DNA from: an uncultured Thermoleophilia bacterium
GTDB lineage: Bacteria > Actinomycetota > Thermoleophilia > UBA2241
Assembly (NCBI GenBank): GCA_963702475.1
Contig: CAVPCT010000003.1
Coordinates: 64,001 to 128,000, forward strand
Length of the DNA stretch: 64,000 nucleotides
Direction of reading: 5' to 3'
This document shows, in pieces, positions 1 through 64,000 of the stretch. The notes under the pieces were generated by a model, which saw nothing but the letters and a program-made list of their open reading frames with translations, was not told the origin of the DNA and ran no database searches. Both the position numbers and the translations under genes were made by a program. Within the stretch, counting starts at the first letter, position 1. Each line of letters starts with the position of its first letter.

Positions 1-666
1 CACGGCCAGGATCCACAGCAGGACGTCCACACGCAGGACGAGACTGAGGAGGGCGCCCGCGGCGACGACGCCTAGGACGACGCCGAGTACCGCCAGCAGC
101 CAGTGCCAGGTCGTCGCCCTGTCCTCGTGCGCCGTGAGGGAGAGGGACTGCGCACGCGCCGCTGCCACCGAGAGGGCCCCGGCGACCAGCGACGCGACCA
201 CGGCTCCGCCTGCCCAGCCGGCGTGGGACCCTGCCAAGGCCGCGACCGCAAGCACGCAGCAGAGGAGCGCGAACGCCCGGACCGCCCGGCGAACAGCGTT
301 GTCGGCCGAGATCCGCTCCCTTCCAAGCGAGATGCCGAGGTAGACGAGAAGGGCGGCGAAAGCGAGGGCACCGAGCGCGGCGACGACCGGGAGGTCGCCC
401 TCCCACCCGCGTCCCGCGGCGAAGAACGCTGCGGCGATGACCAGCGTGAGCCCGGCCGCCGCAGCCCGTTCCCGGCGGCCGGGCTCACGCTGGGCGCCGC
501 TGTGCGCGGCGAGCACGGCACCGATGAAGGTGCCGCCGGCGGCGCCGGCGATCCAGGCGGCACCGCTGCCCCCCGTGACGAGAGCGGCCAGGGAACCCGC
601 CCAGGCGCCTTCTGTGACGGCTCCCAGCCCAGCCGGCGACAGCTCAGAGAGCCAGCGGGAGCGCAC
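1..666 (-). CDS. Multi-pass membrane protein of the MoxR/DUF58 operon (possibly DUF4129-type), runs off the left edge
   Basis: Not in the ORF track. Manual translation from GTG at 666 gives VRSRWLSELSPAGLGAVTEGAWAG...LTLVIAAAFF...LLVYLGISLG...WHWLLAVLGVVLGVV, open to position 1 with several hydrophobic helices. Overlaps the DUF58 3' end. Confidence 0.7.
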   Translation of the reverse strand, partial: MRSRWLSELSPAGLGAVTEGAWAGSLAALVTGGSGAAWIAGAAGGTFIGAVLAAHSGAQREPGRRERAAAAGLTLVIAAAFFAAGRGWEGDLPVVAALGALAFAALLVYLGISLGRERISADNAVRRAVRAFALLCCVLAVAALAGSHAGWAGGAVVASLVAGALSVAAARAQSLSLTAHEDRATTWHWLLAVLGVVLGVVAAGALLSLVLRVDVLLWILAV

Positions 667-1852
667 GGCAGGTCCTCCAGTCGAAGTCGGGCGGCACGAC
701 GGCGTCCACGAACGGCAGCTCCGCCGCGGACGGTCGCCCGACGAACACCACGGTGGTGGGGCGCCGGGTCCGCAGGCGAGTGAGCTCGGCTCTGCAGCGC
801 GGCCGCAACGCCGGGACCACGAGCACGCAGTCGGCCGTTCCTCTCTCGTCGTCCGCCTCCGCCGCCAGCACCGGCGCGAAGTCGTCGGGCGGCAGCACGA
901 TCACGCGGGCCAGGGTCTCCAGCACTTCGTCCAGAGCGCCCTCCCGGGCCTCCACGTCGACCGCTTGCCAGTCTCCCGCGACGCGGGCGTTCGAGGCCAG
1001 GCCCACGGCGTGATCGCCGTCGGAGAACGCCGCGGCCAGTGACGCCGCGGTCACGCAGAGCAGCTCGACGCGTTCCGGGTCCACGCCCTGCCAGGCCCGC
1101 TCGTACACCGCCGTGTCCAGGAGCAGCCGGACGGCCGCGAGCGAGGTCGGCTCGAACTCGTTGGTGTGCAGGTGCCCGGTGCGCGCCGTGGCGCGCCAGT
1201 TGACGTGGCGCAGCGGGTCTCCCGGAAGGTACGGCCTGGTCCCGTGAGGGTCGGCCGGGTCGCGCGCCAGCGAGCGAGCGGCCGCGGACTCGACGAGCGG
1301 CCGCCCGGTCAGCAGCTCCAGACCGGGCACCTCCAGGACCTTGGGAAGCACAAGCAGCCGGCTGCGCTCCTCCTCCTCCCGTACGACGCCGGCGATCCCG
1401 AACGGGTCGCCGGCCTCAAGCGTCGCCGGACCGAACCAGTGGACGCCGCGCTGCGTGCAGTCGACGTGGTAGTGGCGGCGCACGCGCTCGTACCAGCGGA
1501 GCGAGAGCGTCTGCGTGAGCCGCTGGCAGTCCGCCCAGCGCACCGGCTCCAGCGTGAACCCGTGGGGCTCGAGCCCGAGCGGCCAGTCGTCGCGCAGGCG
1601 GAGCCAGACCAGCGGCAGGAGCTTGCCGTTGGTGAGCGAGATTGTGACGGTGACACGGCCACCCCATCCGACCACGCTTCGGTCGGGAGTGCGCGCAAAG
1701 GTGAAGGCCCGGAACACACGGCGTCGCGTGATCAGCACCAGTGCGGCGAGCAACGCGACGGCCAGGGTGGCGAAGACGAGCGCCCCGGAACGCAGGGCTG
1801 TGGCTGCGACCAGCCCGGCGAGCGTCGCCCAGAGAACAGTCCTCAGACGCAC
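644..1852 (-). CDS. DUF58 domain-containing protein
   Basis: N-terminal TM helices; RPYLPGDPLRHVNWRATAR motif typical of DUF58; directly downstream of MoxR. Confidence 0.9.
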   Translation of the reverse strand: MRLRTVLWATLAGLVAATALRSGALVFATLAVALLAALVLITRRRVFRAFTFARTPDRSVVGWGGRVTVTISLTNGKLLPLVWLRLRDDWPLGLEPHGFTLEPVRWADCQRLTQTLSLRWYERVRRHYHVDCTQRGVHWFGPATLEAGDPFGIAGVVREEEERSRLLVLPKVLEVPGLELLTGRPLVESAAARSLARDPADPHGTRPYLPGDPLRHVNWRATARTGHLHTNEFEPTSLAAVRLLLDTAVYERAWQGVDPERVELLCVTAASLAAAFSDGDHAVGLASNARVAGDWQAVDVEAREGALDEVLETLARVIVLPPDDFAPVLAAEADDERGTADCVLVVPALRPRCRAELTRLRTRRPTTVVFVGRPSAAELPFVDAVVPPDFDWRTCRALPLAL

Positions 1853-1864
1853 CCTGTCTCCCGG

Positions 1865-2842
1865 TCAGTCGCGAGGTGCCGCGGCCGACGCCTCGGCGGG
1901 CACGGGAACGCCGGTGGTGAGCCCGGCGAGCACATCGTCCGGGTCGCGACGCTCCACGGCGGCGTCGCGGGACAGGATGAGCCGGTGTGCCAGGACGGGG
2001 ACGGCGAGGCGCTGGACGTCGTCGGGGGTCACGAAGTCGCGCCCGTCGAGCGCGGCCCATGCCTGAGCCGCGTGGAGCAGGGCGAGGGAGGCCCGTGGGC
2101 TGGCGCCGAGCCGCAGGAGTGGCGTCTCGCGCGTCGCACGTGCGAGGGCGACCACGTAGCCCGTGACGTCGTCGGCCACGTGGACCTCGCGGACGGCGGC
2201 GCGCGCCGCCGATATGCCGTTCGCGGCGCCCGCTGCGCGTACGTCAGCGAGCGGATCGGCCGCCCGGAAGCGGGCGAGCATCGCCGTCTCCTCCTCACGG
2301 CTTGGGTAGCCCATGCGCAGCCGCAGGAGGAACCGGTCCAGTTGAGCCTCAGGCAGCGGGAAGGTGCCCTTGAGCTCGACGGGGTTCTGCGTGGCGAGGA
2401 CGAGGAACGGGTCGGGCAGGGGGTGCGTGCGTCCGTCCACGGTCACGCCCCGCTCCTCCATCGCCTCGAGGAACGCCGACTGGGTGCGCGGGGTGGCGCG
2501 GTTCACCTCGTCGGCGAGGACGACGTTGGCGAAGACCGGACCAGGGCGGAAGGCGAAGTCTCCGGCACGCTGGTCGAACACCAGGGAGCCGGTCACGTCG
2601 GCCGGCAGCAGGTCGGCCGTACACTGCAGTCGCGCGAAGCTCAGTCCGAGGGCCGCCGCGAACGCGCGCACGAGCAGTGTCTTGGCCACGCCCGGCACGT
2701 CGTCGATGAGCACGTGTCCCCCCGCGAGCAGCGCGGTCATGACCAAGCGCGTCTGGTCGGCCTTGCCGACGATGACGCTCCCGACCTGCTCGCCGACCGC
2801 CCTGCCGAGCTCGGCGGTCGCCGCGATCCCGTTCTGCGCCAT
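1865..2842 (-). CDS. moxR: MoxR family AAA+ ATPase
   Basis: GHVLIDDVPGVAKT Walker A, LADEVNRATPRTQSAFLEAMEE, ATQNPVE..GTFPLPEAQLDRF. Confidence 0.95.
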   Translation of the reverse strand: MAQNGIAATAELGRAVGEQVGSVIVGKADQTRLVMTALLAGGHVLIDDVPGVAKTLLVRAFAAALGLSFARLQCTADLLPADVTGSLVFDQRAGDFAFRPGPVFANVVLADEVNRATPRTQSAFLEAMEERGVTVDGRTHPLPDPFLVLATQNPVELKGTFPLPEAQLDRFLLRLRMGYPSREEETAMLARFRAADPLADVRAAGAANGISAARAAVREVHVADDVTGYVVALARATRETPLLRLGASPRASLALLHAAQAWAALDGRDFVTPDDVQRLAVPVLAHRLILSRDAAVERRDPDDVLAGLTTGVPVPAEASAAAPRD

Positions 2843-2982
2843 GGCCCCTCCGCATGGGTCGCGTGTCGGGTAGTAGCCTACTCCTGTGCGGGGTTTTCAT
2901 CCGCGCTTGCTGGGGACACAATCCCCGCAGTGAGCTCGGCCCGCCGCCCGCGAGGTTGCGGGCAGGTGGAAGGAGGGGTCAG

Positions 2983-4533
2983 ATGGCTGCTGCGGGTGGG
3001 TCGAAGAAGAACGGCGGCAGGACCGGGACGGCCGCGGCGAAGACACGCGGGAAGGCCGCGACCAAGGCGCCGGCGCCGTCCTTCACGTCACGGGCGCGCC
3101 GCTCTGAGCTGCCGAGCGCCGGGCAGATGCGCAAGCACACGCGCGAGGAACGGCTGCTCATCGGCCGCGCCGCGCGCCAGCGCACGCCGCGCGAGGCGCA
3201 CGGCGACTGGGCGCCGGCGGCAGACCGGCCGGACCCCATCGCCCTGCTCGAGGAGCAGGGCGAGACGCGCGTGCCTGAGCTGGTCCCCATCCGCCACGGG
3301 CGCATGGCGGTCTCGCCGTTCGCCTTCTACCGCGGCGGCGCGCTCATCATGGCGGCCGACCTCGCGTCCACACCAGACTCGGGCATCGTGGCGCAGCTCT
3401 GCGGCGACGCGCACCTCTCCAACTTCGGCGTGTTCGCGTCGCCCGAGCGTCGCATGCTCTTCGACATCAACGACTTCGACGAGACGCTGCCGGGCCCGTG
3501 GGAGTGGGACGTCAAGCGGCTCGCGGCCAGCTTCGAGGTGGCCGGTCGCGAGCTCGGCTTCGCCGTGGGCGACCGGCGGGGCGCTGTTCTGGCTGCGGTG
3601 GCCGAGTACCGGCGGGCCATGCGCGAGGCCGCCGACATGGGTGTGCTGGAGGCCTGGTACTCGCATCTCACCGCCGACGACGTGATGGCCATGGTGGACG
3701 AGGAGGTGCGCGGCGGACGCCTCACCCCGAAGGAGGGGGTCCGCGCCCACAAGGTCGTGGAGAAGGCCCGGTCCCGAGTGCACCGGCGTTCTTTCGAACG
3801 GCTCGTCCACGTGGTGGACGGCGAGCTGCGCATCGCCCCCGACCCCCCGCTGATCGTGCCCATCGACGACCTCGTGGCGCCGGAGGCCAGGCGTGAGGAG
3901 ACCGAGGACTGGATGCTGCTTCTCGTCGATGCGTATCGGGCGTCGCTTTCCGACGCGCGCCACCCGCTCGAGGAGTTCCGCTACCTGGACACGGCCCGCA
4001 AGGTGGTGGGCGTGGGCAGCGTGGGCACCCGCTGCTACATCGACCTCTTCATCGGCCGCGACATGGGCAATCCTCTGTTCCTGCAGACCAAGGAGGCCCC
4101 GCCGTCCGTCCTGGAGCGGTTTCTCGGGGCCAGCGAGTTCAGCAACAGCGGCCGTCGCGTTGTGGCCGGGCAGCGCCTGATGCAGGCGGCCAGCGACATC
4201 TTCCTGGGCTGGCTGCGCTACAAGGACCAGGACGGCGAGACGCGCGACTACTACGTGCGCCAGCTGCACGACTGGAAAGGCGCCGTGGAGATCGAGAACA
4301 TGCGTCTGGGTGGCGCCATGCTGTACGCAAGGCTCTGCGGCTCGACCCTGGCCCGCGCCCACGCGCGGGCCTGTGACCGCGTCGCCGTGGCCTCGTACCT
4401 AGGTAAGGGCGACACCTTCGACCAGGCCGTGGCCGACTTCGCGCGCGAGTACGCCGACCAGAACGAGCGCGACTACGAGAGGTTCATGAAGGCCATCGCC
4501 TCCGGGCGGCTCGAGGCCGAGCCCGGCCGCTGA
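2983..4533 (+). CDS. DUF2252 domain-containing protein (kinase-like fold)
   Basis: GRMAVSPFAFYRG, CGDAHLSNFG, FDINDFDE, KVVGVGSVGTRC, LARAHAR motifs; ATG at 2983 after GGAGGG. Confidence 0.92.
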   Translation: MAAAGGSKKNGGRTGTAAAKTRGKAATKAPAPSFTSRARRSELPSAGQMRKHTREERLLIGRAARQRTPREAHGDWAPAADRPDPIALLEEQGETRVPELVPIRHGRMAVSPFAFYRGGALIMAADLASTPDSGIVAQLCGDAHLSNFGVFASPERRMLFDINDFDETLPGPWEWDVKRLAASFEVAGRELGFAVGDRRGAVLAAVAEYRRAMREAADMGVLEAWYSHLTADDVMAMVDEEVRGGRLTPKEGVRAHKVVEKARSRVHRRSFERLVHVVDGELRIAPDPPLIVPIDDLVAPEARREETEDWMLLLVDAYRASLSDARHPLEEFRYLDTARKVVGVGSVGTRCYIDLFIGRDMGNPLFLQTKEAPPSVLERFLGASEFSNSGRRVVAGQRLMQAASDIFLGWLRYKDQDGETRDYYVRQLHDWKGAVEIENMRLGGAMLYARLCGSTLARAHARACDRVAVASYLGKGDTFDQAVADFAREYADQNERDYERFMKAIASGRLEAEPGR

Positions 4534-4580
4534 GGCGGCGAGGGCGGGGCGGCGCTTCCGGCCGCCCCGCCCTCGCCGCC
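4534..4580. terminator. Perfect 20-bp GC-rich hairpin between convergent genes (probable bidirectional terminator)
   Basis: GGCGGCGAGGGCGGGGCGGC-gcttccg-GCCGCCCCGCCCTCGCCGCC immediately after the TGA at 4533; no U-tract. Confidence 0.7.
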
Positions 4581-4597
4581 GGCCGTCCGTCAGGCCG

Positions 4598-6436
4598 TCA
4601 GGCCTCTTCCACGCGCCGCGGCCGCTTCACCAGCCACACGATGATGGCGATCACCGTGACGGCGGCGATGCCGAGCACGATCCAGATCCAGTTCGAGCCT
4701 CCGGCGCCGGACGTGGTCGTGGTCTCGGCCACCTTGGGCTGCAGGTCCTGGTACGTGGTGCGGGTGAGGTTGAAGAAGGGCGCTCCGTCGCCGGGCGGGA
4801 CCAGCGCGTAGCCCGTCCATTCGGCGGTGTTGTACGCCTCCAGATTGATGTTGTACCACATGATGATGTACGGGCTGTCGCGGTACAGGATGTCCTGCAT
4901 CCGGTGCACGATCTCGGCGCGCGCCGTGGGATCCGACGGGTCTTCGGGGTTCACGGCCGCCAGCTGGTCCTTGTAGAGCTGGTCGTAGTCCGGGTTCGAG
5001 TAGTTGCTGTCGCCCCAGTTGAGGATCTGCGTGGTGGTGAACGTCGACAGCATGAAGCCCGGGTCGATGTCGCCGCGCCAGTTCCACATGAAGATGTCGT
5101 CGTCGCCGTTGTCGTAGGCCTGGTCGCTGAAGGCGCCCTCGTCCATGATCTCGAGGTCGAGCTTGATGCCCACGTCCGCGGCGTAGGAGACGATCTTCTT
5201 CGCGGCGGCCTGGTCTTCGGGGTACTCGTTGAAGGCCGCGTAGCGGAACTCGAGCTTCTCGCCCTTGACGTTCTCGCGCACGCCGTCACCGTCGGCATCG
5301 GCGTAGCCCGCTGCTTCGAGGATCTGCTTGGCCTTCTCGGGGTCGTAGGTGTACTGCTGGTCCTCGGGCACCTCGTAGTGCCAGATGCCCTGCACGGGGG
5401 AGATGAGCGACGTGCCGGGGATGGCGAGCCCGCTCATCGCGGTGGAGACGATGGACTCCTTGTCGATCGCGTAGTTGAGCGCCTGGCGGATGGCGACGTC
5501 TTTGAGCAGCGGGTTGCCCTTGGACTTGGGGTCGTCCCACACGTTGAAGCCCAGCTCGTGGAAGCCGATGGCCGGCGACTTGCTCACGGCGGTGCCGGGC
5601 TCCTGCTTGAGCACGTCGTAGTAAGAGGCCGGGAACCCCATGATCGCGTCGAGCACCCCGGCCTTGTAGTCCTCCACCATGGAGTCGGCGTTCTGCGAGA
5701 ACACGTACCAGAACTCGTCCACCTTGGGCGGGCCGCCCAGCTCCTCCGGGTAGTCGGGGTTGGGGAGCAGCTGGATCCACTTGTCCTTCTTGATGTCGCC
5801 GAGGCGGAAGGGGCCCGAGCCGACGAGCGGCAGGCCGGTGACCGTCTCCATGTCCTTGTCGGGCACCTTGCTCCAGATGTGCTCGGGCAGGATGGGAATG
5901 TACAGTCCCAGCATGCCGGCGTTGGGCTTGTCGCAGGTGATGACGAGCGTGGTGTCGTCGGGCGCCTCCACCTTCTGCACGCCGTCCAAGTACTGGATGT
6001 AGGCCCACTGCTCCGTGTCCAGGATCCAGTTGTACGTGAAGGCGGCGTCGCCGGCGGTCATGGGCACGCCGTCGCTCCACTTCATGTCGGCGCGGGTGGT
6101 GAAGGTCCAGACCTTCGCGTCGGGCGAGACGGTCCACGAACTGGCGAAGTCCGGTGTGACCTTGTAGTCCTGGTCGTACCAGGTGAGGAAGTCGTAGCAG
6201 AGCCGAAAGGCGTCCCAGGTGGAACCGCTCCAGTTCGCGAACGGGTTGAAGCCGTCGTACACCTCGGTGGTGCCGAGGCGGTAGATGACCTTGCCGGCGT
6301 CGAGCGAGGCCGAGGAGTCGGGCTCCGGAGAGGTGTACGGCATCGGCGACGCGGACTCCCCGAGCGCGGCGAGTGGCGCCGCCAGCAGCGCCAGGAGCGC
6401 GGCGGCCAGGATGACGAGGACGACGGTGCGCTTCAT
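4598..6436 (-). CDS. ABC transporter substrate-binding protein, family 5 (peptide/nickel), with signal peptide and C-terminal TM anchor
   Basis: Signal peptide; ASSWTVSPDAKVWTFT..KWSDGVPMTAGD signature; VGSGPF; IRQALNYAIDK; C-terminal WIWIVLGIAAVTVIAIIVWLVKRPRR. Confidence 0.92.
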   Translation of the reverse strand: MKRTVVLVILAAALLALLAAPLAALGESASPMPYTSPEPDSSASLDAGKVIYRLGTTEVYDGFNPFANWSGSTWDAFRLCYDFLTWYDQDYKVTPDFASSWTVSPDAKVWTFTTRADMKWSDGVPMTAGDAAFTYNWILDTEQWAYIQYLDGVQKVEAPDDTTLVITCDKPNAGMLGLYIPILPEHIWSKVPDKDMETVTGLPLVGSGPFRLGDIKKDKWIQLLPNPDYPEELGGPPKVDEFWYVFSQNADSMVEDYKAGVLDAIMGFPASYYDVLKQEPGTAVSKSPAIGFHELGFNVWDDPKSKGNPLLKDVAIRQALNYAIDKESIVSTAMSGLAIPGTSLISPVQGIWHYEVPEDQQYTYDPEKAKQILEAAGYADADGDGVRENVKGEKLEFRYAAFNEYPEDQAAAKKIVSYAADVGIKLDLEIMDEGAFSDQAYDNGDDDIFMWNWRGDIDPGFMLSTFTTTQILNWGDSNYSNPDYDQLYKDQLAAVNPEDPSDPTARAEIVHRMQDILYRDSPYIIMWYNINLEAYNTAEWTGYALVPPGDGAPFFNLTRTTYQDLQPKVAETTTTSGAGGSNWIWIVLGIAAVTVIAIIVWLVKRPRRVEEA

Positions 6437-6549
6437 GCGATCAGCTCCCCCTCTGCGTGCCCGGCCGGCGCCGCTGCTGCACGTGCGTGCCGGGCCTCTC
6501 GGTCCGCGGCCGGACTCGTGCCCCCGCCGGTCGCCTTCCCCATGGCACT

Positions 6550-6578
6550 AGGGTACGGTTGCGACGCGCGGGGCTCAA
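6550..6578 (-). promoter_or_regulatory. Putative housekeeping-sigma promoter for the substrate-binding protein gene
   Basis: Minus strand TTGAGC-N17-TACCCT about 115 nt upstream of the ATG. Confidence 0.45.
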
Positions 6579-6580
6579 GC

Positions 6581-6620
6581 CGCCGGGGCCGGGCCAGCAG
6601 AAGCTGGCCCGGCCCCGGCG
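6581..6620. terminator. Perfect 18-bp hairpin
   Basis: CGCCGGGGCCGGGCCAGC-agaa-GCTGGCCCGGCCCCGGCG in a divergent intergenic region; function uncertain. Confidence 0.4.
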
Positions 6621-6858
6621 GGCGCCGCGATCGCTGCCGGTACCGGCGGAGCGCCGCCCGGCCTCACGTCACTGCGGTTCCGGCACGTAGTCATTCACGA
6701 AGCGCACGCTTATGGTGTGCGGCCCTGTGGAGCGCTCCCCGAGGGGGCGCGGCGCATCAGGGGGTTCGCACTATGAGGATAGGGGAAAGCCATGCTCATG
6801 GCGTTGACGCTGCGGGTCCGCACGGCGGACGGCGTCTCGCCGCAGGAGAGGTGGAGCG

Positions 6859-7159
6859 ATGGAACTCATCATCCAGCACACGGTGCGCGACTTCGACGCC
6901 TGGAAGCCGGCCTTCGACGAGCACGAGCCGACCCGGGCGAAGTACGGCTGTCTCGGTCACACGATCTTCCGCGGCGGTCGAGGCCGGCAACGACGTGACG
7001 GTGATCACCTCGTGGGAGTCCCGGGAGCGGGCCGAGGAGTTCACCCGCGACCCGTCGTTGCAGGAGACCATGCAGCACGGGGGGGTCGTCTCGGAGCCTC
7101 GCGTCCAGTGGGTAGAGTCAGTGGAGACCGTGTCGTACCCGGCACGCCGGGCGGCGTAG
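6859..7159 (+). CDS. Small dimeric alpha-beta barrel (cyclase/ABM-like) protein, about 99 aa, one frameshift near 6974
   Basis: MELIIQHTVRDFDAWKPAFDEH...HTIFR continues in another frame as AVEAGNDVTVITSWESRERAEEF...GGVVSEP...stop 7159. Removing one G restores it. RBS GAGGTGGAG. Confidence 0.75.
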
Positions 7160-7425
7160 ACGGGCGCAGATTTGGACGAACGCCGCGGGCGGCCAACACG
7201 GCGGCCCGCGGCGTTCGTCCGCCTGAGGGCGGCGGTCGCTCGTGGGCAGCCGTGACGGCTCCCCGCCGGGAGGCGGCGAGGCCGGCGTCGACGCCGCTCC
7301 CTCACATCCCTGCCGGCCGCCGCCCTGCGCAACGCCGTTCGACCGCGCTCCGCGGGGGAAGAGACCCGGTAGACGGCACTCCGGCAGCGTGCCGTGGCCG
7401 GCAATGACCGGGGAGAGGGGAGACC

Positions 7426-7923
7426 ATGATCAAGGCACTGAACGTCACCATCATCGTCCTGTGCGGCATCGTCGGGGCCTGGGTGGGCTACTGGATCGGG
7501 TACGCGGCGGGCTGGAGCGAGAACGCCGTATGGCCGTCGACGATCGGCGGAGGCACCGGCGCCATCATCACGTCGATCGTCGTGTCGGTGGCGTTCGTGG
7601 CCGCCTCCGCTCTCGCCATCGCCCTGGTCCCCCAGCGCGGCGTCCGCGACGTCCTGGAACACGGCGTGCCTGCGGAGGCCACCGTGCTGCGCGTGGCGGA
7701 GACCGGCGCCGTGAGGTGGGCGCGCGAGGGCAGCCGTCACCAGGTGGTGTGCGACCTTGAGGTGTGTCCGCGGGACCGCCCTGCGTACCGGGCGCGGACG
7801 ACCCAGTTCGTCGGCCCGGTCGTGGAAGGCGTCCTGCGCCCGGGCGCCACGATCGTGGTGACGTACGACCCGGACCATCCGTCGCACGTCGCCATAGATG
7901 AGCCATTCTCCCGCGCGGCGTGA
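7426..7923 (+). CDS. Membrane protein with two TM helices and an OB-fold-like C-terminus (DUF3592-like)
   Basis: Two hydrophobic segments, then GVPAEATVLRV...LRPGATIVVTYDPDHP; RBS GAGGGGAG. Confidence 0.7.
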   Translation: MIKALNVTIIVLCGIVGAWVGYWIGYAAGWSENAVWPSTIGGGTGAIITSIVVSVAFVAASALAIALVPQRGVRDVLEHGVPAEATVLRVAETGAVRWAREGSRHQVVCDLEVCPRDRPAYRARTTQFVGPVVEGVLRPGATIVVTYDPDHPSHVAIDEPFSRAA

Positions 7924-7962
7924 GGCGGGCGGCGCACCTCACCTGGGCCGCTCGTCCGTGGT

Positions 7963-9979
7963 TCAATCGGCGCCTCCTCCACCTCCTCCGCCTCCACCTC
8001 CGCCGCCGCCGGAGAAGCCGCTTGAGGAGCCGGATGAGCCGCCGGACGAACCGCCGCCGGACGACGGCGGCGAGGCGGCGATCACGGCGGCGCTCAGACC
8101 CTGGGAGAACGAGGACACGGCGCCGACGGCGTCCCCGAAGGTGGCCGCGCCCGCCGGCGACGCGAACCAGAAGACGTCCTGGAGCCCTCCGTCCTCCAGG
8201 ACCTCCGGCACGCTCAGGCGCATCTGCGCCAGGACCTTGCGGGCGATGCCGAACACCACGGCGCACACGAGGTACTGCTCCCACAGGACGACGGACTCGG
8301 GTGGCTTCTCGTGCAGGCGGCCGAAGTCGCGCAGGTAGCGGCGGAGCGCCCGGAGCCGCGCGTACAGCTCGGCCGCGTCCCGCGAGCGGCGCCGCATCAC
8401 CCCCGAGAAGAAGGCGAGCACGACGAGGAGCGCCGCCGGCACGAGCAGCCAGGGGTCTGCCCAGGCCGCCATGGCGAACGTCACGGCCGCTGCCGCGAGG
8501 GCTGCGGCGGCGGCCTGCGCTACGTGCCTGCCGCCGCCTCTCTCGCAGGAACCCCAGCTTCTCGGCGCGTCTCTCCACGCCGCCGCGCCAGCGCTCCACG
8601 CCGGAGCGGAACTTCGCCGGGCGGCGCTTCGCCCAGGCCTGCAGCTCGGAGAGCGTGAGCGAGTCCTCCTCGGCGATGTCGCCGAACAGCAGGTCGATGA
8701 GCGGCGCCGTGAGCTCGTCCACGCGTGTCGACGTTGTCGACCTTGAGCGTCAGGCGCAGGTCCGGGCCGGCGCGCCCGGGACGCGGCGCGCGCGCGCCGC
8801 GTCCCGGGCGCGCGTCGCTCGGGGGCGATGCTCACCACCCGCCTGACGGCCAGGTCGAGCAGCGTCGCGGTCAGGTCGGCGTCGGTGACGCGGCGCCCCA
8901 TGCGCCAGAGCACGTCTGCGAGGGCCGGTGGCAGGTCAGCGGGTGGATTGCGGAGGTAGCGCTGCGGAAGCGCGGCCGGTACTCGCGGCCGTTGAGCACG
9001 AACACGACGAGCCACACGACCAGGGCGGCCACAGCTGCGGCGGCCGCGACCGGGCGGGCGATCCGCCTGTCGCGCTCCTGCTCGTGCGATCTGGGCACGG
9101 GCCGCGGCACGCTGCCCGTTCGCCTGCGCCGCGAGGACTCGCTCGGTCCTGAGGACGCTCTCCGTCACCTCGATGGGGATCTCCTCGGCTTCGGAGAGGC
9201 AGGTCCGCGGGGAAGAGCTCGCGGACTTCCACGAACGTCCGCTGGCGGCAGATCGTCGACCGCCAGCGCGACGGAGCCGTCCTGCCGAATCGTCAGCACC
9301 CCGTTCAGCGGGCCGTGGCCCCAGGCGCGTACGCCGGCGCGCGTCGCGCCGTCCGGCAGGGCGACGACGGCGCGCACCTCGCCGATAGGCACTTCCCAGC
9401 CGCGGCCGACGAGCTGCCACTCGAGCTCTCCGGCGTCCGCCCAGCGTTCGGCCGCCCGGCGGCATTCCAGCGAAAGGTGAAGTGGGCGGCCGTGTCGTCA
9501 AGGCCGGCGAACGCCTCGATACGCGTCGACCGGACCGATGAAGTCCGCGAACGCGTCGGTGACGCGGTAGTAGCCGGCCGGCCGCTCCTCCGGGGCGATG
9601 GAGGTCCACGGCGACGGGGTGGGGTCGGCGCCGGCCGGCGTCTCCCGCGGCGGTCCGGCCGCCGGCGTCCAGGCCGACGGCAGCCGCTTGAGCGGGCGGC
9701 CATCAGGCCCCGTCACGCCCAGGACCGAGATCTCGTGGCCGCTCCACGGGATGTCGCGGAACACGCGCGTGTAGTGGCCGTGGAAGGTGTAGCTGAAGCG
9801 CTCCTCGCTCGAGAGGGTCCCGTCACTGAGGACGGTGTCCCTGATACGCAGCGCATCGATGGAGTACGACTTGCGCTGCGACGGCACGATCCAGGCGAAC
9901 ACCGCGACGAGGACCGGGTGGCCACGAGGGCGACGACGACTGTCCACCCCACGCACCCGATCCTCGCCTTGCCGTCCAC
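7963..9979 (-). pseudogene. DUF2207 (YciQ-like) membrane protein broken by multiple frameshifts
   Basis: Fragments in several frames: KSYSIDAL...DGTL..EERFSYTFHG; GVRAWGHGPLNG; PPADLPPALA...TLLDLAVR; ALRRYLRDF...LWEQYLVCAVVFG; Gly/Ser tail SSGFSGGGGGGGGGGGGGAD. Confidence 0.8.
8770..8813. repeat. Perfect 44-bp palindrome with no spacer
   Basis: GCGCGCCCGGGACGCGGCGCGC|GCGCGCCGCGTCCCGGGCGCGC equals its own reverse complement; both strands translate APGTRRARAASRAR. Confidence 0.9.
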
Positions 9980-10060
9980 CGCGCCTCCGCTCCGACGAGC
10001 CCTGCCGCGGGCGGCGGGCCGGCCCGCCTGACTGCTCCGCTCCGGCGGGCAGGCAGTACT

Positions 10061-11308
10061 CTAGGCCGTCTGGCCCCCGGGCGGGAAGGCGAAGACAGCC
10101 TTGACCGCCCCGTTCCTGCCCTTCTGCTTGGCGGTGAGCAGAGCGTCACGGTAGTCGTCGAGGGCAAAACGGTGCGTGACCAGCTGTGGCAGCCGCAGGC
10201 GGCCACTCTCCAGCAGGCCGAAGAAGTGCTCGAAGGCGTGCGCTCTCCGCCCCTCGAACTCCTCGACGCCGAAGGCGTTGGACCCGACCAGCTCGATCTC
10301 CTTGAAGTACTGCGGCGTCCACTCGAACCTCTTCGGCTTGCTGACGCCGGTGATGACGATGCGCGCCCGTGGGCGCGCGACGCGCAGGCCGGCCTCGAGA
10401 GTCGCGGCGGAGCCGATGCTGTCGTAGACGACGTCGACGCCGCCGTGCAGCCACAGCGGCCCGAAACGCGGCTTGATGGGCCGCTCGCCGGTGATGCTCG
10501 CCACCTCACGCACGAGGTCCTCAGTGGTGCCCGAAGGTACCACCCAGCGCGCGCCCAGGGCGCGCGCCATCTCGCGCTGGTAGGGGTAGCGGGCCACGGC
10601 CACGATAGCGGTCCCGGGGTAGGCCGCGCGCAGGAAGCCGATGGCCAGCAGACCAAGGGCCCCGCAGCCGTACACCAGCGCGATGCCGCCGTCGGGCGGC
10701 GGGGCCTTGAGCACGGCGTGCATGCTCACCGAGAAGGGGTCGGCCACGACGGCCGTCTCGAAGTCCACGCCGTCGGGGATGCGGAACAGCTGCGACTCGT
10801 GTGCGGGGAGCAACGGGGCGAAGCCGCCGCCGGCGTCGCGGCAGTTGCCGGTGTGCATGGCCGGCGAGAGGCGGCCGTCGGCGAAGTGCTCGCAGAGGAA
10901 GTAGTGCCCGTCACGGCAGGCCGGGCACGGCTGGTCGATGCCTCGCGGCGCGCACGACAGCCACGGGTTGAGCGCCACCCTGTCGCCGGGCCGCACGCGC
11001 GTCACGGCCGGCCCCACCTTCTCCACCATCCCCACAGCCTCGTGGCCGGGGATGAACGGGAAGGAGATATAGCCGCTGAGGGGGTTGTCCATCTCCGCGT
11101 CGATGAAGATGAGCTTGGTGTCGCTGCCGCAGATGCCGCACAGCGCCGTGCGCACCACCGTCCAGTCGTCGAAGCAGACGACGGGCTCGGGGACCTCTTT
11201 GAGCTGGGTCGGTGCCGTCGGGCCGAGAAACGCTTTGGTGCTGACCCTGCCGGCGGCCATGGCCGACACGATGCGCGGCAGGTCGTAGTCGAAGACGACT
11301 GCCTTCAT
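10061..11308 (-). CDS. Zinc-dependent medium-chain alcohol/polyol dehydrogenase
   Basis: CGICGSD, GHEAVG, structural Zn cysteines C..CPAC..C, GCGALG Rossmann motif. In frame with the upstream HpnA-like ORF in this assembly. Confidence 0.9.
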   Translation of the reverse strand: MKAVVFDYDLPRIVSAMAAGRVSTKAFLGPTAPTQLKEVPEPVVCFDDWTVVRTALCGICGSDTKLIFIDAEMDNPLSGYISFPFIPGHEAVGMVEKVGPAVTRVRPGDRVALNPWLSCAPRGIDQPCPACRDGHYFLCEHFADGRLSPAMHTGNCRDAGGGFAPLLPAHESQLFRIPDGVDFETAVVADPFSVSMHAVLKAPPPDGGIALVYGCGALGLLAIGFLRAAYPGTAIVAVARYPYQREMARALGARWVVPSGTTEDLVREVASITGERPIKPRFGPLWLHGGVDVVYDSIGSAATLEAGLRVARPRARIVITGVSKPKRFEWTPQYFKEIELVGSNAFGVEEFEGRRAHAFEHFFGLLESGRLRLPQLVTHRFALDDYRDALLTAKQKGRNGAVKAVFAFPPGGQTA

Positions 11309-12378
11309 GGTGCGGCCTGGCTCCGCGGCCGCCGGCGACGGGGCCGCCGCCGCTCCCGCGCTCCTCTTTGCCCGTCGCCCCTCCGGGCGCAGCGGGACGT
11401 ACCCGTGGGACTCGTACCACGCGATCGCCTTGGCCAGCGCCTCGCGCGCCGGCGCCGGCGCGTACCCGAGCTGGCGCATCGCCTTCGCCGAAGAGAAGGT
11501 CTCGCGGTGTGTGGAGAGACGGGCGCTGGTCGGCGTGGCGACCGGCGTATGGGAGCGGTCGAGCCGCGCCCAGGCGACGTCGGCGTACCCCCAGCCGACG
11601 GCGACGGCGTGTGGGATGCGCCGCGTGGGCGCCGGCACGCCGGAGAGCTCGGCAAGCAGCTCGAGCAGCTGCCGCAAGGTCATGCTGTCGCCGCCCAGGA
11701 TGTACCGCTCGCCGACGATGCCCTTGCGTGCGGCGAGCAGGTGGCCGGCGGCCACGTCGTCTACGTCGACGACCGTCAGCGTCGTGTCGACGTAGGCCGG
11801 CATGCGCCCGTTCAGGAAGTCGACGATCATGCGGCCGGTCGGCGTCGGCTTGTAGTCGCCGACGCCGACCGGCGCCGCCGGGTTCACGATGACGATCGGC
11901 GCGCCCTCCCCGGCGAGGCGGCGCGCCTCTTCCTCGGCGAGGTACTTGGAGCGCTTGTAGTCGCCGAGCATGTCGGCGAACGACACCGGCGTCTCCTCGT
12001 CGCCGGCCGATCCGTCCGCGGGCTGTCCCAGGGTCGCGATGGAGCTGGTGTGGACGATGCGCGCGGCTCCGGCCCTCCAGGCCGCGCGCAGCGCGTTGCG
12101 CGTGCCGTCCACATTGGTCGCGACGAACTCCTCCCAGTCGTGTCCCCAGAACGTGTACAGCGCGGCCACGTGGTAGACCTCGTCGCAGCCGTGGCAGCCG
12201 CGCTCGAGGGCCTCCGCGTCGCCAAGATCCCCGGTGACGATCTCCACGGGCAGGCCGTCGAGCAGGCGGGTGTCGCCGCCGCGCCGTACGAGGACCCGCA
12301 CCTCCGCCCCTCGGCGAGCAGGCGCCGGACCACGGCGCTGCCGACGAAGCCGTTGCCGCCTGTCACGAACGCACGCAT
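11305..12378 (-). CDS. hpnA: HpnA-like NAD-dependent epimerase/dehydratase (extended SDR); frameshift in the C-run at 12307-12310; possibly fused to the downstream dehydrogenase
   Basis: MRAFVTGGNGFVG; HVAALY; YKRSK catalytic motif; VNPAAPVGVGDYKPTPTGRMIVDFLNGRMPAYVDT typical of hopanoid-associated sugar epimerases. Confidence 0.8.
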
Positions 12379-13625
12379 GGGTCCTCCTCGCCGTCGATCT
12401 CCTCGAGCACGGCGGCCACGAAGTCGGCCGCGCGGGCCATGAACGCACCGCTCACGGTGTCCGGCGTGTCGTCGGGGCGGTGCCAGTGTGGCAGCGACCC
12501 TTCCCGCGGGTCATATCCGGCCAGGCACAGAGCCCGGTAGCCGAGCCGTCGCAGCCCGGTCACCTCGTCCTCCAGCGGCAGCTCGGCCGGCTCCGTGGCG
12601 AGCCCGGGGCGCCGGGCGGCGGCGCGCACGACCGTCGCGAGCAGCGCGGGTTCGGGGCGCACGTGGTCGCAGAGCCCCTCGCGTGTGAGGTAGGTGAGGC
12701 GGCCGCTGCCGAGGCCCTCGAGGCCGATGAAGTCGGCCGCACGCATGGCGGCCGGCTCCTGCGCCAGCAGGGCGACGAGGCCGGCATGGTCGGTCTCCTC
12801 GGCGCCGGTGAACGCCAGGACGACCTCGGTCCGCTCCAGCGGGCGCGCCGCCAGGCGGCGCGCGACCTCGAGCGCGACGGCGACGCTCGCGGCGTTGTCG
12901 TGAGCGCCGGGCGAGTAGGGCGCGCGCCAGTCCCGCAGGAGGGTGATGAGCATCCCTACGGCGTACGCCGCGGGCACGAGCGAGGTGTACCACAGCACGC
13001 CCGGGCGGCTCTTGCGCGTCGTTCGGGACGCGAGCCCTGTGGCGGCGCCGGCCGCGTACAGCGCGCCCGGCGCCGCCAGCATGGCCACTGTGAGCCAGGT
13101 GAGCCGTTCGAGCTGCCGGACTGCGCCCGCGCGCCACGCGAGGCGTGAGCGGTTGGTGTCGAGGTGGGCGAGCAGCACGACCCGGCCGACCGGGACGCCC
13201 GACGGCGCGAGCGTTGCGACCACGTTGCCGCTGCTCACCTTCGGCAGCAGCGGCCCCAGCGGGCTGCGCGACAGGCGGATCGCCCGCCACAGGAGCGGTG
13301 CGGACGGCAGGGCGAGGCCGGCGGCCGCCAGGCGACCTGCCCGGCCGAACGGGTACGCGGCGACGGCCAGGAGCGACAGCGCCACGCTGGCCAGCGGGAA
13401 CACGTTCTGGTCGCGGACGGCGCGGAAGGTCGTACGGGCGGCGGGCAGGCCGAGCGCGGCCAGGCGGGCGGCCACGTAGTCGCCGGCCGCCCGCTCCGCG
13501 CTGGTCCCCGTGCCCCGCGGCCCGATGCGCCCGGCGAGCTCCTCCACGTCGGCGAGCATCGACGCGGCGGGTGCGAGCTCCGCCTTGCCCGCCGTGCGTC
13601 GTACTGCGACGGCGGCAGCTCTCAC
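12363..13625 (-). CDS. M28 family zinc metallopeptidase/hydrolase with internal TM segments
   Basis: IGPRGTGT, LAHLDT, GAHDNAAS, FTGAEE, HWHRPDDT; GTGA overlap with the aminotransferase stop. Confidence 0.85.
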   Translation of the reverse strand: MRAAAVAVRRTAGKAELAPAASMLADVEELAGRIGPRGTGTSAERAAGDYVAARLAALGLPAARTTFRAVRDQNVFPLASVALSLLAVAAYPFGRAGRLAAAGLALPSAPLLWRAIRLSRSPLGPLLPKVSSGNVVATLAPSGVPVGRVVLLAHLDTNRSRLAWRAGAVRQLERLTWLTVAMLAAPGALYAAGAATGLASRTTRKSRPGVLWYTSLVPAAYAVGMLITLLRDWRAPYSPGAHDNAASVAVALEVARRLAARPLERTEVVLAFTGAEETDHAGLVALLAQEPAAMRAADFIGLEGLGSGRLTYLTREGLCDHVRPEPALLATVVRAAARRPGLATEPAELPLEDEVTGLRRLGYRALCLAGYDPREGSLPHWHRPDDTPDTVSGAFMARAADFVAAVLEEIDGEEDPCVRS

Positions 13626-15046
13626 TGCGACAAAGCCTGTCTGATGAGGTGCCCGCTCTGCCGCCACACCCTGCCGCGCACGCTCTCGGCCTCGGTCATC
13701 ACGGCGTCGAAGGCGGCGGCGACGGCCGTCACCTCCTCGTCGCCGATGACCAGCGGCGGCAGCAGCTTGATGATGTTCACGTCGGGGCCGCCGACCTGGG
13801 TGAGGATGTGGTGGTCACGCATCAGCGACATCACCACGAGCTGCGCGAACAGCCCCTTCTGAGCCGCCTCCGCCGCCGTCCAGGCGGCCTTGAGCGTCAG
13901 CGCCCTGGGAGGCCGGAACTCGACGCCGATCATCAGGCCCCTGCCGCGCACGTCGGCGATCATCTCGTGGCGGTCCTTGAGACGGGCGAGCTCCGCGAGC
14001 AGGCGCTCGCCCGTCTCCGCCGCCCGTTCCACCAGCCGCTCCCGGTCCAGCACGGCCAGGCTGGCCAGCCCGGCCGCCATGGCCAGCTCGTTCTCCCCGA
14101 AGGTGGTCGTGTGCACCTGGCAGCGGTCGAGCCGTCCGTACACCTTGTCGTACAGGCTCCGGCGCATCAGCAGTGCGCCGACCGGTATGAACCCCCCGCC
14201 CAGCGACTTGGCGAGCGTCACCATGTCGGGTTCCAGCCCCCAGTGCTCCAGTGAGAGAAAGCGCCCGGTGCGGCCCATGCCGGCCTGGACCTCGTCGCAG
14301 ACGAACACCGTCCCCGCCTCGCGGCAGAGGCGCTGGGCCTCCGGCAGGTAGCCGTCCGGCGGCACGTACACGCCCTTGCCCTGGATGGGTTCGACCACCA
14401 GCGCAGCCACGTCGCCCTTGCGCAGTTCCCACTCCAGAACGTCGGTGTCTCCCATCGGCACGCAGTCGAAGCCGGGCATGAGCGGTCCGAAGCCCTTGCG
14501 GAACTGCTCGCCGCCGTTGCACGACAGGGTGCCGAGCATCACTCCGTGAAACGCGTGCTGCAGGTACAGCACACGCGGTCGCCCGGTCGCCCCGCGCGCG
14601 AACTTGAGCGCCGTGTCCACCACGTCCGAGCCGTCGTTGCCGAAGAAGGCGATGTCGAGGCCGGTCGGCATCTTCGCCGCAAGTTCCTCAGCCAGCAGCC
14701 CGGCCAGAAGCGGGCAGTCCATCTCGACCATGTTGGGACGCTGCAGGGAGAGCGCCTCCTCGAGGGCAGCACGGACCACGGGGTGGTCCCGCCCGAGGTT
14801 GTACACGCTGTACCCGGCGATGAGGTCCAGGTACCGGTCGCCCGCTCGGTCCCAGAGATAGGCGCCTTCGCCGCGGACCCAGACCCTGTCGAAGCCGATG
14901 ATGGGCAGGACGCGCGCCAGAAGGGGGTTCACGTGGCGCGCGTACAGGTCGTACTGGTCGGCCTGGCGTCGTGCGATGGTGTCGGCCAGGGAGAACGTGA
15001 CGCCTCGTTCGCCCATGGGGATGCCCACGGTCCGCTCGCTATCCAT
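13622..15046 (-). CDS. Class III PLP aminotransferase, HpnO-like
   Basis: HVNP..ARVL..IGFDR..VRGEGAYLWD..G.RYLD; EPIQGKG; DEVQAGMGRTG; LAKSLGGG (PLP Lys); own RBS GGGAGGG before ATG 15046. Confidence 0.88.
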   Translation of the reverse strand: MDSERTVGIPMGERGVTFSLADTIARRQADQYDLYARHVNPLLARVLPIIGFDRVWVRGEGAYLWDRAGDRYLDLIAGYSVYNLGRDHPVVRAALEEALSLQRPNMVEMDCPLLAGLLAEELAAKMPTGLDIAFFGNDGSDVVDTALKFARGATGRPRVLYLQHAFHGVMLGTLSCNGGEQFRKGFGPLMPGFDCVPMGDTDVLEWELRKGDVAALVVEPIQGKGVYVPPDGYLPEAQRLCREAGTVFVCDEVQAGMGRTGRFLSLEHWGLEPDMVTLAKSLGGGFIPVGALLMRRSLYDKVYGRLDRCQVHTTTFGENELAMAAGLASLAVLDRERLVERAAETGERLLAELARLKDRHEMIADVRGRGLMIGVEFRPPRALTLKAAWTAAEAAQKGLFAQLVVMSLMRDHHILTQVGGPDVNIIKLLPPLVIGDEEVTAVAAAFDAVMTEAESVRGRVWRQSGHLIRQALSQ

Positions 15047-15084
15047 CGACCCTCCCTGCCGCATCGCCGCGCCGGTGGTCCGGC

Positions 15085-18000
15085 CTACGCCATCATGCGC
15101 CCTATCTCGCGCAGCGTCTCGAGCATGTCGGCGGGCAGCGCGGGCGCCTCTCTGCCGGCCACGTGACAGCTCCAGATGAGGTGCGACACGCGCTCGATGA
15201 CCTCGGCGGCGTTGGCCGCCTGCCGCAGGCTCGTGGCGGCCACCACCAGGCCGTGGTTCTGCAGCAGGACGGCGCTGCCGTCTCCCAGGGCGTCGCGGGC
15301 CGCCAGGGCGAGCGCCTCGCTGCCGGGCATGATGAACGGCACCCGCGGGATGTCGCCGAAGAAGGCCGCCTCGGTGGTCACCGGAGCGAACGGGATCCCG
15401 GCCATGCCGAGGATCGTCGCGTAGGCGGCGTGGGCATGCACGACGGCCTCGATCTCGGGGCGCGCCTGGTAGATCACGCAGTGCAGCAGCCGTTCGCTGG
15501 ACGGGGCCGGCGCCTCGGGGTCGGCGGCGTTGCCGTCGAGGTCCACGCGGACCATCATATCCGGCGTCAGCCGTCCTTTGAAGAGCTGGCTCGGCGTGAT
15601 CCAGAGTCTCGGCTGTGCCCGGGATACGGGCGCTCACGTTGCCGCCGGTCGCGGTCAGGAGTTCGGCGGCGAAGAGCTCCTCGGCGGTGCGCGTTACCTC
15701 CTCGCATACTGCCGCGGAGACCGCGTCGAGGCCAGGCTTCGCGCGCGCGGCGCCGGTGACGGCGACCCCGGCGAAGGCGTCGGCCGGCGCGGCCGGCACG
15801 GGCGTGGAGAGGTCGGCGCCCGTCGCCGGATCGGCGCCGCGCGCGGTGCCTGCGGCGAAGTCGATGCCGCCGACCTCCCGCCGTGCGGCGCCGTACAGCC
15901 GCACGAAGTCCTTCTGCACGCGCTGCATGCCCATGGCGGCGCGCACGTCGCCGCTGAACGACAGACGCCCCGTCATGGCCGCCTTGTTGCCGTTGAGGCG
16001 GCCGTCCAGGATGGCGTCGAGCACCTCGCCCCTGGCCTTCAGCCGGACCTTCGCCGGCTCCGGCGGCGGGCCCATGCCGGAGACGACCCGGCCGTCCCCG
16101 AAGCCGATGTGGAAGTGCAGGTCGAAGTCGCTGACCGTGTACTGCGAGACGACCGACTTTTTCGCGGCGAAGGCGAGGAGCGCCTCGTCGGTCGCGGCCC
16201 GCGTGACGAACAGGCTCAGGACGCGCTCCATCTGGGCGGCCGCGCCGGCGGCCGGCGCCGCCGTCGCGGCGAAGTCGGCCGGCCGCACGGCTGCGGCCGC
16301 GACGGGCGCTCGCACCGCCTCTCCGGACCGTCCGCAGCTTGGCTCTTCAGCCGGCCGCGCCCGCCCGAGGTCCGTCACGTCCGGGGCGGCGCCGGCCACG
16401 AGGGCCGCCACGGTGGCCGCGTCGGGCGCCTGACGCGGCACGTCCCAGGAGAACCCGGAGAGCGTCTCCGGGTTCAGAACGTTCAGGGGAGCCCGGCCGG
16501 CGGCCATGCGGCGCAGATCTGCCGCGACCGTGCGCCCCTGGTGGCCGCCGACCTCCACCGTGTTGCCGCCGACGTGGGGCGTGGCGATGACGTTCGAAAA
16601 GGCCAGGAGCGGATCGTCGGCGGCCGGCGGCTCCACCGGGAACACGTCGAACGCGGCCCCACCCAGCCGTCCTTCGCGGAGCGCCGTCAGCACTGCCGTC
16701 TGATCCACCAGACCGGCCCGGGCCGTGTTCACGAGCAGCGCGCCGGTCTTCATGAACGCGAGCCGGGACGTGTCCATCAGCCCGCGCGTGTCGTCGGTGA
16801 GCGGCGCGTGCAGGCTCACGATGTCGGCCGCTGCCAGCAGCTCGTCCAGAGGAGCCGGAGCCGCGTCAGCGAGCCTGATCTGTGCCTCGTCAACGAACGG
16901 GTCGTGGACGAGCACGCGAGCGCCGAAGGGCGCGAGGCGCCGCGCCACGGCGCGGCCCACGGCGCCGAAGCCCACGAGCCCGACCGTCCGCTCCCACAAC
17001 TCGTGTCCCAGCAGTGCCTCGTGGGCCTGCCCCATGCGGCCCATGTCGCCGGCCTCGCCGCCGGGCGTGCGCAGGAACGCATCCGCGGCCACGAGGCGGC
17101 GCGAGAGCGCCAGCATGAAGGCGACGGTGAGGTCGGCGACGGCCTCGGCGTTGCGTCCGGGCGCGTACAGGACTGGGATGCCCAGCGCCGTGCAGGCCGC
17201 CAGATCCACGTTGACGGCCCGGCCGCGGCACGACGCGACCACACGCAGGCCCGGCAAGCGGACCAGGGCCTCCGCGTCGGCGATATCCACCTCGGTGATG
17301 AAGACGTCCACGCCCTCGAGGGCCTCGACGAGGTCGTCGCCCGTGAGCAGGCGGAGCTGCTCGCGGTAGCCGGCGTGAGTGACCTCGCCGAGGGCGCGCA
17401 GCTCTGCCAGGGCGATGTCGTCGAGGTCGGCGGTGGCGAGGATGCGCAGTGACCGGCGCCTCGGCGCGACGAGCGGCCGGGCGGCGGCGTCCGCTCCGGC
17501 CGCCGCCGCGCTCTCCGGCGGCGCGACACTCGGCTCAGCTTCGCCGGCCGCCTCGGCCCTCTCCATCAGGTCGCGCAGGGCGATGCCGGCGGCCGCGCGC
17601 GTCGCCGGGACGCTGGCCCCCTGCAGACGCAGCCACTCCTCGTACAGCTCGCCGTACTTCCGCGATGACGCGGCGTCCGGAGACAGCCGCTCGGTCCTCG
17701 CCATGCGCTCCGCGCCGGCGGCCGTGCCGGCGAACACGCCGGCGCCGACGCCGGCGCAGACGGCGGCCCCCAGGGCGCTCGCCTCCGCAACCAGGGACAC
17801 GTCCACGGGCGCTCCCAGCACGTCGCAGACGATCCGGCTCCACAGGCGGGAGCGGGACATGCCTCCGGTGAGGGTGACCGGCTCGCAGGCGGCCGGAGCC
17901 GGCGCGGCGCCGGGGACGGCGAGCAGTCTCTCCGCGTTCGCGCGCACCGCGAACGCCATCCCTTCGAGCACGGCGCGGGCGAGGTCCGCGCGGCCTGCCG

Positions 18001-19144
18001 CCGCGGCGCCCTGGCCGTCGCTCCCGGCTCCGGGGCCGCCGGGCGGCGCCGAGAGGTGGCTCAGCGACAGCGTACCGATGGGCAGCGCCAGCATGTCGCG
18101 GCCGTCCATCAGCTGGGCGCCGAGAGACGAGGTGGCGCCGCGCGCCCCAGGCGGTGCGGTGGAGGCCTCCGCGAGCAGCCGGGCGACTGGGTCCGGCGCG
18201 CCGGCGCAGAGCACACCGGCGAACCACGACAGGGCGTCGCCCATGGCCCCGGCGTTGCTCTCGAGCACGCCGAGACCCGGCGCCACGTGTCGCCCGGCCC
18301 ACACCCGCGCGGTCGGGTCCACCCGGGGCGGCGCCGTCACCAGCTGAACCGGCGTGGTGCTGCCGGCCACGACCCCGACGGCGCCGGCCCGCGTTACGCC
18401 TGCGCCCAGGAGGCCGCACTGCGTGTCCGCGCCACCTACGGCCACCGGCGTGCCGGCGCGCAGGCCGAGCGCGGCCGCGGCCCGCGCCGTGAGTCCTCCG
18501 AGCGGCGAGCCGGACGGGCGTACCGGCGGCAGCAGGTGCGCGGGGAGGCCCAGCCACTCCGTGAGGTCCCGGGCCCAATCGCCGGCGACCACGTCGTACA
18601 GCAGGGTCTCCGCCGCCTGGGACGGGTCGGTGGCCGCCTCGCCGGTCAGGCGGAGTGCCAGCCAGTCGCTGAGGCTGAACGCCCACGCGGCCCGCTCCAT
18701 GAGGTCCGGCCGCTCGGTGGCCAGCCACTGCAGCCGGGCCGCGAGGAAGATGGGACCCGGCCAGTGGCCCGTCCGTGCCGCCAGGGTGTCACCGTGCTCG
18801 TCGGCCAGCAGAACGCCCTGCTCCGCGGCGCGCGCATCGTGGTTCGGGACCGCGTACAGGACGTCGCCGGCGCGGTCGGTGAGCACAGCGCTGAACCTCA
18901 TGCCGGTGACCGCAAGGCCGGCGATGTCGCCGGCGTGGGCGCCGGCCCTGGTCAGCACCTCCGCGACCACCTCCGCCACCAGGCGCCAGCACAGGGCCGT
19001 GTCGAGTTCGAATGCGAAGAGGCCGTCGGCAGGCGAGGGGCGCCATGACCGCGTCGCGGTGTCCAGGCCCCCGGCGTGCAGGTCGGCGAGCAGGCAGCGG
19101 ACGCTGCTGCCCCCGCAGTCCACGCCCAGCAAGAATCGACCCAT
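15085..19144 (-). CDS. Four-domain fusion: FGGY (LsrK-like) carbohydrate kinase + D-2-hydroxyacid dehydrogenase + SCP2 lipid-binding domain + class II aldolase; frameshift near 15605
   Basis: Kinase: GVDCGGSSVR, NHDARA, GGADTQ, LTGGMSRS. Dehydrogenase: PGRNAEAVAD, GFGAVG, NTARA, TPHVGG. SCP2-like: ILDGRLNGNKAAMTGRLSFSGD. Aldolase: ATGGNVSAR / WITPS..PSSE..LH..HAH..LLQNHG. Confidence 0.85.
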
Positions 19145-19349
19145 GAGCCCCCCGGGCAGCCGTACGGGCAGAAGAGAGGACCAGACCACTATAGTCCGGC
19201 CCACGTGACGCGGGCCAGTGTCCGGACGCCTCTGTGCACGTCTGTCCTGCGGTGCTTCCGGTGCGTTCCGACGATGCGCATCGCGCCCACTCCCTGTAGC
19301 ATGGATTCGCCGGGGCTGGACCCGGCGCCGCACACCGGAGGCCGTCGGG

Positions 19350-20738
19350 ATGTCACTCCAGACGCGCACGCAGACGGGCCGCGCCGACGTGAGCCCTGAG
19401 GCGTCGCCGGCGCGACTCCCCGGCATGGACGCGTTCGCGGCCATGCCGCCGGACGCGCGCGGCCCACTGCTCGAGGGCGGCGTGCTCGACGCCCACCGCC
19501 TGCACTACGTCCGCAACGTCGCGTACCGCCGCGCGGTGCACGCGCGCGGCGTCGGTGAGACGACGTGCGCCGAGGCCCTCCACCTGCTGCTGCGGCCAGC
19601 ATCCCTCACCTTCAAGGGGTACGTCGACGCCGTCGGTCCGTTCCCGCAGGAGGCTCCGCGTGGCTTCCTCTCGTGGCTCGACGACCAGCTGTCCGTCCCG
19701 CTTCCGGTCGCCCGCGCCCGCGGACTGCGGCGCCGGTACCTGACCATGGAAGGCCTGCTCGCCGCCGTCGAGCGCCTGTGCGCCGGCGTCGGGCTCGAGA
19801 TGCTCACCTCGAGCGGTACGTCGGGGATCGCCAGCGTGGTGCCCCGAGATGCCGCCAGCACCGATCTCGCCGTGCGGTCGTTCTTCGCCGGCATCCGCCG
19901 CTCCTGGGGTGTCGCGCGCGGGTCGGCGATGGTCTTCGTGATGCCCGAGCGGACCAGGGTGGCCATGGCCCGCTCGGCGCGCATCGGCATCAGGCAGCTC
20001 GACTGGGCGAGCGACACGCCCGTGTTCTACACGATGCCGTTCGCGGCGACGCCGGACCTGATCCGCCTGCGCGGCGGCCGGAGCTTCTATCCCGGGCTTC
20101 GCGGTCTCGCCGAGCGGAGGATCCTGCACCCGGCCCTCGTCCGGGCCGACGCCCGGTTCGTGGCCGGCCGCTTCGTCGCGGAGACGCGGGTGCGCCTGCG
20201 CGAGCTCTGCGACGCCGGGCGGCCGCTCATGCTGCTTGGGGGCGCGGCGCAGCTCCACGCCGTGGCGCAGGCGGGGCCTCTGCGGCTGCCGCCCGGCAGC
20301 CGGGTGGCGACCGGCGGCGGCAGCAAGGAGCGGTATCCGGTCTCCCCGGCCGGCATCCGCGACGTGCTCGAGGCCGCCTTTCCGGGCACGCCCGTGGCCG
20401 ACGTGTACGGGATGGCGGAGGCGGACTGGGCGGCGTTCGAGTGCTCCGCCGGCAACCACCACCTCCCTCCCTGGATCTATGCTGTCGTCACGGACGACGC
20501 CGACCGCATCGTCGCCGGCCCGCGGGCTACGGGCATGCTGGCCTTCTACGATCCCGTCGCGGGGGGTGAGGTGTTGCCCCCCTTTTTCCAGACGGCCGAC
20601 CGCGTCACGCTGATCAACGGCGGCTCGGCCTACGAGCCCGGCCTGCGGTGCGCCTGCGGCGACGACTCCGCCTACATCGAGGGGGGCGTGTGGAGGGCGG
20701 ACCTGATGGGAGAGGCCGGCTGCGCGGCCCAGCTGTGA
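19350..20738 (+). CDS. luxE: LuxE-like acyl-protein synthetase (ANL superfamily)
   Basis: TSSGTSG P-loop, TGGG.K, DVYGMAE, HHLPPW, LAFYDP, FFQTAD, C-terminal R....EAGCA with the acyl-accepting Cys; RBS GGAGG. Confidence 0.8.
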   Translation: MSLQTRTQTGRADVSPEASPARLPGMDAFAAMPPDARGPLLEGGVLDAHRLHYVRNVAYRRAVHARGVGETTCAEALHLLLRPASLTFKGYVDAVGPFPQEAPRGFLSWLDDQLSVPLPVARARGLRRRYLTMEGLLAAVERLCAGVGLEMLTSSGTSGIASVVPRDAASTDLAVRSFFAGIRRSWGVARGSAMVFVMPERTRVAMARSARIGIRQLDWASDTPVFYTMPFAATPDLIRLRGGRSFYPGLRGLAERRILHPALVRADARFVAGRFVAETRVRLRELCDAGRPLMLLGGAAQLHAVAQAGPLRLPPGSRVATGGGSKERYPVSPAGIRDVLEAAFPGTPVADVYGMAEADWAAFECSAGNHHLPPWIYAVVTDDADRIVAGPRATGMLAFYDPVAGGEVLPPFFQTADRVTLINGGSAYEPGLRCACGDDSAYIEGGVWRADLMGEAGCAAQL

Positions 20739-20751
20739 GGGAAGGGAACCG

Positions 20752-22386
20752 GTGAACGAAGCGGTCCACGACGGCTTCTGGCTTCCACAGGGGATCCGCG
20801 ACCGGGTGGTCAGGGATGCGGACTGGGTGACCGTGCGCCTGAGCGGGGGCTCCCTTCGGGAGGAAGCGCAGGGCCACAGTGCGGCGACCGGCGACGCCGG
20901 CGCCGGCGGAGCACCGGCCGCGGCGGCTTGCGCCAACCCAGGCATCGCCGTCCGCTGGCCGCGTCTCTCCGCCTCCGGCTGGAGCGACCTCCTGGCCGCC
21001 CTCCGCGCGGCGCGCCGCGTCGGCGGGGACGAGGCGGCGGAGCGGTGGCAGGCGGCCCTGCGGCAGGTGATGTCCCGCCTGACCGCCGACCTGCCCGAAC
21101 GTCTGCCGCTGCTGTCCGCGGCCACGGGGTACGCACCCGAGATGCTCGTCGCGTCCCTGACGGGCGGCGATCTCGTCGACCCGGGCTCTCTGCGTCCGGC
21201 CCTGGACTTCCGCCCGGGATGGGGCGCTGCGTCGGCCTGGGTGCGGCACCCGTCGCTCGGCGGCCGCGTGCGCTTCTTCCCGCACGGCCTCCTCGGACGG
21301 GTGTGGACGGCTGCCGGCGGGGATGCGCCCCTCTTCCGGCCTGCTCCGCGTACCGGTCTCGCCGTGTGCTTCGCGGCCGGCAACGTGCCAGGGACCGCAC
21401 TCGTGCTGGCCCTCATGGGCAGCCTCGCGAACCACGCGGACGCGGCCGGCGCCCTGGCGCCGGCCGTGCTCGTGCGCAACAGCCGCCACGAGCCGCTGTT
21501 CACCCCCTGGGTCCTCACCGCCGTGGAGCGCGTGGACCCGGAGCTCGTCGCCGCCGTCGCGGTGACGGTGTGGGACTACGAAGACCTCACCCTGCAAGGG
21601 CGGCTCTTGCGCTCGGCCGGACTTCTGCTGGCGGCCGCCGACGACGGCACCATCGCCTCGCTCGACGCGCTGCGCGAGCGCGAAGCTCCCCGGCTGCGCT
21701 TCCACCGTCATGGACACAAGTTCAGCTTCGCGGTGCTCGGCAGGGACTGGGCGACGCACCCGGAGGCGCCTCGCCTGGCGGCCCTCGACTCCTGCTTCTG
21801 GGACCAGAACGGCTGCCTCTCCGCACGCGTGCACTTCGTCGAGGGCGACGCGCCGGCGTACGCGGAGGCGCTCGCCGTCGAGATGCGGGCGCTGGCCGCG
21901 GAACTGCCCCGCGGCGCGACGCCCGCACGCTTGACCCACCGGGCCTTCGACGGCTTCGCGGCCCTGGCCGGCGACGGCGCGGTGCGGCTTTGCTCCTCCT
22001 ACGACGACCAGTTCGCCGTCGCCCTCGACGGCCGCGCCTGGCGGCCCGAGTCGCTGCGCCGCGCTGTGAACGCCTGCCAGGGCCGCGTCGTCGTCGTGCG
22101 GCCGGTGCGCGACATAATGGACGTCCCGGTGCTGTTGGGGGCCTTGCCGCCGGGCAACCTGCAATCGCTGTGCGTTCTCGCTGCGAAGGACCGCGTCGAA
22201 CCACTGGCGGCGGCGGCCGGGGCCCGTGGCGTCACGGCGGTGCGTGCCATCGGACGCGGCGCCTTTCCGCAGCTCGCCTGGTCGTGGGACGGCTTGCTGC
22301 CGGCGGACGTCTGCTGCGTGCGTCCCGGCGGCCGCTTCACCTCGATCGAGCCCGACCTCCTCGGACCCGTTGAGGAGCGCTCGTGA
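20752..22386 (+). CDS. luxC: LuxC-like acyl-CoA/acyl-protein reductase (ALDH superfamily)
   Basis: FAAGNVPG, HGHKFSFAV, D..FWDQNGCLS (catalytic Cys), LQS, C-terminal WDG..P; directly follows the luxE-like gene. Confidence 0.85.
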   Translation: MNEAVHDGFWLPQGIRDRVVRDADWVTVRLSGGSLREEAQGHSAATGDAGAGGAPAAAACANPGIAVRWPRLSASGWSDLLAALRAARRVGGDEAAERWQAALRQVMSRLTADLPERLPLLSAATGYAPEMLVASLTGGDLVDPGSLRPALDFRPGWGAASAWVRHPSLGGRVRFFPHGLLGRVWTAAGGDAPLFRPAPRTGLAVCFAAGNVPGTALVLALMGSLANHADAAGALAPAVLVRNSRHEPLFTPWVLTAVERVDPELVAAVAVTVWDYEDLTLQGRLLRSAGLLLAAADDGTIASLDALREREAPRLRFHRHGHKFSFAVLGRDWATHPEAPRLAALDSCFWDQNGCLSARVHFVEGDAPAYAEALAVEMRALAAELPRGATPARLTHRAFDGFAALAGDGAVRLCSSYDDQFAVALDGRAWRPESLRRAVNACQGRVVVVRPVRDIMDVPVLLGALPPGNLQSLCVLAAKDRVEPLAAAAGARGVTAVRAIGRGAFPQLAWSWDGLLPADVCCVRPGGRFTSIEPDLLGPVEERS

Positions 22387-22578
22387 GTGTCAAGGGCTGC
22401 CTGAGGACCGCTGACTGGGTGCTCCCATGCGGGCGCCCCCAACGTTTTGCCGCAGGTGGTAGCGGGTACGTCCGGGGCCTTACGTGCGCGGTGGTGGGCG
22501 GCGTCACGAGCCGTCGGCAAAGCCGTCACCGTCGGCACACGACTCCTGAAGGTGCTCTCGAACAGTGAGGAAGGAGGA

Positions 22579-23112
22579 ATGACGATGTCGAGACCTGTGC
22601 ATGCGAGCCACGCCGGAGTCCTTGCGGTCGTCATCGTGCTCGCCCTGGGAGCGGTGGGCGCAGCGTGCGGCGGGGAGGAGGAGAGCAGCAGCCCTGCACC
22701 CAGCAGCACCTCTGTGCCGTCCGCGAGCCCGAGCCCGGGCGAGTCGGCGCTGTCGGGCGACGAGGCGGAGATCGCGGCCAACTGGGAGGCCTTCTTCGAC
22801 GGGACCACGCCGGCCGACCGCAAAGTAGAGCTCGTGCAGAACGGCACGCAGTTCGCGGACGTGATCGGGGCGCGGGCGGACTCGCCCTTGTCGCAGTCGA
22901 CGACGGCGAAGGTGTCGGCGGTGACCATCACATCCGACACCGAGGCGGACGTGACGTACTCCATCCTCATGGGCGGTCAGGTCGTGCTTCCCGACCAGAC
23001 CGGACAGGCCATCCGGGAGAACGGCCTGTGGAAGGTCGGAGCCGAGAGCTTCCAGGCGCTTCTCGCGCTCGAGGGAGCGTCCGGCGCCCCCTCACCTGGC
23101 GCGTCGCCCTGA
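22579..23112 (+). CDS. Lipoprotein (MTB12/Cfp2-like actinobacterial family)
   Basis: Lipobox-like GAAC after a hydrophobic stretch; Ser/Pro linker; NWEAFFD..TPAD.K..LVQNG; G.A...NG.WKV; RBS AGGAGG. Confidence 0.7.
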   Translation: MTMSRPVHASHAGVLAVVIVLALGAVGAACGGEEESSSPAPSSTSVPSASPSPGESALSGDEAEIAANWEAFFDGTTPADRKVELVQNGTQFADVIGARADSPLSQSTTAKVSAVTITSDTEADVTYSILMGGQVVLPDQTGQAIRENGLWKVGAESFQALLALEGASGAPSPGASP

Positions 23113-23175
23113 GCGTACGACCGGACGACGCACGGTCCAGCTCCAGCGCATCGCGCGACCGGCTGATGGAGATAG

Positions 23176-24789
23176 ATGGCTGCGCATGAGGGTCTGATCC
23201 AGACCTACGGGGGGGTGCGAGGGCGCGCCCTCATGGTCGTGTGCGGGGTCCTGTTCCTCACCTTCCTGGACACGACCATCGTCAGCGTCGCACTCGCCGA
23301 CATGCAGACGACGCTGCACGCCGGCGTTCAGTCCCTGCAGTGGGTGGTCAACGCTTACGCCCTGGTCTTCGCAGGGCTCATGCTCGGCATGGGCACCGTG
23401 GGCGACCGGTTCGGGCGCAAGAGGGTGATGCTGGCCGGAGTGGGCGTCTTCACCCTGGGCTCGGTGCTCGGCGCGGTCGCGCCGAACGTGGAGCTCGTCA
23501 TCGCCTCGCGCGCGATCATGGGCGTGGGGGCGGCGGCGTGCGAGCCGGGTACCCTGTCGATCATCCGCCACCTCTATCCCGAGTCCGGCCCACGCGCCCG
23601 GGCGCTCGGGGCGTGGGCGGCCGTCTCCGGTCTGGCGCTCGCCCTCGGCCCGGTGATCGGGGGCGTCCTCGTGAGCCTCGGGGGCTGGCGCTACGTGTTC
23701 TGGTTCAACGTCGCCGCAGGGGCGGCAGCGCTTGTGGCCGCGTTCCTGGCGGTGCCGGAGAGCGCCGACCCGCAGAAAGCGAAGTTCGACGTCGCCGGCT
23801 TCGTCCTGGGGCCGCTGGCCGTGGGCGCCGCGATCTTCGCCGTCATCCTCGGCGAGACCCGCGGCTACTTCTCCACGGGCATCCTGGGGCTCTTCGGCCT
23901 CAGCGTCGTCCTGTTCGCTGCGTTCGTCCTCGTCGAACTGCGGAGCCCGGCGCCGACGCTCGACCTGGACTACTTCCGCAAGCCAGGGTTCTCGGGAGCG
24001 ATGGTCGTCGCATTCGCCGCGTACTTCGGCATCTTCTCCATCTTCTTCTTCACGGCGCTGTACCTGCAGGTCGTCACAGGCTACTCCGGCTACCGCGTGG
24101 CCCTGCTGTTCCTGCCCATGGCGGTCGCCATGATCCTGTCGTCGGTGTTCGCGGGGAGGTGGGTCGGGCGCGCCGGACCGCGCGTGCCCATGACGATCGG
24201 CTGTGTCGCCGCTGGGGCAGGCATCCTGCTCACCGAGCTCGCGCTGCTGGGCGAGCCGTCGTTCGCCGGGCTGGCCCTCTCGCTCACGCTCGCCGGCCTG
24301 GGCTTCGGGCTGGCCGTCGTCCCCGTGACCTCTGTGGCGCTGAGCGAGGTCCCGGCCGAACACTCGGGCATGGCTGCATCGGCGACGAGCACCAGTCGGG
24401 AGATGGGCTCGGTGGTCGGGGTCGCCGTCCTCGGGGCCATCGTCAACGGGTATCTCGTGGTCGACCTGGCCGCACGCCTCACGGCGCTGGGCGTGCCCCC
24501 GGCGTTCCAGAAGATCGTCAGCGACGCGATCCTGACGGGGCGGATGCCGAGCAGCAGCAGCGCCGCTGAAGCCGAGGCCGCATACGGGCCGCTGGTCATC
24601 AAGGTCATGGACGCGGCGTACGGCGCGTTCCACACGGGGCTCAACGTGTCGCTCACTGTGTCCGGCGTCGCCATCCTGGCATCCGGTCTTGTCGCGTGGT
24701 TCGCCGTGGGGCGCGCTCCCTCGTCAGTCACGGAACCGTTCGACGACGCCGACGGCGACTCCAGTGAGGCCGAGACCGCCGGGGCTTGA
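23176..24789 (+). CDS. MFS transporter, DHA2 (14-TMS) efflux family
   Basis: LDTTIVSVAL, WVVNAY, GDRFGRKR motif A, GPVIGG..WRYVFWFN. Confidence 0.93.
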   Translation: MAAHEGLIQTYGGVRGRALMVVCGVLFLTFLDTTIVSVALADMQTTLHAGVQSLQWVVNAYALVFAGLMLGMGTVGDRFGRKRVMLAGVGVFTLGSVLGAVAPNVELVIASRAIMGVGAAACEPGTLSIIRHLYPESGPRARALGAWAAVSGLALALGPVIGGVLVSLGGWRYVFWFNVAAGAAALVAAFLAVPESADPQKAKFDVAGFVLGPLAVGAAIFAVILGETRGYFSTGILGLFGLSVVLFAAFVLVELRSPAPTLDLDYFRKPGFSGAMVVAFAAYFGIFSIFFFTALYLQVVTGYSGYRVALLFLPMAVAMILSSVFAGRWVGRAGPRVPMTIGCVAAGAGILLTELALLGEPSFAGLALSLTLAGLGFGLAVVPVTSVALSEVPAEHSGMAASATSTSREMGSVVGVAVLGAIVNGYLVVDLAARLTALGVPPAFQKIVSDAILTGRMPSSSSAAEAEAAYGPLVIKVMDAAYGAFHTGLNVSLTVSGVAILASGLVAWFAVGRAPSSVTEPFDDADGDSSEAETAGA

Positions 24790-24908
24790 GGAGGGGCGCG
24801 GGCAGGCTGTCGGGAGTTGCTGCGTGCGGACCTCCGACAGACCCGGTGACGTGTCGTTGCCGCGGCGACGGTCGCGCACGCCGAAGGACGGAGCGACCGG
24901 CCCGGCAG

Positions 24909-25931
24909 TCAGCGGGCCGGCCTCCTCGCGAGAGACCATGCCACGAGGAGGCCGGCGACCACCAGCGACGCGCCCACGATGAGCACGCTCCAGCCCCAGC
25001 TCCGCAAGGATCGCGTCACCGTGTCGAAGACCGCGGCGGACGCGGCGTGCGGGATGTGCGCGGTGTCCGTGTGGTCGAGGTACGAGCCGCGGACCACGGC
25101 CAGAGCAGCCTCCAGCGCGGCCATGGCGATCACGAGGCCGGCCCCTGTGAGCACGGCGGCACGCAGGCGGTCGCGCGAGACGGCCACACAGCCCGCGAGC
25201 GCCAGCACGGCGAGGGCCACGAGCGCGAGCCACAGGCGGTCGAGCGTGACGATCAGCCGGCCGAGGCGCTGGACCTGCTGCAGGTCGAGCAGCCTCACGT
25301 CGCCCGACCTCAGGGCCTCCGGCAGCGGGTCTGGCATGGGTACGCCGGCGTCACGGAGCTTGTCCGTGACCGTGGCCGTCACGCCGGCGAGGTCCAGGAA
25401 CAGCGGGTCCGTCGTCTCGTCGTCGTCCCCGGTCTTCTCCACCGCGTCGACCAGCAGCGGGTGCGCGGCGCGGTTCGCCTTCTCCCAGACGCTCGCAAAG
25501 GCGGGACTCCCCAGAGCCTGCACGGTGAACTCCCGGGTGAGCTCCTCTACCGGCAGGGCGCCTACCAGGCCCTCTGTGAGCGCTCCGAGCTCCTCGGGGA
25601 GCGGCGAGGACGAGCTTCCCGCCTCTTCGAGAGCGGAGCCGATACGTTCGGAGAGCGCCTCAGCGACTGCGTCCTGCACGGCCGGGTCCGATGCCAGAGG
25701 GGCGACCGCGGCGACGTAGCCCTCGGTGTCCATGATGCTGGTGTGCACGTAGGCGGCGCACAGCGCGAGCGGAGCGGCGGCGCAGCCGACGACCAGGAGG
25801 ACGAGCGCCAGCGGCCCGCGCCAGGCCGCGGCCGCGACCCGCCGATGACCCTCGGCGGCCGGAGGCGTCGCCCAAGGCGGCGCGGGTGGCACCGTTGAGC
25901 CTTCGCCTCCCGTCCAGGGATCCGCACCCAC
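24909..25931 (-). CDS. Actinobacterial integral membrane protein of unknown function
   Basis: N-terminal TM, DTEGYVAAVAPLASDPAVQ, WEKANRAAH, three C-terminal TMs; RBS AGGAGG. Confidence 0.8.
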   Translation of the reverse strand: MGADPWTGGEGSTVPPAPPWATPPAAEGHRRVAAAAWRGPLALVLLVVGCAAAPLALCAAYVHTSIMDTEGYVAAVAPLASDPAVQDAVAEALSERIGSALEEAGSSSSPLPEELGALTEGLVGALPVEELTREFTVQALGSPAFASVWEKANRAAHPLLVDAVEKTGDDDETTDPLFLDLAGVTATVTDKLRDAGVPMPDPLPEALRSGDVRLLDLQQVQRLGRLIVTLDRLWLALVALAVLALAGCVAVSRDRLRAAVLTGAGLVIAMAALEAALAVVRGSYLDHTDTAHIPHAASAAVFDTVTRSLRSWGWSVLIVGASLVVAGLLVAWSLARRPAR

Positions 25932-26003
25932 AACTCCTCCTGTCGAGGCGTTCGCCGGGCGATATAGTAGCTACGATACGCCATCCGCGCCGGGGGTAGG
26001 GCG

Positions 26004-28784
26004 ATGTTCGGGTCGTTCACCATCGAGAGTCTGGACAGGACCGAGGAGTTCCCGCTGGCACAGGCACGGGTCGAGATCGGACGCGGTCCGGACAACGATC
26101 TCACGCTCCCGTTCCCCACGGTCTCCACCCGCCACGCGCGGGTACTCTGCGACTCGTCGGCGTGCCGCATCCTCGATCTGGGGAGCGCCAACGGGACCGC
26201 TGTCAACGGCGAGGAGCTGCCGGTCAGGGAGGAACGCCGTCTGCGGGACGGCGACGACGTGCGTATCGGCCCGTTCACGCTCGTGTTCCACACCGCTCCG
26301 GCGGAGGGCCGCGCCGCGCCGGCCGCGCGGCCGGGCCACACCGTGGTGCTCCCACCCACGCGGCCGCCGCGGCTCAGGGTGACCACTCCCGAGGGCTCGC
26401 AGGAGCTCCCGCTCCCGGCCGGCACGCTGACCCTCGGCCGGGACCCCGCTTGCGACATCGTGGCGTCCGCCGAGGCCGTGTCGCGGCGCCACGCCTCCCT
26501 GGAGCGCCGCGGCGACAAGTTGCTGGTGAGGGACCTGGGCAGCACCAACGGCATCAGCGTCGACGGCGTGCTGGTGCCCGAGAAGCTCCTCGGCGACGGT
26601 GGGCAGGTCGCCATCGGCAAGAGCGTCACGCTCACCTTCCTCGCGGCTGAGGACGTCGCGGCCGAGGCGCCGGGCTATGCGGGCTGGGCGGCCGGCGCCG
26701 AGCCTCAGGCGCAGGTCTACGACATCGGGGAAGGCCAATCGCTGCAGCTCGGCCGCGGCGCCGAGACCGTCGTGCACCTCGCCCACCCGCAGGTCTCCCA
26801 GCTGCACGCGGAGGTGAGCCGGCAGCAGGGACAGGTCGTCATCCGCGACAAGGGGAGCAGCGCCGGTACGTTCGTCAACGGGCAGCAGGTCGTCGAGCGG
26901 GTGCTGCACGAGGGTGACGTGGTGCGCATCGGTCCAAACCAGCTCGTCATCCGCGACGGTCGCCTGCAGCTGATGAGCGAGGAGGGCCGGCTCCGCCTGG
27001 ACGCCTTCCACCTCGGCAAGACCGTCGGTAAGGAGAAGAAGAAGATCCTCCGCGACATCTCGCTGTCCATCAGGCCTCAGGAGTTCGTCGCCGTGGTGGG
27101 GGGCAGCGGCGCCGGCAAGTCCACCCTGGTCACGGCGCTCTGCGGTTTCAAGCCCGCCACGGAGGGCGCCGTGCTGCTCAACGGCGCCGACCTGTACCGC
27201 AACTTCGACGCGTACCGCAACGAGATGGGCTACGTGCCGCAGGACGACATCATCCATCTCGACCTCTCGGTCCGCAAAGCGCTCGACTACGCCGCCCGCC
27301 TGCGCCTGCCGGCCGACACCACCGAGGCCGAACGGCGGCAGCGCGTGGCCGACGTGATCGACGAGCTCGACCTCAAGAGCGCCGCCGACACCACCATCCG
27401 CTCACTCAGCGGGGGGCAGCGCAAGCGCGCCTCCATCGGCGTTGAGCTGCTCACGCGGCCGAGCCTCTTCTTTCTGGACGAGGCCACGTCGGGTCTGGAC
27501 CCGGCCACCGAGAGCCAGATGATGAAGCTCCTGCGCAAGCTGGCCGACCAGGGGCGCACCATCATCCTCATCACGCACGCCACCAAGAACGTGATGGTGT
27601 GCGACAAGGTCTGCTTCCTGGCGCGCGGCGGCTACCTGGCCTTCTTCGGCCCGCCGGAGGATGCGCTCGCCTACTTCGGCGTCAAGGACTTCGACGAGAT
27701 CTACGAGCGCATCGAGGCGGGCGCCACGCCCGAGGAGTGGGCGGCGCGGTACCTGCGCTCCCGGGAGTGCCAGGACAACGTCGTCACGCCGCTCACCGAG
27801 GTGGCCAAGGCGTGGACGCAGCCCGGCGGCGCGACCGGCGGCGGGGACGGGCGCGGGACCGCCGCGCCACTCGCCGCCGCCCCCGGCGCCAAGGTGCGCG
27901 CGACCTCCGGCTGGGACCAGTTCCTCATCCTCTCCAGCCGGTACCTGCGCATCGTCATGAGCGACAAGAAGACGCTGATCCTCCTGCTCGCGATCTCGCC
28001 GGTGCTCTGCATGATCGACTTCATCACGTGGAAGAACGACCTCTTCGACCCGGTCACGGGCAGCGCGAGCAAGGCCGTCACGATGCTGTTCATGGCGTGC
28101 ATCATCGGCGTGCTCGTAGGGACGATCACGTCGGTGCGGGAGATCGTCAAGGAGGACGCGATCTACAGGCGCGAGCGCATGGTGTGCGTCAAGGTGTTCC
28201 CCTACGTCATGTCCAAGATCGCCGTGGGCTCCATCTTCGCCCTCTACAGCGCTGTGGTCCTGTGGGGGTTCAAGATGCTCGCCGTCGACTTCAGTCATCT
28301 GAGCCTGACCGGGTATCTCAGCCTGCTGTTCACCTTCGTGCTGGTGACGTTCGCGGGTCTCATGTGGGGCCTGCTCGTCTCCGCCGTGGCTCCGACCGAA
28401 GACAGAGCCATGCTGCTCGTCATCCTCGTCCTGGTCCCGCAGTTCATGTTCGCCGGGGGCATGCTCCCGATGGCCGACCTCGGTTTCTTCGGCAAGGCCA
28501 TGGGCGCGGTCACGTCCACGCGCTGGGGGCTCGGCGCACTGGCCACGATCGCCGAGGTCAAGACCGGAGCCGGCGAGGCGGCGGACATGTCCGACGTGTC
28601 GATGCCCGGACTCCAGGGCCTGGGCTCTGTGGGTGAGAAGGTGGCGCTGGTCAGAAGCCTGGACACGCAGTACGGCGCCATCTTCAACGTCAACGTCGGC
28701 TTCTACTGGCTGATGTCGCTGGTCCTGATCCTGGGCCTGGTCGGCATCATCTTCGTGCTCCAGAAACGAAAAGACACGCTGTGA
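26004..28784 (+). CDS. FHA-domain ABC transporter (Rv1747-like; 3xFHA + NBD + ABC-2 TMD)
   Basis: Three FHA signatures (IGR..VSTRHA..DLGSANGT; LGR..VSRRHA..DLGSTNG; LGR..VSQLHA..DKGSSAGT); GGSGAGKST; LSGGQRKR; LDEATSGLD; TM region. Confidence 0.93.
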   Translation: MFGSFTIESLDRTEEFPLAQARVEIGRGPDNDLTLPFPTVSTRHARVLCDSSACRILDLGSANGTAVNGEELPVREERRLRDGDDVRIGPFTLVFHTAPAEGRAAPAARPGHTVVLPPTRPPRLRVTTPEGSQELPLPAGTLTLGRDPACDIVASAEAVSRRHASLERRGDKLLVRDLGSTNGISVDGVLVPEKLLGDGGQVAIGKSVTLTFLAAEDVAAEAPGYAGWAAGAEPQAQVYDIGEGQSLQLGRGAETVVHLAHPQVSQLHAEVSRQQGQVVIRDKGSSAGTFVNGQQVVERVLHEGDVVRIGPNQLVIRDGRLQLMSEEGRLRLDAFHLGKTVGKEKKKILRDISLSIRPQEFVAVVGGSGAGKSTLVTALCGFKPATEGAVLLNGADLYRNFDAYRNEMGYVPQDDIIHLDLSVRKALDYAARLRLPADTTEAERRQRVADVIDELDLKSAADTTIRSLSGGQRKRASIGVELLTRPSLFFLDEATSGLDPATESQMMKLLRKLADQGRTIILITHATKNVMVCDKVCFLARGGYLAFFGPPEDALAYFGVKDFDEIYERIEAGATPEEWAARYLRSRECQDNVVTPLTEVAKAWTQPGGATGGGDGRGTAAPLAAAPGAKVRATSGWDQFLILSSRYLRIVMSDKKTLILLLAISPVLCMIDFITWKNDLFDPVTGSASKAVTMLFMACIIGVLVGTITSVREIVKEDAIYRRERMVCVKVFPYVMSKIAVGSIFALYSAVVLWGFKMLAVDFSHLSLTGYLSLLFTFVLVTFAGLMWGLLVSAVAPTEDRAMLLVILVLVPQFMFAGGMLPMADLGFFGKAMGAVTSTRWGLGALATIAEVKTGAGEAADMSDVSMPGLQGLGSVGEKVALVRSLDTQYGAIFNVNVGFYWLMSLVLILGLVGIIFVLQKRKDTL

Positions 28785-28806
28785 CAGAAGACGTGTGAGA
28801 GGCGGC

Positions 28807-28850
28807 GCGGCGGTGACGGCGGGGCGCCGCGCCTTGCCATTCACCGCCGC
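28807..28850 (+). terminator. Imperfect long hairpin after the ABC transporter gene
   Basis: GCGGCGGTGA...TCACCGCCGC arms with internal pairing; followed by a GACAAT -10-like hexamer. Confidence 0.4.
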
Positions 28851-28920
28851 TGCGAGACAATGGGCCGGCCGTTGAAGGGTCGCGTCGTCCGCGGCGGGAG
28901 CGACCCGGGAGGGACGTGGG

Positions 28921-31335
28921 GTGGAACGAGCCGAAGAGCTTGTCGGGCGGTCGCTGGGGCGCTACAGGATCACGGCCCTCGTGGGCAAGGGCGGCATGGC
29001 GACGGTGTACAAGGCCACGCACCCGGGTCTCGGCCAGACCGTGGCCATCAAAGTGCTGCATCCGCACATGGCCACCGATCCGGACATGCTGGGCCGCTTC
29101 CACAACGAGGCACAGGCGGTGGCCAACCTCCGCCATCCCAACATCGTGCGCGTTCTCGACTTCGACGTACAGGGCGACCAGTACTTCATGGTCATGGAGT
29201 TCGTCGACGGGCCGACCCTCGCGACGCAGCTCAGCGGGTTCGCCTCGCAGGGGCGGAACATGCCGGCCGGCGAGGTCGCGCGCATCCTCGAGCCGCTGTG
29301 CTCCGCCGTGGACTACGCCCACGGGCAAGGCATGATCCACCGTGACATCAAGCCGTCGAACGTGCTCCTCACCCCGCAGGGGGAGCCCGTGCTCACCGAC
29401 TACGGTATCGCCAAGATGGTGGGCGTCACGCAGCACACGGCCACCGGCACGGTGATGGGCTCCGCCTACTACATGTCGCCGGAGCAGGCGCAGGGGAGCG
29501 GCATCGACGGCCGCACCGATATCTACTCGCTCGGTGTGATGCTCTTCGAGATGCTCGCCGGGCGCGTTCCGTACGAAGGCGACACGCTGGCGACAGTGCT
29601 GGTCAAGCACATCACCGCGCCGGTGCCCCCGGTGTGCACCTACAACAGCCAGCTCCCGCCGCTGCTGGACAACGTGATGGACGTCGCGCTGGCCAAGGAT
29701 CCCGCCCAGCGCTTCCAGACCGGGGCGGCTCTGGCGGTCGCGTTGCGGCAGGGGCTCGCGGCGCCGGCGGCAGCGGCCGGTACGACGACCTTTGAGCGGG
29801 GCGCGGCGGCGGGCGGCGCCACCACCGTGGAGCCCGCCCGGGGCGCCGCCGGCCAGACCGCCGCGGAGGCGCTGGCGGCGCGCACAGCGACGCGCGACGT
29901 GTACATCAGCTACGCGCCGCAAGACAAGGCCGCCGCCGAGGCGGTCTGTGCCCGGCTCGAGGCCGAAGAAGTCACGTGCTGGATCGCGCCGCGCGACGTG
30001 CTGCCGGGCCGCACCTTCGCGCAGTCGCTGAGCAGCGCCATCCACGCGGCACGCGTGTTCGTGCTCGTGTTCTCGGCGGCCACCAACGAGTCGCAGCAGG
30101 TCGAACGGGAGCTTCACATGGCCGACGTGTCGCGGCTGCCGGTGGTGCCCCTGCGGGTGCAGGACGTGCAGCCGCACGAGTCGATCGAGTACTACCTGGC
30201 CGGGCGGGCCTGGGTCGAGGCGTCCGGCCCGCCGCTCGACGCCCACCTGGGCCGGCTCGTGGAGAACGTGTCGCTTCTGCTGCTCCAGGCGCCGCCCCGG
30301 CAGCCAGGCTCTGCCGCCGTCGTGACCACGTTCGAGCCGGCCCCGAGCGCCCGCGCCGTGACCGGCGCGGAGCCTCCGCCGGCCGCCGAAGAGCCGGCGC
30401 TGCCTCCGGCGCAGTCCGCGGCTGCGCCTGCTCCGGCGGCGACCGTCGCTCAGCCGGCGCCGCCGGCCGTCGCCCCCGCGGTGCCCGTGACAGTCTCCTC
30501 GGCTGCTGCCGTCGAGCCCACGCCGCCGGCCGCGGAATCCGCGCCGGCCGCTGAACCGGAGCTGTCGCCCGCGGCCGAGACGACCGGTGAGCCTGCGGCG
30601 GTCGAACCCGCACCGCCCGCGGTCGAACCCGCACCGCCCCTCATCGTGCCGCCGGCCGCTGAGGCCGCCGTGTACGCCGAGACCACCGTCGAGCCAGGCC
30701 CCGCGTCGGCCGCGCCCGCGGGCGCCGCAGTCGGCGCCGCCGTCGGTGTGGCGGCCGCGGCAGGCGCCGTCACCGAGGAGGCAGGAGCTCCGGCTGTTGA
30801 AGTGGCTGTGACCGTCGCCGCCGTAAAGCCTGCACCGCCCGCCGCCGAGGATCTTGCCGGACCGGCCGCAGAAGCAGCTGCTTCTGCTGTCACGGAGCCG
30901 GCGGCGAAAGCGCACGAGCAAGAGCTCGCGCCTGCCAGCCCGGCCCCCACCACCGTCGAGCCGCCATCAACGGGCGCCGCTGCGACCACCGTCGAGCCGC
31001 GTCCTCCGGCCGGCGCCGCTGCGACCACCGTCGAGCCGCCATCAACGGGCGCCGCTGCGACCACCGTCGAGCCGCGTCCTCCGGCCGGCGCCGCTGCGAC
31101 CACTCTCGAGCCGCCGCCCGGCGCCGCGGCTGCGACCGCCTACGAGGCGCCGGCCGCGGCCGGCGCGCCGGCGGCGGTCGTGCAACCTGCTCCGGGTGTG
31201 CCCTCGCAGCCGGGGGCCGGTCCCGAGGCGCCCGGCCTGCCGACCAGGTTCCAGACGCGTGCCGTTGCAGCAGCAGCCGCCGTGGGCGTGGCCTGGGTGG
31301 TCATCCTGTTCGTGCTCGAGAAGTACGTGCTGTAG
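28921..31335 (+). CDS. Hanks-type Ser/Thr kinase with a TIR domain, Pro/Ala/Thr-rich repeat region and C-terminal TM helix
   Basis: GKGGMATVY, VAIK, HRDIKPSN, DYG, YMSPEQ; TIR_2-like DVYISY..DK...CWIAPRDV.PG...S.QVEREL; C-terminal hydrophobic anchor. Confidence 0.92.
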   Translation: MERAEELVGRSLGRYRITALVGKGGMATVYKATHPGLGQTVAIKVLHPHMATDPDMLGRFHNEAQAVANLRHPNIVRVLDFDVQGDQYFMVMEFVDGPTLATQLSGFASQGRNMPAGEVARILEPLCSAVDYAHGQGMIHRDIKPSNVLLTPQGEPVLTDYGIAKMVGVTQHTATGTVMGSAYYMSPEQAQGSGIDGRTDIYSLGVMLFEMLAGRVPYEGDTLATVLVKHITAPVPPVCTYNSQLPPLLDNVMDVALAKDPAQRFQTGAALAVALRQGLAAPAAAAGTTTFERGAAAGGATTVEPARGAAGQTAAEALAARTATRDVYISYAPQDKAAAEAVCARLEAEEVTCWIAPRDVLPGRTFAQSLSSAIHAARVFVLVFSAATNESQQVERELHMADVSRLPVVPLRVQDVQPHESIEYYLAGRAWVEASGPPLDAHLGRLVENVSLLLLQAPPRQPGSAAVVTTFEPAPSARAVTGAEPPPAAEEPALPPAQSAAAPAPAATVAQPAPPAVAPAVPVTVSSAAAVEPTPPAAESAPAAEPELSPAAETTGEPAAVEPAPPAVEPAPPLIVPPAAEAAVYAETTVEPGPASAAPAGAAVGAAVGVAAAAGAVTEEAGAPAVEVAVTVAAVKPAPPAAEDLAGPAAEAAASAVTEPAAKAHEQELAPASPAPTTVEPPSTGAAATTVEPRPPAGAAATTVEPPSTGAAATTVEPRPPAGAAATTLEPPPGAAAATAYEAPAAAGAPAAVVQPAPGVPSQPGAGPEAPGLPTRFQTRAVAAAAAVGVAWVVILFVLEKYVL
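30949..31115 (+). repeat. Coding tandem repeat: two exact 75-bp copies (36+39 bp subunits) plus a partial copy
   Basis: ACCACCGTCGAGCCGCCATCAACGGGCGCCGCTGCG / ACCACCGTCGAGCCGCGTCCTCCGGCCGGCGCCGCTGCG at 30949-31023 and 31024-31098; encodes TTVEPPSTGAAA-TTVEPRPPAGAAA. Confidence 0.9.
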
Positions 31336-31413
31336 GCGGCAGCACCCGGGCGTTCGGGGGCGGTCCGACCGGCCCTTCGGCCGTTCTACTTCGGCCGTCG
31401 ACAGGTTCGCGCG

Positions 31414-32697
31414 TCAGGCCGTCCGCGCCCCGCCGCGTCCCAGCGACGGCGCCGCCAGCGTGAGCGCCACGATCACCACGTCGACCGCGAGCGCAGCGAG
31501 CACGTACGTTGAGCCGTCGAGCGTGCCGAAGTACGAGAGTGCGAACACGGCCGCGGTGGCCACGCCGACCACCGCGCCGACACCGGCGAGAGGCACGGCG
31601 AGCGGGCCGCGCGGACGTGTGGCCGCGGCCCGCAGCACGGCGAACGTCTGTACGGCGAACAACACGCCGCCACCGATGAGCACGAGCCAGGAGAGCCAGT
31701 CGTCGCTCGCGCCGCCGTCGATCCCGCCGCCTCCGCCGTCCGCCATGTCGCGGACGGTGTCCAGGTTGGCCGCCGCCGCCGCGGCCACACCCGGCGCTTC
31801 AGAGGTCTTGAGGCCGGCAAGCTTGTCTTCGGCCGCGGCAGTGTCGCCCTCTTCGGCCGCGACCAGCGCCAGGCCCATCTCCGCGTAGTCGTTCTGCTGC
31901 ACGTCTCTGGATCTCGTGAAGTCGGCCTTGGCCGCCGCCGCGTCGCCCCGCTCCAGTTCGTTCATCCCGCGCTGGTAGTGGGCCGCCGCGAGGTTCGCCG
32001 TCACGGCGTCGGCCAGCGCCTGGTCGGGCTCGCCGTCCGCCGGAGGCTGGTCGGGAGCGATGGCGTCCTGTGCCTTCTGCAGCGTCACGATGCCGGCGTC
32101 GTAGTCGCCCTGGGCGCACTGCACGACGCCCAGGGCGACGTCGGTCTTCACGCTCGGCTGCACGGCGGCCGACTGCTCCAGGTCGGCCTGCGCCTGCGCG
32201 TAGTCGCCGCCGGCCGCTTCGATCAGCCCGAGGTTGTAGTACGCCGACGCCTCCACCGTCTTGCCGTTCTTGGTCGCCGGAGCGTCCGTGGCCTTGCGCG
32301 TGGAAGGCTCGCCGGCCGCGGGCTCGCCCTTGAGGATGAAGCCGGCGCCGACGTTGAGGTCGGCCCCGCGGTACTTGGCGTTGAGCTTCAGCACCTTCTC
32401 GAGCAGGCCATCGGCCTTGGCGTACTCCCCGCTCCGCAGGTAACAGACGGCGAGGTTGTTGAGGGCGTCGGTGTCGCCGGGCTCGAGCTTGACGGCGAGC
32501 TTGAACAGCTTGGTGGCCTCGGCGACGTCGCCAGCCTCCAGCGCCTTGCAGCCCAGGTTGTACGGGTGGGTCTTGGCGGCCGCCGCCGGACCGGCGGCGG
32601 CGAGCAGGCAGGCGAGCACCACCGCGACCAGCAGGCAGACCTCCGTCACGCGGCGACGTGAGGCGGTGGGGCGCCGGAGTGGACGGGCGGTGTACAT
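31414..32697 (-). CDS. Secreted/membrane-anchored tetratricopeptide repeat protein
   Basis: Signal peptide (..AGPAAA|A); TPR motifs ALNNLAVCY, AYYNLGLI, AHYQRG; three C-terminal TM helices; starts 1 nt after the precursor stop. Confidence 0.85.
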   Translation of the reverse strand: MYTARPLRRPTASRRRVTEVCLLVAVVLACLLAAAGPAAAAKTHPYNLGCKALEAGDVAEATKLFKLAVKLEPGDTDALNNLAVCYLRSGEYAKADGLLEKVLKLNAKYRGADLNVGAGFILKGEPAAGEPSTRKATDAPATKNGKTVEASAYYNLGLIEAAGGDYAQAQADLEQSAAVQPSVKTDVALGVVQCAQGDYDAGIVTLQKAQDAIAPDQPPADGEPDQALADAVTANLAAAHYQRGMNELERGDAAAAKADFTRSRDVQQNDYAEMGLALVAAEEGDTAAAEDKLAGLKTSEAPGVAAAAAANLDTVRDMADGGGGGIDGGASDDWLSWLVLIGGGVLFAVQTFAVLRAAATRPRGPLAVPLAGVGAVVGVATAAVFALSYFGTLDGSTYVLAALAVDVVIVALTLAAPSLGRGGARTA

Positions 32698-32698
32698 G

Positions 32699-33256
32699 TC
32701 AGAACGGCTCCGCCTGGCAGGAGCAGGGCGAGTCGCCCTCGCACGTGCACGAGGACACGCCCTGGCACGTGCACACGGCGTTGCACGAGCACGTGCCTCC
32801 CCCGCCCCCCGAGTCAGCTACGCAGCTGCAGGCATCCACGGCCTCACAGGTGCACACCTGGTTGCAGGTGCAGACCAGGTTGCAGGTGCAGACGGTGCCG
32901 CCGAAGGCGTCCTTTCCGGTCAGCCGGGTCCTGGTGGTGTGGGCGCGCGTCACCTTGCCCGGCTTGTCGGTCTTCTCGGGCTTCTTCGTCGGCCCCGACG
33001 TCTTGCGCGAGGGGTCGGCGGGGGCGACGAAGGTGTCGGGATCGGGGTAGGCGTACTCGGGCTCAGGGGCGCTCCACTTGAGGACCCTGGGCGGCTCGGG
33101 CGACCCGGAGGACTCGCCGAAGAACGACTCGACAGGCGCCGGCGATTCGCCCAGCAGGTCGTCGGGCGCCGATTCGCCGGCGCGCAGGGCAGCCCACTCG
33201 ACGGTGGCTTCCTCGCTCTCGTAGATGGACAGCTCGGGAGGCTCGTAGTCGCTCAT
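32699..33256 (-). CDS. Cys-rich putative RiPP precursor (YxxPxL leader; 8 C-[TS]-C motifs)
   Basis: MSDYEPPEL start; core VCTCNLVCTCNQVCTCEAVDACSC..GTCSCNAVCTCQGVSSCTCEGDSPCSCQAEPF; ATGA overlap with the rSAM stop; RBS GGAGGAGG. Confidence 0.8.
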   Translation of the reverse strand: MSDYEPPELSIYESEEATVEWAALRAGESAPDDLLGESPAPVESFFGESSGSPEPPRVLKWSAPEPEYAYPDPDTFVAPADPSRKTSGPTKKPEKTDKPGKVTRAHTTRTRLTGKDAFGGTVCTCNLVCTCNQVCTCEAVDACSCVADSGGGGGTCSCNAVCTCQGVSSCTCEGDSPCSCQAEPF

Positions 33257-34620
33257 CGCATGGCCTCCTCCAGCTGGTCGAGAGTGAGAGCGCGGTTGAT
33301 CTCACAGCGCCCGACCACCGCTTCGTCGGCGCCGGCGAACAGCCGTTTCGAGGGGCAGTCGCCGGCGCAGTGATACTTGGCGAAGCAGCGGGCGCAGCGC
33401 GGCGCCTCGTCGACAGTGAGGCGCCGCAGCGCGGCGACGCGCGCAGGGTCGAAGGCGAACGAGCGCGTCGCCGCGTCGTGCCGGCCGTAGATGAAGACGC
33501 CGGCACGCGGGTCGTCGCGGCCGGTGATCTCGTAGCAGGCCGTGACGTCGCCCTCGGTGGTGACGTTGAAGCTCGGCAAGCTGACCTGGCAGAAGGTGTG
33601 GCACAGGGAGCTCTGCCGCGCGCCGGAGTAGGCGAGCTCCACACCGGCTTCGGCCGCTGCCTCACAGCACTCGCGGTACACCCGTACGAAGCGCTCGGGC
33701 GAGGGCGGGCGCAGTCCGTTCTGCAGGGAGCGGCCGCACTGGAACAGCGGCTCCAGGTGCACCGTGTGGATGCGGTGGTCAGCGGTCAGCTGCCGCACTG
33801 TGCCGGCGGCGTGCTCCAGCGCCTCGTCGGTGCAGGTGAGGCGCACGCCGAGCGTCACCTCGCTGGCGGAGAGGCGTGCCAGCGTGCGCGTGACCTCCGG
33901 CCACGAGGGGCCACCGCCGGGCCGCGGCCGCAAGCGGTCCTGGACTTCCGGCGGCCCGTCCACGGAGACCATCACCGACGTCATGGTCTCCGCGAGGAAG
34001 TCGCGCATGGCGTCGTCCATGACGCCGTTGGTGGCCGTGCCCGTGCGCAGCCCCAGGCCGTTCTCCTCGCTCAGGCGCTGCGCCCGGCGCACGCAGCGTC
34101 TCAGCGTGTCGCCCGCAAGGGTGGGCTCGCCGCCGCCGTGGAACGACACGCGCACGTCGTCCAGGCCTCGGGCGGCGGCGTTGGCCACGACGAGGTCCAC
34201 GGCGTCGATGGCCACGCCGGGGTCGAGGAAGCGGTCGCGCTCGCCCCCTGAGGCGTAGCAGTAGACGCAGCGCAGGTTGCAGGCGCTGGTGAGGAAGAGC
34301 GTGACGGCGGTGGGGGCGACCGTGGCCGGGCCGTCGGCGTCCGCGGCACCCGGCCCGCTCGCGGGCTTGGGCGCTGAGGTCGTGACCCCGGTCGGGGTCC
34401 CGGCCGGCGCCGTCTCGATGAGCGACAGCTCCGCGAGGAGGTCGAGGACCTCGCGGCCGGACGCGTCGGGGGTGACGGCGCGCTCGGCGGCAATGGCGGA
34501 GAGCAGGCCGAGGCACGCGTCGTTGACGACCAGGCTTGTCCGCAGGAGCGGCGCGTAGACGAGGTGCCCCTCGTCGCGGGGGAGCGAGAACACCTCGGTG
34601 GTGAACCGGTAGGTGGTCAC
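33253..34620 (-). CDS. Radical SAM/SPASM domain peptide maturase
   Basis: CNLRCVYC (CxxxCxxC), FHGGGEPTL, TNG, SVDG; SPASM FC..GDVTAC...CARCFAKYHCAGDC..C; N-terminal RRE-like extension. Confidence 0.93.
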   Translation of the reverse strand: MTTYRFTTEVFSLPRDEGHLVYAPLLRTSLVVNDACLGLLSAIAAERAVTPDASGREVLDLLAELSLIETAPAGTPTGVTTSAPKPASGPGAADADGPATVAPTAVTLFLTSACNLRCVYCYASGGERDRFLDPGVAIDAVDLVVANAAARGLDDVRVSFHGGGEPTLAGDTLRRCVRRAQRLSEENGLGLRTGTATNGVMDDAMRDFLAETMTSVMVSVDGPPEVQDRLRPRPGGGPSWPEVTRTLARLSASEVTLGVRLTCTDEALEHAAGTVRQLTADHRIHTVHLEPLFQCGRSLQNGLRPPSPERFVRVYRECCEAAAEAGVELAYSGARQSSLCHTFCQVSLPSFNVTTEGDVTACYEITGRDDPRAGVFIYGRHDAATRSFAFDPARVAALRRLTVDEAPRCARCFAKYHCAGDCPSKRLFAGADEAVVGRCEINRALTLDQLEEAMR

Positions 34621-35057
34621 GACCGCCGGACCTCGTCCGCAGGCTGGGCGCCGGGCACGCCGTCGACCAGACCCTGCGCCGCGAGAGTGCGCAGGCAGGC
34701 GAGTGTGTCGCGCCGCGCAGCCTCGGCGGACAGACCGAAGGCGGCGGCGAGCTCGCCGGCGATCTCGCCGGCGCTGCGCCGCCCGTCCACGGCCTTCCAG
34801 ACCACGGCCCCGGACCTGTTGAGCGTGAACACAGGCCCGTGCGGGTCGATCGGCGTCGGCAGCAGCCGAAGCCCGTCCGGCGCCGCGCGCTCGGCGAGGT
34901 TCTGGGCGCGGCGCGGACGCGCATCGCCGGGCTCAGACCGGCGCAGGCTGCGGCGCCAGCCGGCGCCGGCGAGCGCTGCGGCCAGCATGCAGCCGCCCGC
35001 CACGAGAAAGGTCCGTCTGGTGCTCCCCCTGCTCGCACGCTCAGAACCGGCGGCCAT
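34617..35057 (-). CDS. PqqD family protein / RiPP recognition element with an N-terminal twin-arginine signal
   Basis: FTLNRSGAVVWKAVDGRRSAGEIAGELAAAF...ARRDTLACLRTLAAQGLV is the PqqD pattern; N-terminal TRRTFL plus hydrophobic core; RBS GGAGG; GTGA overlap with the rSAM gene. Confidence 0.88.
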   Translation of the reverse strand: MAAGSERASRGSTRRTFLVAGGCMLAAALAGAGWRRSLRRSEPGDARPRRAQNLAERAAPDGLRLLPTPIDPHGPVFTLNRSGAVVWKAVDGRRSAGEIAGELAAAFGLSAEAARRDTLACLRTLAAQGLVDGVPGAQPADEVRRS

Positions 35058-35260
35058 GGCTCCCTCCGGGCTCCGTGGGAGGGCGGCGTCATCCGCCCTC
35101 TGGGTCAATCGTGTCCCCTGCCTTCTCGTTCGTCAAGGAAAGCCGCCGGCTTTGCGTTACTGAGTGATTGACAGACGCGAGGGATGGCGTAGAACGGGTA
35201 TGGAAAGAGAGTGGACGGGGACGCGGCGCCTCGGCGTCGCCGGGCAACGGAGGGTGCACG

Positions 35261-36649
35261 ATGGCTGACGTGGTCTGGAAGGTTCATGCGCTCCGGACCG
35301 GAGGACGGCTGCGGCCGGACCGGACCCCGGCGCGGGTGCTCGCGCTGCTTGTCGCGGCCGTGCTCGCGGTCCTGCTCCTGTGCGCCTCGGCCGTCACGGC
35401 GGCTGGCACGAGCGCCGTTCCGAGCAGTGGCGTCGCCCCCCGCGCGGCCGAGGCGCCGCTCACGCTCGCGCCGTGGCTCGCCGCCGCCCCGGCCGTCGCA
35501 GCGGCTCGCGGGGCGCCGTCGACGCAGACGCTCTTCTCCGACGACTTCGAGTCCGGTCTCGCCAAGTGGCGCCTGCTCGGCAGCCCCGGCTGGAGCGGCA
35601 CGACCTACCGCGCCGCTGCCGGGACCTCCTCCGCCTACTGCGCCGGGACCGCGATCAGCCCGCCGGGGCCCTACGCGAACAACATGAGTGCGTGGATGAT
35701 CGCCGGTCCGTTCGACCTCTCCAAAGCCACCGCCGCGACCCTGAGCGCCAAGCTCTACTTCGTCACTGAGGCGAGCAAGGACCTGGTGAACCTGTACGTC
35801 TCCGTCGACAACGCGGACTTCTACGGGACCGGCTGGTCGGGGAACGGCGCCGCCTGGAACGACAAGAGCCTCGACCTGACCAACGTGTACACGCTGGGCA
35901 ACGTGTGCGGCAAGAGCCAGGTCTGGATCGCGGTCATGTTCAAGAGCGACCCGGCCGTGGTCTACGAGGGCGCCTACGCCGACAACGTCGTCCTCACCGC
36001 GACCATGCCGGGGACGGGGCAGAAGGAGGCGGGCCTGGTGCTCACCTCCGACGCCGAGACCGTGCCGTACGACGGGTCCACCAACCTCGTCGGAGCCCTG
36101 CTGGACGCCACCAGCGGCTTCCTGGTCCCCGACAAGGAGGTCGGTCTCTTCTGGTCCCAGGAGAACAAGATCGACGGCGAGTGGAACTACGCGGGCTCGG
36201 ACTCGTCGACCACCGGCAACTACGAGGTCAGGGCCACCGGCATCACGCGGACCACGTACTTCGCCATGTTCTTCGACGGCGACAGCGAGTATCTCTCGAC
36301 GATGAGCAATCTCGTGAAGGTGGTCGCGCGAGCGAAGATCACCCCGCCGGCTGTGCCCAAGGTCATCCAGGCGGGCAGGCTCGTGACGAGCTGGGGCACG
36401 ATCCTGCCGAAGCACACGACGGCGCAGAACCGTTCGAGCCACACCAAGGTGTACCTGGAGCGCTACTATGGCGGCAGATGGCACGCCGTGACCAGTCTGT
36501 ACGCGCAGAAGTACCGGAGCACCAAGAACGCTACCGAGTACGCCGTGAGTCTGCACTACCACGCCGGCTCGTGGCGCCTGAAGGCCGTGCACCAGGACGA
36601 CGACCACGCCAAGTCGACGTCGTCCTGGAGGACGTTCACCGCTCGCTGA
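35261..36649 (+). CDS. Secreted protein: jelly-roll (immune inhibitor A/MAM-like) domain + C-terminal Ig-like module
   Basis: Signal peptide; LFSDDFESG..W, Y.NN..AWM..GPFDLS, F.SD.....EGAY.DNV; beta-rich C-terminus. Start codon uncertain. Confidence 0.75.
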   Translation: MADVVWKVHALRTGGRLRPDRTPARVLALLVAAVLAVLLLCASAVTAAGTSAVPSSGVAPRAAEAPLTLAPWLAAAPAVAAARGAPSTQTLFSDDFESGLAKWRLLGSPGWSGTTYRAAAGTSSAYCAGTAISPPGPYANNMSAWMIAGPFDLSKATAATLSAKLYFVTEASKDLVNLYVSVDNADFYGTGWSGNGAAWNDKSLDLTNVYTLGNVCGKSQVWIAVMFKSDPAVVYEGAYADNVVLTATMPGTGQKEAGLVLTSDAETVPYDGSTNLVGALLDATSGFLVPDKEVGLFWSQENKIDGEWNYAGSDSSTTGNYEVRATGITRTTYFAMFFDGDSEYLSTMSNLVKVVARAKITPPAVPKVIQAGRLVTSWGTILPKHTTAQNRSSHTKVYLERYYGGRWHAVTSLYAQKYRSTKNATEYAVSLHYHAGSWRLKAVHQDDDHAKSTSSWRTFTAR

Positions 36650-36670
36650 GATCCCGACGGGTCGGCGGCG

Positions 36671-36715
36671 GGGCGAGGGGCCGGGAGACGGCAGTCTTCT
36701 CCCGGCCCCTCGCCC
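36671..36715. terminator. 18-bp hairpin between convergent genes
   Basis: GGGCGAGGGGCCGGGAGA-N9-TCTCCCGGCCCCTCGCCC. Confidence 0.65.
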
Positions 36716-36725
36716 GCACGCGCCG

Positions 36726-38234
36726 TCAGCGACGCCAGAACGCCGGCGTGAGCATCAGCATCAGCGTCACCAGCTCCAGCCGTCCGGCGAGCATATCGAA
36801 CATCAGCGTCAGCTTGGCGGCCGGCGCCATCCACAGGTAATTGTCCATGGGGCCGACATCCCCGAGGCCCGGCCCCACACCTCCCATGGCGGTGGCCGCC
36901 GCCGAGAGCGCCGTGGCGAAGTCCACCCCCGTGAGCGAGACGATGCTCACGGAGACCACGTAGACCGCCAGATACAAGCCCATGAAGGCCGATACCGAGC
37001 GCATCATCTCGTTGGTCACCACGCCGCCGTTGAGGCGCAGCTTGGTGACGCTGTACGGGTGCATGGTGCGGAAGAACTCGTGCGCGGCCTGCTTGCCGAA
37101 GAGCAGCACACGGATCACCTTCATGGCGCCGGCTGTCGATCCGGCGCAACCGCCCATGAACAGCAGCAGGAAGAGAATGAACTGCGCCGCCGGGAGCCAC
37201 TTCTCGTAGTCGGCCGTCACGAAGCCGGTCGTGGACGCCAGCGAGACGACCGTGAAGAAGGCGTCGCGGATCGCCTGGTTCGCCGAGACCGTGGAGGTGG
37301 CCCAGACGAGGGCGGCGATGAAGAAGCTCGAGCAGACGAGGACGGCGGTGTAGAAGCGCCATTCGGCGTCCCTGAAGAAGCGTCCAGGCTTGCCGGTGGC
37401 GAGGAACCAGTACAGGGAGAAGTTGGTCGAGGAGAGCCACAGGAACAGGACGATCACCCAGTCGATGTATGCGCTGTGCCACCAGCCGATGCTCGTGTTC
37501 CTGGTCGAGAAGCCGCCGGTGCCTATGGCCCCGAACATCTGGCACAGAGCGTCGTACCAGTCCATGCCGCCCAGGAGGAGCAGGATCGTGAGCGAGACCG
37601 ACAGGGTCAGGTAGATCGTCCAGAGGATCCGCGCCGTGCTGCTGATGCGCGGACGAAGGCGGTCCACCTCAAGGCCCGGCGCCTCGGCGCGATAGAGCTG
37701 CATGGCGCCGATGCCCAGCAACGGCAGCAGGGCGACGAACGAGACCAGGAAGCCCATGGCCCCCAGCCAGTGGGTGAAACAGCGCCAGAAGAGCAGCCCC
37801 CGGGGCATGGCCTCAACATCGGGGATCACGCTCGCCCCCGTACCCGTGAACCCGCTGGTCGTCTCGAACCAGGCGTTGAGCGGCCCGAGCTGTCCTTCGA
37901 GCACGAAAGGTATCGAGCCGATCACGCACACCATGAGCCAGCCCAGCGCCACGACGGCGATGCCGTCGTGGCGCGTGAGGCCCCGCAGGTCGGTGCGGAA
38001 GGCGACCAGGCCGATCGCTCCAAGGGCGCCCGCTGCGAACATGGTGGTGGCGAACGACTCGATGTCACGGCCGTCCCCGTAGAAGATGGCCACGGCCAGG
38101 GGCGCCGCCATGGCGGCCGTCTCGCCGAGCAGCAGGATGCTGAGCAGATAGGCGACGCGCCGCGCCCCGCCCACCGTGGCCGGGTGCAGGCCGGTCACGG
38201 TGGCGAGTACGGACGGCGCGGGCTGGGCAGCCAT
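36726..38234 (-). CDS. trkH: TrkH potassium uptake membrane protein
   Basis: FETTSGFTGTGAS, GTGGFS, STTGF, GGCAGSTAGAMK, GGVGPG, GRLE motifs; ATG at 38234. Confidence 0.95.
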   Translation of the reverse strand: MAAQPAPSVLATVTGLHPATVGGARRVAYLLSILLLGETAAMAAPLAVAIFYGDGRDIESFATTMFAAGALGAIGLVAFRTDLRGLTRHDGIAVVALGWLMVCVIGSIPFVLEGQLGPLNAWFETTSGFTGTGASVIPDVEAMPRGLLFWRCFTHWLGAMGFLVSFVALLPLLGIGAMQLYRAEAPGLEVDRLRPRISSTARILWTIYLTLSVSLTILLLLGGMDWYDALCQMFGAIGTGGFSTRNTSIGWWHSAYIDWVIVLFLWLSSTNFSLYWFLATGKPGRFFRDAEWRFYTAVLVCSSFFIAALVWATSTVSANQAIRDAFFTVVSLASTTGFVTADYEKWLPAAQFILFLLLFMGGCAGSTAGAMKVIRVLLFGKQAAHEFFRTMHPYSVTKLRLNGGVVTNEMMRSVSAFMGLYLAVYVVSVSIVSLTGVDFATALSAAATAMGGVGPGLGDVGPMDNYLWMAPAAKLTLMFDMLAGRLELVTLMLMLTPAFWRR

Positions 38235-38245
38235 GCCGGGGCGGC

Positions 38246-39592
38246 TCAGGCGGGGGCCAGCAGGCGCTGCAGGCGCGGGATCAGGGCGGGACGCGTGAAC
38301 AGGATGACCTGGTCGCCTGCCTCGATCACCGTCGAGCCACGCGGCATGATCACCTCGCGCCCGCGGACCACCGCGCCGACCAGCGACCCGTGCGGCAGGT
38401 GCAGGAGCGCCAGGGGCAGGCCGACGATGCCCGACCCCTCCGCGGCCACGAACTCGATGCCCTCCACGAGATTCTCGCGGAGGGTGCGGATGGTCAGCAC
38501 CTGCCCTTGCCGGGCCAGCTGGATGATGGGGCTGAGCGCTGCGAGGAGGGGGCTGAGCACCACGTCCACGCCGATGCTCGAGGCGAACGGCATGTACTCG
38601 GGCGTGTCCACGAGGGCGGCGGCGCGGCGCACGCCCAGCCGTTTGGCGAGGAGCGCCGCGAACACGTTGGCCGTCTCGTCGCCGAGCGCGGCGATCGACA
38701 GATCGGCGCGCTGCACGCCCTCGTCGACCAGCAGCCGCTCGTCCATGCCGTGACCCTGCAGCACGAGCGTGCTGTCGAGCGCGCTGGAGATCCGCTCGCA
38801 CACGGCAGGATCGCGCTCGATGATCTTGGTGTGGATGCCCTCGGCGGCCAGGCGGCGGGCGATGGACACGCCTTCCCACCCGCCGCCGGTGATGATGACG
38901 TTGCGCGTGCGCACCCAACGCTTGCCCAGACGCGTGAGGGCCGGTCGCACCGAGTCGCGGTCGGCGACGAGGAACAGGGTGTCGCCGGCCATCAGGCGGA
39001 TGTCGTCCGACGGCGCGCTGACCATCTCCCTGCGATAGATGCCGGCCACGAGCAGCTTCTCGCCGTCGCGGGACAACGCTTTGATGGGTTTGCCGATCAG
39101 CGGCGAGTCGTCGTCCAGCTCGACGCCGACCGCCTGGACCCGGCCGCCGGCGAAGTCGAGCACGTCGGTGGCGCCGGGTACCCGCGCCAGGGCGACGGCG
39201 GCGCGTGCCACCTCCTCCTCCGGACTGATCACCAGGTCCACACTCAGCGAGCTCTGGTCGATGATGCCGCTGGCGCCGAGGTAGGCGGGATCGTGGATGC
39301 GGGCCACGCGGACGATCCGCCCGGACACGGTCTCGGCGATCAGGCAGGCCACGATGTTGGTCTCGTCGCTGCCGGTCACGGCCACCAGGACATCGGCCGC
39401 GCGCAGCCCGGCGTCGAGCAGCACCGACGGCGTGCTGCCTTTGCCGACCACCGCGCCCACGTCCATCGCGTCCTGGGCGCGGCGCAGGGCGTCCTCGTCC
39501 TCGCCGACCAGGACGACGTCGTGCCGCTCCTCGGAGAGCCTCTGGGCGACGGAGATGCCCAGCGTGCCCGTGCCGACGACCAGGATCCTCAC
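38246..39592 (-). CDS. trkA: Trk system potassium uptake protein TrkA (two RCK units)
   Basis: MRILVVGTGTLG, AVTGSDETNIVAC, second ITGGG unit; adjacent to trkH. Confidence 0.93.
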   Translation of the reverse strand: MRILVVGTGTLGISVAQRLSEERHDVVLVGEDEDALRRAQDAMDVGAVVGKGSTPSVLLDAGLRAADVLVAVTGSDETNIVACLIAETVSGRIVRVARIHDPAYLGASGIIDQSSLSVDLVISPEEEVARAAVALARVPGATDVLDFAGGRVQAVGVELDDDSPLIGKPIKALSRDGEKLLVAGIYRREMVSAPSDDIRLMAGDTLFLVADRDSVRPALTRLGKRWVRTRNVIITGGGWEGVSIARRLAAEGIHTKIIERDPAVCERISSALDSTLVLQGHGMDERLLVDEGVQRADLSIAALGDETANVFAALLAKRLGVRRAAALVDTPEYMPFASSIGVDVVLSPLLAALSPIIQLARQGQVLTIRTLRENLVEGIEFVAAEGSGIVGLPLALLHLPHGSLVGAVVRGREVIMPRGSTVIEAGDQVILFTRPALIPRLQRLLAPA

Positions 39593-39602
39593 GGCGCTCG
39601 CC

Positions 39603-40334
39603 TCAGTCCTCGCGCCGCGGCGCGCGCTCGCCGGTCACGTCGATGGTGGCCTGCGCCTGTACCTCTTCGGGCCGGCGGCTCGGCAGGAAGATGCGGATGA
39701 GGTCCCGCTCGCGGCCCGGCGGGGTGAGGCAGAGCACCTGGTCGCCGGGCAGCAGCTCCTCGTCGCCGCGAGGGAGCAGGGCGCCGCCCTCGCGGAGCAG
39801 TGCGGCCAGCAGCACGCCGGACGGCAGACGCAGCTCGCCGACGCTCAGGTGAGCGGCGGGGGAGTCGTCGCTCACCTCGATCTCGACCAGCTCGAGCCCC
39901 TCGTGCTTCAACGACAGCAACGGGACGAACTGGTGCGCCGGGAGGGCGTGCTGGATCATCGAGACCGTCATCGTCGTCGCGCACAGCGTCGACTGGACTC
40001 CGAACAGGTCGAAGGTGCGCTGGTTGCGCGGGTTGTTGACACGGGCCACCACCTTGGGCACGTGGTACTCGTGTCTGGCCAGCTCGGCGATGACAAGATT
40101 GTCCTCGTCGTCACCGGTCACCGCGACCACGAGGTCGGCGCGGGCGATGCCGGCCTTCTCGAGCACCCACATCTCGGTGCCGTCCCCGAACAGCAGCCGT
40201 TCCTCGAGCTCGGGCCGCAGCAGGTCGTACCGGGAGCGGCGCTGCTCCACGATGAGGTACTCGTGCCCGAGCTTGCCGAGGCTGATCCCGACATTGGACC
40301 CGACCTTGCCGCCGCCGATGATGAGCACGAACAC
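39603..40334 (-). CDS. TrkA family (single RCK-N + RCK-C) protein
   Basis: VFVLIIGGGKVG, GDGTE..LEKAGI, VTGDDEDNL, VVARVNNPRN, TrkA-C domain. Confidence 0.9.
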   Translation of the reverse strand: MFVLIIGGGKVGSNVGISLGKLGHEYLIVEQRRSRYDLLRPELEERLLFGDGTEMWVLEKAGIARADLVVAVTGDDEDNLVIAELARHEYHVPKVVARVNNPRNQRTFDLFGVQSTLCATTMTVSMIQHALPAHQFVPLLSLKHEGLELVEIEVSDDSPAAHLSVGELRLPSGVLLAALLREGGALLPRGDEELLPGDQVLCLTPPGRERDLIRIFLPSRRPEEVQAQATIDVTGERAPRRED

Positions 40335-40336
40335 GG

Positions 40337-40759
40337 TCAGTCCTCGGTCTCGGGCTGGGGGCAGGCATGAATGGCGTCTACCAGACTCATCTCTGCGTCC
40401 TGGGTGGGGCACACCGTGCGCAGACCCATGCGCGCGAACGCCTTGGCGCGGCGCGGGTCGTACACGCGGGCCACGGCGCACGGTACCTCGAACGCGCGCT
40501 GGGCGATGAGCCCGCAGACGATGTTGGTGTTGTCGCCGTCGGTCACCGCCGCGAACGCGTCGGCGCCCTCGATGCCGGCCTTGCGCAGCACGTCCCAGTC
40601 GATGGCGGCTCCCACCACGCGGTGGCCGGGGAAGTCGTCGCCGAGCAGTGCGAACGAGCGGCGGTCGTCGTCGATCACCACAACGTCGTGGCCTTCACCC
40701 GCAAGGCGTCTCGCCACAGTTGAGCCGACCCGCCCGCATCCCGCGATGATCACGTACAT
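40337..40759 (-). CDS. TrkA-N (RCK-N only) protein
   Basis: MYVIIAGCGRVG, AGIEGADAFAAVTDGDNTN, ARVYDPRRA. Confidence 0.9.
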   Translation of the reverse strand: MYVIIAGCGRVGSTVARRLAGEGHDVVVIDDDRRSFALLGDDFPGHRVVGAAIDWDVLRKAGIEGADAFAAVTDGDNTNIVCGLIAQRAFEVPCAVARVYDPRRAKAFARMGLRTVCPTQDAEMSLVDAIHACPQPETED

Positions 40760-42953
40760 GCTCGCCCTCACATCCCTTCCGGCGGAGCTGGCGGCGTCCG
40801 GGCCGCTGACGCGCCGTCGCGCTCTCGCCGGCCGCCGGCGCGCCGCCGGCCTCTTCCTCATCCCACTCGCCGGCCGAGCCGCGCATGGGGTAGTCCGACG
40901 GGACGTAGTTGAGCAGGACCTCGCCGGGCGCGTGCCGCAGCACGAACGTGACGGAGCGCCCCAGCACGTCGTCCTCGGTGTAAAGCCTGCGCAGCGCGCC
41001 CATGATGATCACGTCGCAGCTCCACTCCCGGGCGGTGTCGACGATGGCGCGCCCGGGGTTCCGCGACAGCACGAGGTGCGGCCACGCTTCCACGCCGAAC
41101 TCCTGCGCCACGGCGAGGGCGGCGTCGAGCACGTGCCCCCCTCGCCGCCTCTCCCGTGGCATGGGCGCGTCGAGCGGCAGGTTCATCGGCACCTCGACGG
41201 CGTACACGATGTCGATGATGGCGCCTTTGTCCGCCGCCAGCTGGCAGCCGAGCACCATCATCTCGTCGCTGAGGCGGGTGCCGTCCACCGGCACCAGGAT
41301 GCGCTCGTAGTCGACGTCCGACTGTGCCGCTGCGGGCAGGCGCCGCTCGACCGGTTGGCGCAGCAGCTCCTGACCGGTCGCCCGCCGGTACACGACGTAC
41401 ACGAGCAGGCCACCCGCCATCCAGGCGAAGCCGAGCAGGCGGCCCTCCGGGTGTGTGGCGACCATGAGTGCCCAGATCGCGACGCAGGCGGCGGCGCCGA
41501 CGACGGCCGGCACAGGCACGGAGGCGCCGCCCAGGCGCACGTTGAACGGCACCACGTACGGCCGCGGCAGCGCCGGTTCACGGTAGCGCAGGCGGATGAC
41601 GGAGAGGTGGGTGGCTGCGAAGGCCAGTGCGGCGCCGAAGCCGAACAGCCCGAGGAGCAGCAGGGTGTCCTCGGGCACGAGCAGCACGCCGGCGAGGCAG
41701 CCGAACAGCACGATGCCGACGTAGGGCGCCATGCGGGCCGCGTACACGCGGCCGAGGAACGACGGCGCCTGGCGGTGCCGGGCGAGCGAGTAGAGCACAC
41801 GCGCCGACCCCCCGATCACCGCATTAGCGGCCAGGAGCAGGGCGATCGCCACGATGATGGCCAGCCACGGCCGCAGTAGCCGCTCGAGCCACCGCAGGTC
41901 GTCCGGCAGAGCCGCGATGATGCCCATGAGCGGGTCCTCGAGGTACGCGCTTCCGAGGAGGGTCCCGTGGAGCTCCGCGGCCGGGCCCTGCGGCGTATCT
42001 ACCACGGCGCCCTGCGGCTCCTGTGCCGGGATCACATGGCCGGAGCCCGCGGCGACCACCGGCACGACCACCGTGATGGACGGGTCGGCCTCGTAGACGA
42101 ACACCCCCTCCTCGTCGCCGGGGACGACCGCGACCGGTGCGGTGAGCCCGGTGGACCGGTCGAACGGTACCTGGTTGGAGGTCACCGGCTGGGCGGAGAG
42201 GCCGACCGTCGCGATAGCGACGCTGAGGACCACGATGAGGGGCAGTGCGAGGTTGATGGTGAGCGGCACGTCGCGCGCGGGGCGCAGGGCGCTCTCGGCA
42301 CGGCTCGAGACGGCGTCGAGGCCGGTGAACGCGGCCGCGGCGAGTGGCAGGGCGAAGAGGAGTCGTTCCCAGGTGGGGGCCGTTCCCAGGTCGATCTGGT
42401 CCCAGGCCATGCCCGGGCGGAACAGCGCGAAGAACCCCACAAGGATGACGACGACGAGGGTCGCGAGGCCGAGCACGGCCATGATCGTGTTGAGCCGGGC
42501 GGACTCGTGCAGGCCCAGGAGGTTCAGGGCCACCAGGAGCGCGAGGACGGCGCCGCTGACGAGCAGGTCGTAGGGCCGTTCCTGGAGCTGCGGCCACACC
42601 GAGCCCAGATAGTACGGCACGAACCTGCAGGCGATGGCCACCAGGATCACGGAATCGAGCAGGATGGCCCACGCCGCGCCGAACCCGACGAGCGGGTCGA
42701 AGGCGCGGCGCGTGAAGCTCGCCACGCCGCTGGCCTCGGGCATGGCGGCGGAGGCCTCGGCGTAGGACCAGGCCGTGATCACGAACACCAGGCCCACGGC
42801 GAGGATGAGGAGCGGAGTGACGCCCAGGGCGTACAGGGCGATGCCGCCGAGCACGAAGTAGATCGAGGTGCCGAGGTAGCCGTAGGCGCTGCCGAGCAGG
42901 CCGCCGATCCCGACCAGCCCCCCGAACGTCACCTGCTGTCGCCTTCGCGCCAC
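40695..42953 (-). CDS. APC family permease fused to a C-terminal universal stress protein domain
   Basis: AYG..GTSIYF..G TM1 motif, SYAE, about 12 TMs; ILVPVDG...IVDTA.....DVIIMG...LGRSVTFVLRHAP (USP). 3' end uncertain (65-nt overlap with the next gene). Confidence 0.9.
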   Translation of the reverse strand: MARRRQQVTFGGLVGIGGLLGSAYGYLGTSIYFVLGGIALYALGVTPLLILAVGLVFVITAWSYAEASAAMPEASGVASFTRRAFDPLVGFGAAWAILLDSVILVAIACRFVPYYLGSVWPQLQERPYDLLVSGAVLALLVALNLLGLHESARLNTIMAVLGLATLVVVILVGFFALFRPGMAWDQIDLGTAPTWERLLFALPLAAAAFTGLDAVSSRAESALRPARDVPLTINLALPLIVVLSVAIATVGLSAQPVTSNQVPFDRSTGLTAPVAVVPGDEEGVFVYEADPSITVVVPVVAAGSGHVIPAQEPQGAVVDTPQGPAAELHGTLLGSAYLEDPLMGIIAALPDDLRWLERLLRPWLAIIVAIALLLAANAVIGGSARVLYSLARHRQAPSFLGRVYAARMAPYVGIVLFGCLAGVLLVPEDTLLLLGLFGFGAALAFAATHLSVIRLRYREPALPRPYVVPFNVRLGGASVPVPAVVGAAACVAIWALMVATHPEGRLLGFAWMAGGLLVYVVYRRATGQELLRQPVERRLPAAAQSDVDYERILVPVDGTRLSDEMMVLGCQLAADKGAIIDIVYAVEVPMNLPLDAPMPRERRRGGHVLDAALAVAQEFGVEAWPHLVLSRNPGRAIVDTAREWSCDVIIMGALRRLYTEDDVLGRSVTFVLRHAPGEVLLNYVPSDYPMRGSAGEWDEEEAGGAPAAGESATARQRPGRRQLRRKGCEGEHVRDHRGMRAGRLNCGETPCG

Positions 42954-43152
42954 TCGCGGGCCTCCCCAGTCCGCACCACGCCCGCCGCCGTCCGGGGCGC
43001 CGCATCGCCGGTGTCGGGTACCGCCGCGGGCTCCCGTGGCTCACGCACGAGCGGCTACGCGTGTGCCGGCACCCTCACTCTAACCGACGGAAGTCCAGTC
43101 GTTCCTCCTTCTTGAGACGGACCCTATCTGATACTTACGGTTGAGACCTCCT

Positions 43153-43911
43153 TCACTGCGCGGTCATGGCCCCGTCGGCGACCAGGACGGTCCCGGTGAC
43201 GAACGACGATTCGTCCGAAGCCAGGAAGAGGGCGCAGTTGGCGATCTCGACCGGCTCGCCGGGGCGCCCGATGGGCTGGAACGAGTCGATCGTCGCGTAC
43301 ACGTGCTCGAGCCCGCCAAGCATCTCCGCGTGTGCGTAGTTCACCGGCGTGTCCACCCAGCCGGGGGCGATCGCGTTGCAGCGGATGCCCTTCTTCACGT
43401 AGTCCAGGGCGATGCCCTTGCTGAGCATGACGATCGCGCCCTTGGAGGCGGCGTACACGGTGAGGTACGGCTCCGCGACGATGCCGTTGACGGAGGTCGT
43501 GTTGATGACGGAGCCTCCGCCCTGCTCGAGCATGTACGGGATGGCGTAGCGGCACCCGTACATGGTGCCCTTGACGTTCACGTCCAGCGTGCGGTCGATC
43601 ACATCGTCCGGTGCCTCGTGGAACACCCCGGGCAGGTTCACGCCGGCGTTCTGGAAGGCCACGTCCAGGCGGCCCCAGCGGCGCACGGTGCCGTCCGTGT
43701 ACTTCTGCACCTCGCCGGGGTCCGAGATGTCGGCGGTCACGGGGAACGCCGCGTCGCCGATCATGGCCGCGGTCTCCTCCACGGTCGCCGCGTCGATGTC
43801 CACGCAGGTGACGAGGGCGCCCTCTTCGGCGAAGCGGATGGCCGACGCGCGTCCGATGCCCGACCCAGCGCCGGTGACGATGGTGACCTTGCCCTCAAGG
43901 CGTCCGCTCAT
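43153..43911 (-). CDS. SDR family oxidoreductase
   Basis: TGAGSGIG, NAG, YAASK, IRCNAIAPG; RBS GGAGGAG. Confidence 0.93.
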   Translation of the reverse strand: MSGRLEGKVTIVTGAGSGIGRASAIRFAEEGALVTCVDIDAATVEETAAMIGDAAFPVTADISDPGEVQKYTDGTVRRWGRLDVAFQNAGVNLPGVFHEAPDDVIDRTLDVNVKGTMYGCRYAIPYMLEQGGGSVINTTSVNGIVAEPYLTVYAASKGAIVMLSKGIALDYVKKGIRCNAIAPGWVDTPVNYAHAEMLGGLEHVYATIDSFQPIGRPGEPVEIANCALFLASDESSFVTGTVLVADGAMTAQ

Positions 43912-44005
43912 GGTCTCCTCCGATCGGAGTTCAAGCCGGGTCCGGCCCGGCGGCTCGATGCTGTGCGTGGGAGTGAATCTCACCGCCGGGCCTGCGACAA
44001 TCCTC

Positions 44006-44033
44006 ACGACGACGCCTGCGACGGCGTCGTCGT
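44006..44033. promoter_or_regulatory. 11-bp inverted repeat in the divergent SDR/decarboxylase promoter region
   Basis: ACGACGACGCC-tgcgac-GGCGTCGTCGT just downstream of a TGcGACAAT extended -10-like element; operator or 5'UTR hairpin. Confidence 0.35.
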
Positions 44034-44060
44034 AAGTGCTCCCGGAGGAGGTGGACGGTG

Positions 44061-45815
44061 ATGCGGACGTGGACGGTAGCTGCCTATCTTGCTCGGCGGC
44101 TGGAGCAGGCCGGTGCCGGCCACGTGTTCGGGGTGCCGGGGGACTTCTGCCTGCCCCTGTACGACGCGATCGCCTCCTCCGGTCTCGAGACCGTCGTCAC
44201 CTGTAACGAGCTGAACGCGGGGTACGCAGCCGACGGCTATGCGCGCCTCAACGGCATCGGGGCTCTCGCCGTCACGTGGAACGTGGGCGGCTTCAGCGCC
44301 CTGAACGCGGTGGCCGGCGCGAGCGCCGAGCGCGTGCCGGTGATCGCGGTGTGCGGGGCGCCGCCGCGCGCGAAGCGCCCCGGCGGCGTCCTGCACCACA
44401 CGGTCGGGGGCGGCCGGGACGCCCAGTACAGGGCCTACGCCGGCGTCGTGGCCAACGCGGTGCGGCTGGACGACCCCGTCGCCGCACCGGCCCTCATCGA
44501 CAGCGCCCTCGCCCGGTGCGTCGCGGGGCGGTGGCCGGCGTTCATCGAGCTGCCTGTGGACGTGTCGCGCGCGCCGTGCCCGGCGCCGGGGCCGTTCGTC
44601 ACGCCGCGGGCGTCCGGCAGCGACCCCGCGGCGCTCGACGAGGCCGTCGCCCGCGTCCTGGCGCTGGTCGCCACGGCCGGCGAGGCCGGCGTCACCGTGC
44701 TCGCCGGCATCGAGATCGCGCGCTTCGGGCTGGCGGACGACGTGCTCGCCCTCATCGACCTGCTCGGCGCCCGCTTCGTGACGACCGTCCACGCCAAGGC
44801 AGTGCTGCCCGAGAGCCACCCCGGCTTCGCCGGCGTGTTCATCGGCGAGCTGGGCGAGGCGGCGCCGCGGCGCGCCGTGGAGGAGGCCGGCGTGGCCCTC
44901 GCCCTCGGCAGCCTGCTGACCGACCTGGACCTGGGCCTCGACACGGCGCGCATCGACCCCCGCCGTCTCGTGGCGGCGGCGGGCGACCGGGTGCGCGTGG
45001 GGCGGCGCCTGTACCGTGGCGTGACGCTCGCGGATCTGGTGGAGCGGCTGCGCGTCGCGGCTCCGGCCGGACGGCGCGCCACGCGAGCCGGCAGGGAGAG
45101 TCCGTCGCCCGTCGCGCCCCCTCGGCCGGGGGCTCCACTGACGGCGCGCCGCTTCTACGACCTGGCGCGACGTGCGGTGGGCCCGGCCTCCGTCGTGCTC
45201 GCGGACGTGGGCGACGCGATGCTCAGTGTGGCCGGCATGCCCGTGCCGGACGGCGCGACGGTGCTGTGCCAGGCGTTCTACGCCTCAGTGGGCTGGTCGC
45301 TGCCCGCCGCGGTCGGCGCCGCCTTCGCCGATCCGGCGCGCCGGCCGCTCGCGTTCGTGGGGGACGGCGCCTGCCAGATGACGGGGCAGGAGCTCTCCAC
45401 CCTCGTCCGTCACGGGCTCGGGGCGGCGGTGTTCGTCGTGGACAACGGCGGCTTTCTCATGGAGCGCAGCCTGCACGAGGGACCGTTCAACGACCTCAAC
45501 CCGTGGCGCTATGCGCAGCTCTCCGGGGTGTACGGCGGCCCGCCGGGCCTGCTGGTGACGACGGAAGGGGAGCTGGAGGCCGCTCTCGCGCACGTGCAGG
45601 CGCACCCCCGCGAGCTCACGCTCGTGCAGGTGCGGCTCGATCCCCTGGACGCCTCAGACACCCTGCGACGCTTCGGGGACGTCGTCAGGACGGGGCGCAC
45701 GGCGAAGGCAGGCGGGGGGAGCACCGACGGCTGCCGGGGCGGCGTCGGCAAGGGCGGCGACTCCGCGGGGTCCGGCGGCATGTCGCCGGCGGACGGAAGC
45801 GAGGCGGGCTCGTGA
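44061..45815 (+). CDS. TPP-dependent alpha-keto acid decarboxylase (pyruvate/indolepyruvate decarboxylase family)
   Basis: VFGVPGDF, NELNAGYAADGYAR, LHHT, GDGACQMTGQE...DNGG. Confidence 0.92.
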   Translation: MRTWTVAAYLARRLEQAGAGHVFGVPGDFCLPLYDAIASSGLETVVTCNELNAGYAADGYARLNGIGALAVTWNVGGFSALNAVAGASAERVPVIAVCGAPPRAKRPGGVLHHTVGGGRDAQYRAYAGVVANAVRLDDPVAAPALIDSALARCVAGRWPAFIELPVDVSRAPCPAPGPFVTPRASGSDPAALDEAVARVLALVATAGEAGVTVLAGIEIARFGLADDVLALIDLLGARFVTTVHAKAVLPESHPGFAGVFIGELGEAAPRRAVEEAGVALALGSLLTDLDLGLDTARIDPRRLVAAAGDRVRVGRRLYRGVTLADLVERLRVAAPAGRRATRAGRESPSPVAPPRPGAPLTARRFYDLARRAVGPASVVLADVGDAMLSVAGMPVPDGATVLCQAFYASVGWSLPAAVGAAFADPARRPLAFVGDGACQMTGQELSTLVRHGLGAAVFVVDNGGFLMERSLHEGPFNDLNPWRYAQLSGVYGGPPGLLVTTEGELEAALAHVQAHPRELTLVQVRLDPLDASDTLRRFGDVVRTGRTAKAGGGSTDGCRGGVGKGGDSAGSGGMSPADGSEAGS

Positions 45816-46465
45816 GGTTCGACGCTGTCATCTTCGATCTGGACGGCACCCTCGTCGACACCCTGGAGGACATCGGCGACGCCATGAACCGCGTGCTCGC
45901 CGCCGAGGGCGCACCGCGGCACACCTACGAGGAGTACCGGTACCTCGTCGGCCGTGGGCTGTGGAACCTGGCCGAGCAGGCGCTGCCGGCCGAGCGGCGC
46001 GACGAGGCCATGGTCGCGCAGTGCTTCGCGGCAATGATCGCCGACTACAGCGCCCACAGCCTCATCAGGACGCGGCCCTACGAGGGCGTCCCGGAGCTGC
46101 TGCGGGCGCTCAGAGAGGTCGGCCTGCCGCTGGCGGTGTTCTCCAACAAGTCGCACGACCTGACGCTGCGGATCGTCGAAGCGCTGCTGGACCCGGCGCA
46201 CTTCGTGGAGGTGCGCGGAGCCGTGCCCGGCGTGCCGCTCAAGCCTGATCCGGCGGTGGCTCTCGAGATCGCGGCCGATCTGGGGGTCGCGCCCGCCCTC
46301 GTGGCCTACGTGGGCGACTCCAACGTGGACATGCAGACGGCCGTCGCCGCAGGTATGCCGGCCGTGGGCGTCTCCTGGGGCTTCCGTCCGGCTGAGGAGC
46401 TGCGCGGGCACGGAGCCACCGTGATCATCGACCGGCCCCGTGACTTGCTCGCCCTGCGGACCTGA
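45812..46465 (+). CDS. HAD family phosphatase (phosphoglycolate phosphatase-like)
   Basis: FDLDGTLVDT, SNK, KPDP, YVGDS.VD; GTGA overlap with the decarboxylase. Confidence 0.92.
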   Translation: MRFDAVIFDLDGTLVDTLEDIGDAMNRVLAAEGAPRHTYEEYRYLVGRGLWNLAEQALPAERRDEAMVAQCFAAMIADYSAHSLIRTRPYEGVPELLRALREVGLPLAVFSNKSHDLTLRIVEALLDPAHFVEVRGAVPGVPLKPDPAVALEIAADLGVAPALVAYVGDSNVDMQTAVAAGMPAVGVSWGFRPAEELRGHGATVIIDRPRDLLALRT

Positions 46466-46555
46466 GCCGGCCGACCACCCTGCGGCGCGCGGCACGCCGT
46501 CTGACCCGGGCCGGGCCGGCGACCGCCGGCGCGGCGGCATCTGCGCCGCCCTGCC

Positions 46556-47374
46556 TCACCCCAGCGCGCCGGCCTCTGTGAGCAGCTCCAGGAAGGCGGG
46601 CATGAGCGCCGGGTGCGCGGCGACGACGGCGGGCCCGCGGCCGTGGGCCGCGGGCCGCAACTCGACGGTCGCACCGGCCTCCCGCGCGATCACCATGCCC
46701 GCCGTGTAGTCCCACGGCGACAGGTCGAGCTCCCAGTAGGCGTCCACGCGCCCCGCGGCGACGTGGCACAGGTCGACGGCGGCGGCACCGGCGCGGCGGA
46801 TGTCGCGCACCCGGGCGAGCAGGGCGGCGACCACGGCGCCCTGGCGCCGGCGCTGCTCGGCGTCGTAGGAGAAGCCGGTGGCGACGAGGGCGCGCGCGAG
46901 GTCCTGCGGTTCGCGCGCCCGGATCCGCCGGCCGTCGCACCCGGCTCCGAAGCCGGCGACGGCCGAGAACAGCCTGCCGGAGGCCGAGTCGAGCACCACG
47001 CCGAGGGCCGGCTCCCCGTCCACCTCGACGCCGATCGAGGCGGCGAAGGACGGGTAGTCGTACACGTAGTTGGTGGTGCCGTCGAGCGGGTCGACGACCC
47101 AGCGGACCCCGCTCGTCCCGTCCATCAGGCTGCCCTCTTCGGCCAGCAGCGCGTCGCCGGGACGCGCGGCGCGCAGCCGCTCGACGATGAGCCGTTCGAC
47201 GCGCTCGTCGATCTGGCTGACCAGGTCGGTCGGCGAAGACTTCGTCTGCACGCGGAGTCCTTCGGCGCGCCCCTTCGCGTGCTCGCGCCCGGCCGCGCGT
47301 GCAAGCTCCTCCGCAAGAGCCAGCAGCTCGCGCAGGCCGGCCGGGGCCGATGCGAAAAGGTCCACGTGGTCCAT
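46556..47374 (-). CDS. suhB: Inositol monophosphatase family protein
   Basis: TKSSPTDLVS, LLAEE, WVVDPLDGTTNY, WDYTAG. Confidence 0.9.
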   Translation of the reverse strand: MDHVDLFASAPAGLRELLALAEELARAAGREHAKGRAEGLRVQTKSSPTDLVSQIDERVERLIVERLRAARPGDALLAEEGSLMDGTSGVRWVVDPLDGTTNYVYDYPSFAASIGVEVDGEPALGVVLDSASGRLFSAVAGFGAGCDGRRIRAREPQDLARALVATGFSYDAEQRRRQGAVVAALLARVRDIRRAGAAAVDLCHVAAGRVDAYWELDLSPWDYTAGMVIAREAGATVELRPAAHGRGPAVVAAHPALMPAFLELLTEAGALG

Positions 47375-47537
47375 GTCGTCGTCTCCGCGGTTCCGATCGA
47401 GGGTTGGTGCCGGTCGATACTACCCCGGGGAGGCCGCCGGCGCCGGTCCGGCCCGCGTTCTCGCTCCGCTGCGCGAACGGGAGTATTCTGGCCCGGTCCC
47501 GCCGCGGCAGCGGCGCCGGCTCCCGGGAGGCGCGCGC

Positions 47538-48305
47538 ATGATCGCCACCGCTTCTGCGTTCTGGTCCCACTGGGCCTGGGCTGCCCTCACGGCCGTGCTC
47601 GGTTTCGTCTTCTTCGGCCTGGTCTTCCGGCAGTACCTCAAGCGCCGGCGCATGCACCAGCTGGCCTGGGCGATCGGCCTCCTGCTCTACGCGATCGCCG
47701 CCGCCATGGAGGCGTACTCCGAGTCCACCGGTGAGTGGCTGCCGTTCGTCTACCGGATCTACATCGTGATCGCCGCGTCCCTGGTCGGCTTCCTGGGGCT
47801 CGGGACGCTCTACCTCGTCGCGCGCAGACGCAGGTGGGGCGACCACTACTTCGTCTTCCTCATCGCCTGCATGGCCGTGTTCTTCATCGGGACGTTCACG
47901 GTGCAGCTCGACATGCACAAGCTCGTTCCCGGCATCACTGTCGGGGGCCAGGCGCTGGGGGAGAGCCTCACCTTTCCGCGATTGATGTCGCTGCCGCTCA
48001 ACATCACCGGCACGATCCTGCTGTTCGGCGGGGCCCTGTGGTCGGTGATCCGGTTCGCGCGCAAGCGCGAGTTCGGCTACCGCGTGTGGGCCAACGTGCT
48101 CATCGCCGCCGGCGCCGCGCTGCTCGCGGCCCTGGGCTCGCGGGCTCGGCTGGGGCAGACCGCCGGCCTGTACCCGGCGGAGATGGTCAGCGCGGCGCTC
48201 ATGCTCGCCGGGTTCCTGCTCGCCGGGACGCTCGACAAGGGCACGAAGGCGCGGCAGGAGACGCGCACGGCGGCGGCCGGCGTCGGCCCGGGCGCCGGCG
48301 CCTGA
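47538..48305 (+). CDS. Multi-pass (about 7 TM) membrane protein of unknown function
   Basis: Alternating hydrophobic helices, QY..RR..HQLAW; RBS GGGAGG. Confidence 0.8.
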   Translation: MIATASAFWSHWAWAALTAVLGFVFFGLVFRQYLKRRRMHQLAWAIGLLLYAIAAAMEAYSESTGEWLPFVYRIYIVIAASLVGFLGLGTLYLVARRRRWGDHYFVFLIACMAVFFIGTFTVQLDMHKLVPGITVGGQALGESLTFPRLMSLPLNITGTILLFGGALWSVIRFARKREFGYRVWANVLIAAGAALLAALGSRARLGQTAGLYPAEMVSAALMLAGFLLAGTLDKGTKARQETRTAAAGVGPGAGA

Positions 48306-48317
48306 GGGGGCCGGCGG

Positions 48318-48776
48318 ATGGACTCGTTCTTCCAGCGCCCCGGCTTCCTGGGCACCGACGGCACCCTCGGTCCCGACCTCTCCCTGCTGCTCTCGCTGGT
48401 CGCCCTGGCGCTGCTCACGCTCGGCGTCGTGCTGGCGCGCCGCAAGCAGTACGAGGCGCACCGCTGGATCCAGACCGCGGCGGTGTGCGTCAGCGTGGTC
48501 CCGACAGCGGCGTGGATGATCCGCTCCCTGAGGCTGTACGTGCTGCCCGGGCTCCCGGGCAACCTGGTCTACGGGTCGTACGTGCTCACCGCTGTCCACG
48601 CCGTCGTGGGCGCCGTGGCCGTCGTCATGGGGGTGGTGCTCGTCGTGCGCGGCACTCAGCTCATGGCGGCCGGCCGCAGCTTGACGGGGTACAGGGCGGC
48701 CATGGGCGTCGCCTACCTGGCCTACGTCGTGGGGACGGCGCTGGGCGTCGCGCTGTACATCGTCCTCTATGCCTGA
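48318..48776 (+). CDS. DUF420-like membrane protein
   Basis: PGFLGT...DL, AR.KQY.AH..IQ, conserved His in TM3; four TMs. Confidence 0.7.
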   Translation: MDSFFQRPGFLGTDGTLGPDLSLLLSLVALALLTLGVVLARRKQYEAHRWIQTAAVCVSVVPTAAWMIRSLRLYVLPGLPGNLVYGSYVLTAVHAVVGAVAVVMGVVLVVRGTQLMAAGRSLTGYRAAMGVAYLAYVVGTALGVALYIVLYA

Positions 48777-50088
48777 CGCGGCGCTCCCGGTAGTCTCTTG
48801 CGCCGCGTCGGGTGCGGGCGAGAGCAGGCGCCGGTTCCGCACGCCCGACCGGCGCCTGCTCCTGCTGAGCATCGTGCTGCAGCTGGCGCTGGCGGCGGCG
48901 CTCGGCCACTCCTACGACACGAGGGTCTTCATGGCCGCCGGCTTCATGGTGGGGCACGGCCAGGACCCGTACGTGGCTCGCGACCTCAGCGCCGTGTTCC
49001 AGCACCCCCTGTTCGACGTGATGACCACCGTCGGCTACCCGCCGCCGTGGCCGCTGGCGCTCGGCGGGCTCTATCGCGCGGCATCCTGGCTTTCGTCGTC
49101 GCTGCTCGTGTACGGCGTCGTCATCAAGCTGCCGGTGGTGGCCGCCGCCGTGGGTCTGGCCTACCTCGTCGGCGCCGCGCTGGTGAGGGCGGGCGCCACC
49201 CAGGCAGCCGCGCGTGCGGCCTGGGTAGCCCTGCTGTTCAACCCCTTGGTGCTGTTCGCCGGCGCCGCGTGGGGTCAGATCGACGTGATCGTCGCGCTCC
49301 TCTCGGTCGGCGCGCTAGTGCTCCTGGAGCGCGGCCGCCCGCTGGAGTCGGCCATCCTGCTCGGCCTGGCGATCTGCACCAAACCCATCGGCTGGCCGAT
49401 CCTGCTGGTGGCTCTGGTGTACCTCGGATGGCGGTCGCGGCGGGCTGCAGTCGTGTACGCAGTCGTGGTCCTCGCCACCGTCACCGTGCTCGCGGTGGTG
49501 CCGTTTCTCGTGCTGAATTGGGACGCCACCCCCATCTTTCGGCGCCCCAACGCTCACTTCCTCATGGCCGGCGCCATGTCGTACACCACGGTGGTGCGCC
49601 TCTTCCGCGAACCGCTGGTCCTGCCGGGCCACTGGTGGCTGTTGAGTCTTCTGTGGATCCCGGTCGTCGCCATCGTGGCCGTAGTGGTGCTGCGCCGCGG
49701 CGTCGCCGACTTCGGCGACCTGGTGGCGCGGAGCGCGGCGCTGGTCCTCGCGTTCATGCTGGCGCGCACCTGGGTGGCCGAGCCCAACGCCGTGCTGCTG
49801 GTGCCGCTCGTGCTGGTCCCCGTGGCGCTGGGCAGGGTCGACCGGCGGCTGTTCACGGCGGCTTGGGCGGTGCCGCTGGCGTTCGCCGTCGCCGATCTTG
49901 CCCCGCTCCAGCTGTTGTGGGCGGCGTTCCCGGGGGCGATGGACCGCGCCCTCGCCGTCGCCGGCCGGGTCCGCGACGTCACGCTGGCGGCCCGTGCCTG
50001 TCTGGTGGTCGCGTGGCAGGTGGTCGGCTGGTGGCTCGTGGCGGCGTGCGGGGCGGGATGGACCGGATCACGGGGGGAACGGGCGTGA
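48769..50088 (+). CDS. GT-C fold membrane glycosyltransferase (GT87/mannosyltransferase-like)
   Basis: GHSYD, G.DPY, GYPPPW, KLP, LFNP....AAWGQID, K.I.W; many TMs. Confidence 0.75.
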   Translation: MPDAALPVVSCAASGAGESRRRFRTPDRRLLLLSIVLQLALAAALGHSYDTRVFMAAGFMVGHGQDPYVARDLSAVFQHPLFDVMTTVGYPPPWPLALGGLYRAASWLSSSLLVYGVVIKLPVVAAAVGLAYLVGAALVRAGATQAAARAAWVALLFNPLVLFAGAAWGQIDVIVALLSVGALVLLERGRPLESAILLGLAICTKPIGWPILLVALVYLGWRSRRAAVVYAVVVLATVTVLAVVPFLVLNWDATPIFRRPNAHFLMAGAMSYTTVVRLFREPLVLPGHWWLLSLLWIPVVAIVAVVVLRRGVADFGDLVARSAALVLAFMLARTWVAEPNAVLLVPLVLVPVALGRVDRRLFTAAWAVPLAFAVADLAPLQLLWAAFPGAMDRALAVAGRVRDVTLAARACLVVAWQVVGWWLVAACGAGWTGSRGERA

Positions 50089-50933
50089 ACGTGCGTGTGG
50101 AGCTGGCCGACGGGCTGTCGCTGGAGATGGTCCCGGCGGGCAGAGGTGATGACGCGGCTGGCGCCGACGGGTTTCCGAGCGCGCGGCTCCAGCGCGGCCT
50201 CCTGCTGCGCGACGGGCCCGCGGATCTGGCCGAGGAGGGGGTCGGTTTCGGCGTGCCGGTCCTCAAGTGCGGCGCGCACACAGTGTTCCCCGGGGGCGCG
50301 GACCTGGAGGTGCGCGAGGACGGCCCGCTGTGCACCATACGGGCCGTCTATCGGATGGACCTGGTGGAGCGCCTGGCCGGTGCCCGCGGCGGCACCCTGC
50401 GGTCGCGGCCGCTGTACGCGGCCAAAGACGCGCTCGCCGCGCTCCACCGGCGCCTGCCGGCGGCGCGTCGCGTCCTCACCGCCGCGTCGAGCGCGTTGCG
50501 CCGACGGTTCCGCTGGCGGACTGTCTACGTGCCGGTCGGACTCTGCGCCGTGATCCCGGTCACGGTGTCCGTCGACCGACGCGACGGCTCCCTCGTCGTG
50601 AGCGCCGCTCTCGGCGGGCTGCCCGCCGGCGCCACTGAGGTCGCGCTGATGAACGAGCAGGGGGCGCGGACCTTCACCCGCTACGAGGACGAAGCGGGCG
50701 CCGTTCTGCTCGGCGGCGCCATCGGCACGTGGGAGGAGGTGACGGCCCCGGTGGCACGCTTCGTCAGCACCGCGCGCCGGGTCTCGTTCGCCGCGGAACG
50801 CGTGGACGGTACGACCCTGTATCGAGGCCGCGAGCTCGTCGGTACTCGTCTGGCGTGGGCCGGCCTCGGGCTGCTCGTCCCGGCGGCCCGCCGGGACGTG
50901 AGCTACACGGTGCGGGTGAGCAGGACGGCGTGA
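50085..50933 (+). CDS. Conserved-looking soluble hypothetical protein
   Basis: GTGA overlaps at both ends; motifs LAEEGVGFGVPV, MNEQGA..F..Y, GRELVG.RLAWAG. Confidence 0.75.
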   Translation: MNVRVELADGLSLEMVPAGRGDDAAGADGFPSARLQRGLLLRDGPADLAEEGVGFGVPVLKCGAHTVFPGGADLEVREDGPLCTIRAVYRMDLVERLAGARGGTLRSRPLYAAKDALAALHRRLPAARRVLTAASSALRRRFRWRTVYVPVGLCAVIPVTVSVDRRDGSLVVSAALGGLPAGATEVALMNEQGARTFTRYEDEAGAVLLGGAIGTWEEVTAPVARFVSTARRVSFAAERVDGTTLYRGRELVGTRLAWAGLGLLVPAARRDVSYTVRVSRTA

Positions 50934-52291
50934 GCTCGCTCCTGCTTGTCTATCCCTACTTCCGGCCGCGCGTGGACCGCTCGCAGTTCCGCTTTCCGCC
51001 GCTCGGCGTGCTGTATGTGGCGGCTGCCGCGCGCGCCGCCGGTCATGAGGTGACGGTGCTCGACTGCACCTTTCTGACGCGCCGGGAGGCCGCGCGTCGC
51101 GCGCTCGCGGCCGGCGCCGAGGTGGTGGGTGTCTCCTGCCTCTCCACGCTGGAGGACGACTGCTTCGGCATGGCGAGGCTGCTGCGCGGGCGCTGCCGGC
51201 TTCTCGTCGCCGGCGGCCCGTCGCCGACGTGCGACCCGGAGGAGTTCCTCGGCGCATTCGACGTTGTGGTGCGTGGCGAGGGCGAGCGCACGATGGTCGA
51301 GCTCCTGGCGGCACTGGAGTCGCGCGGCGACCTCGCGGCGGTGCCCGGCGTGGTGACGCAGACTCGCGTCGACGCCGCGGGCGCCGCCGCGGTCCTCGCG
51401 CCGGCGCGGCCGTTCGCGGACGACGTGGACGCGCTGCCGTTCCCGGCCCGCGACCTGCTGCCCAACGAGGCGTACCTCGCCGACGGCCGCAGGCGGTTCG
51501 GCGCCTCGGTGACGACCGTCATGAGCACACGCGGGTGTCCGTTCGCGTGCGACTTCTGCAGCAACGTGGTCTTCGGCCGCTCGTACCGGGCGCGCGCGCC
51601 GCGCTCGGTGGTCGACGAAGCCGAGCAGGCGCTCGCCCTGGGGTACGAGCGCATCTCCTTCGCCGACGACGTCTTCACCCTGGAGCCGGGCCGTGTGGCC
51701 GCCGTGTGCGACGAGATCGAGCGCCGCGGCCTCCGCTTCGCCTGGGAGTGCCTCGGCCGCGTCGACGGCTTCGACGCCGAGACCGCCCATCACCTGCGCG
51801 CCGCCGGCTGCGACCGCGTGTTCTTCGGCATCGAGTCGGGGGTGGACGCGGTGCTGCGGCTCATGAACAAGCGGACCACGGTCGAGCAGGCGCGGAACGC
51901 TGTGCTCACGGCCCGCGCGGCGGGCCTGCGGGTCGGCGCCTTCTTCATCCTGTGCTACCCGGGCGAGACCGACGAGACGGTGCTCCGGACGCTGCGCTTT
52001 GCGGCGTCGCTGCCGTTGGACTACCTGGGTCTCACGGTGCCGTATCCGCTGCCCGGCACCGGGCTTGCCACGAGAGTGGGCGGCAGCACCCGCGCCCAAC
52101 GCCGGGGCCCCCGCCTCGTCACGCGCCACGCCGTGACCTATGAGGGCGACTTCTCGGCGGCCAAGATGCGTGTCGCCCTGCTCAGAGGCCGGCTGCAGTT
52201 CGAGATGGGCCGGCGGCTCGGGCGCTTCGGCCCCGCCGCCCTCTCGCTGCTCGAGCCGGCCGGCGACGCGCTCTTCCGCGCGCTGCCCTGA
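50930..52291 (+). CDS. Cobalamin-binding radical SAM enzyme
   Basis: FPPLG..Y, VAGGP.P, VVRGEGE, TRGCPFACDFC, FADDVF, GIESG, PGET. Confidence 0.92.
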   Translation: MSSLLLVYPYFRPRVDRSQFRFPPLGVLYVAAAARAAGHEVTVLDCTFLTRREAARRALAAGAEVVGVSCLSTLEDDCFGMARLLRGRCRLLVAGGPSPTCDPEEFLGAFDVVVRGEGERTMVELLAALESRGDLAAVPGVVTQTRVDAAGAAAVLAPARPFADDVDALPFPARDLLPNEAYLADGRRRFGASVTTVMSTRGCPFACDFCSNVVFGRSYRARAPRSVVDEAEQALALGYERISFADDVFTLEPGRVAAVCDEIERRGLRFAWECLGRVDGFDAETAHHLRAAGCDRVFFGIESGVDAVLRLMNKRTTVEQARNAVLTARAAGLRVGAFFILCYPGETDETVLRTLRFAASLPLDYLGLTVPYPLPGTGLATRVGGSTRAQRRGPRLVTRHAVTYEGDFSAAKMRVALLRGRLQFEMGRRLGRFGPAALSLLEPAGDALFRALP

Positions 52292-52385
52292 GCGACGGCC
52301 TGTCTGCGCCGACCGTGGTCGGCCGCGGCGCGCTCCGCAGTCGGTCAGGGTGTCTGCGGCCGTGCCGGGTGCCGGCGCCCGGCCC

Positions 52386-53756
52386 TCAGCCCTGCGTCCG
52401 CCGCGCCTCCCGGCGTCGCGCGGACTCCGCCAGCGTCTCCGCCACGCGACGGCGCAGCCACGACTCGTCGATGTCCGAGGGGAACACGAACGTCAGCTCG
52501 TTCTCCCGGGTCCAATCGCGCCCGGGGTCCTGCCCGCCGAGGCGTTGGTACAGACGCGAGCCCGGAAGGGGCATCGGCACGTTGAAGGAGATGTCGTCAA
52601 GTGGCAGCGCGAGAGCCAGTGCCAGCGTCTGCTCGATCGCCTCGGGCGTTTCGCCGGGGTACCCGACGATGAAGAACGCGGCGGCCTCGATGCCGGCGTC
52701 ACGGTAGATCGACGTGGTCGCGACGCCGTCCTCCACCGTGGCCTGCTTGTGCATCAGGTCGAGCGTCGCCTGGCTTCCGGACTCGAGTCCGAGATGGACC
52801 CGACGGCAGCCGGCTGCGTACATCATGGCGGCCGTCTCCGGAGTGACCCGGTCGGCGCGCGAGAGACAGCTCCACGTGAGGCCCAGCGGCGTGATCCGGC
52901 GACAGAGCTCGGTGAGGTGGGCGGTGTCCAGCGTCAGGGTGTCGTCCGCGATCCACAGGCTGTCGTAGCCGAGAGCCTTGATCTGCCGGACCTCCTCGAC
53001 GACCGCGTCCAGGTCGCGGCGGCGGACCTCGTTCCCGAAGACGGGCTTGGAGCAGAAGTCGCAACCGAAGGGGCAGCCAAGCGTCGCGAGGAGCGAGGTG
53101 GGCCTTGCGCCCGTCTTGTGGAACCAGGCGGACTGGTAGGCGGCGTGGTCGAAGTCGCTGCGGTCGGGGAGGGGGAAGGTCCGCAGCTGCGCTTCGGTGT
53201 AGTGGACGGGCGGGACGTCGACGCGCAGGTCGTCGCGCGCGATGAGCAGGCCGTCGTAGCTCCCGAGCTCGAGCTCCTCCAGACGCCGGCGAGGCGAGGG
53301 CAGGCTGAGGTAGTCGCGGCAGAACGCCGGGAAGCCAAGGTCGGCCTCCCCGCGGAACACGGCGTCGAAGGGGCCGGTGAAGCGCTCGGGAAAGACGGTG
53401 GGCAGCGGTCCGCCGGCCACCAGCAGCGCCCCGGGCAGCTCGGCGCGCACGACCTCCGCCACCCGGAGCGCCGCGGCAGTGAGGCTCACCATCGCACCGA
53501 CGCCGACCACGTCGGGGCGCCACGCGGCCAATTCGGTCCGCAGGCTCTCCAGACTGGCGAAGGTGCAGTCGAACACGCGTGTCTCGACGCCGAGCCGCCG
53601 CAGCTGCGCCGCGAGGGCGGCCAGGCCGAGCGGCGGAAACAGCAACTCGGTCGCCGCTCTGGTGCGGACGTAGGGAAAGACGAGGGCTACGCGGCCTTCG
53701 GGAAGCGCGGGGACGGCGGGCGACGACGGCGAGCGCTTGTGCGCATCCTTCGTCAT
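52386..53756 (-). CDS. Cobalamin-binding radical SAM enzyme (related to the convergent gene)
   Basis: FPPLG, VAGGPLP, FRGEAD, GCPFGCDFC, IADD, GLESGS, GYPGET. Confidence 0.92.
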   Translation of the reverse strand: MTKDAHKRSPSSPAVPALPEGRVALVFPYVRTRAATELLFPPLGLAALAAQLRRLGVETRVFDCTFASLESLRTELAAWRPDVVGVGAMVSLTAAALRVAEVVRAELPGALLVAGGPLPTVFPERFTGPFDAVFRGEADLGFPAFCRDYLSLPSPRRRLEELELGSYDGLLIARDDLRVDVPPVHYTEAQLRTFPLPDRSDFDHAAYQSAWFHKTGARPTSLLATLGCPFGCDFCSKPVFGNEVRRRDLDAVVEEVRQIKALGYDSLWIADDTLTLDTAHLTELCRRITPLGLTWSCLSRADRVTPETAAMMYAAGCRRVHLGLESGSQATLDLMHKQATVEDGVATTSIYRDAGIEAAAFFIVGYPGETPEAIEQTLALALALPLDDISFNVPMPLPGSRLYQRLGGQDPGRDWTRENELTFVFPSDIDESWLRRRVAETLAESARRREARRTQG

Positions 53757-54036
53757 CTCGCCCTGAAGCCTGACCACGCCGAGCGTGCCGCCGTGTGCTG
53801 CGCCGTCGCCGTGAGCGCGGCAAGGACGAGTAGTGCCAGGCGGACGGCCGACGGCGGACGCGTCCGGGTCGACAACGGCCGGTGCACGGCTCTTCCTTCC
53901 CTCGGCGACACGGGCGTGTGCAGTGTGCCGAGCGCGGCGCGGCGGCGCAACCGTCGTGCCGCCGTAGTCACCGCGCTTGACCCGAGCGCGTTGCGGGCAT
54001 GGTCTCGTCGACGTGAGCGCGGGCGAGGAGGTCGCC

Positions 54037-54690
54037 GTGATCGAGGTGGTGATCTGGTCGGACATCGTCTGACCGTGGTGCTATGTCGGCGCGTCGCGCT
54101 GGCGAGCGGCACTGGGGCAACTGGGCGACGAGGTGGCGGAGGTCGTCTGGAGGTACGGGGCGTTCGAGCTCGATCCCACGGTCCCGGCCGGTGGTGTGGA
54201 TGCCGTGGACTACCTGCGGCGCAAGTACGATGCTGAGGTGGTGAAGTCGATCGGCGAGCGGCTTGCGGCGGTCGCGGCGGCCGAGGGATTGCCGATGGCG
54301 GAACCCCCGGTCGGTGGCGTGCGGCCGAACACGTTCAACGCGCACAGGCTGCTGACGGCTGCGCTGGACGAGGGCGGCGAGGCGGTGCAACAGACCCTCG
54401 CCGACGCTCTCTTCAGGGCCTGCTGGGCCGAGGCGCGGGACACCGGTGACGTCGGTGTGCTGGAGGAGATCGGCGTGGCGGCGGGCATGGACGCAGCTCT
54501 CGTGCGCGAGGTCCTCGCCGGGGACGCGTACGCGCAGGCCGTGCGGGCCGAGGAGCGAGAGGCGCGCGAGGCGGGCATCACGGCCGTCCCCACGTTCGTG
54601 CTGGACGGCCGCCTGGCGGTGAGCGGCGCGCAGACCGCGGACGTGCTGGCGCAGGCGGTGCGGCGCGCGGCGCAGCTCGAGCGCCGCTGA
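54037..54690 (+). CDS. FrnE/DsbA family thiol oxidoreductase, probable selenoprotein (UGA at 54070-54072, UPWC motif)
   Basis: RBS GAGGAGG, GTG start: MIEVVIWSDIV-UGA-PWCYVG in frame with ORF 54133..54690 (PNTFNAHRL, GITAVPTF). The UGA replaces the first Cys of the family CPWC motif. Confidence 0.85.
54073..54115 (+). promoter_or_regulatory. Putative bacterial SECIS element
   Basis: GTCGGCGC-gtc-GCGCTGGC stem with a G-starting loop 20 nt after the UGA, plus a lower GTGCT/GGCAC stem. Confidence 0.55.
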
Positions 54691-54727
54691 GGACGGATCG
54701 GAGCTCGGCGGCTGCTCCGGGGCGAGC

Positions 54728-54770
54728 CGCGGCGAGCGGCCGCGACGGTGCGCTGCGCCCGCTCGCCGCG
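54728..54770. terminator. 12-bp inverted repeat between convergent genes
   Basis: CGCGGCGAGCGG...CCGCTCGCCGCG. Confidence 0.45.
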
Positions 54771-54775
54771 CCTGG

Positions 54776-56611
54776 TCAGAGTATCCGCTGCGGCAGTACC
54801 CGCTGTGCGTTGAGCACCACGCGGTAGGCCTCCTGCAGCTCGGCCTTCGTGAGGGGGCGAAGCTTGGCCGTGTCGATAGCGTCCTCCGGGCGCCGTCCGG
54901 CGCGGATGGCCTCGGCGTGGTGCTGGAACCGCAGGGTCGACATACTGACGAAGGCCTCGCGCAGACCCTGGGCCGAGGTGGTGCCTTCAGCCTTCGCCTC
55001 CTGCACGGCGGAGAGCCGCTCCAGCGTGGTCGGCGGCGTGAGGCCGGCGGCGAACGCGTAGTAGCGCGCCAGGTTCTGGATGGGCCGCAGGCCGCTCACC
55101 TTGAGGTCCACGGGGCCGGTGAGCCGCTGGCGGAAGCCGAGCGGGCTGCGGATCTCCGTGGCCAACTCCGAGACGCCGGCGAGGAAGCGCGCGTACTTCG
55201 GCGCCTGGCGGATGATGTCGTGCAGCCGCGGCGTGATCTCGAGGTCGCCGCCCACGTGCCGGAAGTCGAAGCTGATGGCTGCGTCCACGATGAGGCCCAC
55301 GTCGTCCCAGCCGCGCAGGTACGCCTGGAACAGCTGCCGCCACTGCGAGGCCGGCCTTCTCCAGTTGGGCCTCAGGGCGGCGACGCCGTGCGGATCGACG
55401 GGGATGCCGCAGGCGGCGACTCCGTTATTCACCTCTTCGGCCAGCCGGCCGAAGTAGTCGTCCGCATCCGGGTCGTCGGTATCGGCGTAGGCGAGCCCGT
55501 TGTCCTGGTCGGAGACCAGGGTCATCTCGTAGCGGGCGGCGCTGCCGAACGCCAGCCAGGCGTAGGGAACCGGCGGCGGCCCGAGCCGCCGTTCCGCCAA
55601 GTGCAGCAGGCGCACGGTCATGGCGTCGTGCAGCAGTGTGATGATGCGCATGAGGGCGGTCGCTGAGACGTTGGCGTCCACGAGGTCGAGGACGAGCTTG
55701 GGAAGGTCGGCCGCGGCCTCGGCCATCTCCTCCGGGCTCTCGGCCGCGAGGATGGCGTGGCGGAGCGCGAACGGGCTCAGTCTGTCGAGCGTCATGAGCC
55801 CGCTCGAGGAGAGCACGCCCAGCACCTGCCCCGAGCCGTCGACGACCGGCAGGTGGTTGACCCCGGCCTCCATCATCGCCAGGCTGGCCTCCTGGGCGAA
55901 GGCGTCGGCCCTGACGGTGACGACCGGGCAGGACATCACCTGGTCGACGGGCGTCTCCAGGGAGCCTCCGCTGGCGACGACCTTGTCGCGCAGGTCGACG
56001 TCCGTGACGATGCCCAGGCCTCTCGGGCCGAGCACCAGCAGGGCGGAGAGGTCCTTGGCTCTCATCGTGCGCGCCGCCTCGGCGACGGTGGTGTTGGGGC
56101 CCACGAACTCCGGCGCCCCGTGGAGGAGCGTGCGCACGGTACGCGTGCGGACGTCCGGCAGGCCCCGTGCGTGATCCACCGTCTGGGCGATGCGCATGCG
56201 CAGCGTCCTGGCGACGAAGACGACGCCGTCGGTGCGGCTGAGCACGTCCAGCGCCTGCTCGCCCGGGATGCAGTACAGCACGCTGTCCTCGCGCGCGCGG
56301 GCCGTGAAGGCGGGCGGCTCGCCGGTGAGCAGCGTGGGGTGGCCGAACACGTCGCCGCGGAAGAGCACGTCCACCACGACGCCGTCGGTGACGATCTCCA
56401 CGGCGCCCTCGCGGATCACGAAGAGCTCGGTGCCCGGGGCGCCGCCCTCGTGCAGCAGGACCTCGCCGGTGGCCGTGGGCCGTTTGACGAGCGCCGTCGC
56501 CACATCTTCCAGGCGTCGGTGGTCCAGCCCCTTGAAGGGGTCGATCCGCGAGAGGAAGCGGGCCTCCTCGCTGAGGATCACGCTGCCGGTGTGGTCGGTG
56601 ACGGCGGCCAT
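54776..56611 (-). CDS. cNMP-binding + CBS pair + DUF294 putative nucleotidyltransferase signal protein
   Basis: LFVIREGAVE..GDVFG (cNMP), GIVTDVDLR and HLPVV (CBS), GSAARYEM...SDQDNG, DLK..GLRPI (DUF294/DUF294_C). Confidence 0.92.
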   Translation of the reverse strand: MAAVTDHTGSVILSEEARFLSRIDPFKGLDHRRLEDVATALVKRPTATGEVLLHEGGAPGTELFVIREGAVEIVTDGVVVDVLFRGDVFGHPTLLTGEPPAFTARAREDSVLYCIPGEQALDVLSRTDGVVFVARTLRMRIAQTVDHARGLPDVRTRTVRTLLHGAPEFVGPNTTVAEAARTMRAKDLSALLVLGPRGLGIVTDVDLRDKVVASGGSLETPVDQVMSCPVVTVRADAFAQEASLAMMEAGVNHLPVVDGSGQVLGVLSSSGLMTLDRLSPFALRHAILAAESPEEMAEAAADLPKLVLDLVDANVSATALMRIITLLHDAMTVRLLHLAERRLGPPPVPYAWLAFGSAARYEMTLVSDQDNGLAYADTDDPDADDYFGRLAEEVNNGVAACGIPVDPHGVAALRPNWRRPASQWRQLFQAYLRGWDDVGLIVDAAISFDFRHVGGDLEITPRLHDIIRQAPKYARFLAGVSELATEIRSPLGFRQRLTGPVDLKVSGLRPIQNLARYYAFAAGLTPPTTLERLSAVQEAKAEGTTSAQGLREAFVSMSTLRFQHHAEAIRAGRRPEDAIDTAKLRPLTKAELQEAYRVVLNAQRVLPQRIL

Positions 56612-56678
56612 GGCACTAGTATGTCAGACGGCCGGCCGGTCGTTCGCTCCAGACGGGAACGCGGACCGGAGGACGAGA

Positions 56679-56716
56679 GGGCGGCGGGGCGGCCCTTCAG
56701 GGCCGCCCCGCCGCCC
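56679..56716 (-). terminator. 17-bp GC hairpin downstream of the secreted protease genes
   Basis: GGGCGGCGGGGCGGCCC-ttca-GGGCCGCCCCGCCGCCC. Confidence 0.6.
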
Positions 56717-56762
56717 CGCCGCCTCACGCCGAGACCCGGCAGCAGTCGGCTCCGTCCGGACG

Positions 56763-57854
56763 TCAGAAGCCGGCCGGGGAGTAGTCGATGGGCGTCGTTC
56801 CCTCCCTCCAGCCGATCCACGGATCGTGTGCGTTCTGCTGTGGGACGCCTCCCGACGACATGAGTTGCCTCCACCCGCGGAAGCTGAGCCCGTCCGCCGA
56901 CATCGTGAGCTCGAAGTCGTAGACGCTCTCTGTGTCCCACGTGTAGACCGCCGTACCCTTGAGCACGTTCCCCTCGGCCGTCGCCGTGAAGCGGACGTTC
57001 CACTGCGTCGAGTCTCCCGTGACCGAGGTGCCCGTCTGAGTGAAGCGGATCTCGTTGAACGTGTAGCTCTGCCAGGTCCCGGTCCAGTCGGGGAGGCTCA
57101 GCGCCTCCCGCAGGTTCTCCCACTGGTCGCCGGCGAACGCCTTGTCGGTGAGGTACATCTTCTGGATGGCGTCGGCGTCCACCGAGAACCCGAACCACTT
57201 CTTCATCATGGCGAGGTCCGGCGGGTACTTCTTGGTCTCGTCCAGCTTCTTGGCGGCGTAGTCCATCTTCTCGAGGTACTTCTGCCAGATGGTGCGCAGT
57301 ACGGCGACGGAAGCGCCCGCCTTGGCCTTCTTCTCGAGCTGGTCGAGCCACGGCAGCGCCTCCTTGGCGACGCTCGTCATGTACTCGATGTTGCGCTCCT
57401 GGAAGAGCTTGTCGCTGTTCGTCTGGTCGTCACCGTTGCTCTCCTCCAGGGCGTGCGTGACCTCGTGCCACACAGTCTCGCCCCAGGCCGCCCTATCGCC
57501 GGCCTTCAGCTTGCGGGGGTCCTTGGAGAAGGTGATGACGTTGGGCTCGGGGCCGTACTGCGCGTTGGGGGTGTTGCCGTTGGCGTCGCGCAGCCGCGGG
57601 TTCACGACGATCTTGCACTGCGCGAGGCGCACCCGGTACTTCTGGGCGGCGCCCAGGTCGGTGACCTTGGCGAACCCGTCCTTGTCCCACGTGCCCATGA
57701 AGCTCTTCATGATCTCGTAGGCGCTGCCGTGGAGCGTCTTGGGCGCCGCGGGCGCCGCGGGCGCGGCGACGGCGGCGAGCAGCAGCACGGCCAGGCACAC
57801 AGGCAGCAGGAGCCGCAGGCTGCGCCCGGACCGGCGGGGACGACTCGGACTCAT
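56763..57854 (-). CDS. Secreted protein with an HExxH zinc-metalloprotease motif and a beta-rich C-terminal domain
   Basis: Signal peptide; VWHEVTHALE followed by a downstream Glu (ERNIE); WTGTW..F.Q.G..VTG C-terminal domain; RBS GAGGAGG. Confidence 0.7.
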   Translation of the reverse strand: MSPSRPRRSGRSLRLLLPVCLAVLLLAAVAAPAAPAAPKTLHGSAYEIMKSFMGTWDKDGFAKVTDLGAAQKYRVRLAQCKIVVNPRLRDANGNTPNAQYGPEPNVITFSKDPRKLKAGDRAAWGETVWHEVTHALEESNGDDQTNSDKLFQERNIEYMTSVAKEALPWLDQLEKKAKAGASVAVLRTIWQKYLEKMDYAAKKLDETKKYPPDLAMMKKWFGFSVDADAIQKMYLTDKAFAGDQWENLREALSLPDWTGTWQSYTFNEIRFTQTGTSVTGDSTQWNVRFTATAEGNVLKGTAVYTWDTESVYDFELTMSADGLSFRGWRQLMSSGGVPQQNAHDPWIGWREGTTPIDYSPAGF

Positions 57855-57891
57855 GACGAACCTCCTCAGGGGCACGATGCGCCGCGTTTCA

Positions 57892-59568
57892 TCACTTCAC
57901 CGTCAGCGCCGCGAAGCCCTTGGCGCTGTTGCCGACCAGGTCGGTGCCGGTCACGATGATCGTGTACTTGCCTTTGGCCAGGGTCACCTTGTACTTGACC
58001 CACCACCAGCCGTCGTAGTTCTCGCCGTAGTCCCACGACCACGACTTCTTCACGTTGCCGTTCTTGGTCACGATCTGCACCTGCGAGGCGACCTCGGCGC
58101 TGATGTCGTCGTACACGCGGAAGTAGATCTTCACAGTCTGGTTCTTCTTCGCGGTCGCGTCCTTCGCGCCCACCTGCGGCGCGGTGGTGTCGAGCGGGTA
58201 GATCCACTTGATTCCGGCCACGTCGCCTGCGCTCAACGTCCGCGCGACCGACTCGTAGTCGCCGAAGCCGTACATGACCTTGGCCGTGTCCCCGGGACCG
58301 TAGAGGTCGTTGAGCACCAGCCAGTGGCCGACCTCGTGCATGGCGATGGACTGGACGTCCATGGTGCCGGAGCCCGGGGAGCCGTCGCCCCAGTCGTAGT
58401 CGTTGTTGTAGCGGATGTCGGCCTCCTGGACGATGCCGCCGCCGCTCCAGCTGCTGGACTGCGCGATGACGCCGCTGGGAAGGCCGTAGGCCCAGGAGAT
58501 CACACTCTTGCCGTCGCTCGCGATCGTGGCGGTGGTCCTGCCGCCGTCGACGAAGGTGAACCCGGAGCCGGCGGCGTTCCAGGTCGCGGTGCCCGCGTCC
58601 ACGAGGGACTCGCGCAAGGCGTCGTCGATGCCCGAAGTGTTCAGGAAGTACGTCACCTGTGGCTTCGCCCAGTGCTCGCCGCCGTAACTGAACGGCACGG
58701 AGAAGGTGAAGGGGGCCGACTCGCGGAGGTCGACGGTCGTGACCCACAGGGGACCGGAGCCGGCGGAGGCCGAGTAGTTCTTGATGATGGCGGTCGGGAC
58801 GGCGCACTCGATGCGCGTGTCGCTCCAGGAGCTGATCTCGGCTTCGATGCGTTCGACGTCGTCGTTGCCATAGGTGAACTCGACCCAGCCGCGGATGGCC
58901 CCGAACCCGCGGCCGGTGATGACGACGGGGGCGTCGATGCCGGCCGCCGCGGAGTTGGGGCTGACGGAGGTGATGACCGGCGCGGCCACGGTGCGGGCGC
59001 CGGATGCGGGGGCCGGCGCCTGCTCGCCCGCCGGCCCTGCCTCGCTCTGGTCCGCGGCCGCGCCCTGCTTCAGGGCCGCGCGGATGCGCTGGTCCATGGC
59101 GGAGCGCTTCGCGCCCTTGCCATAGACGTGCCCGTCGACGACCGGGATCTTGCCCTGGAAGCCGGCGATGACCCACCCACGCACGTCGACGAACACGTAG
59201 CACTCCTCGCCCGGCGAGAAGGACGGCATGGCGTCCACGCGTACTGTGGTGCCGTCCGGCAGCGTCCCTCCGGGGACGGCGAAGGCGACGACCTCGCCCG
59301 GGGCTCCCTTGAGGGCCGTGCCCACGCGCATCCGTACCACTGTGCGCACGTCGCCGGCGGACTGGTCGACCGACGTGTTCAGCACGGTGCCGTCGACCAC
59401 CAGCACCGCACGCTGGGTGAGCTCCTCGACGGTCATGCGCTCGAGTACGGTAGCGCCGGCGGCGGCGGGGAACAGCAGCAGGAGCAGGAGCGGTAGGATG
59501 AGGGGCACGCCTGGCGCCGCCCGGGGCCGTGTCGCTCTCCCGACAGCGCGCTCACGCCGTCCGTTCAT
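57892..59568 (-). CDS. Secreted matrixin-like (M10) metalloprotease with an IPT/TIG domain and C-terminal Ig-like domain
   Basis: Signal peptide; PVITSVSP...VVITGRGFG..SWSDT.I (IPT); DVQSIAMHEVGHWLVLND, Met-turn VMY, LSAGDVAGIKWIY. Confidence 0.85.
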   Translation of the reverse strand: MNGRRERAVGRATRPRAAPGVPLILPLLLLLLFPAAAGATVLERMTVEELTQRAVLVVDGTVLNTSVDQSAGDVRTVVRMRVGTALKGAPGEVVAFAVPGGTLPDGTTVRVDAMPSFSPGEECYVFVDVRGWVIAGFQGKIPVVDGHVYGKGAKRSAMDQRIRAALKQGAAADQSEAGPAGEQAPAPASGARTVAAPVITSVSPNSAAAGIDAPVVITGRGFGAIRGWVEFTYGNDDVERIEAEISSWSDTRIECAVPTAIIKNYSASAGSGPLWVTTVDLRESAPFTFSVPFSYGGEHWAKPQVTYFLNTSGIDDALRESLVDAGTATWNAAGSGFTFVDGGRTTATIASDGKSVISWAYGLPSGVIAQSSSWSGGGIVQEADIRYNNDYDWGDGSPGSGTMDVQSIAMHEVGHWLVLNDLYGPGDTAKVMYGFGDYESVARTLSAGDVAGIKWIYPLDTTAPQVGAKDATAKKNQTVKIYFRVYDDISAEVASQVQIVTKNGNVKKSWSWDYGENYDGWWWVKYKVTLAKGKYTIIVTGTDLVGNSAKGFAALTVK

Positions 59569-59714
59569 CTTGCACCTCCCGTCTCGCGCCCGCCGGCCAC
59601 GTTGGGCGGATGCGTCGCTTGCGGTCGTCATACCTCATCTGATTGTGAGTGAATCGGCTCACGGAAGGAATGTCTTAACGCTGTGTTCTCCACGGCGCGC
59701 CGCGGCGAAGCTTG

Positions 59715-60380
59715 TCAGGCGCGCGCGTACCGCAGCCAGACGACCCCGTCGGCGAAGTGCTCGACGGCCTCGAGGCGGAGTGCGAGGACGTCGCCCGCCG
59801 ACTCAGGGTCGGACCCCCGCAGGAACGGCCGGGGAGCGTCCCCGCCGACCAAGAGCGGCTCGAGCAGCACGCTGACCTCGTCGATGAGTCCCTCGCGCGC
59901 CAAGGCGCCGCTGAGAGACCCGCCGCTGTCTACGCGGACGATGCGCACCCGGCAGCGCTCGGCGAGAAGCTCAAGGGCCGCGCGCAGGTCGATGCGTCGC
60001 CCGCCGCCGGCCTTCAGCGTCGTGATGCCGTCTCGCGCCAGCCGCGCGAGGCCCTCCGCGGGGCTGGCCTCGGCGACGAGCACGGCGACATCCCGCCAGT
60101 AGGGTTGGGCGCGCAGCCAGTTCCAGCGGTCGAAGCGACAGCGGCTGTCGGTCACCACCAGGAGGGGACCGGCGCCGCTGTCCGCTGGACCGGTGGGCGC
60201 CGGCGGGGCCTCGTCTTCGGCGGGCAGTCCCTCCGCCTGCAGCAGCGTGTCGGCGCCGGTGAGGACGGCGTCTTCGCCTATGTCTCCCGCCAGGCGGTAG
60301 TACCGCGCCACGTCGGGTCGCAGGAAGTCGATGCGGCCGTCGAGACTCGACTCGACGTGCAGGACGACCTTGGGGAGCAT
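59715..60380 (-). CDS. RibD C-terminal domain reductase (DHFR-like)
   Basis: MLPKVVLH..SSLDGRI, DAVLTGADT, VVTDSR, DSGGSL, LIDEVS; RBS AAGGAGG. Confidence 0.9.
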   Translation of the reverse strand: MLPKVVLHVESSLDGRIDFLRPDVARYYRLAGDIGEDAVLTGADTLLQAEGLPAEDEAPPAPTGPADSGAGPLLVVTDSRCRFDRWNWLRAQPYWRDVAVLVAEASPAEGLARLARDGITTLKAGGGRRIDLRAALELLAERCRVRIVRVDSGGSLSGALAREGLIDEVSVLLEPLLVGGDAPRPFLRGSDPESAGDVLALRLEAVEHFADGVVWLRYARA

Positions 60381-60647
60381 GCGATCCTCCTTGGACGCAG
60401 TTGAAGGCGGTCGCTGGAGTGTAGCGGAGCGGCGGGACGGAGCCCGCGGGCGCGGGGGTCGCCGCCGCGGGCCCAAGCTGGCATACTCCCCCCAGACCGT
60501 CAGGCCCGTGGCTCCGGGAGGTCTCCCTTCAGCACCCCGGCCGTCTCCTTTGCCAGTCACTTCGTCCGCACCCTCGCCGTCGCGCGCGGCCTGCGCCGTT
60601 CGCCGGGCGCGGCGCTCGCCGCGGCGTTCGCTTGCGGGCTCGCCGCC

Positions 60648-62081
60648 ATGCTGGCCCTCGCCCCGGAGGTCCGGGCCGTGGACGTGCCGTCCACGGCGCC
60701 GCCGGGGGTACGCGCCGCCGCCCCCTCTGCCGGCAGCGGCGGCTGGTACTGGCCCGCGGGCACCGAGGAATTCGGCGGGTACGCCGGCTTTCTGGCGCCG
60801 CGCGGCAGCAACGTCCACGTGGCGCAGGACATGCACGCCAAGAAGGGCAGCCCGGTCTACGCCGTCGGCGACGGGACCGTGTGGATCTCCCGCGCCGACA
60901 CCGGCGGCTACGGCGTGGGCGGCAAGCCCGGCGGCTGCATCATCATCGTGCACCGCACGGGGGCCGGAGAGGAGTTCCGCGCCCTCTACGGGCACGTCTC
61001 CAAGCTGGCGGTGAAGGAGGGTGACCGCGTCGTCCCGGGGCAGCTGATCGCGGTCGTGAACGGCCTCGACCACCTGCACTTCGGCATCCACCCCGGGGAG
61101 ACGTACCGCGACCGCAACCCCTACGCCGGCGAGGTGCCCAAGAAGTGGGAGGACCACGGCGGCTGGGTCGACCCGGTCAAGTACCTGCGCACGCATCCGC
61201 GCGGGGCGAGCTACGCGCCGCCGGCGCTGCCCGTCGTCAGGATCCAGACGGATGTGGCTCCGGCCGACTTCGGCGCCGTCGCCGGCGTCGCCTACTGGAC
61301 GGAGCAGGACGGGGAGACGCCGAGCACCTTCGCACACGACCTGGCCGACGGCACGCGGCGGCAGCTGGCGGCCGGCGAAGCGCCGCCGCCGTTCGATGCC
61401 GTCAGATACGCGGTGAACCAGCTCGCCTCGCCGGCCGTCGGCTTCGCCGTGCGCGACCGACTGCCGGTGCTCACGCTCACGACCGACGGGGACGAGCCGG
61501 CCTGGGGTGAGGCGGCCGCGCTCAGCGGCAGCCTCACCAACGCGGCCGGCAAGCCGTTCGTCCGGGCCGATGTGCGGCTGGAGCGCCGGGCGGCCGCCGG
61601 CTGGAAGACGGTGGCGACCCACCGCACGGCGGCCAGGGGCGAGTACTCGTTCACGTACACGCCGCGCACGCGGACGGACCTGCGCGTGCGCTTCCTGCTG
61701 CCGGAGAAGCAGTCGTCCGGAGCCGTGTACGTCGTCCCGGCCCCGGCGCCCGTCGTCTTGACTCCCCAGGTGCAGCTCGGAGTCCCCACGGTCCCGCCCG
61801 CAGCTCGGGTCGGCACGTCGGCGACGTACGCTGGTGGCCTGCTGCCCCGCCACAGTGCCGGGCCGGGCGCCGTGCTGCTCGAGTTCCAGCGCCTCAAGGG
61901 CGGGGCGTGGGCCGCCGCCAAGACGGTCAGAGCCCCCGTCGCCGACGCGGCGCTCGGCTCGGTCTACGTGGGCACGGTCCGTCTGTCAGCCGCGGGTCGC
62001 TGGCGGGTGCGGGCCGTCCACCCGGCCGACGACGCGCACGCGGAGACCGTGAGCACGTGGCGGGCCTTCACGGTGAAGTGA
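60648..62081 (+). CDS. M23 family peptidase with a C-terminal Ig-like module; the true start is probably further upstream
   Basis: HVAQD (HxxxD), YGH, HLHFG; the in-frame upstream region encodes a signal-peptide-like stretch lacking an obvious start codon. Confidence 0.85.
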   Translation: MLALAPEVRAVDVPSTAPPGVRAAAPSAGSGGWYWPAGTEEFGGYAGFLAPRGSNVHVAQDMHAKKGSPVYAVGDGTVWISRADTGGYGVGGKPGGCIIIVHRTGAGEEFRALYGHVSKLAVKEGDRVVPGQLIAVVNGLDHLHFGIHPGETYRDRNPYAGEVPKKWEDHGGWVDPVKYLRTHPRGASYAPPALPVVRIQTDVAPADFGAVAGVAYWTEQDGETPSTFAHDLADGTRRQLAAGEAPPPFDAVRYAVNQLASPAVGFAVRDRLPVLTLTTDGDEPAWGEAAALSGSLTNAAGKPFVRADVRLERRAAAGWKTVATHRTAARGEYSFTYTPRTRTDLRVRFLLPEKQSSGAVYVVPAPAPVVLTPQVQLGVPTVPPAARVGTSATYAGGLLPRHSAGPGAVLLEFQRLKGGAWAAAKTVRAPVADAALGSVYVGTVRLSAAGRWRVRAVHPADDAHAETVSTWRAFTVK

Positions 62082-62129
62082 CCGCGCCGCGTGCCGTCCG
62101 GCGGGGATGTGGCGCCTCTCGCGGCGCAG

Positions 62130-62138
62130 TGCTAAGGT
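62130..62138 (+). promoter_or_regulatory. Extended -10 element upstream of the glycine riboswitch
   Basis: TGcTAAGGT. Confidence 0.4.
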
Positions 62139-62169
62139 GTGCCGGCTGAGCCAAGTGAGGCAGCCCGGC

Positions 62170-62262
62170 TGAGCGCCGCGCGAGAGTCCGCCCTCGAGGC
62201 GGACGCCGAAGGGGCAAGGCGACCCTCGGGACGCCGAAACTCTCAGGCCCAAGGAGCGCGAC
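62170..62262 (+). ncRNA. Glycine riboswitch (single aptamer)
   Basis: CGCGC-GAGAG..P2..CGCCGAAGGGGCAA..P3..GAAACTCTCAGGC..AAGGA-GCGCG consensus, upstream of gcvH. Confidence 0.9.
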
Positions 62263-62311
62263 GGGACGGGCCCCCGGATGATCAGGCGCCGCCGCCGCGG
62301 CGCCGGCCGTC

Positions 62312-62351
62312 AGACAGGGTGGACATCGGTCCATCCTGTCTTCCTTTTTTT
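62312..62351 (+). terminator. Intrinsic terminator (riboswitch expression platform)
   Basis: AGACAGGGTGGAC-atcg-GTCCATCCTGTCT followed by a T-tract, between the aptamer and gcvH. Confidence 0.8.
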
Positions 62352-62453
62352 CGGTGCCGGGAGCGGCGGCTCCCGCCCGAACGCGCGTTTCCGCCGTCCG
62401 CCCGGCGGGCACGTTGCCAGCGAGCCAGGGCGGTTGCCGAAGGAGGAACGGAC

Positions 62454-62846
62454 ATGGCCGACGAGAGCTATCCCCAGGAACTGCAGTACTACAAGGAGCA
62501 CGATTGGGCGCGCCTGGAGGGTGAGGACGCCGTGTTCGGCATCACCTGGTTCGCCCAGGACGCTCTCGGAGAGATCGTCTACGCGGAGCTTCCGGCCGTA
62601 GGCGACAGCGTCGCCGCAGGCTCCACCTACGGTGAGCTCGAGTCGGTCAAGGCGGTGAGTGAGATCTACGCGCCGCTGAGCGGGGAGGTCGTGGAGGTCA
62701 ACGACGCTCTCCAGGACGAGCCGCAGCGCGTGAACGAGGACTGCTACGGCGAAGGCTGGCTCATCCGCGTCCGCCTCACCGCCCCCGGCGAGATCGGCGA
62801 GCTCATGGACGCCGCCGCGTACAAGGCGTTCCTCGACGAGGCGTGA
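62454..62846 (+). CDS. gcvH: Glycine cleavage system H protein
   Basis: Y.KEHDW, GIT.FAQDALGEIVY, ESVKAVSE lipoyl-Lys, YGEGW; RBS AAGGAGG. Confidence 0.96.
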   Translation: MADESYPQELQYYKEHDWARLEGEDAVFGITWFAQDALGEIVYAELPAVGDSVAAGSTYGELESVKAVSEIYAPLSGEVVEVNDALQDEPQRVNEDCYGEGWLIRVRLTAPGEIGELMDAAAYKAFLDEA

Positions 62847-62847
62847 G

Positions 62848-64000
62848 GTGGCCGGCAGTACCGTCGACTACGTCCCCCACAGCGCCGATGACCTGAGGGT
62901 CATGCTCGACGCCGTCGGGGCCGAGAGCGTCGACGAACTGTTCATCGCGGTCCCCGAGGCCGTGCGCCGACGGGGACCGCTGGCGTTGCCCGCCGGTCTG
63001 AGCGAGGCTGAGGTCGTGGCCGACCTGCGCCGGCTGGCAGCTGCCGACGTGCCGGCGAGCGCGATGGTGAGCTTCCTTGGAGCCGGCATCTACGACCACT
63101 ACGTGCCGGCGGTGGTCGACGCCGTGGTCTCGCGCAGCGAGTTCCTCACGGCGTACACGCCCTATCAGCCGGAGCGCAGCCAGGGCGTGCTGCAGAGCAT
63201 CTTCGAGTACCAGACGGCCGTCTGCGAGCTCACCGGCCTGGACGTCAGCAACGCGTCCATGTACGACGCCGGCACGGCTCTTGCCGAGGCGTCGGTGCTG
63301 GCGGGGGCGCAGACGGGACGCGGCACCGTCCTGCTCAGCGCCGGCGTGCACCCTGAGTATCGCCAGGTGCTGGCCACGGAGACCGTGGGGTACGGCCCGC
63401 GGCCCGCCGTCGTGGCGCTGGCTGCCGGCGGACTCACCGACCCGGACGCCTTGAGGGCGGCCGCCGGTGACGACACGGCCGCTGTGGTCGTCCAGCAGCC
63501 CAACTTCTTCGGCGGCCTCGAAGACGTCGCGGCGGCAGCCGCGATCGCCCACGAGGCCGGCGCCCTCCTCGTGGTGGTGGCCGACCCGCTCACCCTCGGC
63601 GTGCTGGAGGCCCCCGGGCGCCAGGGCGCCGACATCGTCGTGGGGGAGGCCCAGGCGTTCGGCGGGTCCATGAACTTCGGTGGTCCGGGCGTAGGCTACA
63701 TGGCGGTCACGCAGAAGCTGATGCGCCGCATCCCCGGCCGTCTCGTGGGCGAGACGGTCGACGTGGAGGGCAGGCGTGGCTTCGTGCTCACCCTGCAGAC
63801 GCGCGAGCAGCACATACGCCGCGAGAAGGCCACCAGCAACATCTGCAGCAACCACGCGCTCAACGCCCTGGCCGCCCTCGTCCACCTCACGTGGCTCGGG
63901 CGAGAAGGCCTCGCGGAGCTCGGGCTGCTCTGCGCTCGCAAGGCGCACTACCTGCGCGAGCGCCTGCTCGAGGTCCCCGGTGTGGACGCCTTCACCGGCG
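62848..64000 (+). CDS. gcvPA: Glycine dehydrogenase subunit 1, partial (runs off the right edge)
   Basis: YVPH..D...ML, FLGAGIYDHY, TAYTPYQPERSQG.LQ.IFEYQ, NASMYD, QTREQHIRREKATSNIC. Confidence 0.95.
   Translation, partial: MAGSTVDYVPHSADDLRVMLDAVGAESVDELFIAVPEAVRRRGPLALPAGLSEAEVVADLRRLAAADVPASAMVSFLGAGIYDHYVPAVVDAVVSRSEFLTAYTPYQPERSQGVLQSIFEYQTAVCELTGLDVSNASMYDAGTALAEASVLAGAQTGRGTVLLSAGVHPEYRQVLATETVGYGPRPAVVALAAGGLTDPDALRAAAGDDTAAVVVQQPNFFGGLEDVAAAAAIAHEAGALLVVVADPLTLGVLEAPGRQGADIVVGEAQAFGGSMNFGGPGVGYMAVTQKLMRRIPGRLVGETVDVEGRRGFVLTLQTREQHIRREKATSNICSNHALNALAALVHLTWLGREGLAELGLLCARKAHYLRERLLEVPGVDAFTG

Follow-up and report, generated by a model that had tools for sequence, protein, structure and literature searches.

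A seven-gene block around a kinase–dehydrogenase–SCP2–aldolase fusion in an uncultured actinobacterium, and its possible role in clipping DHAP from hydrophobic-tailed polyols

The window, a stretch of 64,000 nucleotides from an uncultured Thermoleophilia bacterium, carries between positions 10061 and 22386 a minus-strand operon and a divergent LuxE-like/LuxC-like gene pair, in which all seven reading frames are present and each has Pfam support. The operon is arranged in the order of four-domain fusion, class III aminotransferase, M28 hydrolase, and HpnA-like SDR–Zn polyol-type dehydrogenase fusion, with gaps of 38, 62 and 13 nt and one overlap of 16 nt. The frames, Pfam domains and short gaps thus bear out the tight packing and the gene families of the original prediction, which had missed the split aldolase, the out-of-frame SDR N-terminus and the fusion of SDR and Zn-dehydrogenase in one protein. 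The divergent intergenic region (19145..19349) is exactly 205 bp long, as had been claimed; no promoter-like site was found in this spacer, and its hairpin at 19178-19202 is no more than chance would give. Since the block order is repeated in three congeners (G020, G058 and G059; M28 absent from G059), the seven-gene block is more than a chance association, and its conserved limits fall exactly at 10061 and 22386. The fusion-bearing cluster is patchy within the genus (5 of 54 genomes) and is a real accessory gene cluster of this actinobacterium, intact in nature.

The four-domain fusion gene (15085..19144, minus strand; start ATG 19144, stop 15085) encodes approximately 1,352 aa with an assembly indel discounted, and consists by Pfam of an FGGY kinase, a D-2-hydroxyacid-type dehydrogenase, an SCP2 domain and a FucA-type class II aldolase. 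The fusion is found across many phyla, the Mycobacterium kansasii complex included; no functional name for the protein was found, the sources calling its homologues sugar kinase or epimerase. For the FGGY kinase domain (17744..19132, minus strand; FGGY_N 137.8 bits, FGGY_C 52.2 bits) the NCBIfam models that score best are those of AI-2 kinase, with 236 bits against a cutoff of 528, and of xylulokinase, with 183 bits; for the D-isomer 2-hydroxyacid dehydrogenase-type domain (16472..17350, minus strand; 2-Hacid_dh_C 180.8 bits) they are PGDH at 208 bits and glyoxylate reductase at 200 bits, neither of which reaches its cutoff. The class II FucA/DrdA-type aldolase domain (15085..15727, minus strand; PF00596 133.8 bits over 15085-15633), split here by one extra base, scores 91-92 bits each with FucA, AraD and 3-oxo-tetronate-4-P decarboxylase, and none of the fusion domains reaches the NCBIfam equivalog cutoff of any sugar enzyme. 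The aldolase aligns to FucA structures and retains the FucA-type DHAP/zinc residues, in keeping with its original assignment; in both sequence and fold it comes closest to FucA and to 6btd/6btg, the aldolase of 5-deoxyribose disposal whose structure contains bound DHAP (TM 0.91-0.93 to FucA and 6btd). When 42 intact fusion orthologues from many phyla were aligned, the GGxD Asp of the kinase, the Arg, Glu and His of the dehydrogenase, and the Asn, Ser, Ser-Glu, His-x-His and His of the aldolase were each invariant (42/42), and this suggests that all three activities are in use, ATP-dependent phosphorylation included.

In the same alignment the SCP2 domain (Pfam core 15914..16153, minus strand; structural domain of about 130 aa; PF02036 40.7 bits, cutoff 21.3) is conserved on par with the kinase (0.53-0.74, gaps 0.00-0.01), the linkers scoring 0.09-0.26. 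Its AlphaFold model has a pLDDT of 94.5 and matches only SCP2-fold domains in Foldseek (alkylsulfatase C-domains, UbiJ-SCP2, sterol carrier proteins), and PF02036 is found on all 120 homologues listed, many with a precomputed PF14864 match. The recognised fold matches (SdsA1 solved with 1-dodecanol, UbiJ and sterol carrier proteins) bind hydrophobic chains. The domain has a genuine SCP2 fold of the lipid-binder type, under constraint, which agrees with the long hydrophobic ligand first assigned to it.

Two frame breaks interrupt the operon as assembled. At 15603..15607 (minus strand) the window has GAGACTCTGG in place of the GAG-CTCTGG or GAG-GCCTGG of the orthologues, and the extra base at approximately 15607 splits the aldolase and makes fusion gene and aminotransferase run together in a single frame of 1,940 aa. 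One letter fewer stands at 15607 in each of the contigs of runs X1, X6 and X10, from three other studies (the check rests on these three; the X2 contig does not span the site), and the aldolase is in the same frame as the rest of the fusion in 50 of 52 orthologous loci. In the SDR gene the assembly lacks one base of a G-run near 12305, leaving the N-terminus MRAFVTGGNGFVG (ATG 12378) out of frame with the remainder; it is continuous in L091, L094 and L095. Because the other-study contigs lack the extra base and the orthologues are in frame, both breaks look like assembly indels.

The class III (omega-type) aminotransferase (13622..15046, minus strand; Aminotran_3 271.6 bits) has GGGAGG just ahead of its ATG at 15046. 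It scores 417 bits against the PigE aminotransferase domain (cutoff 850), and in the PDB it is nearest to 4ppm, at 307 bits, followed by putrescine aminotransferase at 235 bits. Since its closest relatives, PigE and putrescine aminotransferase, interconvert terminal aldehyde and primary amine, the enzyme looks to be of the terminal-amine type, not the C2-ketone type. The M28-family metallohydrolase (12363..13559, minus strand; Peptidase_M28 62.8 bits) carries a hydrophobic insertion, and its translation shows two hydropathy peaks and the motifs HLD, AHDNAAS and GAEE; its start is uncertain (ATG 13559, or GTG 13625/13667). The HpnA-like extended SDR and the Zn polyol/threonine-dehydrogenase-like domain (10061..12378, minus strand; TIGR03466, Epimerase, ADH_N, ADH_zinc_N) form one open frame, i.e. 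a fusion, as in L053 (767 aa) and G019 (804 aa). The SDR scores 382 bits against TIGR03466 (HpnA; cutoff 367.65) and matches PDB entry 3wj7 (245 bits); the Zn domain matches threonine, xylitol and sorbitol dehydrogenases and is nearest to polyol 2-dehydrogenases.

On the plus strand, the LuxE-like acyl-adenylate/acyl-protein synthetase (19350..20738) is a distant member of its family (PF04443 at 22.3 bits, short of the cutoff of 24.9; the L106 homologue reaches 31.3 bits), whose sole PDB match is LuxE 7xc6_E (E = 1e-5) with TSSGTSG aligned, and its Cys-458 in EAGCAAQL is invariant in 4/4 congeners. The LuxC-like acyl-thioester reductase/aldehyde dehydrogenase-superfamily protein (20752..22386, plus strand) is recognised by PF05893 (91 bits, cutoff 21), with no PDB sequence match found, and the NCBIfam equivalogs are missed widely (LuxE 22 vs 550, LuxC 26 vs 750). 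LuxE is followed by LuxC in 14 of 17 metagenome loci. The pair adjoins the fusion divergently in all four genus members having LuxC and is absent from 49 of 54 genus genomes, which are also without the fusion. In metagenome loci L099, L103, L105, L106 and L111 its neighbours are M28 genes or separate, unfused genes for the kinase, dehydrogenase or aldolase: in L106, LuxE-LuxC precede an unfused dehydrogenase (336 bits with the fusion dehydrogenase profile), kinase (461) and aldolase (129), and in L105 and L103 they precede M28, with an aldolase also in L105. Given this adjacency in congeners and metagenomes, LuxEC is functionally tied to the fusion cluster, and the linkage that the original prediction had asked to see in other genomes is there. 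The modules are nevertheless separable, since LuxEC stands alone in L098 and the aminotransferase–SDR(–ADH) module in G019 and G014. In the only characterised setting, LuxE and LuxC use ATP and NADPH to convert an acid to an aldehyde, a direction opposite to catabolic flow, and LuxE-LuxC lead the operon in L103-L106.

Among 60 fusion loci, aldehyde- or acyl-handling genes occur nearby in 18, in three non-homologous forms, and outside the genus aldehyde:ferredoxin oxidoreductase (AFOR) or beta-oxidation genes take the place of LuxEC. Six of these loci have AFOR (immediately upstream in L005 and L045 and in the L009 operon), seven have AMP-binding genes and seven ACAD genes, with enoyl-CoA hydratase, thiolase and CoA-transferase in addition, and two have LuxEC; many of the loci are kin and not independent, and given how common ACAD/AMP-binding genes are, part of the adjacency may be due to chance. 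The partners differ by lineage, with AFOR in Chloroflexota and acyl-CoA synthetase plus beta-oxidation genes in Myxococcota/Deltaproteobacteria. The regulators next to the fusion belong to catabolic types: a SorC regulator of the sugar-phosphate type lies immediately upstream in seven loci, and GntR/UTRA occurs in L004. On the other side, 42 of the 60 loci have no aldehyde- or acyl-handling neighbour and the unfused LuxEC loci yielded no SCP2 domain, both of which speak against a catabolic lipid role.

In fucose and rhamnose catabolism a kinase feeds a ketose-1-phosphate aldolase. The same logic is established for 5-deoxyribose catabolism (PMC6079011). We tentatively propose that the cluster is catabolic and clips DHAP off a hydrophobic-tailed (amino)polyol with release of an aldehyde, the most plausible reading although by no means an assured one. 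The SCP2 domain would hold the hydrophobic tail while the FGGY domain would phosphorylate the terminal CH2OH, the dehydrogenase would turn the adjacent carbon to a ketone, giving a ketose-1-phosphate, and the FucA/DrdA-type aldolase would cut C3-C4 to yield DHAP and an aldehyde three carbons shorter. The aldehyde or acid would be passed to lineage-specific partners, i.e. the LuxC/LuxE-like pair, AFOR, or acyl-CoA synthetase and beta-oxidation. The omega-type aminotransferase and the HpnA-like SDR–Zn polyol dehydrogenase might convert amino or epimeric head groups to a form acceptable to the fusion (from terminal amine through aldehyde to alcohol or ketose), and the membrane-associated M28 hydrolase might remove an N-acyl or similar cap. 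We infer in what order and direction the steps run, that the substrate is a lipid, and what each substrate is. As enzymes of the 2-hydroxyacid dehydrogenase family have 2-hydroxy acids as their usual substrates, this domain may act after aldehyde oxidation, not ahead of the aldolase. No described pathway with this gene set was found in the literature, as the original prediction had held; if the proposal is true, the cluster represents a lipid pathway so far undescribed, around a widespread and unstudied four-part enzyme.

The biosynthetic route put forward as the primary reading of the original prediction is unlikely. Here LuxE/LuxC, or AFOR in reverse, would supply a fatty aldehyde that condenses with DHAP to a 1-phospho-2-keto-3,4-diol on the way to an amino-polyol lipid, with the aminotransferase, SDR and Zn-dehydrogenase acting on the aldol product. 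The acid-to-aldehyde direction of LuxE/LuxC in its only characterised setting (10.1101/2025.08.11.669332) and its head position in the metagenome operons agree with it, as do the nearness of the aminotransferase to biosynthetic PigE, the reversibility of class II aldolases, and a patchy distribution as for a specialised-metabolite cluster. We consider it less likely because the kinase, with its invariant catalytic residues, is left idle and the aminotransferase looks like a terminal-amine enzyme whose relatives do not act on internal ketones, as C2 transamination would demand. In addition, the conserved block has no phosphatase, conservation does not extend to an exporter (by congener comparison the MFS gene belongs to this strain alone), and the fusion occurs mostly with catabolic regulators, AFOR or beta-oxidation genes. 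These regulators and neighbours, and the kinase, fit better with running the pathway backwards as degradation, a secondary idea of the same prediction.

Somewhat less probable still is a purely soluble substrate, in which case the fusion would phosphorylate, oxidise, and cleave or decarboxylate a short polyol, deoxy-sugar or four-carbon acid sugar, with SCP2 as a structural spacer only and LuxEC, aminotransferase and M28 as loosely related neighbours. The nearest named families are indeed sugar enzymes (PdxB beside PGDH for the dehydrogenase), some fusion loci adjoin GH1, MFS_2 and SorC genes, SCP2 is missing from the unfused loci, and the names given in the sources are sugar names; however, SCP2 is constrained like the catalytic domains, universal on the homologues listed and matched only by a fold whose recognised members bind hydrophobic ligands, lipid-type neighbours occur in 18 of 60 loci, and the sugar-enzyme cutoffs are missed. 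Biosynthesis of a fatty amine or (alkyl-)iminosugar is improbable: LuxEC/SDR would make an aldehyde and the omega-transaminase an amine that cyclises once the Zn-dehydrogenase has oxidised a hydroxyl, with the aldolase supplying the polyol backbone. A LuxC-like reductase and an omega-transaminase do build the fatty-amine tail of tambjamine BE-18591 (10.1101/2025.08.11.669332), and the aminotransferase–SDR(–ADH) module is self-standing, but the phosphatase of the iminosugar signature is missing, the kinase is unexplained, and an aminotransferase match is found in only 6 of 80 fusion-gene loci. Least credible is the breakdown of 1-O-alkylglycerol ether lipids, in which the kinase would give alkyl-glycerol-3-phosphate, the dehydrogenase alkyl-DHAP, and the aldolase-fold domain would enolise it and expel an alcohol for oxidation by Zn-dehydrogenase/SDR and then LuxC or AFOR; this is inferred purely from domain chemistry (glycerol kinase, at 105 bits, belongs to the same family as the kinase; PGDH-like enzymes oxidise CHOH adjacent to CH2OP; the aldolase fold family includes dehydratases such as MtnB, ~60 bits) in fusion lineages that include many anaerobes (Anaerolineae, Desulfobacterota-like, Spirochaetales), and against it the aldolase retains the FucA-type Glu and is nearest to true aldolases, the neighbourhoods show nothing specific to ether lipids, and we know of no precedent for an alcohol-expelling elimination by a class II aldolase-fold domain.

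Compared with known systems, the cluster shares with hopanoid side-chain formation (HpnA, an SDR; HpnO, a class III aminotransferase) an SDR above the HpnA cutoff (382-434 vs 367.65 bits) in 6 of 54 genus genomes, always adjoining the aminotransferase. The function of HpnA is still unknown according to PMC12583986. An endogenous hopanoid tailoring or biosynthetic system is excluded, since none of the five cluster-bearing genomes examined has a squalene-hopene cyclase, and HpnH was not found above its cutoff. The bioluminescence LuxC-LuxE fatty acid reductase (PDB 7xc6) is similar in its paired genes, LuxC Pfam score, TSSGTSG motif and conserved C-terminal Cys; unlike it, the cluster has neither LuxD nor luciferase, and its LuxE falls below the Pfam cutoff. 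With PigE, TamH and TabE+TabA, in which a thioester reductase and an omega-transaminase make lipid amines, the cluster shares its best aminotransferase match and the pairing of the aminotransferase with a LuxC-like reductase, for which 10.1101/2025.08.11.669332 supplies the precedent, but it lacks the PigE N-terminal domain and a pyrrole/polyketide context, and its pair is linked to a kinase-aldolase enzyme. The TabE/TabA precedent, from tambjamine, is biosynthetic, which runs against a catabolic reading. Peroxisomal MFE-2 and the alkylsulfatases SdsA1/Pisa1, the top fold matches, likewise join an SCP2-fold domain to enzymes for hydrophobic-tailed substrates, although their catalytic domains are wholly different and the cluster SCP2 lies between dehydrogenase and aldolase. 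The L-fucose/L-rhamnose module (FucK/RhaB, FucA/RhaD, lactaldehyde dehydrogenase) resembles the cluster in its FGGY kinase, its Zn class II aldolase with Ser-Ser-Glu and three His, its expected products DHAP and aldehyde, and an aldehyde-oxidising partner nearby; the cluster domains differ in being fused with a dehydrogenase and SCP2, in having no isomerase, in missing the FucA/FucK equivalog cutoffs, and in having LuxEC, AFOR or beta-oxidation genes as aldehyde partners. The 5-deoxyribose salvage system DrdK-DrdI-DrdA (PMC6079011; PDB 6btd/6btg) differs in the family of its kinase, in forming the ketose by an isomerase instead of a dehydrogenase, and in its unfused enzymes, lack of SCP2 and gene partners, but it provides the best sequence match of the aldolase (75.5 bits) and one of its two best fold matches, and it likewise proceeds from phosphorylation through a ketose-1-phosphate to aldol cleavage, acting on a sugar with a deoxy, non-polar end.

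A real, conserved cluster occupies window positions 10061-22386, centred on a widespread orphan multi-domain enzyme. Because the window has a G+C content of ~72%, reading frames were picked by codon-position G+C and then by Pfam and NCBIfam matches, and with this approach every gene named in the original prediction was recovered. The fusion gene (FGGY_N/C, 2-Hacid_dh, SCP2 and Aldolase_II) runs on the minus strand from an ATG at 19144 to a stop at 15085. It is followed on the same strand by a class III aminotransferase gene (15046-13622), an M28 hydrolase gene (probably starting at an ATG at 13559 and ending at 12363) and, as the last gene, one joined frame for an HpnA-like extended SDR and a Zn-dehydrogenase (12378-10061). 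The plus strand carries the genes for the LuxE-like (19350-20738) and LuxC-like (20752-22386) proteins, and the divergent spacer measures exactly 205 bp, as had been predicted; a promoter and terminator scan of this spacer gave nothing beyond chance level. The gaps between cluster genes measure 38, 62 and 13 nt, with a single 16-nt overlap.

Two genes are broken in the assembly. The aldolase begins in one frame and goes on in another, giving a spurious 1,940-aa ORF that extends into the aminotransferase, and the window has 1 surplus base at this site compared to five orthologues. At position 15607 one letter is missing in contigs of X1, X6 and X10, sequencing runs of three different studies (the site is outside X2 coverage), and both aldolase halves share one frame in 50 of 52 loci. 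The second break is the loss of 1 base from a G-run near 12305, which parts the SDR Rossmann N-terminus from the remainder; the SDR is continuous across the equivalent of ~12305 in three congeners. In the congener G020 the frame breaks are located in other genes than those of the window. Since the contigs and orthologues lack the extra base, the three congeners are continuous and G020 breaks elsewhere, both breaks are treated as probable assembly indels and both genes as intact in nature; a programmed frameshift or pseudogene at 15607 is contradicted by the same contigs, in-frame orthologues and G020. At the G020 locus (L091, G020:C13:16000-35900), the M28 gene, the Zn-dehydrogenase and the SCP2-aldolase linker each switch frame between tblastn segments, which suggests an indel-prone assembly.

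All four domains of the fusion are predicted to be functional. Residue conservation was analyzed in 42 intact orthologues, truncated, stop-bearing or out-of-frame loci being left out. The kinase domain (FGGY_N, 137.8 bits; FGGY_C, 52.2 bits) keeps the Asp of GGxD, the catalytic residue of FGGY kinases, in 42/42 orthologues, and the dehydrogenase domain, which matches both D-isomer 2-hydroxyacid dehydrogenase Pfams (180.8 and 53.3 bits), retains Arg, Glu and His, the catalytic triad of that family, each in 42/42. In the aldolase domain (PF00596, 133.8 bits), the GGN-S, P-S-S-E, H-x-H and N-H-G motifs align to FucA, an enzyme with three zinc-binding His, a catalytic Glu and phosphate-binding Asn/Ser; the Asn, Ser, Ser-Glu, His-x-His and His are each retained in all 42. 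SCP2 and the aldolase were modelled together with confidence by AlphaFold (pLDDT 87.6, pTM 0.79), and the modelled aldolase fits both FucA and the 5-deoxyribose-disposal aldolase 6btd/6btg, whose structure was solved with DHAP (TM 0.91-0.93, rmsd ~1.9 Å). The SCP2 domain (PF02036, 40.7 bits; cutoff 21.3) shows a conservation of 0.53-0.74 with no gaps in the 42 orthologues, the level of the kinase, and true linkers fall to 0.09-0.26 with gaps up to 75%. When SCP2 was modelled alone (pLDDT 94.5; best TM to target 0.80), SCP2-fold domains were the sole hits at E <= 0.001 among 31 matches listed of 46 (similar chains dropped), including alkylsulfatase C-domains (SdsA1, solved with 1-dodecanol), UbiJ-SCP2 and sterol carrier proteins. 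From its fold, the SCP2 domain would bind a hydrophobic ligand.

A scan of species-representative genomes detected 80 loci, ~60 of them with a complete fusion, in Anaerolineae/Chloroflexota (including the cultured Bellilinea caldifistulae), Myxococcota/Deltaproteobacteria, Spirochaetales, Bacteriovoracaceae, Gammaproteobacteria and Clostridia. A large protein collection yielded at least 331 clusters (90% identity, E <= 1e-20) among 8,000 candidates scored. Among the 120 homologues listed, Aldolase_II, 2-Hacid_dh and SCP2 are found on all, FGGY on most, and a precomputed PF14864 (Alkyl_sulf_C) match on many. Since three-domain versions of 759-840 aa exist without the kinase (P0025, P0086, P0089, P0092, P0094 and P0101), dehydrogenase-SCP2-aldolase appears to be the constant core of the family. 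Family members occur in the Mycobacterium kansasii complex (M. kansasii, M. pseudokansasii, M. innocens and M. persicum), where the only names they bear are 'NAD(P)-dependent oxidoreductase', 'Autoinducer-2 kinase' or 'hypothetical protein'; the current names of the four-domain protein are generic or wrong. Literature searches (SCP2/class II aldolase/FGGY; phytosphingosine degradation; Rv0727c/Rv0728c/Rv0729; bacteriohopanetetrol/hopanoic acid degradation) found no such enzyme. In M. tuberculosis, fucA, serA2 and xylB are presumably adjacent. Kribbella and Streptomyces loci (L061-L077) were rejected as unfused orthologues, their kinases being just ~30% identical and an aldolase not being found.

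The source genome is a MAG of 4.3 Mb in 9 contigs. In a survey of 54 genomes of its genus (fusion scored by its dehydrogenase-SCP2 part, E <= 1e-60; LuxC-like gene, E <= 1e-20), the fusion was found in five and the LuxC-like gene in four, with 49 genomes lacking both. In all four LuxC carriers (G000, the window's own genome, and G020, G058 and G059) the two genes lie side by side in divergent orientation; the fifth genome, an assembly of 1,070 contigs, carries its fusion on a short one. G058 and G059, publicly titled 'uncultured Thermoleophilia bacterium', are apparently the same genomes as loci L002 and L053, and each was counted once. The common block of the congeners spans Zn-dehydrogenase through LuxC, without M28 in G059, and continues into the same flank (o24909, FHA-ABC). 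Between LuxC and this flank, the window carries a 221-aa ORF (orf22447) and an MFS_1 transporter gene (22447-24789, plus strand), which are missing from the equivalent position in the other three congeners and are thus probably a strain-specific insert. At the same chromosomal site, genomes G019 and G014 have the aminotransferase and SDR alone, to which G019 adds the Zn-dehydrogenase. Island boundaries were not definable via the flanks in cluster-less congeners, where DUF2207 homologues are merely 31-52% identical and no FHA-ABC was found at 1e-40. The FHA-ABC gene (25971-28784, plus strand) encodes one protein that combines three FHA domains with ABC ATPase and ABC-2 permease parts, and it adjoins a gene for a TIR_2-fused Ser/Thr protein kinase (28876-31335, plus strand); both are kept beside the cluster in congeners and related metagenome contigs.

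The LuxE-like protein falls below the cutoffs of PF04443 (22.3 vs 24.9 bits) and NF052244 (22 vs 550), its relative on metagenome contig L106 exceeds the Pfam cutoff (31.3 bits), and its sole PDB match is LuxE (E = 1e-5); it is therefore classified, on these scores, as a probable distant LuxE relative and not an equivalog. LuxE features an adenylate-forming motif and a C-terminal acyl-accepting Cys. The TSSGTSG of the window protein aligns with LuxE, and a Cys five residues before the C-terminus, invariant in 4/4 congeners, is a candidate equivalent of the acyl-accepting Cys. The LuxC-like protein matches PF05893 with 91 bits (cutoff 21). A metagenome scan with the LuxC-like alignment returned no relatives, and one from the LuxE side returned 17 contigs: LuxE is followed by LuxC in 14, one stops just past LuxE, and the remaining two show no LuxC match over 414 and 939 nt. 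Contig L099 has the same divergent arrangement as the window. The L106 genes lie on a single strand in the order B12-radical-SAM, LuxE, LuxC, dehydrogenase, several ORFs, FGGY kinase, more ORFs and class II aldolase, the three enzymes scoring 336/461/129 bits (dehydrogenase/kinase/aldolase) against profiles from the fusion's own domains. The L105 order is B12-rSAM, LuxE, LuxC, M28, two unknown ORFs and aldolase; L103 carries LuxE-LuxC-M28, and in L111 LuxC is followed by a dehydrogenase fragment. The predicted tie between LuxEC and the operon is supported in the 4/4 LuxC-bearing congeners and in L099, L103, L105, L106 and L111; of the fusion loci outside the genus, none has LuxEC within 10 kb. 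As LuxEC lies beside unfused dehydrogenase, kinase, aldolase and M28 genes in these contigs, the association appears to persist through fusion or fission and gene reordering. Counter-examples are L098, where the same chromosomal site holds only LuxEC, and L114, with another context; no SCP2 was found in the LuxEC metagenome contigs.

Two further features of these contigs were recorded. Four metagenome loci carry a co-directional B12-binding radical SAM gene directly before LuxE-LuxC (L103:4073-5410, L104:2316-3641, L105:3233-4570, L106:8602-9921), which may be part of the same pathway in these lineages. A 146-aa ORF (L106:15347-15787) is hit by two profiles, those of the kinase C-terminus (50 bits) and of the dehydrogenase (60 bits), and may be a fusion-junction remnant inside an unfused cluster.

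In other lineages no neighbour family reaches more than 9 of the 60 fusion loci. Aldehyde- or acyl-handling neighbours take three unrelated forms, together covering 18/60 loci; many loci are kin, and both acyl-CoA dehydrogenase (ACAD) and AMP-binding genes are common. Aldehyde:ferredoxin oxidoreductase (AFOR) occurs in six loci, directly upstream of the fusion in L005 and L045 and heading the operon AFOR-aminotransferase-M28-SDR-fusion in L009. AMP-binding and ACAD genes occur in seven loci each, mostly in records titled Myxococcota or Deltaproteobacteria, and enoyl-CoA hydratase, thiolases and CoA-transferase are also seen. LuxEC is confined to the two Thermoleophilia loci. A SorC-type regulator lies immediately upstream in seven Bellilinea-type loci and a GntR/UTRA regulator is found in L004; nine loci have a household-gene block in common, which is uninformative either way. 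The other 42/60 loci have no aldehyde- or acyl-handling neighbour, which counts against a catabolic lipid reading. In the Bacteriovoracaceae locus L044:18-9851, a split transketolase (a second enzyme making or breaking C-C bonds at aldehydes), Zn-dehydrogenase, classical SDR, class III aminotransferase, HpnA-like SDR and Amidohydro_2 precede the fusion, and AFOR lies downstream. An Anaerolineales MAG has a heliorhodopsin gene as the immediate upstream neighbour of the fusion, in divergent orientation (L051:8789-9850).

The cluster is best placed, tentatively, in ketose-1-phosphate aldolase catabolism, as a variant adapted to a putative hydrophobic-tailed substrate. On the most economical reading, every conserved activity would be used in domain order: with SCP2 gripping the hydrophobic tail, the kinase would phosphorylate the terminal CH2OH of a tailed polyol, the dehydrogenase would turn the neighbouring CHOH into a ketone to give a ketose-1-phosphate, and the aldolase would split this into DHAP and an aldehyde. 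We infer this order of steps; alternatively, the dehydrogenase could act on a 2-hydroxy acid after aldehyde oxidation, with the sorbitol-dehydrogenase-like Zn domain making the ketose. Kinase-then-aldolase is the established catabolic logic for fucose and rhamnose. The same logic is established in 5-deoxyribose catabolism (PMC6079011). If the four-domain protein removes DHAP from lipid-tailed polyols, it would open a new entry of membrane-lipid carbon into glycolysis and be a candidate for microbial polyol-lipid turnover; as a DHAP aldolase that carries its own lipid-binding module, it could also serve in the synthesis of long-chain polyols.

The original prediction favored the opposite direction, in which an aldehyde and DHAP would be joined and the product transaminated at C2 to an amino-polyol lipid. 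LuxE is an ATP-using acid activator that would be superfluous for degradation, the main difficulty of the catabolic reading, and for this reason we keep biosynthesis as an unlikely but live alternative. The aminotransferase (Aminotran_3, 271.6 bits) has PigE and putrescine aminotransferase as its nearest relatives, so that a reaction turning a terminal amine into an aldehyde fits better than the C2 transamination.

Within the preferred catabolic reading, the fusion might be the missing biological route by which membrane lipids with polyol heads are broken down in soils and sediments. The boldest candidate substrates are bacteriohopanepolyols, and we regard the proposal as a long shot. The aminotransferase would deaminate aminobacteriohopanetriol and the Zn-dehydrogenase would reduce the product to bacteriohopanetetrol; this tetrol, once phosphorylated at C35 and oxidised at C34, would be cut between C32 and C33 to DHAP and a C32 hopanoid aldehyde, which LuxC or AFOR would convert to C32 hopanoic acid. 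Alkyl polyols, phytosphingosine-type ones among them, would be alternative substrates for such chemistry. The C32-C33 bond is also the one broken by chemical (Rohmer) cleavage, which gives C32 hopanol, and C32 hopanoic acids and hopanols are common in sediments; if true, this route would be an enzymatic origin for them.

The window SDR scores 382-385 bits against the HpnA model TIGR03466 even without the first 21 positions, over the curated cutoff (congeners, 424-434 bits), and this cutoff was exceeded in 6/54 genus genomes and matched in 0/14 control genomes. The function of HpnA is still unknown (PMC12583986). Squalene-hopene cyclase (TIGR01507) and HpnH (TIGR03470) were over cutoff in none of the five cluster-bearing genomes. 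Endogenous hopanoid side-chain tailoring was ruled out because the cyclase was not found in any of the five, despite the HpnA-like SDR. Genome G041, which has no squalene-hopene cyclase, carries on the same contig as its cluster an HpnH-like radical SAM gene split across two frames (G041:C18:266866-267808; 198 and 187 bits, cutoff 225). The M28 protein (62.8 bits; cutoff 21.3) shows the HLD, DNAAS and AEE zinc-ligand motifs of its family in translation. An iminosugar cluster is marked by aminotransferase, phosphatase and Zn-dehydrogenase genes (10.1101/2025.02.13.638044); no phosphatase family was found in the conserved block, which leaves this signature incomplete. The cluster provides a first testable context for two orphan families, the non-luminous LuxE/LuxC-like pairs and the HpnA-like SDRs.

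Several cluster proteins stay below the equivalog cutoffs of their named relatives. The kinase domain scores 236-249 bits against the autoinducer-2 kinase LsrK equivalog (cutoff 528), and the dehydrogenase domain does not reach the PGDH equivalog (208 vs 454). The best FucA model gives the aldolase domain 91 bits against a cutoff of 264 for L-fuculose-phosphate aldolase, AraD-like and OtnC models scoring alike. The aminotransferase does not reach PigE (417 vs 850), whose N-terminal domain is missing here, and the LuxC-like protein does not reach the equivalog of the LuxC acyl-CoA/protein reductase (26 vs 750).

Follow-up and report, generated by a model that had tools for sequence, protein, structure and literature searches.

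Gene Content and Organization of the Locus

Four genes on the minus strand of the window (the whole stretch of 64,000 nucleotides analysed here) form a conserved set whose order is a signal-bearing RRE, a CteB-like rSAM/SPASM enzyme, a ~185-aa C-x-C protein and a TPR protein. The signal-bearing PqqD/RRE gene (34617..35057, stop codon included; 146 aa) was delimited by its ORF, by an ATG with a ribosome site, by a match to Pfam PF05402 and by 37 homologues of ~146 aa. Its stop codon is overlapped by the start of the maturase gene (33253..34620; 455 aa; ORF, profile and structure matches), and the maturase stop is in turn overlapped by the ATG of the presumed substrate, a 185-aa protein without signal peptide (32699..33256; ORF, homologue alignment and hydropathy). 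The TPR protein (31414..32697; 427 aa; ORF, Pfam and homologues) has signal-like residues 17–38 followed by A-A-A-A-K, and three C-terminal hydrophobic segments (334–421), predicted from sequence as membrane segments with short cytoplasmic loops between them. We do not read the N-terminus of the TPR protein as a Tat signal, since RR is not conserved there (e.g., a single Arg in L004); it has a Sec-type look.

The four genes are also found together in seven further Actinomycetota MAGs and on two distant metagenome contigs, and this genome itself contains a second copy of the set; the signal-bearing TPR protein is kept in close and distant loci alike. At all four metagenome loci that encode a signal-bearing RRE, an rSAM gene follows directly downstream, and both contigs that extend further carry a C-x-C precursor. 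A search with the precursor profile across a sample of 401 Actinomycetota genomes returned only this genome, with two copies.

Neither a pump nor a peptidase lies inside the conserved gene set. An FHA-ABC-2 transporter, which could be the exporter, is encoded two genes beyond the operon, and a full-length orthologue adjoins the operon in three of five related genomes; the gene was not found near the operon in the other two, at the paralogous locus or on the distant contigs. The genome encodes Tat machinery, i.e., TatC (223 bits) and two TatA/B proteins (64 and 59 bits), as well as T-R-R-Q-[LIV]-L motifs that are candidate Tat signals of lipoproteins.

A Conserved Twin-Arginine-Type N-Terminus

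The longest reading of the RRE frame (34617..35108) begins at a TTG and gives 163 aa, and the ATG at 35057 gives 146 aa. A GGAGG ribosome-binding site, read from the sequence, lies 5 nt upstream of this ATG (35063..35067, minus strand). The RR codons (35013–35018) lie downstream of either candidate start, and the single in-frame ATG between them and the domain is situated within the hydrophobic stretch. A true start downstream of RR, which the initial annotation had raised against its own reading, is thus not what the ATG and its ribosome site indicate. The 23-residue string quoted in that annotation corresponds to residues 12–34 of the 146-aa protein.

The signal-like N-terminus (residues 1–34; 34956..35057, minus strand), delimited by sequence and by conservation in homologues, comprises an n-region with S-T-R-R-T-F-L at residues 12–18, a match to the [ST]-R-R-x-F-L consensus, and an h-region of 19 uncharged, Gly/Ala-rich residues (16–34; mean Kyte-Doolittle 1.6) directly followed by Arg. 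Among close homologues (37, at 47–80% identity), 34 include the N-terminal region, and in these T13, R14 and F17 are constant, residues 1–12 and the hydrophobic core being variable. T-R-[RK]-x-F-L is present in each of the 33 full-length close homologues analysed, as RR in 12 and as RK in 21. Farther out, RR stands at the aligned position in 17 of 18 distant cluster representatives (25–42% identity), a set drawn from profile matches aligning from the N-terminus, a choice that favours motif-bearing sequences; the remaining N-terminus has diverged. Conservation of RR itself, proposed earlier as a check, therefore stands for the distant members but only in part for the close ones, and RK variants of Tat signals are transported less well than RR.

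The uncharged stretch has a median length of 16 residues in the close group and 17 in the distant group, with Arg or Lys on both sides and hydropathy medians of 1.8–2.07 in the family. It contains Pro or at least three Gly in 28/33 close and 12/18 distant members, and its shape appears signal-like rather than membrane-span-like. In 23/33 close and 8/18 distant members, more positive charge follows the stretch on its C-terminal side than precedes it on the N-terminal side, so that the positive-inside rule does not favour an N-in/C-out arrangement; these charges would fit a Tat “Sec-avoidance” c-region and, equally, a cytoplasmic C-terminal domain. The suggestion of an uncleaved anchor, drawn from the basic residues that follow the h-region, lapses because a Tat c-region would account for them just as well. 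Some distant members, in which Pro/Gly breaks are followed by small-x-small sites, have a cleavable look. Within the close family there is no clear conserved A-x-A site, and the A-L-A-G of the window protein is not kept there.

Dedicated Tat-signal models are almost silent. Pfam TAT_signal (PF10518) matched one of the 37 members (E 0.11) and TIGR01409 likewise one (E 0.081), the window protein being matched by neither; both are short models, and HMMER filters drop weak matches. Two other readings of this region were rejected. A-G-G-C in the h-region was considered as a lipobox, but the Cys is absent from the A-V-A-G-G subgroup and would be preceded by just six uncharged residues. The segment A-R-P-R-R-A-x-N-L that follows the hydrophobic stretch was considered as a special linker or second RR motif; it is read as the domain's first strand, because a P-x-R-x-x-x-[LV] start is also found in the signal-less PqqD proteins P0114, P0116, P0168 and P0235. 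Judged by sequence comparison, the twin-arginine-type signal is real, lies in the translated part of the gene and is conserved far outside the close family.

A Stand-Alone PqqD-Fold RRE

The domain that follows (residues 46–133; 34659..34922, minus strand), placed by Pfam, an AF2 model and Foldseek, matches PF05402 (PqqD) at 49.5 bits against a cut-off of 23.4 (E 5.5e-13), as do all 37 close family members. It begins at the conserved R-P-R-R-A-x-N-L strand, and AF2 models residues 41–130 at pLDDT 83–97 as a winged-helix fold (strands 54–59, 62–67 and 77–80; helices 81–89, 96–107 and 111–127), the pLDDT of the fold being above 90. The top Foldseek matches are leader-bound TbiB1, lasso B1 and PqqD. 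Specifically, the best is the lasso-peptide RRE TbiB1 (E 8.6e-5, TM 0.79 normalised to the target), the TbiB1 entries 5v1u/5v1v reach target-normalised TM 0.77–0.81 with rmsd 2.5–3.0 over 85–87 columns, and PqqD 5sxy is matched at E 1.3e-3. The named NCBIfam PqqD-type equivalogs (PQQ PqqD, lasso PqqD, GeoRSP, ScmD) yield at best 26.2 bits, against cut-offs of 46–100.

The protein is a genuine stand-alone PqqD-fold RRE, which may bind the leader of its precursor. Complex prediction of RRE residues 40–146 with precursor leader residues 1–122 scored 0.32, 0.28 and 0.29, the mark being 0.32; run without controls, it speaks neither for nor against binding. The description in the initial annotation of a Tat consensus plus h-region fused to a stand-alone RRE is borne out by the motif, the 19-residue h-region, the PF05402 match and the AF2 fold.

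The Maturase and Its Presumed Substrate

The maturase has a radical SAM domain (PF04055, E 4.9e-14). Among solved structures, the closest to it in sequence is CteB (5wgg, E 8e-19; residues 104–426 against CteB 97–420), and its best NCBIfam match is PapB (E 1.7e-33); all named NCBIfam equivalogs (PapB, SCIFF ScfB, CefB and others) fall far below cut-off, e.g., PapB at 116 bits against 340 and SCIFF at 94 against 425. It has the features of a thioether-forming rSAM/SPASM enzyme of the CteB/PapB kind, namely a radical SAM core, SPASM-type Cys motifs towards the C-terminus and, at the other end, an apparent RRE. For the last of these, residues 1–70 are modelled as four strands and two helices (pLDDT 76–89), and the structural alignment to CteB (VIA; Z 23.6) runs from end to end (model 7–455 against chain 1–448, 374 aligned), enzymes without an N-terminal RRE aligning to the model only from about residue 100. 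By contrast, hhalign of the maturase N-terminus (8 sequences) against the signal-bearing RRE family found no similarity (probability 0.6%), and the fused RRE is thus a claim from structure. The maturase appears to have its own N-terminal RRE, as had been proposed from the sequence, with the structural side of that proposal upheld and the sequence-profile side not.

The 185-aa protein combines an acidic N-terminus carrying two conserved P-E-L-type motifs, a Lys-rich middle, D-A-F-G-G and a core of C-T-C-[ND]-x-V repeats, with ~20 Cys in all. Neither Pfam nor NCBIfam gave a match, and ESM Atlas gave no usable one. Its most hydrophobic 19-residue window scores 1.12 and lies inside the core, compared with 1.6 for RRE residues 16–34, and the most hydrophobic 15-residue window among 55 leaders has a mean of just 0.97. 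By these predictions the signal is on the RRE only and the cargo is without any signal.

A Model for Export and Its Alternatives

We propose that the RRE may carry the finished, signal-less, Cys-rich product out of the cell. The rSAM/SPASM enzyme, with its own fused RRE, would act in the cytoplasm on the 185-aa protein and crosslink its repeat core (C-x-C/[ND]-x-x-C), as the enzyme's family resemblance suggests. The stand-alone RRE would then bind one conserved leader motif of the 185-aa protein, and Tat would export the RRE in its folded state together with the crosslinked product bound to it, in a MelC1-like manner; it is because the signal sits on the RRE alone that Tat would export an RRE-bound product. 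Once across the membrane, the product would be taken or retained by the TPR protein, which has a signal and a membrane anchor. The model builds on a signal-like sequence that is deeply conserved, on the RRE fold, the conserved gene set, the signal-less cargo and the Tat genes. Against it stand Lys at the second position in 21/33 close members, the near silence of the Tat HMMs and the flank charges, none of which supports hitch-hiking cleanly. Such hitch-hiking is the best-fitting model, which we favour tentatively and at somewhat less than an even chance. A further division of recognition between the two RREs is possible but doubtful: the maturase-fused RRE would read one P-E-L-type motif for catalysis, and the stand-alone RRE would read the other as a Tat export adaptor, bringing the folded, signal-less product with its thioether crosslinks to the TPR receptor.

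The N-terminal segment might instead be a tether that keeps the RRE on the cytoplasmic side of the membrane (N-out/C-in, peripheral or re-entrant), where the rSAM enzyme would mature the substrate beside the TPR protein and the RRE would never cross. Such a location would suit the normal behaviour of RREs, which are cytoplasmic and act with cytoplasmic rSAM enzymes, and it draws on the often more positive C-terminal flank, on the near silence of the Tat-signal HMMs and on a TPR partner whose three C-terminal membrane segments are joined by short cytoplasmic loops. Yet a plain anchor gives no reason for T-R-R-x-F-L to be kept across 25–42% identity, and N-out insertion must move an n-region containing RR and more basic residues besides (net charge as high as +7, seen in P0193 and P0199). 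The uncharged stretch, moreover, is just 15–16 residues in 9/18 distant members, short for a membrane span, and several members have Pro in mid-stretch. We regard the tether as rather unlikely. Even less expected is a segment with no targeting role at all (a docking peptide for the RRE fused to the maturase, or an element that serves assembly or stability), its Tat likeness having arisen by chance in an Arg/Ala/Gly-rich proteome. High-GC proteomes do yield many RR-plus-hydrophobic stretches (84 matches in a loose screen of this genome), and AF2 confidence for the segment is low (pLDDT 51–58). However, the strict [ST]-R-R-x-F-L with a hydrophobic stretch occurred in our screen of this genome only in gene 34617–35057 and its paralogue, and the motif is also kept in lower-GC, Lys-rich relatives (e.g., P0193, P0199 and P0227), which makes a chance likeness very improbable.

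The RRE could also be exported alone, by Tat or Sec, and once outside hold the leader of a product that leaves otherwise (e.g., through FHA-ABC-2), present it to the TPR protein or aid leader removal. The signal features would be identical to those required by hitch-hiking, the extracytoplasmic TPR partner is conserved, the maturase's own RRE could suffice for catalysis, and the window and three of the five related genomes have the full-length FHA-ABC-2 orthologue adjoining the operon. What makes this unlikely, in our estimation, is that the transporter gene is missing from the other loci named above, that the conserved system includes no other exporter and that the cargo itself is signal-less.

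Implications of a Possible Export Signal on a Recognition Element

RREs are seen as cytoplasmic docking modules, and the accepted exits for modified peptides are dedicated pumps and, in rare cases, Sec, by way of a signal that the precursor itself carries. If hitch-hiking is true, an export signal on an RRE would be a third exit route for modified peptides, one that couples export to completed recognition and that would suit products too crosslinked for Sec—bulky macrocycles being poor Sec substrates according to PMC11626156. It would then represent the first natural rSAM-modified ribosomal product to hitch-hike on its own recognition element, in a family that reaches past Actinomycetota. An RR signal joined to a PqqD domain would, in that case, be a genome-mining marker for exported Cys-rich rSAM products of unknown function and a possible tool for Tat-based secretion of modified peptides. 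No report of an RRE with a Tat signal came to light in our literature search, its matches on PqqD plus twin-arginine seeming unrelated by title and beginning of abstract; engineered Tat display is only speculated upon in PMC5686179.

Comparison with Known Systems

The RRE resembles PqqD-family RREs (PqqD of PQQ, TbiB1 of the lasso B1 type) in its PF05402 match, its three-strand/three-helix fold and its position as a stand-alone gene directly upstream of a peptide-modifying rSAM. It differs from them in its conserved twin-arginine-type signal of ~35 residues (131 of the 150 nearest cluster representatives are without such an N-terminus), in scoring below all curated NCBIfam PqqD-type cut-offs and in having an rSAM partner that already has an RRE-like domain. 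The maturase aligns end to end with CteB of the CteB/CteA (SCIFF) pair, including the N-terminal RRE region, and has PapB as its best NCBIfam match; the repeated [ND]-x-x-C spacing of the core recalls the substrates of NxxcB, in which Cys is linked to the Asn beta-carbon (PMC9389541, excerpt). Unlike CteB, PapB and NxxcB, this system has a maturase that scores far below the cut-offs of the named NCBIfam models, has a ~185-aa substrate with ~20 Cys, and conserves an additional signal-bearing RRE and a TPR membrane protein.

For the proposed export route, the nearest parallel is MelC1/MelC2 of Streptomyces, in which a helper with a Tat signal carries a signal-less tyrosinase out and co-export has been demonstrated (PMC2758597, excerpt). 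Both systems are actinobacterial and pair an upstream gene for a small binding protein with a Tat signal with a downstream partner that has none; however, MelC1 is a copper chaperone of unrelated fold whose cargo is an enzyme, whereas here the pair would be an RRE and a crosslinked Cys-rich protein, for which co-export is inferred. In the E. coli hitch-hiker PaoABC, too, the signal of one subunit serves signal-less partners (PMC4273604, excerpt), but complexes of this type are cofactor-containing redox enzymes with no RiPP recognition element. Bufferins, which are RiPP metallophores, are likewise large, Cys-bearing ribosomal products that are modified in the cytoplasm, act outside and leave by general export rather than by a dedicated pump (PMC11626156, excerpt). 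The word “Tat” occurs zero times in the text of that paper, which describes a Sec signal on the precursor and MNIO thiooxazole chemistry, in contrast to the signal on the RRE and the rSAM/SPASM chemistry predicted here.

Twin-Arginine Motif of the RRE Protein

The initial annotation had placed a Tat-type signal, fused to a stand-alone RRE, at the N-terminus of the PqqD protein (hereafter RRE), and both gene model and fold bear this out. The ORF as listed runs from a TTG start (34617..35108, minus strand; 163 aa), and the ATG at 35057 (minus strand), 5 nt downstream of a GGAGG ribosome site (35063–35067), gives a 146-aa product whose N-terminus resembles the homologues' gene calls. Both starts lie upstream of the Arg-Arg codons (35013–35018, read on the minus strand), so the motif falls within the translated gene; the 23-residue string highlighted earlier corresponds to residues 12–34, and the single in-frame ATG between motif and folded domain sits within the hydrophobic stretch. 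The PqqD/RRE domain (residues 46–133; PF05402, E 5.5e-13, 49.5 bits vs. a cut-off of 23.4) is modeled by AF2 with pLDDT >90 as three strands and three helices. Its best Foldseek match is the leader-bound lasso RRE TbiB1 (E 8.6e-5, target-normalised TM 0.79, rmsd 2.8 across 85 columns), with lasso B1 6jx3 and PqqD 5sxy also among the top matches. The N-terminal helix (residues 15–37) is a low-confidence part of the model (pLDDT 51–58).

Conservation of the Arg pair was complete in neither group of homologues. A search of 5.8 billion proteins yielded 37 close homologues (47–80% identity, nearly all 144–149 aa), of which 34 carry the N-terminal region in the alignment; of the remaining three, one is devoid of it and two have gene calls that begin within the hydrophobic stretch. 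T13, R14, and F17 are conserved in this family, residues 1–12 and the hydrophobic core are variable, and the 33 full-length sequences analysed read RR in 12 cases but RK in 21. Among distant relatives (2912 matches at E up to 1e-3 when 1.84 billion cluster representatives were searched by profile), a basic pair plus hydrophobic stretch occurs on ~19 of the best 150; the screen flagged 18, one being a false positive inside the domain, and two canonical cases with a motif ending in Lys escaped it. In the 18 aligned with the window protein (25–42% identity)—a set picked for profile matches starting near the N-terminus and hence biased toward motif-bearing sequences—R14 is invariant and R15 is present in 17, the exception reading R-G-R. 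Despite this bias, the query profile was mostly RK at the pair, yet the distant matches have RR, and lower-GC relatives retain textbook forms (e.g., D-R-R-Q-F-I-K, P-R-R-T-F-L-K).

A Recurrent Four-Gene Operon

A compact run of four minus-strand genes begins with RRE. The start of an rSAM/SPASM enzyme (34620–33253) overlaps its stop, the ATG of a 185-aa Cys-rich protein (33256–32699) overlaps the rSAM stop, and a 427-aa TPR protein (32697–31414) is fourth. Of eight loci found in GTDB species genomes (MAGs of Thermoleophilia or of other Actinomycetota), seven share this order and one is an unrelated PqqD. At one compared locus (L006, 6261–7844) the MAG has a broken rSAM frame of three overlapping ORFs, the result either of a frameshift or of an assembly error. 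In the window's own genome, all four genes recur ~170 kb away, outside the window, as a diverged second copy (C3:266267–269974; L012 8271–11974) that encodes a signal-bearing RRE, a 486-aa rSAM, a Cys-rich protein ending C-T-C-N-L-I-S-M, and a TPR membrane protein; this copy resembles the cluster representative P0102.

A metagenome scan seeded by four distant signal-bearing RREs gave 18 loci, four with a signal-bearing RRE and, in all four, an rSAM directly downstream; the other 14 held ordinary PqqD genes or were without the motif. On the longer contigs (L014, L015) a signal-less C-T-C-D-L-V-C-T-C-type protein follows, plus further rSAM genes; last on L015 is a TPR protein that bears a signal. 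These distant versions (L015 7302–10270, L014 3602–4492) carry a second rSAM, and L015 additionally encodes a B12-binding one, which suggests that a larger core, with 26–27 Cys, is modified further. The system is rare: of 401 Actinomycetota genomes sampled, only the window's own was matched by the precursor profile.

Presumed Precursor and Maturase

The Cys-rich protein matched no known family in Pfam, NCBIfam, or the ESM Atlas, and has 58 homologues. Two conserved P-E-L-type leader motifs (N-terminal Y-E-P-P-E-L-S-I-Y-E, then P-D-P-E-L-F-V-A-P) are accompanied by a conserved stretch rich in Lys, by L-T-G-x-D-A-F-G-G, and by a C-T-C-[ND]-x-V-C-T-C repeat core; distant precursors retain a K-P-E-M-E-L-Y-V-A-Q-type motif. 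It has no signal peptide: across 55 leaders, mean hydropathy over 15 residues never exceeds 0.97. An invariant D-A-F-G-[GA] immediately before the core looks like a double-glycine-type processing site; no C39 peptidase was found near the gene. The [ND]-x-x-C spacing is reminiscent of substrates of NxxcB and PapB (PMC9389541), a resemblance only.

The rSAM resembles maturases that form thioethers or cyclophanes, PapB (E 1.7e-33) among them, with scores well under the family cut-offs throughout; its best solved-structure match is the thioether maturase CteB (5wgg; E 8e-19, residues 104–426 to 97–420). The initial annotation gave this enzyme an apparent N-terminal RRE-like domain of its own, a proposal supported by structure but not by sequence. 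In the AF2 model (pLDDT 74.5) the N-terminal unit has four strands and two helices (pLDDT 76–89), and VIA-align matches model residues 7–455 to CteB 1–448 (Z 23.6, rmsd 5.2, 374 aligned) and 1–455 to TigE 4–465, with anSME and ChlB aligning only from about residue 100; the predicted fused RRE thus has good but not final support, because these ranges give first and last aligned residues only. Sequence profile comparison of the rSAM N-terminus with the RRE family found no similarity.

Signal or Anchor, and a Proposed Route of Export

The uncharged stretch of RRE has a median length of 16 residues in the close group and 17 in the distant group (15–16 in 9 of 18 distant members), with Arg or Lys at both bounds, and contains Pro or at least three Gly in 28/33 close and 12/18 distant members. 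Small-x-small sites follow it in some distant members; the alignment of close homologues held no A-x-A site conserved across the family. Mean hydropathy is 1.6 in the window protein, as against 1.04–1.38 for candidate Tat lipoprotein signals and 2.3–3.3 for other N-terminal hydrophobic segments, Sec- or anchor-like in look, in a screen of the same genome; the family median, however, is 2.07. TatC and two TatA/B proteins are encoded in that genome, and among the 37 close members Pfam TAT_signal and TIGR01409 find one weak match apiece. Judged from sequence, the short stretch, its Pro/Gly content, the small-x-small sites, the hydropathy, and the Tat genes point to a signal; the scant Tat-model matches, the flank charges given below, and the missing A-x-A conservation are neutral or speak against one.

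We tentatively favor Tat hitch-hiking, in which RRE would act as carrier of the signal-less Cys-rich cargo, as the model fitting all of these features: the signal is on RRE only and the enzyme has a putative second RRE, the cargo is signal-less and predicted to be heavily crosslinked, the TPR partner is conserved and probably extracytoplasmic, and no pump or peptidase occurs within the conserved four-gene set. It also agrees with bulky macrocycles being poor Sec substrates, as stated in PMC11626156. An uncleaved anchor had earlier been read from the basic residues after the h-region, a feature that proves non-specific because a Tat c-region is also basic there. Tethering of RRE at the cytoplasmic face, which we consider rather unlikely, would leave its C-terminal domain in the cytoplasm and give a C-terminal flank more positive than the N-terminal one, as seen in 23/33 close and 8/18 distant members; such a flank is equally expected of a Tat "Sec-avoidance" c-region. 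Export of RRE alone is unlikely, and a non-targeting role for its N-terminus highly improbable.

The TPR protein's N-terminal hydrophobic segment ends A-A-A-A-K, ahead of a conserved H-P-Y-N-x-G-C, and three further hydrophobic segments lie C-terminally; its RR is not conserved, which makes Sec export, placing the TPR domain outside, the probable route. Downstream and convergent are a Ser/Thr kinase–TIR fusion (28921–31335, plus strand; 804 aa; TIR PF13676, E 3.9e-19) and an FHA-ABC-2 fusion (26004–28784, plus strand; 926 aa; three FHA domains, ABC ATPase, ABC-2 membrane domain). The kinase–TIR protein also has an extended repeat region rich in Ala and Pro and ends in a hydrophobic tail; judged by antisense reading frames, a kinase gene seems to hold the same position in several related loci. 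Three of five related genomes have a full-length FHA-ABC-2 orthologue abutting the operon; two lack it, as do the paralogous locus and the distant contigs. This transporter is a possible exporter for the window copy and is outside the conserved system. On the other side, a divergent 493-aa protein (35168–36649, plus strand; N-terminal hydrophobic segment, weak InhA-like MAM match at E 1.4e-4, below cut-off) is not a conserved upstream neighbour of the operon at other loci, and a minus-strand run of ORFs (36726–40861; a large membrane protein and several NAD-binding-like proteins) looks, by translations alone, like a Trk/Ktr-type potassium uptake system.

Comparison With Known Systems

Among the matches listed from open-literature main texts, we found no PqqD/RRE protein described as bearing a Tat signal, nor any RiPP described as naturally exported by Tat. 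RRE, Tat hitch-hiking, and rSAM/SPASM crosslinking are each known as components; their combination appears to be new. With RRE as carrier, the proposed route would mirror MelC1/MelC2 of Streptomyces, as that pair is portrayed in PMC2758597.
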